DNA from: Macrostomum lignano
Lineage: Eukaryota
Direction of reading: 5' to 3'
DNA length: 56,275 nt
Assembly (NCBI GenBank): GCA_002269645.1
Contig: NIVC01001429.1
Location: 1-56,275 of the forward strand
The notes beneath the pieces are model-generated. The model ran no database searches. It saw only the letters and a program-made list of their open reading frames with translations, and was not told the origin of the DNA. Shown piece by piece: positions 1 through 56,275 of the stretch. Every line of letters starts with the position of its first letter. The stretch's first letter is position 1. The translations under genes were made by a program, and so were the position numbers.

Positions 1-208
1 CCGTTCGTACTGTGTGGCACAAACAATAATTGAATGGTAACTATAAAAATAATAACTACTAAAAATCTGGATAAAAATATTTCATTCAAAGGTTCTTTTC
101 TAAATATTACAATTTATGATATGATATCTAAAGACAAGGAAACACCGTCACAAAGTAAAAATTGTCAGGCACTTTATTAAGTTCACTTCAAACTTCACCT
201 ACAAAGCT

Positions 209-756
209 CTAAATAGTGCTCTTAGGATTGACACAATTTCATGGCTATCACCATTGTGCACTCTCAGTGATTCCAACATTGTATATGCCACAGAATGCTG
301 CAAAGGCCGCTCCAGTGCCAGCAGCCGCTGTTCCTGACAGTCCAGCTGCTCCAATGCTCTGACCAACAGACACCACAAATGGGGTTGTTCCTGCTCCTAA
401 AGATTGTATCCAGGCTGCAGTTGAGCCAGCAGTAATTCCAGCTGCTTTAAATCCAAGCAGACCAACAGCCCATGGTGCAGCAACAATGGATCCAGCAGTG
501 GCTGCTCCTCCCAAAGCAATGCATTTTCCAACTCTCCAGTAATTGTAACCTGAGTAAGAAAAAAACATACAGAATGCCATGTGTAAAGCCATGCAAGGTG
601 ACTGCAACTGGCCTTGTTGCAGCCAGGTGCAAAAATTTAGTTATACTGAATAGACTTACAAGTTTTGACCTGCTGTTCTTTGTCGCAAGCAAAACATGGT
701 CCAAGTTGGATGGAAAGCAGAAGAGCCAAAACTAGAAGCACTTTAGCGGGCTGCAT
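209..756 (-). CDS. ISG12/IFI6/IFI27-like protein with signal peptide; two exons (756-660, 549-~209)
   Basis: aaaaATG at 756 gives MQPAKVLLVLALLLSIQLGPCFA. GTAAGT donor at 659, polypyrimidine-CAG acceptor at 550, phase 1 on both sides. Exon 2 has the ISG12-type motif LGFKAAGITAGSTAAWIQS and Gly/Ala-rich hydrophobic helices. Two 1-bp deletions near 260-268 shift the last ~20 codons relative to the other copy. Confidence 0.75.
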
Positions 757-1089
757 TTTTGTCAACTCCGAAAGTTATTTTAAAACATGCAAAAATTCAC
801 TATATAGTTTTTTATATTGTGAAATGAACGACAATGCAGAGCAGTGCGACTGCGCGTCAGCACTGGCATACACATATATAGAGATGAGGGAAGGGAGGAC
901 GAGAGAGGAAGAGAGAGGAAGAAAGACTTTAAAATACACTGGCCCCTAAAGGCATTGTTATGAGTGTGAGGCTCACATCCGCCGTACGGAATATTATTCA
1001 AGGCAGTGTACTTTTTAGTCAATGAGAGCCCACAGGCACAATGCAAATGGCTTTACACATGGCATTCTGTATGTTTTTTTCTTACTCAG

Positions 1090-1433
1090 GTTACAATTAC
1101 TGGAGAGTTGGAAAATGCATTGCTTTGGGAGGAGCAGCCACTGCTGGATCCATTGTTGCTGCACCATGGGCTGTTGGTCTGCTTGGATTTAAAGCAGCTG
1201 GAATTACTGCTGGCTCAACTGCAGCCTGGATACAATCTTTAGGAGCAGGAACAACCCCATTTGTGGTGTCTGTTGGTCAGAGCATTGGAGCAGCTGGACT
1301 GTCAGGAACAGCGGCTGCTGGCACTGGAGCGGCCTTTGCAGCATTCTGTGGCATATACAATGTTGGAATCACTGAGCAGTGCCACAATGGTGATAGCCAT
1401 GAAATTGTGTCAATCCCTAAGAGCACTATTTAG
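1090..1433 (+). pseudogene. Second copy of ISG12-like exon 2; intact frame but no exon 1 visible
   Basis: Mirror of 549-209, acceptor cttactcag at 1081-1089. The duplicated arm starts inside the intron (~1047). Confidence 0.65.
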
Positions 1434-1993
1434 AGCTTTGTAGGTGAAGTTTGAAGTGAACTTAATAAAGTGCCTGACAATTTTTTACTTTGTGACGGTG
1501 TTTCCTTGTCTTTAGATATCATATCATAAATTGTAATATTTAGAAAAGAACCTTTGAATGAAATATTTTTATCCAGATTTTTAGTAGTTATTATTTTTAT
1601 AGTTACCATTCAATTATTGTTTGTGCACACAGTACGAACGGTGTTTTAAACGTATATTTTTTAACGTTGACCGCCTCTTCGTGTCTGCTTCACGCCCCGC
1701 CCCAACCATTTTTTTATTAGAGGCAGGGGGTTGTGTGCACCCTGGCGCACTTTAAGCGACATAGGCACACAACCGGCGAGAGGCATTACTGCCCATTCCG
1801 CCGACTCCCCTGAGCAGGCATACAAGCGCGCGGATACGTACGCAGGCACACACTCACACAGGAGTGTACAGCGGCCCTAACTTTATATTATCCTTAGGCA
1901 TGTACACTTCACTGCGCCTTGGGGGTTGGCTCTCAAGGCCGTTAATTGCACGAGCAGAGCCAAGCCGAGATTCCAATTTAGCCCCAAATTAAT

Positions 1994-2067
1994 GTGACTG
2001 CACTTGGAATCGAGCCTGGGTCGCTGGCACACCAGAGCAGCTGCGCTACCGCTGGGCTACGGCCCCC
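1994..2067 (-). mobile_element. tRNA-like Pol III head, probably a SINE or tRNA pseudogene
   Basis: Minus strand has box A TAGCCCAGCGG (2059-2049) and box B GGCTCGATTCC (2016-2006) at tRNA-like spacing. No convincing full cloverleaf. Confidence 0.5.
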
Positions 2068-3189
2068 CCTCCGCCCCAACCATTCCGTACACTCACTTCC
2101 TTTTTCCCGCTGCTATTTACTCAATGCTCACGCAACAGACCCACTTATTGTATTAACGTCTCTAAAGCTTAAACCTGTATTATGTTTCTTCCGGACTTGT
2201 ACTTGCTCGCTTAACTTTTACTATTCACGTCAATTTTCCGCCCTCGCCCTCGCCGTAAGCTAACAGATGACTAACTGCACTCGTTTAATATATAATCATT
2301 AGTTCGGACAAGTGAGGTCTTTGCGTTATTCTCACTGCACAGTGACTGGCAGTAGCGTTGCTTTTTATTATACTTTACACTAGCAACCATTCGCGTACAT
2401 CGCCCCAGTTTCTCCGCCCCTCACCCACCTGAATCCCTCGCAGTACCGGATTCTCAAACTCCCCTATTCTCCAACAATACAGTATATAGTGATGGATTGC
2501 ACAAGTAGTGTAAGAAAAATCAATAGAAGAAAAAAATTGCCAATGGCGTTGCTACAACTTACCAATTTCATTCCCTGCCGCTGATGAGGTGGGGAACCAC
2601 TTTCCTAACGACGGCGGGGTTTACACAGCGCATGCAATTAAACAGCACTAGACATGCCCGTAACTACGGGGGCGAGGGCTAGACGGTTAGACTTAGCGGA
2701 TTACTCTGGTTGCGTTAGAGCATCTGGGAGAGCTCAGTTCACTGTCCTTCTGTGCGGGCCGGCCCACGCATCCGCCCCTCGGTTGCCACGCCAGTCGGGG
2801 TTGGGCGTCGGTCCCGGGCCTGCCCGCAGCTCCTCTCCAGGAGCGGCCTCCGCGCCGGGCTCATTAAGAATTCGCCTCGCATTTGATGTCTGTCTGAAAT
2901 TGATGGAAGCTGCTGTAGCTTTGCCATGCGCTGCGTGCACTATTGTAGGCTCAGCCTATGCCCATTTCTATTGTTCTGGCTTAATTTCTAAACCCTATAG
3001 AGGGGGTCGGGGCCCATGTAGGGACTTATAGAAGTAGCACCACTTGACTTGAAGCACAGACCAATAAGTATAAGCAAGCTTCCGGCTCGCTGCTCTCTTT
3101 TGATTTACAAAATGCAGCGAAATCAACTTCGCGAGCTGCGGCTGCGGTGGGAGTCTTCCGTTTCTTTTCAGCTTTCGGCAGCAGATGGT

Positions 3190-3420
3190 CAGGGAAAGCT
3201 GGGAAGATGGAAGGAACGGCATTTGGATATAGCCGTCTTTTGACGCTAGGCAGAAAGCCTGCAAATTGCTTTTTGAAGCAAGATTCCTCAAATGCATTGA
3301 GCAGACTTGCGTGGATGGCGATGGCTCAAAATATTTTCTTCTCAGCGCTATCAGCAACTTTTTCCTTATTTCATCGTCCTTTGGAAAAGTATGAAGGACA
3401 CTCCCGCCACACTCCCGCAA
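3190..3420 (-). pseudogene. THAP-domain fragment
   Basis: VLHTFPKDDEIRKKLLIALRRKYFEPSPSTQVCSMH matches the THAP pattern FP..W..(R)...VCSxH. The N-terminal CxxxC is missing. Confidence 0.6.
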
Positions 3421-3930
3421 CAAAATAGAACGCCGATTTACCGAGGTTGGCCTGAAGGTTGACGACGCCATAGTCAAGTCACGCCTCATCTCTGCGTTGC
3501 CGCCCCACATTCGCTCCGCACTCGTCGGACATGAGCACAGCCCGCTGGATAATTTTGCCAAGATCGCCGACAGCATGCTCGTAGTGGCCGGTCTACCCTC
3601 ACCATTTGCCGACATCAATCAGTTGTCCACTGCCGCTAATGCAGAGCAGCAACCGGCCCGGCATTTCTCCCGGCGACCTGACGCTCCGGCTCACGACGCC
3701 GACGGCAGCGACCACTCGTCTGCAATGCGCACATCTACTATGCCGGCAGAGCTCGAACTTGCCGACCCTGGTGCAAGTGGCCAGGTCCAAAGCCATCGAA
3801 CATGCTCCGCCAAGGTCAGCCGACACCCGCCCAGTCTCGCACGGCTTCGCCGACCCCAAACGAGTGAGTCATGTGCAGCGGCCGGGCCATGACAACGCAC
3901 AGGCCCGCACACCTATCGTTTCCGCTCAAA
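3420..3930 (+). mobile_element. Gypsy/Ty3 gag fragment
   Basis: KVDDAIVKSRLISALPPHIRSALVGHEHSPLDNFAKIADSML resembles the C-terminal gag region of Gypsy elements. A Gypsy integrase lies on the other side of the inserted TEs. Confidence 0.5.
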
Positions 3931-4160
3931 TACACCATTTTGCCTCCTATTTTGAACAAAGTCTTGTTCAAAAGAAACAAGCAGAACTTCAATTCAAACA
4001 CTTTAAGAAATATCAGCCCTTGCGGAAATTCAAATCAAACAAAGTCCTTTTCTATTGAAACAGACGAAATTCAATTCGATCAGACTGTCTGTGGCCAAAA
4101 TTGTCCCCCAGTGACGCGCATGCGCAGATTTTAAATTCAAAAGAAACAAAGTCACATTCT

Positions 4161-5706
4161 TGACTTACTTGACTTAGCTGCAGGGGGCGTCCGGCGGATG
4201 CAGCGAGGAGGCGGAGGAGACCGCCCATTCCGCTAGCCCCTGGCGACCAAAGACTTCCATCGAAGTGATGTCGCTCAGGGGACTCGTCGGTCTCGCCTGC
4301 AGCGCGTTCCTCCTCACCGGCGGTGGGGAAGAGATCAGCTCGTCCCGTGTCCCTGAGGTACCGGGCGAGCAGCGGGATGCTCTCGGGCCTGCAAACGTCG
4401 GAGAGAACCGGGTTTGGCCCGAGGTGAGTGAGCCTGGCCTTGGTGAAAACCGGGCAGTGGCAGATAAAGTGCTCGGCGTTCTCACTGCCTGAGCGGCAGA
4501 AGGGGCACCGCTCCTCGGGTACTTGGCCCTGAAGGAACCGGTGGCGAGAGAAGCAGCCATGCCCGGAGAGGGCCATGCTAACTGCTCTGAGGTCTCTGCG
4601 GTTGAGCCTGAGGAGGGCTCTACGCAGGAGAGGAGAGGGGCAGGGGACGGCCGCACGGGATTGCCTACAATTCCGGGTGTCGTGCCACCTGCGGAGATGC
4701 TCGGAGTCAGTCCAGCGCTTAACGCGGGAGTTAATCACCGAGGCGGGGATGGGGGCTCCCGGCCCGGCCCCAGCAGCGCGCCGGCGGAGCCAGCCTTGGC
4801 CAGCAGGTCAGCGCGCTCGTTGCCGAGGAAGCCGGCGTGGCCCGGGATCCATCTGAGCTCCACCTGGTTGCCTAGCGCAAGCCCGTTGAGCTGGGTGTTG
4901 CAGTCCAGGACGGACCTGGAGCTGGCGGTGCTGCGGCAGAGGGCCCGAAGGGCTGCTTGGCTGTCAGAGTGAAAAATAAATTTCCGACCGCTGAGCTGCC
5001 TTCATCGCAGCTCTGCCGCGCAGGAACTGATGGCAAGCACCTCGCTCTGAAAAACACTGGAGTTGGGCCCAGTGTGCTAGGAGTAGCTCCACACCACTTC
5101 TCCCTTGAAGAAGACGCAAGCTCCGAAGCCTGAAAGACCATGCCTCATAGAGCCGTCAGTGTAACAGTGGACTTCAGAATCGCTCCAGCTGTCGCTCGCC
5201 TCGTGTCGAGGCTGAACAGTGACCTTATACCTTTGGCTCAGGAGAAGGGTGGCTGGGATCGAGTCCGTGAGGATGTTGAGCCCGCCACACTCCTCGAGAG
5301 CCTTGAGGCAGAGGTCAGAGTGCGGGATAAGCGACCGCTTCTTAAAGGCCCGCACTTTTTTGAAGGCCACCCCAGCATCCAGAAGACGCCGGGTGCTCTT
5401 CGTCGCCTCTCCTTTGATATAAATATCCAGAGGAGGGGTGCAGAGGAAGGCATTCATGCCTTCAAAAGGAGTAGAGGGTGGAGCGCCCATAGTAATGCGG
5501 CAAGCTCTGCCCTGGATTTTGTAGAGAGCGTCGAGGTTGCTCTTGACGCTCAGGCCGCTAGCCCACACGAGGCTGGCGTAACTGATCGAGGGGCGGATGA
5601 TGGCAGTGTAAATCCACCACAGCTTCCTGGGGGTGAGCCCCCAAGTGGTGCCCACGGCGCTCCTGGTCTGAGCCAGGACAGCTAGGGCTTTTTTGGCTTT
5701 AGTTTG
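4161..5706 (-). mobile_element. 5'-truncated non-LTR retrotransposon (RT C-terminus, RNase H, CCHC knuckle)
   Basis: 13-bp TSD aaagtcacattct at 4148-4160 and 5707-5719. Motifs WGL...IYTAIIRPSISY, YTDGS, SVFQSEVLAI, SDSQAAL, WIPGHAG..GNERAD and CPFC-x8-H-x4-C. In-frame TAG at ~5077. Short-repeat tail aagtcaagtaagtca. Confidence 0.9.
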
Positions 5707-6186
5707 AAAGTCACATTCTATTTCGACAGAGATTTTTGCACATAGGTACAAGTACATTTTTAGTAATCTATTTTTTTTGTTTTTCCTGTACTGCATAACT
5801 GTACAATCGTTGCGCAACAAGAAACGATATGAATGCTGAAGATCAGATTGAAGAAGACGATGAATTGCTGGAACCAGCAAAATTTCATCGCTTCGATAGC
5901 TGAGCAGCACGGGAATCAGTCAATGGCGGCCTATCGGCGAGACATTCGTACAACATGGTGGACAGAACCATTGGCTGCATCTCTGTGAACAAGTGCATTG
6001 AGTGGTTCAACCATGTGTTTACATACGTCCCTCGCTGCGTTGGTGGACAGGTAATTGATGGTTAGGTGTCTTGCTCCTGTTTTTCATTTTAATCTTATGT
6101 TCGTCGATATGCTGTGTTTTATCCCTTTGTCGAAATAGAATGTGACTTTGTTTTTTTTTGAATTTCAAATCCGCGCATGCGCGTCA

Positions 6187-9140
6187 GGGTAAATCTCAAA
6201 TTGAAATATACGTAAGTTATAAACAAATTTTTTCTTTCAGCATGAATTTAATTGTTAAACCAGAAGTATTTGTACATAAATTTAACTTTTATTTATAAAA
6301 AACTGATTGAAAAATGTGTCTTTAAACTTTTAGCCAGAGCTTATGCTTTTATCGTGGCGATAGCGACCGAAAACGTATTTTTCTGACTTGTACTTTAAGT
6401 ACGTTTTTTTGTTTCATAACGCTCTTTTGTGTACGTGTACTATTTTTGTCTATGGGACAATGACTGAAAATATAGGGGAAAACCTTTATCTGTGAGCTTG
6501 TGGATATTTTACGGCTGTGTTTTCAATATTTATGAACTTATTTAGCCCTGTCTTAATTGCATGACACTTGTCTACTGTTGAAAAATTCCTGTAAGGTGTA
6601 GGTTTTCTGATAAACAACGCCAAACATTTTGATCTTTAGTGATTCATTCTTTCAGAGACATTTTAAATATTGTTATTTTGTTTTATCTGCGACTGTCAAT
6701 GCATTGTTACTTACTTATGCCTATTGATGTTACATTTTGACTTTTTTCATGAGCACAAAATTTCCTGTAAGGTGTAAGTTTACTCAGCTCATAAGCATGT
6801 AAATGTTCCCAAAACTTGTTATTATGTAGAAAAATACTAAACAAAGAGTAGTTTTTATTGCATGTTCTTGTGATTTTACTAAAGAAGTATAGACCTTATT
6901 AAGTTCATTATATGGGTTTTTACCATTTATAGCCAACTAACATACTTAAGTAAGCAGTTTGTTTATTTTTGTATGAAAATCTTTGATGAATTCGCTTGTA
7001 ATGATATTCAATTTTGATCTTATGTGTATATTTTGAGCTCTAATGTTTGGTAATCCATATAAATATTCTAATTTGTTTTTGCCAATGTATTTAATATATT
7101 CCTCCAATGTTATCATATTTGAATGCCTATTTGGGCTAGCAAAAGACAATAGGTATGGCAGGAACAGGAACCCTTAGAAACAGTTTGCATGGTTAGGAGA
7201 AAGCAAAAAGAATCCTGGTATTGCATACTTTTATTGTATTTAATGACACCTTAGAAAGCCTTTTTACTCATAATTAGGAAGCACAATCTATCTACTTCTA
7301 TTTGTATTTATATCTCAATATCTGTGTGTAGCAGTATATGTTTACCTTGCAATTTGAATGCCATATCTATTATTTCTATTTAGTCATTTTCAATTGTACT
7401 CTGCTATCTTGGTATTCATTTACAAAAATACAAAGTGAGAGTCTATCTGTCTATTTGTAAATTTTGGCAATTTTCAATGTAGACATTCCTAAAATTACTA
7501 CAGTTATTTTCTTTAAATTGATACCAGATAACATTAAGATGATAATACCTCATTCTTATATGGTTTCTATTTTCTACAATACACAAATTTACTTCAAAAT
7601 TCATTTCTTGTCTGGAATAAAAGTGGATATTGCATGATAATAGAATATATTTATATGTATCTCTATAGTACAGTGCAAGAAGGGAGTGTTGGCCATGATG
7701 GCATAGCAGTCATGAGGGTAGAAAGAATTGCTGGGCTGGGCCAATGCCAAATGCCACACATGCACATTGTTTCACATGTGCACTGTGTAGTTACAGTGTT
7801 GGGCATAAAAACTAACACATCTATGTAAGAGTTTGAAATCCTATATACTGTATTTGTACTGTCAGTTGCATCTTATCCTGGCCTGTACATCTGTTGCTTT
7901 CTCTTAGCATACTGTATTACCTTTCTCTCAGCATATATATATGTTTTAGTTTCCAGTTTAACATTTGCCATTTGCCATTTACATTTTTCTTAGTTTTCAG
8001 TGCCATATCTGCTTTATATAGTATTTTTCAGTCTGTAAGTTTTCTGTTTTTTTTCTTTTTGCCAGTATCTTTTTGGCTTTTATTTACTGTTGTACATTTT
8101 CCCAGTGCGAGTAACTGTACGCTTTTAATTTCATTGCATTTTTATGGTCTGCACTTCTTTATATAAGTCCAGTGCAGTTCAAGTATCTGTTTCAGTCTGT
8201 TTTTTTCTTGCACATTTTAAAGTAGAAATGGGAAATATACATGCAATTTTTTGTTTTGCTTTAATTTACAAACAAACATCAACATTCTACAGACGATATA
8301 TTTGATCAGTGATGGAAACCTTAGTCAAAACTTCAAAAGTAAAATGTATAAGTATATTTTTTAACTTCTAGCTTTTTAGCAGTATGAGAGAACAGCAGCT
8401 TCGAGTTCTTTGTCAAGAAATTAAGGGAAAGTATTGGTGTTATTTTTGTGGTATGGCTTGCAATTTGATAGTTGCAAAACTTGATTCAGTTGAATTAAAG
8501 AGACAAACGTGTAATTTAAAGAAAATTCAATACATTTGCTTAATTAAAATATGTTCAAGTTGAATACTAGATCCATGATCCATCGGTGTCAGTCTGAATA
8601 TTACAGAATTTGTAGGTTTCGCCATATTAAATTTTAGTAAAGATAAATAACCCAATTGGCATCGTTTCATTGCCATCAATAATAAACTCCGTTCGTTATC
8701 AGTCCGTCAACGGGATATGTTGTCGATATATATATAAAAAATGGTTTAGGTACCGTATATTCCGTTTATATTAAATCAGGCAGATTCTTAGCACGTTAAA
8801 TTAAGTAACTATAAACAGCCTCAATTTATAACAAAATGTTTCTTAAAAACAAAGAATATTTTGTGTATACTACAAACCAATAGAAATTTAACTCTAAAAA
8901 AACAAAAACTACAATTTTGTATGTTAAATAAACAAACAGTTTATCTTTGGTATTAATCGTTGTCAGAATACCCTTCGAAAAAACAAACAGCATTCTTTCT
9001 TGAAATTCAGGCCTACTTGTGGTTTTAAGTAGAAAAATTATTATATTATTGTTTAATCTTCAGAGGTAAAGCATTATTTTGCATGCCACAGAACTTTTAT
9101 TTTTTGTCAATTTTTTTACTTCTGTGTTTGAGATTTACCC
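6187..9140. mobile_element. 2.95-kb AT-rich DNA transposon-like insertion; no transposase recognised
   Basis: 14-bp TIR GGGTAAATCTCAAA (6187-6200, 9127-9140) and 4-bp TSD GTCA (6183-6186, 9141-9144). The empty site matches the opposite TIR of the host MITE (ccccgagtgacgcg). Confidence 0.75.
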
Positions 9141-9321
9141 GTCACTCGGGGACTATTTTGGCCACAGACAGTCTGAATTGAAGTTCGTCTGTTTCAATAG
9201 AAAGGGAATTTGTTTGAATTGAATTTCCGCAAGGGCTGTTATTTCTTAAAGTGTTTGAATTGAAGTTCTGCTTGTTTCTTTTGAACAAGACTTTATTCAA
9301 AATAGGAGGTAAAATGGTGTA

Positions 9322-10426
9322 CTTTTACCTCCACCGCCTTACCACCCAGGTGTGAAGGCCACGCTGCGTTTAGTCGCCCATCATTTTTTCTGGCCATGCA
9401 TGAAATCAGACATACAGCGCTGGACGGCAGAATGCACACAATGTCAATCAGCGAAAATCGGTCGTCATGTTCGCCGACCACTGCACCACCTGCCTGCACC
9501 TACACAGCGGTTCACAACGGTCCACATGGATTTAGTCGGACCGCTCCCGGTGCCGGACCCAACCGAAACAGCTGCATTCTTAGCCGCGGTATTTACTAAC
9601 CATCGTGGACTCGTACTCCCGCTGGGTCGAAGCAATCCGATTGCAATCGATCACCAGTACGGTTGTTGCACAAGCCTTTGTCGCCCACTGGGTTTGTCGA
9701 TTTGGCCCACCGTTAACACTCATCACAGACCAAGGAGCTCAATTTCGCTCGGACCTAATGGCAAACCTGGTGAATCTTCTCGGTGTCCATCACACCCGCA
9801 CAGCCGCATATAATCCTAAGGCCAACGGTATGATCGAGCGAGTTCATCGCACACTGAAGGCCAGCCTCAGAGCTCGCGGCCGGTGCTGGCTTAACCAGCT
9901 GCCCATCGTTTTATTCGGATTGCGCATTAACCCCGACGACCAGGGTCACTCGCCATTCTCAATCGTCACGGAAGAACAGCCGCTAGTTTCACCGGTCACA
10001 ACTGATGACGACGACCAGCGTCAGCTGTAGACTCAACTACACGACCTGTTTTTGCCGTACCGCTTGCCGCGGACCCGTCAGCAGCCTGTCCACATACCTC
10101 CGGAGCTGGAATCCTGCGAGTTTATGTGGCTCCGAGTTGACAGAGTTAAGTAACCGCTCGAGGCGCCATATCAAGAACCCTACAAGGTGTTGCGACCTTC
10201 AGCGACCACCGTGACGCTCGTCTTAAAAGGCAAGCCCCAGGCCGTTTCCATCGAGAGAGTGAAGCCGGCAGTGCTACCGGACAGTCAGCGCCAGACCCGA
10301 GCAATGACGAGAGAGGCACGGCCGGACAAGCCAGCGACTACCCCTGCGAAGAAACAGCGTCCCGCGAAGGAAACCCAACGCGTTCGTTTTTCCGAGAAGC
10401 CAACGGTTCACGTTAGTGATTATTGA
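9322..10426 (+). mobile_element. Degenerate Gypsy/Ty3 integrase
   Basis: HPGVKAT...CTQCQSAK zinc motif, VHMDLVGPLP, ITDQGAQF, AYNPKANGMIERVHRTLK and a GPY motif. Several frameshifts. Confidence 0.9.
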
Positions 10427-10520
10427 TCAACAATCCCTTATCGAACACTCAACAAACAAACAGGAATAAATTAACCCTACTGATCGCCAAACATCGTTTA
10501 TAGTTGTTCGCTTTTCCGTT

Positions 10521-10750
10521 GGGGGGAAGTGTTTGTAGCGCCTTGTTTCCCACGGTCCCTGCGTTCATTAAAAGTACTTTCTTTTGAGTGCCCACAAGCT
10601 AGGTTGTCTATGGCCCAAACTCCAACTCTCGGTTGCAGCCCCAAACTAACTGTACTTTATTTTTATTAAATAGACGCGATCGCCCCCCAGCCGATCGCCC
10701 CCCAGCCGAGATTTAACCTTTCGCCCAACTTAATCAATCATCTTCATCTT
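10521..10750 (+). mobile_element. Putative polypurine tract and start of a 3' LTR
   Basis: GGGGGGAAG (10521-10529) is followed directly by TG, downstream of the integrase. No matching 5' LTR was found. Confidence 0.4.
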
Positions 10751-10758
10751 TTGGTAGC

Positions 10759-11040
10759 CAGTGCTACAAGCTAAGCAAAGTTATTAAAATAATTTTGCTC
10801 AAAATGAAACGAAAGAACAATCTGAATCTTCTAAATTGCCGAGGAAAAGAAGGGAGAAAATCATGGCAGCTTAGGCTGTGCTGTTGGCTGCTCAAACAAC
10901 GCAGCGATGCCTCTGGCGGTGGCGGGAGTGTCCCTCCTTACTTAGTTGCGACGCCTCCCCGCTGTATCCGCATGCCCGGAGTCCTTCCATACTTCTCCAC
11001 AGGACAAGGAAATGAGAAAAAGTGGCTGATAGCGCTGAGA
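10759..11040 (+). pseudogene. THAP-related fragment, also present at ~47564-47830
   Basis: Shared start ccagtgctacaag. FHTFPQDKEMRK(KW)LIALR-like translation related to 3190-3420. Confidence 0.5.
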
Positions 11041-11446
11041 TTTCGGCATTCAGATTTCAGCCTTCTTGGATGTGCCACACATTTTGAAGCTGATTCGAAA
11101 CCAGTGGCAGTCCTTGTGAACATCTGCTTGGCCGAACAGAGCAACATATTGAATGGAAATATGTTGCAGGCTTGCAGCAAGTACAGGAAAGCCACGGACT
11201 CAGTCTGGGCAATAAGTTTCGCTCAGCATTTAGGCAGCGGCTGGTGCATGCCGGAGATGGGATTCTTCAGTCTGTCAGTCCGCATGTGAAGCAGCAGGAT
11301 GCCACCATTCAACTGTCCTTGTCATGCCTACCATCATCAGCTGAATCAGCATAGAAGCAGTGGAAGCTGAAGGTTCAGAATGAAATGGGACTGGAGTCTT
11401 AAAATCACCCAGCACTGTAAAAATGTATCTAATTGTCTAGTGCGTA

Positions 11447-24300: not shown

Positions 24301-27300
24301 ATGAAGATGATTTATCACAAACACAAAAAGAGTATCTTAAAGTAGATAATGCAAAACACCTAGCAACAAAAAAATTAATATTAAATTTACATGATAAGAA
24401 AAACTATGTAGTGCATTATAAGCTTCTACAATTTTATGAAAAGCAGGGATTAAAAGTGTCTAAAGTACATCGAACAATATCGTTTATTGAGGAAGATTGG
24501 TTAGCTAAATATATTGACTTTAATTCAAATCAGAGACAGATGTCAAAAACAAATTTTGAGAAAGATTATTGGAAATTAATGAATAATGCTTTTTATGGAA
24601 AAACGGTTGAAAATATTAGAGATAGAACCCAATTCCATTTAGAAAAGGATATTGATAAAGCAAAGAAATATTTCTCAAAACCTAACTTTAAAGATTTTAT
24701 AAAATTTGATGATAACTTTATGGGTATTCATATGAGAAATAAAACAACAAAATTTCTTAAACCAATATTTATTGGAATGGTTGTTTTAGATTATGCAAAG
24801 CTAGTAATGTATGAATACTATTATGATGTTATAAATAAAACCTGGCCAGATAACTATCCAATATATGCAGACACTGACAGTTTGGTATTTAAGGTTGAAA
24901 CACCAGACGTTTATAAAGATATGGAAAAAATTAAGGATACATTGGATACCTCTGACTATCCGGATAACCATCCCTTAAAATCGAATCAAAATAAGAAAGT
25001 TGTACTTAAAATGAAAGATGAATTAAATAGCAAAATCATAACCGAGTTTATAGCAATAAGATCAAAATGCTATGCATTTAAAGTTTTAGGAGAGGAGGGA
25101 GAGGTAAAAAAAATAAAAGGGGTATCAAGGGCAGCAGTTAAAAAGATAACATTTGATGATTATAAAAACGTACTTTTAGATTACCTTAATACAATTGAAA
25201 ATTATCATGCTCCACAATATCGATTAAATTCAGATAAGCATCAGATGTTTGTCATCGAGACAGATAAAAAAACATTAAGTCCATTTGATGATAAAAGATA
25301 TTTAGATGATAAAATTAAAACATATCCATATGGTTTAAAAGAAGAGATAAAAAACATGATAAAAGATAAAAAACAAAAAGAAGATATAATAAGCAAATAT
25401 GATGAATACAAAGAGGCAATAAATAATTATTATTACGATTGTGATTGCGAATCCGAATGTGAATGTGAATATAATACATATCTAGAATATGAAAAAGATG
25501 TAGATAATTATTATGCAACATTTCCAAAAGAACTTAAAAAATTAAACAAGGAAAAAGTCTTGGATAACTGGAAGAGATTAACAGAAAAACTAATAACGGT
25601 AAAAAACTAAAGCATGTAATTGTTTAAGCATAATATCCATTTCCATTTCAAATTTTATAGAACACCAATTGTCCTCACAGTCGGCAGGAAAACTTAAACA
25701 ATCTTTTATTTTTTTCCTAAGTATTTTTATTCGTCTAACTAATCTATCTATTTCAATTTCAATTACTGTTTCAGCATAAGCAATTGCTTTTTGTATAAAA
25801 CGCTTTCTTTTATCCATCTCATATCGGATGGGAAACATATCGTCCCCATACTCACTATAAAACATTATATTTATTTTTTTATTAATATCTTTAAGTTCAC
25901 GCTCTTTAGCGATAAGGATTTTTAGCGTCTCCATTTTCTTATAAAAAATTTAAACTTATTCGGAGTCATTCTCCCAAACGGCAGCCAATTTTACAGTCCT
26001 GTCACTCTTTTTATTATTTGTTTGTTTTAGTTTAAATTGCAACCCACCCTCGCGGCTGTATTTCATAATGAACGCTTTAGGTTTATTAATAACTAAAACT
26101 GGAAAACTTTTAACATCATTCCCGCTTAGACATAGTATTGTTTGCCCATCTAATTGTAAAAATATCGATTGAATCCCAATAAATTTAACCTGTCTCAAAC
26201 ATATAATATTATATTCTTTATTCTCCAACATATTGGGGGTGAGATAATTAATCACATTAGAATCGGTTTTGAACCAGCTTTCCATTTTTAATATAAAAAA
26301 AAATAACAAAAAAATGAAAGACATTTACGAATGTAATAAATGTAATGTGGCCATGCATAGAGCCCAAACAGCAAACGGAGATATATATCATATGTGCTAT
26401 TCATGTTCTAAAATATATCAATTTGAAAAAACAAAAAAGATTGAAAACTCATATTACTATTTTAAAAACACAATTTTAAGAAATCTTTCAAGGGACATAT
26501 CTCATCCAATTTTAATTCCCGGAAATAATGTTTATTTATATAACAACTTTTTCCATTTAAATAAAGGAAAGGGATTAAGTTCGAAAGACGCTGAAAGGAT
26601 TTTAATTTTAGTTGGATATTATTTTAATTTTCTTATTCGAGAGAATACAAAGTTTATAAGGATAGGCAACATACCTAACGAAATGTTATTGAAAAGTCAT
26701 TGGAATTTTTATGTATTTATAAAAAATTTAAACCTACCAATTCACAAGAGAATTACCACTTTGGGAAGAATATATAACATATGCGTTAGAAAAACTAAAC
26801 AACATTAAGTTCTACAGCACTACCTGATCGCGGGCTTTGTTCCCCAGTAGAAATCGAACCTTCGGGTTCGTAAATACCTAATGTTTCTATCGGAGGTGCT
26901 TTGGGTTTGTCCAAACGTAATTCTTTTAATTCCCTATCGGTAAAAGTTTCAACATCCAAAATTCTATTTCGATCTTTTAAATATTTATCGTATAATTCCA
27001 CCGCGGTTGATAATTCATGAATTGTTATCTCTCCATCATCCAATATTTTTTGCACATATAAATATAACTGATTTTTATACTGTTTAGCAATATCTCTTAA
27101 TGATTTATATTTATCCTTTCTTTTTTTAAGATATAATTTAATTGCTAAAAGTATTGATAAATTTCTGATTAATTCAAATCCTGATATTGAACCAATTGAA
27201 ATACCTAAAAATAATTGAGATAAATTAAGAGTTGGAACAGACTGTAAAATACCTAAAACGATTACACATAACATTGATAAGCTTCCAAATCCAATATTGA

Positions 27301-30300
27301 AAAAATCCATATTTCTGATATGGTTTGAAACTCTTCTTACTTTTTTAGTATATAAATTATAATCATAGTTAATACGATCAACATTACTTAACAGGTGACC
27401 TTTACGTTGGTCGTGCATAGCACGCGAACCTTCGGTTCGGTTAAAATAGTCACGTTCCCTTTTATCTGCTTCAGACACCGACATTTTCGTCTATTTTTAA
27501 TAGCACTAAAATGAATTCCCCACGCTCTTTGGGGATTTGTCCCGAGCTCAATAGGTATTGTATCGGAGTGATTCTTTCTTTTTTCTCCCATTTAAATCCA
27601 ATTTTCCAAAACTATTGAAGGATAATATGGTTTTTTAATAATTTAATTAATTCTTGAAGTTTCTTATTATCCTGAACATTCACATTGCTAAATAAATATT
27701 TGGTATGAGATTTAAAAGTTTTTATATTTGATTCTTGTTTAGGAAAAGGAATAATAACATTATTTTGTCGAATCGATGGAGTTCTACTAAAAGCCATTTT
27801 TATATATAAATATTTAGGATATCATGCCACAGGCACGCATCTTAGGCGTTAGCCTAGGTGATCTGAGTTTGTGGCTGTTCCAAATATGCGGTCGCAGCAA
27901 AATCATAGCCGGCTGATGTGCTACCACAAACGGCAGCGCCACGAATAAAATGTGCAGCATCTGATCCTCCGGTTCGAGCACCAAAACCCATAAGAGTTCC
28001 ACTTTTATCCAAAGTTCCCCAAGTTCCGCTATCATATGTAAAAAAGTTTTGCCCAATTAGCGTATATGTTTTAGCTGAAACATTGTATGTGCTTATTTGA
28101 TACCAAATTCTTTGATTTAAAATATTAATTTCAAAAATATGCCAATCACCATTATCAATATTTGCATAAGTTATAGTTTGATCTGCGTCATTAAGAACAT
28201 CATTACGAACTGTTGCACGGTCTGATTTTATATTGCTCCAAAGAACTCCAACTCTATCATGCCACTCACTCGCAAACACTATTAAGCCGGCGGTGGTTCT
28301 TAATCCAGTTCCAAATTCACTTGTTGGTCGTTCGTGACAATATGCATAAAACCAAACCGCATCAGCTCCACTTCCTGTAGAATTCGCAACTCGGAAATAG
28401 AAGGAGGCGGAGATATTACGAAAATGGGTGAAATTAAATTGTAACGCTCCAGACCGACCAGATGCTTCATCAGTAATTCTAGCTCCATTTTGATAATCAA
28501 TATAAGAAGCATCTCCAACAAAACTTCCAGTTGGAAAAATATCACCGGCTGTGGTTGGGTTTTGATATCCAGTCCAATTGCAAATTACAGGCTCGTACAA
28601 AGCGGCATCAATCGCGGGTATTCCATCCAATTTTATTTTATCGTTAAAAGACATTCGGCCATCTGACGTTTGGGTTACTCGCGTATCAACATAACCTTTA
28701 GTAACAACAGAACTGTTATTGTTTATAGTAGAGATATTAGTAATTGTATTACCTCCCATATCAATTGATTGATTAACCACTCCTAAATTTAAATCAAGAA
28801 TTGTAAACGTCTGTCTATATATCTGGAAGGTTGACAGACCTGGGTTGGTTGAACCTGATGTTGATGTAAGACAGAACAATCTGAAATATGAATATGTTTT
28901 ATCAAAATTTTGTGTGACATTAATTGTTTGAGTTGAACTATTTATTACTACAGAACTATCCGCAGGTATTAACACATCCCAGCTCGTATTGTCATTACTC
29001 CCCTCAAATCGCCATGATGCTGGGTGCTCGGTTGAAGGTGATGGTCTCCCACGTAAATCAATTTTATAACACATTATCGCGGAAGGACATTGAACCTTAA
29101 TCCAATAATCGGTTTGAGTATTATTTGTTGCCCAATCTGTTGAATCATTACCATCAAACGCTTTCCTGCTTGCAAAATCAGTTGTATTAAAGGCGGTGCT
29201 TGCGGTTATTGCAAAACCATTTCCACTCCAATCTGTCATGGTAGGTACGTGGCCAGTTTCAACAGTTTGGAATCGATCCTGCTTTGGGGCTCCACCTCCA
29301 ACTAAATTATCAACCTCTGTTTTGGTATAAGAATCAGATATATCTCTTTTTAAATTTAAGGAATTATCAACCTCTGTTTTGGTATAGGAATCAGCAACAT
29401 TCCGTTTCAAATTTAGGGAATCATCTATTTGAGTTTTGGTATAAGAATCAGATATATCTCTTTTTAAATTTAATGAATTATCAACTTCAGTTTTGGTATA
29501 AGAATCAGATATATCTCTTTTTAAATTTAATGAATCATCTATTTGAGTTTTGGTATAGGAATCGGCAACATTCCGTTTCAAATTTAATGAAGTGTCGATT
29601 TGAGTTTTGGTATAGGAATCGGCAACATTTCTTTTTAAATTTAATGAATCATCTATTTGAGTTTTGGTATAGGAATCGGCAACATTTCTTTTTAAATTTA
29701 GTTTAGTATCAATTTCACTTTTTTTATAACCTTCATCTTCATTAATATATCGGTTGTTTCCGAATGTAACACTTATTCCACCACTTGTACCACCGCCAGT
29801 ACTTGATGTTCCGTTCCATGAGGGCGTTCCAGAAAATAACATTTTTTACTGTCTATTTTATAGAGTCTAAAATCGTGCCTTAGGCACGCATGCTTTGTAT
29901 GATATGTTTAAATACTTCTGGGTTTACACGAGCTTCATTCGAAAGTCGATATAAAAAATACAACGCCGCTTGCCCGCAATAACTTTTATCAAAGGTTTGA
30001 AATTGTTCGTGGTGATCTCCACATAAACGATTTTTAGTATGATTAAATTTGTCTTTTATTTCCTGTAACGGAGGAAGCGCGTATGAATCAAAAAAATAAA
30101 CAAGTTTGGGTTTTGAATAAACTGCTGACCAATGAGCGCCATTTTCTTTTGTAGTTTCAATATTAACAATGTAACATCCATATTGTGGTAAATCTTTGAT
30201 CTCATCTCGCATAACACATCTGAATGGTTTTATTTTTAATTGCCGCGCCCAATTTGTTAATTCGATATTGCTTGTTGTGTCTGTTCCATATCTTTGTTTA

Positions 30301-33300
30301 AAATCGCTCCACGTCAAAGTCATTTTATGTTCCTGAAAAACTCTTGGTTTTAGTTAGTTTCGTAGGTTTGGATTTTAACAGTTCCTTTCGGATTTTTTCT
30401 GCCTGTAATTGTTTTAATTTTGTTAGTTCGATTTCATAATTATCCTTTGCATTTTGAACTTTATTTGATTGTTTTTTTAAACTATTATTGTTACCCATTT
30501 TTACTATGGGAAACGGACGGAGTCCTCGACCCTACGGGGCGATTAAACTTGTTTTATACGTAAAATCACTGTTATTGACTGCCCACCAAAACTTATTAAT
30601 CTATCACTTTCATCTACGATCCTAATATAAATTGATTGAACGTTATATTGATTTAAAGGATAATATATGGGGGTTTGAGGTGAAACAATCATTTTCTCTC
30701 CAATTGGAACAGCAAGAAATGGGATTGAATAAATAATTCCACGTTGAACCAAAACTCCATTATCATCTGTTATATAACCACCGTTTGATATGTCGGTTGT
30801 TATATTAATTGTGTTGACTCCGCCCTCAATATTTCCCACCGTATCACCGGTGCTTGATGTGGTAACGATTCGGGAATTAAATCCAAGTATGGTTCTGAGT
30901 GAATTTGCAATTGTGAAATCAACCTGATATCCGGATCCTAGTGATAGCGTGAATCTGCCAGATGGTAAATCAACCCCTATAACAATTGCGCCCGATACCC
31001 AATCTCCATTAGCTGTTAATTCTCCTTCTATATAAGCATTCAAATCGGTATAGGAATATGCTCCTGGATTAACGCTAAATGTTGTCCAATTGGCTCCGGA
31101 ATCTTTAGAATATCTAAATTGATTATTTGTTGCATTAATTAATTGAGGCATGTGAAAAACAGAAAATAATATCAAACCTATTTGATAACTTAGGCTTTGA
31201 TCAAGTTGTAACGGATCGCGCAATTGAATCCGTTGCTCACTGGTTGTCATTATAAACTGTAAGGTTGTACTAAATTTTGAATTAGTTCGATCTACCAATT
31301 GTTTTATAGTATTTAAATTTGTTGCCATTTTTATAGTGGATAAAACTAAGTCTCTTCTTCCTCATTGTCCTCTTTTATCAGATCTTTTAAGATTCGATTT
31401 TTCCTTTCTAACCTAGGGTTGATATATATATGTTTGTATTGACTATCATCCCAAATTTTTTACACATACTTTTAAATGGTTTTGTATCCAACCCAGGATT
31501 AAATCTAGCGTGTATATTTTGTAAATCATAGTTATCTAAATCAAACATTACACAACAACTAGCATTCTTTTTTATAATCGATTCTAATTCTCTAAAGGAC
31601 TGTGTTAGATAAAAAGCTCCAATTCCATCTCCTCTACCACTAACAAAAATTTCCTTTTGCAATTCTTGATCGCCGTCATTAATACAATCATCAAAAATAA
31701 TTAGTGTTTTATCATTTTTTGGAATTTGATCATAGCCTAATCGGGTTGATACTCTAACAGTTGGGGATCGGACGGTGGTGTTTTCTGATATTTGTGCCGT
31801 TGTTTTACATAAATCCTCAATGTCTGCTAGATTAAATCGCGGTTCGTCATCATCCTCATATTGCTCATATGCTCTTAACATTCTAAACAAGACATCTTTT
31901 TTAATTTGTTTTTTAATCCATGTTTAAGAAATTCATAATATTTTATTTTAGGTTTGTTAGTATAAATTATTAAATTATTATAGTCTAGCATTCCATCGGT
32001 TGTTAACATGTCATAAACAAAGTGTGTCTTTCCTTTACCCGACCCACCGATTACTAAACAAAGAAAAGGATCATTTGGAAATATAATATTGTGCTTTGCT
32101 TTTACCATTTTTAAAGATAAAATTTTAAAGATAAAGATAAAATTTTACAGCGGGGCGTCCCGAACAATCGTGCCATCGGCTTTAGCAATTGACATATATT
32201 CCTCTAGAAACAATACGTGTGCGTCTATTGCCTGATTACCGGTTTTATTAATCTCTAACATGTAATTAAGTCCAACATTGGCTACATTTTCTTTCTGTGC
32301 AGTTAGATCATAAACAACCACTGGATGAATGTTTAGAAACTCTGTGGGTGTGTACTGAGGGACGGCATACGCTTCATTTTTGACATAATCTTGATAATAT
32401 TTTATAAAATCATTAACATTATTATTTGCTATATTTAGATTAAGAGGATCTTTAACTGGATAATATTGGTCATCAACCTGCAGGCGGATATTCTGAACAT
32501 TAAACTCGTTAATAGCTGCAACCTCATTGTCTGTTGCTGTGGCTGCTTGTGCTGCTACATCTCCTGATTGAAGCCAATATAAATCACCATTTGCTCTTTT
32601 ACTCCTTCTATTTGTTATCTTAAACCAAACAAAAATATATCTCACCCGACGTTTTGATGTCAGTATTTGCCACTGGAATGAATCCTGATTGTTATTAATG
32701 GTTCGCATAAAGTGTCTACGATTCAAATAAAATATTTCCTGATCATGCGTTAACTGATTATCGATATGTTTTAAAAGCGGAGCTGTTACCTCAATAGTTG
32801 GCACGACTAATTGTATTGATGCTATGCGAACTGCTATATCGGTTGAAATTGAGGTTCCATAAAGTATCCTAGGCTGATATCCACCAGATATTTGCAACTG
32901 TATCCCAAATTTTAATCCTTTCCATACCCGATTTGGTGAGAAGAACCCAAATAGTGGAAAGATTGAAAAGTCCTGCTCATATGCTGTTGCCGTGGTTAAA
33001 ACTGCAACTGGGAATTTATTCTGACGATCTATAAAACCAGTATTAATATCTTTTGTATTAGTCATAGTGGTTACAACTGGAACTATATTGGTATTAAGGT
33101 AAGCAATAAGAGCTGCAGTATCTGCACCAGCTGCGTTTTGTAAAAACTATTGGAAAAATGTGCATTTTGGGAAAACTACTGCTTGACCATTGCCCTTATC
33201 AGGCATCCACCCAACATTATCACCAACTTGTTTTGATAAATAAGTATAATTTAAATGTTTCAAAACTCCATTAATCTCTGCGGGGTTTGATGATGTCTCA

Positions 33301-36300
33301 ACCTCGGCTCCATTAACAGTTAGTTGAGCTTGAGAAAAACATTTATAAAACCAATCATTTTCTATTATTATTCCAGATCGATCTGCGATATCGCCGGCTG
33401 CAAGAGCAGTTCCATCATTTCTAGTATACAACCATCTAACGCGGAAGAATGCATTTTTCATATCCAATATGATGTTGGTTGCGCCGATGTCAAAAGCTAC
33501 CGTTCCACTAGTAAAGTTATTTGTATTATCACTTGTTGGTAGGGTATAATTTAAATCTCTTGCTATGACCTCATTAATATACTGTCGGTGCTTTTTGAAA
33601 TGAAATTTATCACTCCAAATAGTTTTTGTTTCAGCCATTTTTTTAAGTTAAAAAAGTTTTTTATGTTAAAAAATGAGTCAATTTATGGACGTTGATGGAG
33701 AGTTAGAGATTTATAAAGAAAAGCAAAGATATTCTGATTTTGTTAGAAATTTGCAAAAAAGAAAGTTAGGAATACAATTAGCTGGTGATAGATTTGCTGC
33801 TCCTTTTGTTAATCCTATTACTGGGAAAATTAGTGAACTAGAAAAAACAGATAAAGACCTTCTGGAAAAAATTGCTAAGAATACTGAGCCAAAAGAGGAT
33901 GTAATTTTGGATGAGCCGCCTGCTTATGGTGTTGCTCATGCACTATTGAGAATTGCAGAGATTAGACGTGCAGAAAGGAATGGAGTTGAACAATATCAGA
34001 GAGCTGCACCACAAAGTATTGCTGTGATGGATTTAGGTAATGATAATTATCGAATTGGTGGAGTTGATAAAAATCGTAATGAACTATATACAGAATTGGG
34101 TGGAGCGTTTAATATTATTATGAACCCTAGGGTAAAATTTAACCCCGATTTATATACTAGAGATGAATTAGTAAGTGCAAAAATTTTTTATGATGAGTTG
34201 GGAATAAGAGCTGCTAAAAATACCAGCTTGTATAAAAGGATTATTAATTCTATAAATAACAAACCAGTTGTTGGAGAAGGATTTAAAACTCCGCGAAAAC
34301 TTGTTTTAGCCGCTGCGAAAGCTGCTGGACATACAGGAATTAATTAATTTTTAAATTTATTTTTTATAAAATGGATGATGAAAAAATTAATATTAACGAT
34401 TTTATAAATTGGGATGAGATTCAAGAAATGATATCTATCGAGCTCAGTAAAGAGTTTCCTAGTGATATGACGTTTGATGATTGTGAAGATATGGGTGATT
34501 ATGAGCTTGAGCATAAAGATGGTAGATATTTTTTCTATGATTATTTTATAGAGGGTGCGCCAGAATCAATACGCATTGAAAATGTTAGTGAGAACAATAT
34601 TACAATTGGTGGTAGAAATTTTAATATAAAAGAATTAAAAGATGAATTAGGAAAAGATGCTTTCTATATTATAACACACCCAGCTGAGAATCCGTCTTTT
34701 GGACATAGATATAATGCTGAAGATATTGAGAAAGCTATAAGGTTTATTGAAAATAAATTGGATCCTGCTGCAAAATTAACTAAATTTTACATGTGGCTTG
34801 ATGATTGTGAAATTAATTTTTTATATAATGGAAACTAAAAAGATTTGTACTAAGTGTAAACAAGAGAAACTAATGAAGCGTAGATAATTGCTATAAAAAA
34901 GTTAAACAACCAACCATTGAAGAGTTTGCAAAACAATTAGTGCTATCATGTATTTTTAAGGCTATTAAAAATGAGCAATCAATTAGTATTTGAAGGAGGA
35001 TTTTTAGATGTTCAAAAAGGATTAACAAGCTTACCACCAATCTTTACTACTGGAAGGTATACAGGGGAACTACACCTACCATCAATGAACTTCGCAGGTT
35101 AACCCGTGGCCTGAGTGAGGAAGGCAATGTCCTTGCTAGTCACTATTTGTGGCGACATCTTCAAATTGCGTGAAACCCGTCATACAGCTTCAAGTACCAC
35201 TTCAATTGAGAAATCTTTTGAAGGAACAGAGGTAACTCCTCTTCCCAAAGGTAACAAGCTTGAAGACAAAGTGGCAATGCGCAGCCAAGCTCCTAAGTAT
35301 TTAAATATAAGGAGAAGGTTCAGAGAGCAGACGGAGGTGGGCGGTAATTTAGCCGCTTAAGGTGTGCTCCAGCCTATTTCGAAAGATTTAGGGCAAACTA
35401 CCCGGGACTAGGTTAGATTTGAGATTAAACCCTGATGACACTCCAAAAGCTGATTCAATTCCCATTAACGGTATTGATTGGTTAGCATACTATCATGACT
35501 TAGCATACAGAGATGCTGATAAGAACTCACCCGAGGAAGCATTAAGATTAAAGCATGAAGCCGATCGAAAAATGATTCAAGGATTAGATAACTTGCAGGG
35601 ATTATCGGTAGGCCAAAAATTAACTAGGTGGATGGTTAAAAAAATCTTACAGTCTAAAGTTAAATTTGGTTTGGGAATTAATTACAATCAACATGGAAAT
35701 AATTGTGTTGAGTGTTTATTATTAAGTGGTGGGTTAAGTTCTGATGAGGCAAAGATTCTTCATAAAGAATATCGAAAACCTAAATTTTATAGAAAAATCA
35801 TGAACTTCAAAAAGAATGAAATTTGGTATGCTGATTTAATGTCAATGCCGAGTGATAAAGGATATAAATATATTTTAACCATATTAGATGGTTTTACTCG
35901 ATACGCGTGGGCTGTTCCTTTGAAATCCAAAGAAGGAGAGGAGGTTGCTGCTGCTTTTAGAAGTCTTGGAGAAAAAAGCGAAAGATTATGTGTTGATGAG
36001 GGAAAAGAATTTTACAATCCTCACATGTATAAATTGTATCATTTTGAAAAAGGACAAGAAAGGAAAAAAGACGCGAATGGGGAGTATATTAATAAAATTT
36101 ATTCTATTTATGGAGAAAGTAAAAACGCATTAATAGAAAGATTTAATCGAACTTTGGGGAAGAAATTGTGGTTTCAGTTTAGTCTTAATGGAAATCAAAA
36201 GTGGGTAAAAATATTACCAGACGTCGTGAAAGATTATAACAATTCATATCATTCGGCTATCGTTCCTTCGGAACGCGGACTTCGTACGAAAAAGATGACT

Positions 36301-42554: not shown

Positions 42555-45500
42555 CAATTTCATTCCCTGCCGCTGATGAGGTGGGGAACCACTTTCCTAA
42601 CGACGGCGGGGTTTACACAGCGCATGCAATTAAACAGCACTAGACATGCCCGTAACTATGGGGGTGAGGGCTAGACGGATAGACTTAGCGGATTACTCTG
42701 GTTGCGTTAGAGCATCTGGGGGAGCTCAGTTCACTGTCCTTCTGTGCGGGCCGGCCCACGCATCCACCCCTCGGTTGCCACGCCAGTCGGGGTTGGGCGT
42801 CGGTCCCGGGCCTGCCCGCAGCTCCTCCCCAGGAGCGGCCTCCGCGCCGGGCTCATTAAGAATTCGCCTCGCATTTGATGTCTGTCTGAAATTGATGGAA
42901 GCTGCTGTAGCTTTGCCATGCGCTGCGTGCACTATTGTATGCTCAGCCTATGCCCATTTCTATTGTTCTGGCTTAATTTCTAAACCCTATAGAGGGGGTC
43001 GGGGCCCATGCAGGGACTTATAGAAGTAGCACCACTTGACTTGAAGCACAGACCAATAAGTATAAGCAAGCTTCCGGCTCGCTGCTCTCTTTTGATTTAC
43101 AAAATGCAGCGAAATCAACTTCGCGAGCTGCGGCTGCGGTGGGAGTCTTCCGTTTCTTTTCAGCTTTCGGCAGCAGATGGTCAGGGAAAGCTGGGAAGAT
43201 GGAAGGAACGGCATTTGGATATAGCCGTCTTTTGACGCTAGGCAGAAAGCCTGCAAATTGCTTTTTGAAGCAAGATTCCTCAAATGCATTGAGCAGACTT
43301 GCGTGGATGGCGATGGCTCAAAATATTTTCTTCTCAGCGCTATCAGCAACTTTTTCCTTATTTCATCGTCCTTTGGAAAAGTATGAAGGACACTCCCGCC
43401 ACACTCCCGCAACAAAATAGAACGCCGATTTACCGAGGTTGGCCTGAAGGTTGACGACGCCATAGTCAAGTCACGCCTCATCTCTGCGTTGCCGCCCCAC
43501 ATTCGCTCCGCACTCGTCGGACATGAGCACAGCCCGCTGGATAATTTTGCCAAGATCGTGGAGAGTATGCTCGTAGTGGCTGGTCTACCCTCACCATTCG
43601 CCGACATTAATCAGTTGTCCACTGCCGCTAATGCAGAGCAGCAACCGGCCTGGCATTTCTCCCGGCGACCCGACGCTCCGGCTCACGACGCCCAGCCTCT
43701 CCGACGGCAGCGACCACTCGTCTACAATGCGCACATCTACTATGCCGGCAGAGCTCGAACTTGCCGACCCTGGTGCAAGTGGCCAGGTCCAAAGCCATCG
43801 AACATGCTCCGCCAAGGTCAGCCGACACCCGCCCAGTCTCGCACGGCTTCGTCGACCCCAAACGAGTGAGTCATGTGCAGCGGCCGGGCCATGACAACGC
43901 ACAGGCCCGCACACCTATCGTTTCCGCTCAAATACACCATTTTGCCTCCTATTTTGAACAAAGTCTTGTTCAAAAGAAACAAGCAGAACTTCAATTCAAA
44001 CACTTTAAGAAATAACAGCCCTTGCGGAAATTCAAATCAAACAAAGTCCTTTTCTATTGAAATAGACGAACTTCAATTCAGACTGTCTGTGGCCAAAATT
44101 GTCCCCGAGTGACGCGCATGCGCAGATTTTAAATTCAAAAGAAACAAAGTCACATTCTTGACTTACTTGACTTAGCTGCAGGGGGCGTCCGGCGGATGCA
44201 GCGAGGAGGCGGAGGAGACCGCCCATTCCGCTAGCCCCTGGCGACCAAAGACTTCCATCGAAGTGATGTCGCTCAGGGGGACTCGTCGGTCTCGCCTGCA
44301 GCGCGTTCCTCCTCACCGGCGGTGGGGAAGAGATCAGCTCGTCCCGTGTCCCTGAGCTACCGGGCGAGCAGCGGGATGCTCTCGGGCCTGCAAACGTCGG
44401 AGAGAACCGGGTTTGGCCCGAGGTGAGTGAGCCTGGCCCTGGTGAAAACCGGGCAGTGGCAGATAAAGTGCTCGGCGTTCTCACTGCCTGAGCGGCAGAA
44501 GGGGCACCGCTCCTCGGGTACTTGGCCCTGAAGGAACCGGTGGCGAGAGAAGCAGCCATGCCCGGAGAGGGCCATGCTAACTGCTCTGAGGTCTCTGCGG
44601 TTGAGCCTGAGGAGGGCTCTACGCAGGAGAGGAGAGGGCAGGGGACGGCCGCACGGGATTGCCTACAATTCCGGGTGTCGTGCCACCTGCGGAGATGCTC
44701 GGAGTCAGTCCAGCGCTTAACGCGGGAGTTGATCACCGAGGCGGGGATGGGGGCTCCCGGGCCCGGCCCCAGCAGCGCGCCGGCGGAGCCAGCCTTGGCC
44801 AGCAGGTCAGCGCGCTCGTTGCCGAGGAAGCCGGCGTGGCCCGGGATCCATCTGAGCTCCACCTGGTTGCCTAGCGCAAGCCCGTTGAGCTGGGTGTTGC
44901 AGTCCAGGACGGACCTGGAGCTGGCGGTGCTGCGGCAGAGGGCCCGAAGGGCTGCTTGGCTGTCAGAGTGAAAAATAAATTTCCGACCGCTGAGCTGCCT
45001 TCGGCGCAGCTCTGCCGCGCAGGAACTGATGGCAAGCACCTCGCTCTGAAAAACACTGGAGTTGGGCCCAGTGTGCTAGGAGTAGCTCCACACCACTTCT
45101 CCCTTGAAGAAGACGCAAGCTCCGAAGCCTGAAAGACCATGCCTCATAGAGCCGTCAGTGTAACAGTGGACTTCAGAATCGCTCCAGCTGTCGCTCGCCT
45201 CGTGTCGAGGCTGAACAGTGACCTTATACCTTTGGCTCAGGAGAAGGGTGGCTGGGATCGAGTCCGTGAGGATGTTGAGCCCGCCACACTCCTCGAGAGC
45301 CTTGAGGCAAAGGTCAGAGTGCGGGATAAGCGACCGCTTCTTAAAGGCCCGCACATTTTTGAAGGCCACCCCAGCATCCAGAAGACGCCGGGTGCTCTTC
45401 GCCGCCTCTCCTTTGATATAAATATCCAGAGGAGGGGTGCAGAGGAAGGCATTCATGCCTTCAAAAGGAGTAGAGGGTGGAGCGCCCATAGTAATGCGGC

Positions 45501-47412
45501 AAGCTCTGCCCTGGATTTTGTAGAGAGCGTCGAGGTTGCTCTTGACGCTCAGGCCGCTAGCCCACACGAGGCTGGCGTAACTGATCGAGGGGCGGATGAT
45601 GGCAGTGTAAATCCACCACAGCTTCCTGGGGGTGAGCCCCCAGGTGGTGCCCACGGCGCTCCTGGTCTGAGCCAGGACAGCTAGGGCTTTTTTGGCTTTA
45701 GTTTGAAAGTCACATTCTATTTCGACAGAGATTTTTGCACATAGGTACAAGTACATTTTTAGTAATCTATTTTTTTTGTTTTTCCTGTACTGCATAACTG
45801 TACAATCGTTGCGCAATAAGAAACGATATGAATGCTGAAGATCAGATTGAAGAAGACGATGAATTGCTGGAACCAGCAAAATTTCATCGCTTCGATAGCT
45901 GAGCAGCACGGGAATCAGTCAATGGCGGCCTATCGGCGAGACATTCGTACAACATGGTGGACAGAACCATTGGCTGCATCTCTGTGAACAAGTGCATTGA
46001 GTGGTTCAACCATGTGTTTACATACGTCCCTCGCTGCGTTGGTGGACAGGCAATTGATGGTTAGGTGTCTTGCTCCTGTTTTTCATTTTACTCTTATGTT
46101 CGTCGATATGCTGTGTTTTATCCCTTTGTCGAAATACGGTAGAATGGTAGATTGTATAGTATGCAACTGAGTTGAATAATGGAACTTTGTTCAAAATAGG
46201 AGGTAAAATGGTGTACTTTTACCTCCACCGCCTTACCACCCAGGTGTGAAGGCCACGCTGCGTTTAGTCGCCCATCATTTTTTCTGGCCATGCATGAAAT
46301 CAGACATACAGCGCTGGACGGCAGAGTGCACACAATGTCAATCAGCGAAAATCGGTCGTCATGTTCGCCGACCACTGCACCACCTGCCTGCACCTACACA
46401 GCGGTTCACAACGGTCCACATGGATTTAGTCGGACCGCTCCCGGTGCCGGACCCAACCGAAACAGCTGCATTCTTAGCCGCGGTATTTACTAACCATCGT
46501 GGACTCGTACTCCCGCTGGGTCGAAGCAATCCGATTGCAATCGATCACCAGTACGGTTGTTGCACAAGCCTTTGTCGCCCACTGGGTTTGTCGATTTGGC
46601 CCACCGTTAACACTCATCACAGACCAAGGAGCTCAATTTCGCTCGGACCTAATGGCAAACCTGGTGAATCTTCTCGGCGTCCATCACATCCGCACAGCCG
46701 CATATAATCCTAAGGCCAACGGCATGATCGAGCGAGTTCATCGCACACTGAAGGCCAGCCTCAGAGCTCGCGGCCGGTGCTGGCTTAACCAGCTGCCCAT
46801 CGTTTTAATCGGATTGCGCATTAACTCGACGACCAGGGTCACTCGCCATTCTCAATCGTCACGGAAGAACAGCCGCTAGTTTCACCGGTCACAACTGATG
46901 ACGACGACCAGCGTCAGCTGTCGACTCAACTACACGACCTGTTTTTCCCGTACCGCCCGCCGCGGACCCGTCAGCAGCCTGTCCACATACCTCCGGAGCT
47001 GGAATCTTGCGAGTTTATGTGGCTCCGAGTTGACAGAGTTAAGCAACCACTCGAGGCGCCATATCAAGGACCCTACAAGGTGTTGCGACGCTCAGCGACC
47101 ACCGTGACGCTCGTCTTAAAAGGCAAGCCCCAGGCCGTTTCCATCGAGAGAGTGAAGCCGGCAGTGCTACCGGACAGTCAGCGCCAGACCCGAGCAATGA
47201 CGAGAGAGGCACGGCCGGACAAGCCAGCGACTACCCCTGCGAAGAAACAGCGTCCCGCGAAGGAAACCCAACGCTTTCGTTTTTCCGAGAAGCCAACGGT
47301 TCATGTTATTGATTATTGATCAACAATCCCTTATCGAACACTCAAAAACAAACAGGAATAAATTAACCCTACTGATCGCGAAATATCGTTTATAGTTGTT
47401 CGCTTTTCCGTT
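42555..47412 (+). mobile_element. Second copy of the gag-MITE-LINE-integrase stack (LINE ~44160-45705, integrase ~46215-47319); inverted copy at ~48265-52995
   Basis: Same translations as 2563-10520. Confidence 0.9.
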
Positions 47413-48083
47413 GACAAGATGAGACCTTTTTGTTGCAGTTCAATTAATAAGAGTAAATGTCTGAGAGCCATCAAATTCTAAGCTCCCTTCACCTGGTTCT
47501 AAGACTAAATTATTATTTTATTTGGAACCAGCTTTTTAGTCAGCTTGAAGTAGTCTTTTTCTTCCAGTGCTACAAGCGCAAAGTTAACTTAAAATATAAT
47601 TGCTCAAAATGAAACGAAAGAACAATCTGAATCTTCTTAATTGCCGAGGAAAAGAAGGGAGAAAATCATGGCAGCTTAGGCTGTGCTGTTGGCTGCTCAA
47701 ACAACGCAGCGATTCCTCTGGCGGTGGCGAGAGTGCCCCTCCTTACTAAGTTGCGACGCCTCCCCGCTGTATCCGCATGCCCGGAGTCCTTCCATACTTT
47801 TCCACAGGACAAGGAAATGAGAAAAAGTGCTGTTATTCGACGTGCCAGCTGTAATAGCCAATTCTCCAGTGACGTAGCAGTTCACGAGACTTTGCGCATG
47901 TCGAGAAATCTGGAAGAAGGCAAAGACTACTTCAAGCTCAAGACTAAAAAGCTGGTTCCAAATAATAATAATAATTTAGTCTTAGAACCAGGTGAAGGAG
48001 AGCTTAGAATTTGATGGCTCTCAGACATTTACTCTTATTATATTGTTTCTATTGTATCTGCAACAAAAAGGTCTCATCTTGTC
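47413..48083. mobile_element. ~670-bp inverted-repeat unit inside the palindrome spacer, enclosing a THAP fragment
   Basis: gacaagatgagaccttttt (47413) matches aaaaaggtctcatcttgtc (ending 48083), with imperfect arms of ~155-175 bp. No TSD seen. Confidence 0.6.
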
Positions 48084-51000
48084 TGGAAGCGTATATTTTA
48101 GTTTTTGATAAATCATTAAAATAATACGGCATATTTAAACTGCTTGATTGTTTAATAAATTTACCACATAAATTTAAATGTTTAGCAATCCGAGTCCCAA
48201 GGCAAAAGGCAACAATTAATACAGCGGGCCCAAAAGTCTAACAGTATTCTTAGTAACTCTGAATGAAAAACGAAAGCGTTGGGTTTCCTTCGCGGGACGC
48301 TGTTTCTTCGCAGGGGTAGTCGCTGGCTTGTCCGGCCGTGCCTCTCTCGTCATTGCTCGGGTCTGGCGCTGACTGTCCGGTAGCACTGCCGGCTTCACTC
48401 TCTCGATGGAAACGGCCTGGGGCTTGCCTTTTAAGACGAGCGTCACGGTGGTCGCTGAGCGTCGCAACACCTTGTAGGGTCCTTGATATGGCGCCTCGAG
48501 TGGTTGCTTAACTCTGTCAACTCGGAGCCACATAAACTCGCAAGATTCCAGCTCCGGAGGTATGTGGACAGGCTGCTGACGGGTCCGCGGCGGGCGGTAC
48601 GGGAAAAACAGGTCGTGTAGTTGAGTCGACAGCTGACGCTGGTCGTCGTCATCAGTTGTGACCGGTGAAACTAGCGGCTGTTCTTCCGTGACGATTGAGA
48701 ATGGCGAGTGACCCTGGTCGTCGAGTTAATGCGCAATCCGATTAAAACGATGGGCAGCTGGTTAAGCCAGCACCGGCCGCGAGCTCTGAGGCTGGCCTTC
48801 AGTGTGCGATGAACTCGCTCGATCATGCCGTTGGCCTTAGGATTATATGCGGCTGTGCGGATGTGATGGACGCCGAGAAGATTCACCAGGTTTGCCATTA
48901 GGTCCGAGCGAAATTGAGCTCCTTGGTCTGTGATGAGTGTTAACGGTGGGCCAAATCGACAAACCCAGTGGGCGACAAAGGCTTGTGCAACAACCGTACT
49001 GGTGATCGATTGCAATCGGATTGCTTCGACCCAGCGGGAGTACGAGTCCACGATGGTTAGTAAATACCGCGGCTAAGAATGCAGCTGTTTCGGTTGGGTC
49101 CGGCACCGGGAGCGGTCCGACTAAATCCATGTGGACCGTTGTGAACCGCTGTGTAGGTGCAGGCAGGTGGTGCAGTGGTCGGCGAACATGACGACCGATT
49201 TTCGCTGATTGACATTGTGTGCACTCTGCCGTCCAGCGCTGTATGTCTGATTTCATGCATGGCCAGAAAAAATGATGGGCGACTAAACGCAGCGTGGCCT
49301 TCACACCTGGGTGGTAAGGCGGTGGAGGTAAAAGTACACCATTTTACCTCCTATTTTGAACAAAGTTCCATTATTCAACTCAGTTGCATACTATACAATC
49401 TACCATTCTACCGTATTTCGACAAAGGGATAAAACACAGCATATCGACGAACATAAGAGTAAAATGAAAAACAGGAGCAAGACACCTAACCATCAATTGC
49501 CTGTCCACCAACGCAGCGAGGGACGTATGTAAACACATGGTTGAACCACTCAATGCACTTGTTCACAGAGATGCAGCCAATGGTTCTGTCCACCATGTTG
49601 TACGAATGTCTCGCCGATAGGCCGCCATTGACTGATTCCCGTGCTGCTCAGCTATCGAAGCGATGAAATTTTGCTGGTTCCAGCAATTCATCGTCTTCTT
49701 CAATCTGATCTTCAGCATTCATATCGTTTCTTATTGCGCAACGATTGTACAGTTATGCAGTACAGGAAAAACAAAAAAAATAGATTACTAAAAATGTACT
49801 TGTACCTATGTGCAAAAATCTCTGTCGAAATAGAATGTGACTTTCAAACTAAAGCCAAAAAAGCCCTAGCTGTCCTGGCTCAGACCAGGAGCGCCGTGGG
49901 CACCACCTGGGGGCTCACCCCCAGGAAGCTGTGGTGGATTTACACTGCCATCATCCGCCCCTCGATCAGTTACGCCAGCCTCGTGTGGGCTAGCGGCCTG
50001 AGCGTCAAGAGCAACCTCGACGCTCTCTACAAAATCCAGGGCAGAGCTTGCCGCATTACTATGGGCGCTCCACCCTCTACTCCTTTTGAAGGCATGAATG
50101 CCTTCCTCTGCACCCCTCCTCTGGATATTTATATCAAAGGAGAGGCGGCGAAGAGCACCCGGCGTCTTCTGGATGCTGGGGTGGCCTTCAAAAATGTGCG
50201 GGCCTTTAAGAAGCGGTCGCTTATCCCGCACTCTGACCTTTGCCTCAAGGCTCTCGAGGAGTGTGGCGGGCTCAACATCCTCACGGACTCGATCCCAGCC
50301 ACCCTTCTCCTGAGCCAAAGGTATAAGGTCACTGTTCAGCCTCGACACGAGGCGAGCGACAGCTGGAGCGATTCTGAAGTCCACTGTTACACTGACGGCT
50401 CTATGAGGCATGGTCTTTCAGGCTTCGGAGCTTGCGTCTTCTTCAAGGGAGAAGTGGTGTGGAGCTACTCCTAGCACACTGGGCCCAACTCCAGTGTTTT
50501 TCAGAGCGAGGTGCTTGCCATCAGTTCCTGCGCGGCAGAGCTGCGCCGAAGGCAGCTCAGCGGTCGGAAATTTATTTTTCACTCTGACAGCCAAGCAGCC
50601 CTTCGGGCCCTCTGCCGCAGCACCGCCAGCTCCAGGTCCGTCCTGGACTGCAACACCCAGCTCAACGGGCTTGCGCTAGGCAACCAGGTGGAGCTCAGAT
50701 GGATCCCGGGCCACGCCGGCTTCCTCGGCAACGAGCGCGCTGACCTGCTGGCCAAGGCTGGCTCCGCCGGCGCGCTGCTGGGGCCGGGCCCGGGAGCCCC
50801 CATCCCCGCCTCGGTGATCAACTCCCGCGTTAAGCGCTGGACTGACTCCGAGCATCTCCGCAGGTGGCACGACACCCGGAATTGTAGGCAATCCCGTGCG
50901 GCCGTCCCCTGCCCTTCTCCTCTCCTGCGTAGAGCCCTCCTCAGGCTCAACCGCAGAGACCTCAGAGCAGTTAGCATGGCCCTCTCCGGGCATGGCTGCT

Positions 51001-54000
51001 TCTCTCGCCACCGGTTCCTTCAGGGCCAAGTACCCGAGGAGCGGTGCCCCTTCTGCCGCTCAGGCAGTGAGAACGCCGAGCACTTTATCTGCCACTGCCC
51101 GGTTTTCACCAGGGCCAGGCTCACTCACCTCGGGCCAAACCCGGTTCTCTCCGACGTTTGCAGGCCCGAGAGCATCCCGCTGCTCGCCCGGTAGCTCAGG
51201 GACACGGGACGAGCTGATCTCTTCCCCACCGCCGGTGAGGAGGAACGCGCTGCAGGCGAGACCGACGAGTCCCCCTGAGCGACATCACTTCGATGGAAGT
51301 CTTTGGTCGCCAGGGGCTAGCGGAATGGGCGGTCTCCTCCGCCTCCTCGCTGCATCCGCCGGACGCCCCCTGCAGCTAAGTCAAGTAAGTCAAGAATGTG
51401 ACTTTGTTTCTTTTGAATTTAAAATCTGCGCATGCGCGTCACTCGGGGACAATTTTGGCCACAGACAGTCTGAATTGAAGTTCGTCTATTTCAATAGAAA
51501 AGGACTTTGTTTGATTTGAATTTCCGCAAGGGCTGTTATTTCTTAAAGTGTTTGAATTGAAGTTCTGCTTGTTTCTTTTGAACAAGACTTTGTTCAAAAT
51601 AGGAGGCAAAATGGTGTATTTGAGCGGAAACGATAGGTGTGCGGGCCTGTGCGTTGTCATGGCCCGGCCGCTGCACATGACTCACTCGTTTGGGGTCGAC
51701 GAAGCCGTGCGAGACTGGGCGGGTGTCGGCTGACCTTGGCGGAGCATGTTCGATGGCTTTGGACCTGGCCACTTGCACCAGGGTCGGCAAGTTCGAGCTC
51801 TGCCGGCATAGTAGATGTGCGCATTGTAGACGAGTGGTCGCTGCCGTCGGAGAGGCTGGGCGTCGTGAGCCGGAGCGTCGGGTCGCCGGGAGAAATGCCA
51901 GGCCGGTTGCTGCTCTGCATTAGCGGCAGTGGACAACTGATTAATGTCGGCGAATGGTGAGGGTAGACCAGCCACTACGAGCATACTCTCCACGATCTTG
52001 GCAAAATTATCCAGCGGGCTGTGCTCATGTCCGACGAGTGCGGAGCGAATGTGGGGCGGCAACGCAGAGATGAGGCGTGACTTGACTATGGCGTCGTCAA
52101 CCTTCAGGCCAACCTCGGTAAATCGGCGTTCTATTTTGTTGCGGGAGTGTGGCGGGAGTGTCCTTCATACTTTTCCAAAGGACGATGAAATAAGGAAAAA
52201 GTTGCTGATAGCGCTGAGAAGAAAATATTTTGAGCCATCGCCATCCACGCAAGTCTGCTCAATGCATTTGAGGAATCTTGCTTCAAAAAGCAATTTGCAG
52301 GCTTTCTGCCTAGCGTCAAAAGACGGCTATATCCAAATGCCGTTCCTTCCATCTTCCCAGCTTTCCCTGACCATCTGCTGCCGAAAGCTGAAAAGAAACG
52401 GAAGACTCCCACCGCAGCCGCAGCTCGCGAAGTTGATTTCGCTGCATTTTGTAAATCAAAAGAGAGCAGCGAGCCGGAAGCTTGCTTATACTTATTGGTC
52501 TGTGCTTCAAGTCAAGTGGTGCTACTTCTATAAGTCCCTGCATGGGCCCCGACCCCCTCTATAGGGTTTAGAAATTAAGCCAGAACAATAGAAATGGGCA
52601 TAGGCTGAGCATACAATAGTGCACGCAGCGCATGGCAAAGCTACAGCAGCTTCCATCAATTTCAGACAGACATCAAATGCGAGGCGAATTCTTAATGAGC
52701 CCGGCGCGGAGGCCGCTCCTGGGGAGGAGCTGCGGGCAGGCCCGGGACCGACGCCCAACCCCGACTGGCGTGGCAACCGAGGGGTGGATGCGTGGGCCGG
52801 CCCGCACAGAAGGACAGTGAACTGAGCTCCCCCAGATGCTCTAACGCAACCAGAGTAATCCGCTAAGTCTATCCGTCTAGCCCTCACCCCCATAGTTACG
52901 GGCATGTCTAGTGCTGTTTAATTGCATGCGCTGTGTAAACCCCGCCGTCGTTAGGAAAGTGGTTCCCCACCTCATCAGCGGCAGGGAATGAAATTGTAGA
53001 GCTCATAAATATCCGCAAACTGGAAGCCCAAAGAGGCACTTTTCTCCACTTATGGCCTCTCGGCTTCTCGGCTGGTTCTAGATTTAGAAATGTAACATTA
53101 AAGAAAACATCTCCTCCGGTCTTGTCATTTGCTCCACCGCTGTTGGATGGCAGAAGATAAACGGTGTTTGAACATCGAAAACATCGCGTAATACCCTCCC
53201 AGTTTTTACGCCTCCCAACCATAGCAGGCCTCCCCAACCATAGCAGAGGAAGAGAAGGGTTAGGGGTAGAGAGTGAATTGAAGTGCGATCGGGTATTCTG
53301 TGCCAGAATACTTCATTTGAGATTCGTATTCAAGATGTTCTCAGGTTGGGGCGCTTTCATTAGGCCGAAATTTCACTTCGCCGAAAAGCAGCCTCTTTCA
53401 ATAGGCCGAAACTTCACTTTGCCGAAATGACTAGCACGCTCTTTCATAAGGCCGAAACTTCACTAGGCCGAAACTTCACATTGCCGAAAATCATTTTAGC
53501 AGCCTCTTTCACTAGGCCGAAACTTCACATTGCCGAAAAATCATCTTAGCAGCATCCTTACTATGGTCGAAAGGGGATGTGAACTTAAGCTTCCAAAATG
53601 AAACCGCAAGCAAGCAGTGACGATTTCTCTGCACCAGTTTCTTTATTTTGACCTAAGTGTTACTGCTACTAAAGTGGGAGCACGATATGGTCACTCAGTT
53701 TTTCTGTCTCAGTCGGATGAACTTTTAAGTTTTAGAGTGCTCGTATGTTGTTTTAAGGCTCCTTTGAAAGTATGCAGATTTGCCTGGATTCCGATTCATA
53801 GAATATGCATGGCTCTTAGTCTCTAATTCTTTGGCTTCTGTGAAATTCAACCCGTATGTTTTAGTATCAAAAAGACAATGTAAAATAGTATATTATTTTT
53901 TATATGCCCCATATTCTCTCTCCTCTCTTCCCCATTTTTTCTTAATTTGCTCGCTCATACCTTTCAGTCTAGCCGCTAGCGGGAACGAGCCCCATGCAGG

Positions 54001-56275
54001 CCTGGTCCTGTTGTCTGCTATTGGTCTGTGCAAGGACTCGTAGATCTAGCAGGTTCTAGTTCTAGATCTCTAAGGTCTGTTTAATGATTAATGATTAATA
54101 ATAGTGATTAATTATTATTCAATAATAATAACAATAATATAATGATAATAATTATTAGTGATTAAAGATTCAGTTTAATGTTACCATGTTAGTTTCGGCC
54201 TAGTGAAAGAGGCTGCTAAAATGATTTTCGGCAAAGTGAAGTTTCGGCCTAGTGAAGTTTCGGCCTTGTGAAGGAAGATGCTTTCGGCAAAGTGAAATTT
54301 CGGCCTAGTAAACCCCCCCCGCCGAATAGAACGGACGCTGCTGGGACTAAGATCGCATTGGCCATGCAGGGACAGAGAGGACTTTTGCAGGGGGTTCTTG
54401 CGCTGGCGAGCCTTTATACACTGCTGAATGCACTATTTCATTACCAAATTCCCAGAAGTACATTCACAAGTACACGTAACTGCACGCTTTTGGCACTAAA
54501 TGTGTTAACGTGTCGACAGATAGCGATGATGTAGGTGTATTGTCACTTTCGGAGACCTTTAGACTAGCATTTAACTCGTCTTAGCCGCTTAGCTGCCTGA
54601 GACCGCGCGAAAGCACCAGTCTGGCACTTAATTTGCATGCTTATCATGATTTCTTAAATCGACTGATTGACTGGGAACTGTGCTCCTTCTGGTCCACCGT
54701 GACCCCTGCCTCTAGATTTAGCTACTCATCTCAGCCGGCATTGCGAAAAAGAAAGAAAACGCTAAGTCTTTAACTTCCAGATTTAACTTTCTCACTTAAT
54801 CCGCAATCCTAAACACCTTAAATTGAGTCAGAGCGAATGGCTACTTTTAGTATTAACTGACACTTCTGCCTCGAGTTTGACACAGAAAAGCAAGTAATCA
54901 AAAGTGCAAATCCTATCAGACTACTTAGGAAGGGGTCAGACAAAGGGCGCACCCAGTTAAGCAGGTCAAGAAAGCCTCTCACCCGACCAATCAGAGGACC
55001 TAACTGCCGGTAGCCAAGAGATCCGCAGAGACCGAAGCGCTCGGATGGGATGCTGCTGCCGATCTTAACTGACGAGTGCCGCCGTTACTCTTCACTTGCC
55101 GGTTGCTGTTGAAGCTATTTGTTCACGGCCGGGAGGTACCGGTGATGCCTCTCAAGGGGAACTTAGCTGTTGAAGCCGAAACTGCCGTGGACCGGAGGCC
55201 GAAGAGGCAGCAGAAGCCGAAGGGGATTAGATTGGCAGGACCGGCCAAGGCCAAGGTCAGGGCGTGCCAGAAGGTAGGGGATGCCGGGAACCTCGAACAG
55301 GCCTTTCAGAGCGCGGGTCGAGTTGCCGCCTTTTATAACTTTCACGCGGCCGATTTGTTATAACGCACGACGAATTTTGTGATTGGCTGAGAGCTTTTGT
55401 TAAAATAGACGCCGAATTTTCTGATTGGTCGAACCGGGGGCAGTCAGGTCGACTCTGATTGGCTGAGCTCGAGACCCAAAAACCCACCCCATTAGGTGGC
55501 CTTCGGACCCCAGGGAAGCTGGCAGGTGCGGTCATAAATCATGTGCAAAACATAATAAAAGTCACTTGTCTAGACATCCTGGCGCCAAAAGTGACAGCAA
55601 AACGCCCATAAATCAAAGGAGAAAGTAACAGAGCGAGTGGGGAGAAAGCTGGAAAGACCTCTTTGACCCAGACAGGCTGGAGCCAAAAGTGACAGCTAGA
55701 CCGCCGTAAGTCACTGGAAGCAGTGAAAAAGCCGCAAATCTGGGGGTCAGAATGGGGTTGAAACCATTCCTCCCAGACTTAGTGTCGCCCGTCTAGACTG
55801 TTAGAGGTCAATCCGCCTCAGACCCAGACAGCCTGACCTTCAAAGATGCGTAAACAATTAAAAATTAGAATCCTAAGAGAAGCACATTGAGATTAGAGAA
55901 GAGAGGGGAGAAGATGAGAGGAGAAAGGAGAGGAGAGAAGAGAGAATGGAGAGGAGAGAGAAGAGAGAAGAGGGAGACAGGAGATTATAGAAAGGAGAGA
56001 AAAAAGATGGGATATAAGAAAGGAGAGGGTGAGAGCGTATAGGAGATATGAAAAATAAAAGCAGAGAAAAGAGAAAAAAGAAGAGAGAGAGAGACATCTA
56101 GAGGAGAGACGATAGATAAGAGAGTTTGAGAGTTGAGAGAGTACATGAGAGAGGAGAGAGGAGAGAAGAGGGGAAAGAGGAGACAGGAGAGAGTAGACAC
56201 GAAGGACGAGGGAGAAGAGATAAATAAGGGAGTAGAGATGAGAGAAGAGAAAGGAGAGACTAGATATAGATAGCA

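Follow-up and report, generated by a model that had tools for sequence, protein, structure and literature searches.

Nuclear group I introns have been described from the rRNA genes of microbial eukaryotes. An insert in a protein gene of a Polinton from the flatworm Macrostomum lignano raises the question of whether such a ribozyme can reside in a bilaterian nuclear genome, and what its carrier might gain from it. In the 56,275-nt stretch of contig NIVC01001429.1 analyzed here (the window), a Polinton of 17,831 bp (19860–37690) interrupts a host SLC26 gene. The sulfate-transporter ORF (18311–19859, forward strand; Pfam Sulfate_transp, E 1e-89) is broken between two forward-strand copies of the target-site duplication CATGGC (19854–19859 and 37691–37696), and its frame resumes past the right copy; this flanking gene is 100% identical to P0010, a protein labeled Macrostomum lignano by its source. 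The element shows the terminal inverted repeats (about 310 nt), AGT-repeat ends (AGTAGT), 6-bp target duplication and 15–20 kb length of a Polinton/Maverick, and its rve integrase core (E 1.6e-7) and A32 packaging ATPase (Pox_A32, E 0.0096, a weak match) both score below the Pfam cut-off. We take a forward ORF at 22395–25610, in which Pfam matches only an endonuclease VII domain, to be a protein-primed DNA polymerase B from motifs such as DANNLYG and YADTDS. On the reverse strand (29880–33638) lie, besides the putative ATPase, a protease, penton and major capsid presumed from their motifs and the order of the genes. The element is in decay: an in-frame stop breaks the integrase frame at 36379, and another breaks the putative capsid frame at its codon 164. 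The preliminary description of this DNA had proposed an IC1-type intron within an endogenous Polinton of a probably animal nuclear genome, and the inverted repeats, the CATGGC duplication and the flanking gene identical to that of Macrostomum lignano support it.

The insert lies in a PLA2-integrase gene. Exon 1 (34971–35099, forward strand) comprises 43 codons from the ATG at 34971 to HLPSMNFAG, a 301-nt insert opening with TAA follows (35100–35400), and the protein resumes at 35401 with PGTRLDL, all as first described. Exon 2 (35401–36576, forward strand) encodes the PLA2 YYHD motif and the rve core, with a stop at 36379–36381. The insertion point falls between Gly and Pro of the PLA2 G-P-G loop. 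Cognate alleles from which the intron is exactly absent, a comparison that the preliminary description had proposed, were found at L059, L060, L063, L065, L101, and L105; both intron boundaries are fixed because the first four of these natural alleles read FxG-PGT continuously. The protein of L059 matches Pfam Phospholip_A2_4 (E 6.3e-7).

A covariance-model search, likewise proposed at the outset, places a group I core here: Rfam Intron_gpI (RF00028) matches 35090–35391 on the forward strand at 57.8 bits (gathering threshold 50, E 4e-12), the sole gathering-level RNA match in the window, and scores 72.7–91 bits in 28 relatives. We placed 92 base pairs by homology to the layout of the Tetrahymena intron, and counted them on 38 distinct rows drawn from 65 of 66 loci (L056 was unparsed). 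Pairing holds in 3260 of 3489 cells, against 39–49% in controls whose partners were slid by 1–2 columns. Both sides have changed in 30/92 pairs, spread over P2, P3, P4, P5a, P5c, P7 (four pairs), P8, and P9, some of these double changes depending on one metagenomic row, L077. The folding energy of the intron is unexceptional (z −1.21; 13/100 shuffles fold equally well).

Individual helices bear out the same core. P1 (35095–35113) pairs exon CAGGU with the guide GCCUG and sets U35099 opposite G35109 at the 5′ splice site, a wobble predicted from the start and invariant in 38/38 rows; exon 1 ends in CAGGT in 66/66 matches. The first pair of P10, whose intron strand is 35103–35108, is G-C in 37/38 rows. 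P7 (35323–35370) encloses the 3′ strand of P3 and P8, retains its guanosine-binding pair G35325–C35369 in 36/38 rows, and has three pairs doubly changed between subfamilies in 12–13 rows. The final segment, 35371–35400, holds P9.0 (AG/CU), a GAAA-capped P9 and a terminal A. P5, initially drawn as GUCAU/GUGGC, proved to be out of register and reads CCGUC/GGUGG (35177–35181 with 35270–35274), the pair above being U-A in 12 rows. P2/P2.1, P5abc with its A-rich bulge, a GAAA L5b and the P4/P6 signature CGCAGCCAAG are present and covary; we take these to be IC1 hallmarks, and the intron, scored with the general Rfam model, is labeled IC1-like. Two other boundaries were considered and rejected: a 3′ site at G35391 falls within P9 and forfeits P9.0 and P10, and a spliceosomal GT35098–AG35391 intron throws exon 2 out of frame. 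At the level of sequence comparison, then, the insert is confirmed as a real group I intron.

The PLA2 part of the protein would appear to depend on splicing, since there is no in-frame ATG between 35392 and 35572 and the exons are under purifying selection. Contigs from four sequencing runs (three guessed to be RNA, from three studies, and one of unknown kind) contain no 35099–35401 joint; they cover intron and exons alike, are short and derive from a polymorphic multicopy family, and as they can show presence but not absence they count neither way. Their only joint is a 94-nt skip at 34801–34896, in the run of unknown kind. An exact look-up of six natural proteins, aimed at spliced forms in their protein clusters, matched 0/6.

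A terminal G (omega-G) is nearly universal in group I introns. Here the last base is A35400, where the 3′ site is set by P9.0 (A35371–U35399 and G35372–C35398), P10 and the reading frame. The same A closes 27 of 37 close copies, the other 10 ending in G; over 65 copies the count is A 27 and G 38, and the subfamily with an ORF in the intron ends in G in 27/27 parsed copies. Opposite the unchanged G-C binding pair of P7, an omega-A may slow exon ligation. A stronger version, which we think unlikely, is that the omega-A form in this window no longer splices and that such copies are nonautonomous, borrowing PLA2-integrase from omega-G or intron-less elements. The rarity of any other terminal base, the unaltered P7 pocket, the two further in-frame stops of this copy and the uniform G of the ORF-bearing subfamily are consistent with such loss. 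However, most members of the close family end in A, which occurs on diverse backgrounds and forms no single clade on either tree (4–5 changes), and exon 1 is open in 27/27 omega-A copies. Their exons show purifying selection, with dN/dS of 0.26 (exon 1) and 0.09; these are pairwise estimates from copies that are related and recombine, and they may in part reflect a time before omega-A arose. Furthermore, splicing omega-A introns appear in the available text of PMC3679873 and PMC8146996.

Related copies encode an Eco47II-like endonuclease, either within the P2.1 loop of the intron or as a free-standing gene directly upstream. The window copy has neither: its P2.1 hairpin (35139–35153) lacks an ORF insert, and the upstream slot (34828–34978, forward strand) holds an internally deleted remnant of an HNH/endonuclease VII-like gene. 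In other copies this slot carries an HNH gene, as in most close copies, or the Eco47II-like gene. The HNH protein has no match in the 90% database and only weak profile and atlas matches. Also in the variable slot upstream of PLA2 is a 155-aa ORF (34371–34838, forward strand), weakly similar to an ORF at 33673–34347. The endonuclease matches Pfam RE_Eco47II at E 1.4e-5 and 3.7e-5 (25.2 and 23.8 bits, cut-off 25.9), and its relative P0004 exceeds the cut-off. Its AlphaFold model (pLDDT 89) has EcoO109I as best PDB match (E 2.1e-4, TM 0.66) and a predicted 166-residue fold with no extra DNA-binding domain; the D-E-K triad of PD-(D/E)xK enzymes is invariant (11/11). It evolves under purifying selection in both positions, with dN/dS of 0.28 over 10 distinct in-intron copies and 0.31 over five free-standing ones, and the genome contains 112 matches. 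Free-standing copies with a paired exon-2 match have an intron-sized gap in 37/37 cases (444–508 nt vs. about 182), a weak co-occurrence, the intron being present in nearly every close copy in any case. Outside the flatworm, a scan of metagenomes yielded one confirmed locus from 591 candidates, the unrelated contig L077, with the same intron at the same codon (80.6 bits) and the ORF again in the P2.1 loop, and the C-termini of proteins P0001–P0003 and P0007 read through the ribozyme.

From its family we infer GGNCC as the cutting site of the Polinton enzyme: EcoO109I recognizes RG^GNCCY (PMC3089450), and an Eco47II homologue is linked to GGNCC in the available part of PMC10305163. Specificity can drift within the family, and the Pfam scores lie just below the curated cut-off. 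Relatives at 28–37% identity occur on viral contigs, many in giant-virus bins; among giant-virus relatives a C5 methyltransferase is adjacent in 13/13 scanned of 22 loci, and GGNCC is retained at 22/22. Pfam found no methyltransferase among the 15 window ORFs scanned, and the 9 contigs that hold the 12 genomic methylase matches are all free of the endonuclease. When viral contigs were scanned with single proteins, the endonuclease had no match and PLA2 one of 18 residues. Two DNA-motif scans gave 129 loci, none with Polinton genes and only L127 intron-like; L127, an RPB2 intron of a giant virus, has the same CAGGU/GGCCUG P1 and a related HNH gene.

The predicted target has been almost entirely purged from the Polintons of this lineage. 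The window element contains 0 GGNCC sites against 15.6 expected, while its host flanks contain 127 against 127, or about one per 300 bp, and the intron-plus-ORF family has 0 in 8.9 kb (9.6 expected). Pooled over 42 kb of Polinton, 1 site remains of 38 expected, a ratio of 0.026, the next-lowest of 256 XYnZW words standing at 0.68. Gly-Pro is always encoded by GGN-CCN, so that the essential PLA2 Gly-Pro site could not be removed by synonymous change; the dipeptide is likewise missing (0 vs. 8.8 expected in 4843 residues; Pro-Gly 6). The single surviving GGNCC is precisely the PLA2 Gly-Pro codon pair in an intron-less allele, at the point where the intron inserts. Such a site is not always lethal, because an intron-less allele with intact GGCCC has reached 19 genomic copies. 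Controls show no comparable deficit: low-GC host tiles have 6 sites against 6.3, the third Polinton family L105 has 16 against 20.7, and PLA2 fusions of other organisms have 16 Gly-Pro against 17; two further loci chosen as control Polintons, L103 and L104, were excluded for want of Polinton genes. The window element has a deficit of CCNGG as well (9 vs. 24.4), which L100–L102 do not share. Elements L101 and L102, intron-less and enzyme-less, likewise avoid GGNCC; the avoidance thus extends over the whole lineage, and the action of an outside enzyme would account for it equally.

We consider it probable that these patterns reflect a short-site endonuclease to which its own elements are immune through site avoidance combined with the ribozyme. 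In this flatworm Polinton lineage the group I intron would belong to a selfish or competitive module of two parts. It would break the PLA2 Gly-Pro GGNCC in DNA, and RNA-catalyzed splicing would restore the codons in mRNA only, leaving intron-bearing elements immune without methylation. Intron-less relatives would still have a single site where the intron inserts, and cutting there would drive homing or block their replication, and host DNA would also be cut if the enzyme were produced during replication. Because a five-base cutter would be toxic in a nucleus, it would have to be silent in integrated copies. The window copy would be an ORF-less, omega-A, decaying passenger of the system.

It is doubtful that the cutting pressure was instead external, from a helper or competing giant virus whose GGNCC restriction-modification selected for site loss in a virophage-like Polinton, the intron hiding the last site and the Polinton enzyme being a later, secondary capture. 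The avoidance in enzyme-less, intron-less elements is consistent with this, as are the methyltransferase-linked relatives in giant-virus bins, the P1 and HNH gene shared with L127, and a proposal, in the accessible part of PMC12220804, that methylases of Polinton-like viruses guard against giant-virus restriction enzymes. However, the Polinton enzyme is multicopy and constrained in two genomic positions, enzyme and intron recur together in another organism's element (L077, P0001–P0003, P0007), and no giant virus of Macrostomum lignano was identified in this analysis.

We find it harder still to credit ordinary homing, in which a long-site enzyme such as I-Ssp6803I would have GGNCC as its target core, the intron would be a plain parasite in a Goddard-Burt cycle, and collaborative homing through a neighboring HNH or Eco47II-like gene would mobilize ORF-less omega-A copies. 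The ORF does occur both in the intron and free-standing, alongside ORF-less and intron-less states, and a second, IE-like intron uses the identical 5′ site. The third position of the Gly codon is T in all intron-bearing exons and in 0/52 junction-motif matches, and long-site PD-(D/E)xK homing enzymes exist (PMC3424549, in its available text). Yet a long unique site leaves the purge of GGNCC and Gly-Pro across the element unexplained, and the 166-residue fold lacks an extra DNA-binding domain. The predicted endonuclease site spans the exon junction, and element-wide avoidance points to a short one. A protist or fungal contaminant or a chance fold is scarcely conceivable, since despite the low folding z-score covariation contradicts the latter, and the former is ruled out for the host by a 6-bp target duplication in a flatworm gene and by 511 candidate exon-2 places in the assembly (150 of them scored).

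The following comparisons hold for the available portions of the papers cited. Group I introns are known in Polinton-like viruses of the protists Rhodomonas lacustris, Paulinella micropora and Desmodesmus armatus (PMC12220804); these too match RF00028, measure about 300–380 nt and reside in small dsDNA elements of eukaryotic nuclei, whereas the present intron sits in the PLA2-integrase gene of an element with a bilaterian host, accompanied by an endonuclease and a target purge. The literature searched (main texts, few subscription journals) contained no group I intron from a bilaterian nuclear gene or from a Polinton of an animal, nor any Polinton that pairs a restriction enzyme with avoidance of its site. 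That description was silent on the omega-A end, the restriction-type endonuclease and the GGNCC purge. With Tetrahymena Tth.L1925 and Diderma L2066 (PMC3679873) the intron shares the P1–P10 layout, P2/P2.1, P5abc, the A-rich bulge and the GAAA loop, and Diderma L2066 also ends in A and self-splices. Nuclear rDNA introns of types IC1 and IE interrupt the rRNA genes of microbial eukaryotes, and their endonuclease genes lie in loops such as P1, P2, P6, P8 or P9; here a virus-like element of an animal has one of its protein genes split, and the relatives' ORF encodes a restriction-type enzyme in P2.1. Hexacoral mitochondrial ND5-717 (PMC8146996) is likewise an omega-A group I intron in an animal protein gene, but it is mitochondrial and non-bilaterian, unlike the nuclear-integrated, multicopy, viral intron of Macrostomum.

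For the enzyme, the Eco47II family (PF09553) and EcoO109I offer the same sequence family, fold, triad and predicted GGNCC-core site, and differ in their cognate methyltransferase, which we did not find here, and in lacking intron residence and a eukaryotic virus-like host. Chloroviruses, which are DNA viruses of eukaryotes (PMC7019647, as far as its available text goes), also have protein genes with self-splicing introns, together with short-site restriction enzymes to which breakdown of host DNA is ascribed; there a methyltransferase always adjoins the enzyme, and the enzymes are not tied to the introns, whereas in the Polintons none was found and protection apparently comes from site loss and the intron. 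In the accessible accounts of phage I-Ssp6803I and I-Bth0305I (PMC3424549), collaborative homing (PMC11296320) and PhiPA3 gp210 (PMC11620839), an endonuclease in or beside a group I intron has its target broken by that intron and may similarly be used against coinfecting relatives. Those enzymes have long, rare sites, whereas the evidence here suggests a five-base site purged genome-wide in an animal element.

With hundreds of candidate copies in a protein gene in the genome of a laboratory flatworm, group I splicing of mRNA becomes directly testable in animal cells, and natural omega-A and omega-G variants are available side by side in Macrostomum lignano. New ribozymes and a small candidate restriction enzyme come from the lineage as well, and a single genome displays one endonuclease at both its free-standing and its intron-borne stage. 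In the GGNCC purge we would have the fossil trace of an enzyme that acted on Polinton DNA. For the broader picture we see the case as evenly balanced: an animal-infecting Polinton lineage would have acquired a restriction enzyme from a giant virus but not the methyltransferase that goes with it, erased GGNCC, banned Gly-Pro, and encrypted the last Gly-Pro with self-splicing ribozymes of two core types, a "restriction without modification". The intron would thereby gain a function for its carrier, immunity replacing methylation, and our results suggest an animal virus that cuts foreign DNA and is protected from itself by a ribozyme. If so, no catalytic intron system would have been described from the nuclear genome of a bilaterian before this one. 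Because a five-base cutter suits a replicating virus rather than a quiet transposon, animal Polintons would then have a viral phase that is replicative, competitive or host-DNA-degrading.

The group I intron at 35100-35400 splits the PLA2-integrase gene as the preliminary description had laid out: exon 1 runs from the ATG at 34971 to 35099, a 301-nt insert opens with TAA, and the frame returns at 35401. The covariance-model search proposed there as a check gave a match to Rfam Intron_gpI at 35090-35391 (57.8 bits, cut-off 50), the sole RNA family reaching gathering level in the whole window. By homology to the layout of the Tetrahymena intron, 92 base pairs were set and tallied on 38 distinct rows from 65/66 loci. 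Pairing is held in 3260/3489 cells, versus 39–49% of cells in a control with slid partners, and 30 of the 92 pairs show changes on both sides, some resting on one row only. Three P7 pairs switch jointly from one subfamily to the other, with no change in the G-C pair that binds guanosine; folding energy of the window's intron is by itself unexceptional (z = −1.21). These counts bear out the P-helix core described earlier, with the P5 register corrected to CCGUC/GGUGG. The terminal intron base is also corrected, to A35400, because a 3′ site there is agreed on by P9.0, by P10, by the reading frame, and by natural alleles that lack the intron (L059, L060, L063, and L065), which had been suggested as a further check. 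G-P-G-T is read across the insertion point in 95/150 listed PLA2 relatives from other sources.

The Polinton carrying the intron spans 19860-37690 (17,831 bp), has terminal inverted repeats, is flanked on both sides by the duplicated CATGGC, and interrupts an SLC26 gene that is 100% identical to a protein named Macrostomum lignano by its source. Since the element, flanked by its duplication, lies within a flatworm gene whose frame goes on beyond the right copy, the possibility raised earlier of a protist or fungal contaminant contig is rejected, and the animal host stands. The disrupted SLC26 ORF (18311-19859 and 37691 onward) is long, single-exon, and prestin-like, and its frame runs at least 50 codons past the element. 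Pfam matches for the integrase and the ATPase are weak; the polymerase, protease, and capsid labels are putative and come from motifs and gene order. Stops are present in the integrase and capsid frames, and the window's copy is decaying. A 662-aa ORF on the minus strand (27854-29842) contains tandem repeats of 19 residues as well as an F5/8 type C domain (E = 1.9e-11) and is likely a fibre or receptor-binding protein. In the host flank, units of 23 nt and of 37-38 nt are arrayed in tandem (14000-14340 and 16880-17660), and a GC-rich repeat of ~3-6 kb is present in three copies, one inverted (2600-5900, 42200-45900, and 49600-53300), as judged by matching ORF patterns.

All 30 loci cut out after a DNA search (40 of 206 candidates scored) contain the intron; for exon 2, 150 of 511 candidate places were scored. 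A genome Rfam search gave 28 scored places, every one above the cut-off and directly 5′ of the same exon 2; they belong to a subfamily that is more distant (protein identity ~57%) and whose introns are 836–895 nt long, end in G in 27/27 parsed cases, and carry an ORF within the P2.1 loop. The terminal base is A (omega-A) in 27/37 copies of the close family, and this label requires 4–5 changes on the intron tree and the exon tree. Exon 1 is open in 27/27 omega-A copies, with dN/dS of 0.26 (17 distinct open sequences) and, for the opening 50 codons of exon 2, which precede the next ATG, 0.09 (9 distinct open of 21). Splicing omega-A introns are on record, including Diderma L2066 (PMC3679873) and sea-anemone ND5-717 (PMC8146996). 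Another intron, whose core is IE-like (L061, L062, L070, and L074), has the 5′ site, P2–P2.1, and P5abc in common with the IC1-like one and scores 41.6–42.9 bits, under the cut-off, in the two loci scanned. Its P1 covaries (exon CGGGU, guide GCCCG; L061:390-725), P1–P2.1 is also common to both introns, and three G residues are candidates for its 3′ site; it looks as if it were a chimeric ribozyme, and ~20 exon-2 rows that begin at residue 3 may belong to this type. A ~30-nt palindromic insert (TCGGACTTCGTCCGCGAACC-type; L069, L075, and L032), which looks like a small mobile hairpin, recurs in the intron (P5c–P5a junction), where PLA2 begins, and within the integrase gene (~36262-36292 in the window).

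For the intron ORF, Pfam gives a match to RE_Eco47II just below threshold (E = 1.4e-5; 25.2 bits against 25.9), and its predicted structure (pLDDT 89) is nearest to EcoO109I (E = 2.1e-4). EcoO109I cleaves RG^GNCCY (PMC3089450), and GGNCC has been tied to an Eco47II homologue (PMC10305163). Endonuclease matches in the genome number 112. A 63–67% relative is free-standing directly upstream of exon 1 in the close family (L068–L071 and L075). The D-E-K triad is retained in in-intron and free-standing forms (dN/dS 0.28 and 0.31, respectively). All 37 free-standing matches paired by hand with exon-2 matches have an intron-sized gap, weak evidence because the intron is nearly fixed in the close family. 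The same intron, ORF, and insertion site occur on an unrelated metagenomic contig (L077). The slot upstream of exon 1 contains, in most close copies, a gene of HNH/endonuclease VII-like type; the window has a 155-aa ORF and a deleted HNH remnant (34828-34978) there. The HNH gene (L002:1022-1591) is free-standing, extends into the beginning of PLA2 in the majority of close copies, and is similar to an ORF that lies among the introns of RPB2 in a giant virus (L127; 25-34% identity, E = 2e-8). A group I intron of that gene (L127:2985-3302) has an exon end, CAGGT, and guide, GGCCTGAGT, identical to those of the Polinton intron, and is, at one locus only, a possible representative of its source lineage. 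A short frame, MEQIAGEILLKAIF, ~500 nt upstream of intron-less PLA2 (L059:373-420 and L101:170-215) resembles the endonuclease start and may be a remnant or chance. Close endonuclease relatives lie on many 7–65 kb ENA contigs (clusters P0002, 30 members, and P0009, 9 members, and P0190); several read through the ribozyme core, and one 42-aa protein stops exactly at HIPGYSFAG, which suggests that the same intron-bearing Polintons may occur in further eukaryotes.

Any Gly-Pro is encoded by GGN-CCN and hence contains GGNCC, and the predicted spliced junction would read GGT-CC. GGNCC is absent from the window's element (0 vs 15.6 expected; host flanks 127 vs 127) and from the 8.9-kb stretch analysed in an intron-plus-ORF element (0 vs 9.6 expected). 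An intron-less element of 17.6 kb has two, at the PLA2 Gly-Pro and at position 82, the latter taken as flank and trimmed ahead of pooling. The pooled 42 kb contain 1 site vs 38 expected, a ratio of 0.026, the next lowest among 256 words being 0.68. Gly-Pro occurs 0 times vs 8.8 expected in 4843 residues (Pro-Gly, 6), and synonymous shuffles average 4.7 sites, with zero in 1/300. GGNCC is retained in all controls: low-GC host tiles, PLA2 fusions of other organisms, and a third Polinton family of the same genome (L105, 16 vs 20.7 expected). Counting against a simple account, GGCCC is kept in 19 copies of one intron-less allele, GGNCC is avoided by enzyme-less elements as well, and CCNGG is also rare in the window's element (9 vs 24.4 expected) and not in other elements. 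CASTG is likewise under-represented across 19860-37690 (5 vs 16.6), and a second enzyme may have acted on the element.

The most economical account has the enzyme cutting GGNCC, the lineage shedding the site, and the intron masking the one that remains. The Polinton lineage would escape its own predicted cutter through site loss, and the intron would mask one GGNCC fixed by protein function, with the codons rebuilt solely at the RNA level. In relatives that lack the intron, the enzyme would cut where it inserts, leading to homing or interference, and host DNA would be cut during element replication. We infer all of these steps, the silencing of integrated copies as much as cutting, splicing, and homing. 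A phage intron enzyme has been shown to interfere in an analogous way (PMC11620839), and chlorovirus enzymes have been proposed to cut host DNA (PMC7019647); the likeness here would lie in interference with intron-less relatives and in host cutting during replication, respectively. The main rival is that GGNCC pressure came from an outside enzyme of a giant virus. Viral endonuclease relatives occur at 22 loci (28–37% identity); no intron was found in the 11 scanned with Rfam, and a C5 methyltransferase adjoins the endonuclease in 13/13 scanned with Pfam. The searches for a methylase were negative both for the window's element and for the endonuclease-bearing contigs. Classical long-site homing accounts for the gene arrangements but leaves the GGNCC purge unexplained.

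Group I introns have been reported in Polinton-like viruses, where they are described as confined to a few protist groups (PMC12220804). In the part of the literature covered, we found no animal Polinton and no nuclear gene of a bilaterian with a group I intron, nor any case of Polintons that combine a restriction enzyme with avoidance of its site. The group I intron observation is real; its components, and those of the reading in which the intron masks the last GGNCC, are of known kinds, and the host and the logic linking them appear new.

Follow-up and report, generated by a model that had tools for sequence, protein, structure and literature searches.

Group I introns nearly always end in G (omega-G). 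In the genome of Macrostomum lignano, a 301-nt group I intron inserted in a protein gene of a Polinton ends in A in most of its copies, and this omega-A is the majority natural allele, neither an error nor a private change of one copy. The intron was analysed in the contig NIVC01001429.1, the whole stretch of 56,275 nt being referred to here as the window; it occupies positions 35100–35400 of the plus strand.

The intron interrupts a PLA2-integrase gene of a Polinton

The host element is a Polinton of 17.8 kb (19860–37690, no strand assigned) in which both hallmarks of Polinton/Maverick elements are present, namely terminal inverted repeats, which start with AGTAGT, and a 6-bp target duplication, CATGGC. 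Its insertion site is a host SLC26 gene, the coding frame of which (18311–19864) is split by the Polinton and resumes past the right repeat, after 37690. A retroviral-type integrase was identified by a match to PF00665 (E 1.6e-7, 31.9 bits) that just misses the curated cut-off of 32.6. The PolB, protease and capsid genes are presumed from motifs recognised by eye; profile libraries run on the Polinton proteins otherwise gave only a weak Pox_A32 match (E 0.0096) and an endonuclease VII insert. The endonuclease VII domain lies at residues 254–305 of the presumed polymerase (22395–25610) and recalls the nucleases that are reported as inserts in the Polinton polymerases of nematodes (10.1101/2023.08.22.554363).

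The window copy is damaged: in-frame stops interrupt the genes for the polymerase (21654–25610), the presumed capsid protein (32145–33647) and the integrase (35401–36381). Near the contig end, a near-perfect inverted duplication with arms of about 8 kb was observed (39281–47285 and 48265–56268), and a smaller one was seen at the contig start (17–1626); such contig-end inverted duplications are either a real palindrome or an artefact of long-read assembly.

The interrupted gene encodes a fusion of PLA2 and integrase, as seen also in many homologues, and the protein of the intronless allele L090 matches PF08398 across the intron site, plus rve. At the intron site, Gly-Pro-Gly is found in 31 of 43 full PLA2 homologues. 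The 5' exon (34971–35099, plus strand) has 43 codons and is followed by a stop as the first codon of the intron. The 3' exon (35401–36381, plus strand) encodes the remaining PLA2-like domain and the rve integrase, with an internal ATG at 35572 and, in the window copy, a premature frame end at 36381. Just upstream lies a remnant of 19 codons of a free-standing HNH/endonuclease-VII-like ORF (34828–34887, plus strand). This ORF has 150 aa or more in 22 sister copies examined (e.g. L090:122–691) and could be a driver of conversion of the adjoining intron.

Ends and fold of the intron

The original prediction that the protein frame requires A35400 as the last intron base was confirmed in two independent ways. 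In three intronless alleles of the same genome (L058, L090 and L091), the Gly codon is directly joined to the Pro-Gly codons; therefore, the insert is exactly 35100–35400, and its final base is A35400. Omega is also set at 35400 by the P9.0 pairing of AG at 35371–35372 with CU at 35398–35399, which encloses the P9 hairpin (35373–35392, with a GAAA loop; P9.0 and P9 together 35371–35399, plus strand).

Rfam family RF00028 matched positions 35090–35391 with 57.8 bits (gathering score 50, E 4e-12), as the sole RNA family in the window. The intron, classed here as type A, has no ORF and is IC1-like: the helices, assigned by eye, were found paired, and the placement in IC1, a subgroup marked by P2/P2.1, a P5abc extension and the lack of P7.1, is tentative. 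The P3–P7 pseudoknot core with the site equivalent to G264–C311 is present, according to per-copy pairing counts. In P1 (35095–35113, plus strand), the 5' splice site is marked by the wobble U35099.G35109, a U.G pair in 109 of 109 copies, and the P10 guide is at 35103–35108. The minimum-energy fold of the whole intron, obtained with a method blind to the pseudoknot, did not stand out from shuffles (z -1.51), 9 of 100 of which were equally good. At E 0.01, RF00028 missed the divergent sisters L077, L094 and L098 and the type B introns described below. A spliceosomal reading, tried by eye with GT at 35098 and AG at 35390–35391, was rejected as the join would be out of frame.

Copies of 329–338 nt, among them L126 and L135, carry a 30-nt insertion in a P5 loop. 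Short GC-rich inserts resembling it were also seen near the gene start at several loci and in type C introns; all these inserts are possibly a small mobile palindrome.

The terminal base across copies and sequencing runs

From 126 places in the genome, 113 were classed as type A, and 109 of these had both ends mapped (82 omega-A and 27 omega-G). The intron end is A in 85 of the 113 classified copies, which thus depart from the terminal omega-G, and in 27 of the 30 copies closest to that of the window. Genome-wide pattern counts gave at least 84 copies ending in A and at least 24 ending in G, both lower bounds in which assembly duplicates are possibly included, with no control matches. The unspliced 3' junction with A, mapped to an omega-A copy, was detected in contigs of four out of four public runs from four studies, one of them a possible source of the assembly itself, and A accounted for 21 of 21, 42.8 of 42.8, 58.6 of 67.4 and 352 of 410.5 depth units at the intron end.

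Reads and sister copies at 35400 had been proposed as the check on the original prediction, which offered three options: a natural omega-A variant, an inactivating G-to-A change in this ageing copy, or a consensus error. The last is refuted by the 84 copies ending in A together with the contigs of the four runs, and decay private to this copy is refuted by the 84 copies that share the A. Although the window copy is indeed broken elsewhere by the in-frame stops noted above, the probability left for an assembly error or private decay is practically nil. The natural variant is established for the DNA, and its splicing remains a prediction.

The P7 swap is shared with introns that end in G

The covaried P7 of the original prediction, GAGAGCA/UGCUCC with six pairs and the G-C pair of the guanosine site kept, is present in the sequence. 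Its 5' strand (35323–35329, plus strand; equivalents of 262–268, with G35325 as G264) is unchanged in 109 of 109 mapped copies, and its 3' strand (35365–35370, plus strand; equivalents of 307–312) has a copy count that is partly fixed by the search patterns. The six pairs are all Watson-Crick, A35324 is bulged and G35325–C35369 is the equivalent of G264–C311. One core change had been overlooked: J8/7 has G at 35364 (plus strand), the equivalent of A306 and third partner of the 306-266-309 triple, in 109 of 109 copies.

The swapped P7 and omega-A had implicitly been taken as a single non-canonical core, a view not supported by comparison with other introns. The six P7 pairs and G306 are present in all 82 omega-A and all 27 omega-G copies (the 3' strand being partly pattern-fixed). 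The same swap with G306 was found in viral capsid-gene introns (L108–L113, L115 and L159–L163), but these end in G: in outside introns from viral contigs or metagenomes with a readable exon frame, G stands before the first exon peptide in 10 of 10, a count in which the phase of four could move the end by one or two bases, from which L157 and L158 are omitted for their unreadable exon frame, and in which L113 and L115 are repeats of L112. Hence, there is no tie between the P7 swap and omega-A. The capsid genes are presumably of giant-virus type for L109, L110, L159, L161 and L162 and of phage type for the rest, judging from motifs. The viral intron L109 agrees with the window intron at 72 of 90 core positions. 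In L110 (IMGVR_UViG_3300051212_001920), seven group I matches, one of them with a swapped P7, were seen within 2.3 kb, with micro-exons of a capsid-like gene between them.

When viral contigs were searched for the swapped P7 with G306, 10 matches were obtained. A group I core was present in 7; L114, L116 and L117 were chance matches with no core and were dropped. The swapped P7 with A306 gave one match, which was no intron, the canonical P7 with A306 at least 132, and the canonical P7 with G306 five, one being a true core by eye; L302–L306 were rejected as chance pattern matches. Metagenomes yielded seven further swapped-P7 matches, and the P7-variant pattern had no matches in prokaryote genomes.

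In the four-layered G site of the Tetrahymena IC1 intron (PMC10020454), the pair 262-312, the bulged 263, G264–C311, A265–U310 and P9.0 all have counterparts here, whereas A306-C266-G309 is replaced by G-G-C, a C-G pair stands at 267-308 and the intron ends in A. As A306-C266-G309 is described there as the fourth base triple of the site, the P7 swap is a three-base covariation lying two layers from the omega pocket. With the swap and G306, the fourth triple layer would have been remodelled at three bases, earlier than omega-A and recurrently; this remodelling is observed directly in its distribution and is putative in its structure. Such covariation of 306-266-309 gives natural comparative support to a triple known from structures.

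These data also bear on whether the swapped P7 and G306 make an adenosine-preferring pocket co-adapted with omega-A. The swapped core does accompany all 82 mapped omega-A copies, and copies ending in A number 0 of 21 in the type C sister family, which has a near-canonical core (see below). However, the same core occurs in the 27 mapped omega-G sisters and in 10 outside introns ending in G, and the changed bases are two layers off the unchanged G264–C311 pair. Been and Perrotta reportedly found in 1991 that an adenosine-specific ribozyme site requires a changed 264-311 pair; the equivalent pair is G-C in 109 of 109 copies here, not the change expected of such a site. An adenosine-preferring pocket is thus considered highly improbable.

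Sister families and direction of change

Scanning the genome with Rfam yielded 28 scored matches. The 21 inspected are members of a sister family, type C (L101 and L307–L326), which occupies the same Gly/Pro-Gly site and resides in a related Polinton family. Type C introns have a homologous P9, a P7 that reads GAGACUU/AAAGUCC with A306 in 17 copies, and a terminal G in 21 of 21 copies. Their P2.1 holds a 228-aa ORF similar to the Eco47II restriction endonuclease (E 1.4e-5, just below cut-off), which is a candidate homing endonuclease of the PD-(D/E)xK type in an animal genome. Nine homologues of this ORF were observed among metagenome proteins.

The near-canonical P7 and invariant G of type C, along with the presence of the swap in omega-G sisters, point to omega-A as the derived state; we infer that the P7 swap came first and omega-A later. 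In the intron tree, omega-A and omega-G copies are interleaved, with 10 state changes in the best tree, of which at least 4 are forced, and two identical intron bodies each occur with A and with G. Both observations indicate recombination or conversion among copies, perhaps aided by the Eco47II-like ORF of type C or by the upstream HNH-like ORF.

A third family, type B (L085:490–825 and L327–L348; 22 copies), uses the same 5' site and is probably a chimera, as it has P2, P2.1 and P5abc-like parts in common with type A; its core is taken here to be IE-like. At its 3' end, the Pro-Gly codons are followed by two extra bases and then by Thr-Arg-Leu in 22 of 22 copies, and a single splice leads to a stop or to the loss of Pro-Gly. 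The type B guide appears by eye to be complementary to both possible exon starts. A second, two-base excision resembling trans excision-splicing is a bold possibility for these introns.

Evidence on the splicing of omega-A introns

P9.0 is intact in 82 of 82 omega-A copies compared to 15 of 27 omega-G copies; the breaks (0/82 versus 12/27) arose through three kinds of change, and the contrast rests on three events, not 109. In each of P1, P3, P4, P7 and P8, a non-pair is seen in no more than 3 of the 82 omega-A copies; two-sided changes occur in P2 and P9. Among intron variants private to omega-A copies, those shared by two or more copies were damaging in 2 of 17 cases, compared to 14 of the 27 singletons (p 0.01, Fisher test; 0.58 expected at random); the same test gave no signal in omega-G copies (6/11 versus 3/6). 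In the PLA2 codons that follow omega-A, shared variants were 41 synonymous and 16 non-synonymous, and singletons 23 and 50, respectively (p 7.6e-6). Omega-A occurs with 15 different synonymous-rich 3'-exon starts in 66 open copies, and for the commonest omega-A exon pair the assembly contains no matching intronless DNA. Among loci of sufficient length, the downstream frame is open for at least 370 codons in 38 of 53 with omega-A and in 16 of 28 with omega-G. An in-register P10 pair at exon base 3 is present in 75 of 82 omega-A copies versus 1 of 27 omega-G copies. Compensation for omega-A by the strength of P10 was rejected, as the pairing is weaker for the commonest omega-A exon start (-3.3 kcal/mol versus -7.5 for the commonest omega-G start).

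The maintenance of P9.0 in every omega-A copy and the lack of inherited damaging changes favour exact splicing. On balance, the omega-A intron is somewhat more likely than not to splice exactly, if probably slowly, with its 3' end held by P9.0 and P10 and the A held weakly. The first step would be ordinary, with free guanosine bound at the unchanged G-C site and a cut at the U.G wobble. For the second step, the 3' end would be docked chiefly through P9.0 and P10 and not through the omega base triple, so that A35400 would be loosely seated in the G site and exon joining would be exact and probably slow, as reported for hexacoral ND5-717. The P7 swap with G306 would predate omega-A and would not require it. 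Spliced RNA would yield the PLA2-integrase fusion, and unspliced RNA only a 43-residue peptide, possibly along with integrase alone from the ATG at 35572.

A different outcome would be expected if omega-A blocked ligation, or nearly so, and the copies were hitch-hiking, with integrase made from ATG 35572, PLA2 provided in trans by omega-G, intronless or other copies, and gene conversion keeping the intron healthy-looking. A is unable to form the usual triple at an unchanged G site. Since the equivalent of G264–C311 is unchanged, the terminal A of these copies would not make the triple known from the structure (PMC10020454), and any change in the last three bases of the IStron group I intron severely cut splicing (PMC13521648). 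The ND5-717 of corallimorpharians is more than 70% unspliced (PMC6545197), and the type B copies (22/22) multiplied despite an end that a single splice cannot put in frame. Moreover, the intron tree is mosaic, and the signals of selection in omega-A copies were therefore possibly borrowed from omega-G lineages. Against hitch-hiking, the inherited omega-A-private changes avoid damage (2/17), P9.0 is never lost with omega-A, and synonymous diversity is found 3 to 12 nt from omega-A. Exact ligation without omega-G has been reported for ND5-717 (PMC6545197, PMC8146996). Hitch-hiking of ligation-deficient copies, the chief alternative, is a real possibility, though not the likeliest one.

The ribozyme might also bypass A35400 and use a nearby G. 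The original prediction gave 35406 as the only such G in frame; its use would indeed remove Pro-Gly, but 35385, 35391 and 35412 are in frame as well. The G at 35391 (plus strand), inside P9, is a possible alternative 3' splice site that would add three residues, and the alternative 3' sites of the IStron were all G-ended and within 10 nt (PMC13521648). However, 35391 forms part of a P9 pair in 109 of 109 copies and lacks P9.0 partners, the position of 35406 is C in most omega-A copies, and either site would disrupt the conserved Gly-Pro-Gly. The use of another G is accordingly held to be improbable.

No exon joint across the intron, from any allele, was present in the contigs of 4 of 24 listed runs (three presumed to be RNA and one of unknown type) at 95% likeness, a search that is uninformative given that contigs drop rare forms.

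Exact splicing could be part of a more elaborate scheme, seen as rather unlikely, in which the family is active and the G306-G266-C309 layer makes a single G site tolerant, accepting GTP in the first step and a tethered A in the second. Omega-A would then have been selected for, either because slow splicing tunes how much integrase alone is made relative to PLA2-integrase or because 3' splice-site hydrolysis and circle formation are suppressed.

Comparison with known systems

The scleractinian ND5 precedent for omega-A cited in the original prediction exists, and is wider than stated, extending to corallimorpharians (PMC6545197) and a sea anemone (PMC8146996). The hexacoral mitochondrial ND5-717 intron resembles the one described here in lacking omega-G (omega-A in S. 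haddoni) and in residing in a protein gene (PMC8146996, PMC6545197). It is described as mitochondrial, obligatory and vertically inherited, whereas the present intron is nuclear, optional, carried by a mobile element and polymorphic for A and G in one genome.

Introns of RF00028, of about 300–380 nt, are also described in a protein gene of endogenous Polinton-type elements, the protist Polinton-like viruses (PMC12220804). These belong to a cryptophyte, a rhizarian and a chlorophyte and interrupt a short gene located upstream of that for the capsid, whereas the present host is a bilaterian and the present gene a PLA2-integrase fusion; the accessible text of PMC12220804 makes no mention of omega-A or P7 variants. 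The parvovirus-type PLA2 domain is shared with PLA2X of animal adintoviruses/Polintons (PMC8502044), unlike which it is here part of an integrase fusion that a group I intron interrupts; the sole mention of 'intron' in the accessible text of that work concerns group II maturases.

Viral contigs yielded neither a related element nor a close intron. In the outside PLA2-integrase relatives P0132, P0159, P0162 and P0163, the gene calls begin just before Pro-Gly, and two of them include a peptide that reads like the P7–P9 end of the intron. The same intron is probably present in Polintons outside the M. lignano genome, judging from these sequences.

According to a review, nuclear group I introns are confined to rRNA genes of microbial eukaryotes (PMC3679873). 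Group I introns in general are given as absent from metazoans save non-bilaterian lineages and five sharks in PMC10964413, and most bilaterians are excluded from their hosts also in PMC9240083. A literature search for group I introns in Polintons, adintoviruses, Macrostomum and bilaterian nuclei, in which few subscription papers were covered, gave the protist case only. Omega-A in hexacoral mitochondria and group I introns in protist Polinton-like viruses were thus known already, and no report was found of the present setting, an animal Polinton.

The only precedent found for omega-A is a complex mitochondrial intron carrying whole genes, compared to the 301 nt of the present intron. As A or G is found on otherwise identical intron bodies, ligation without omega-G is directly testable with natural pairs. 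More than 100 group I introns, of three types, share one site in a Polinton protein gene of a single bilaterian genome.
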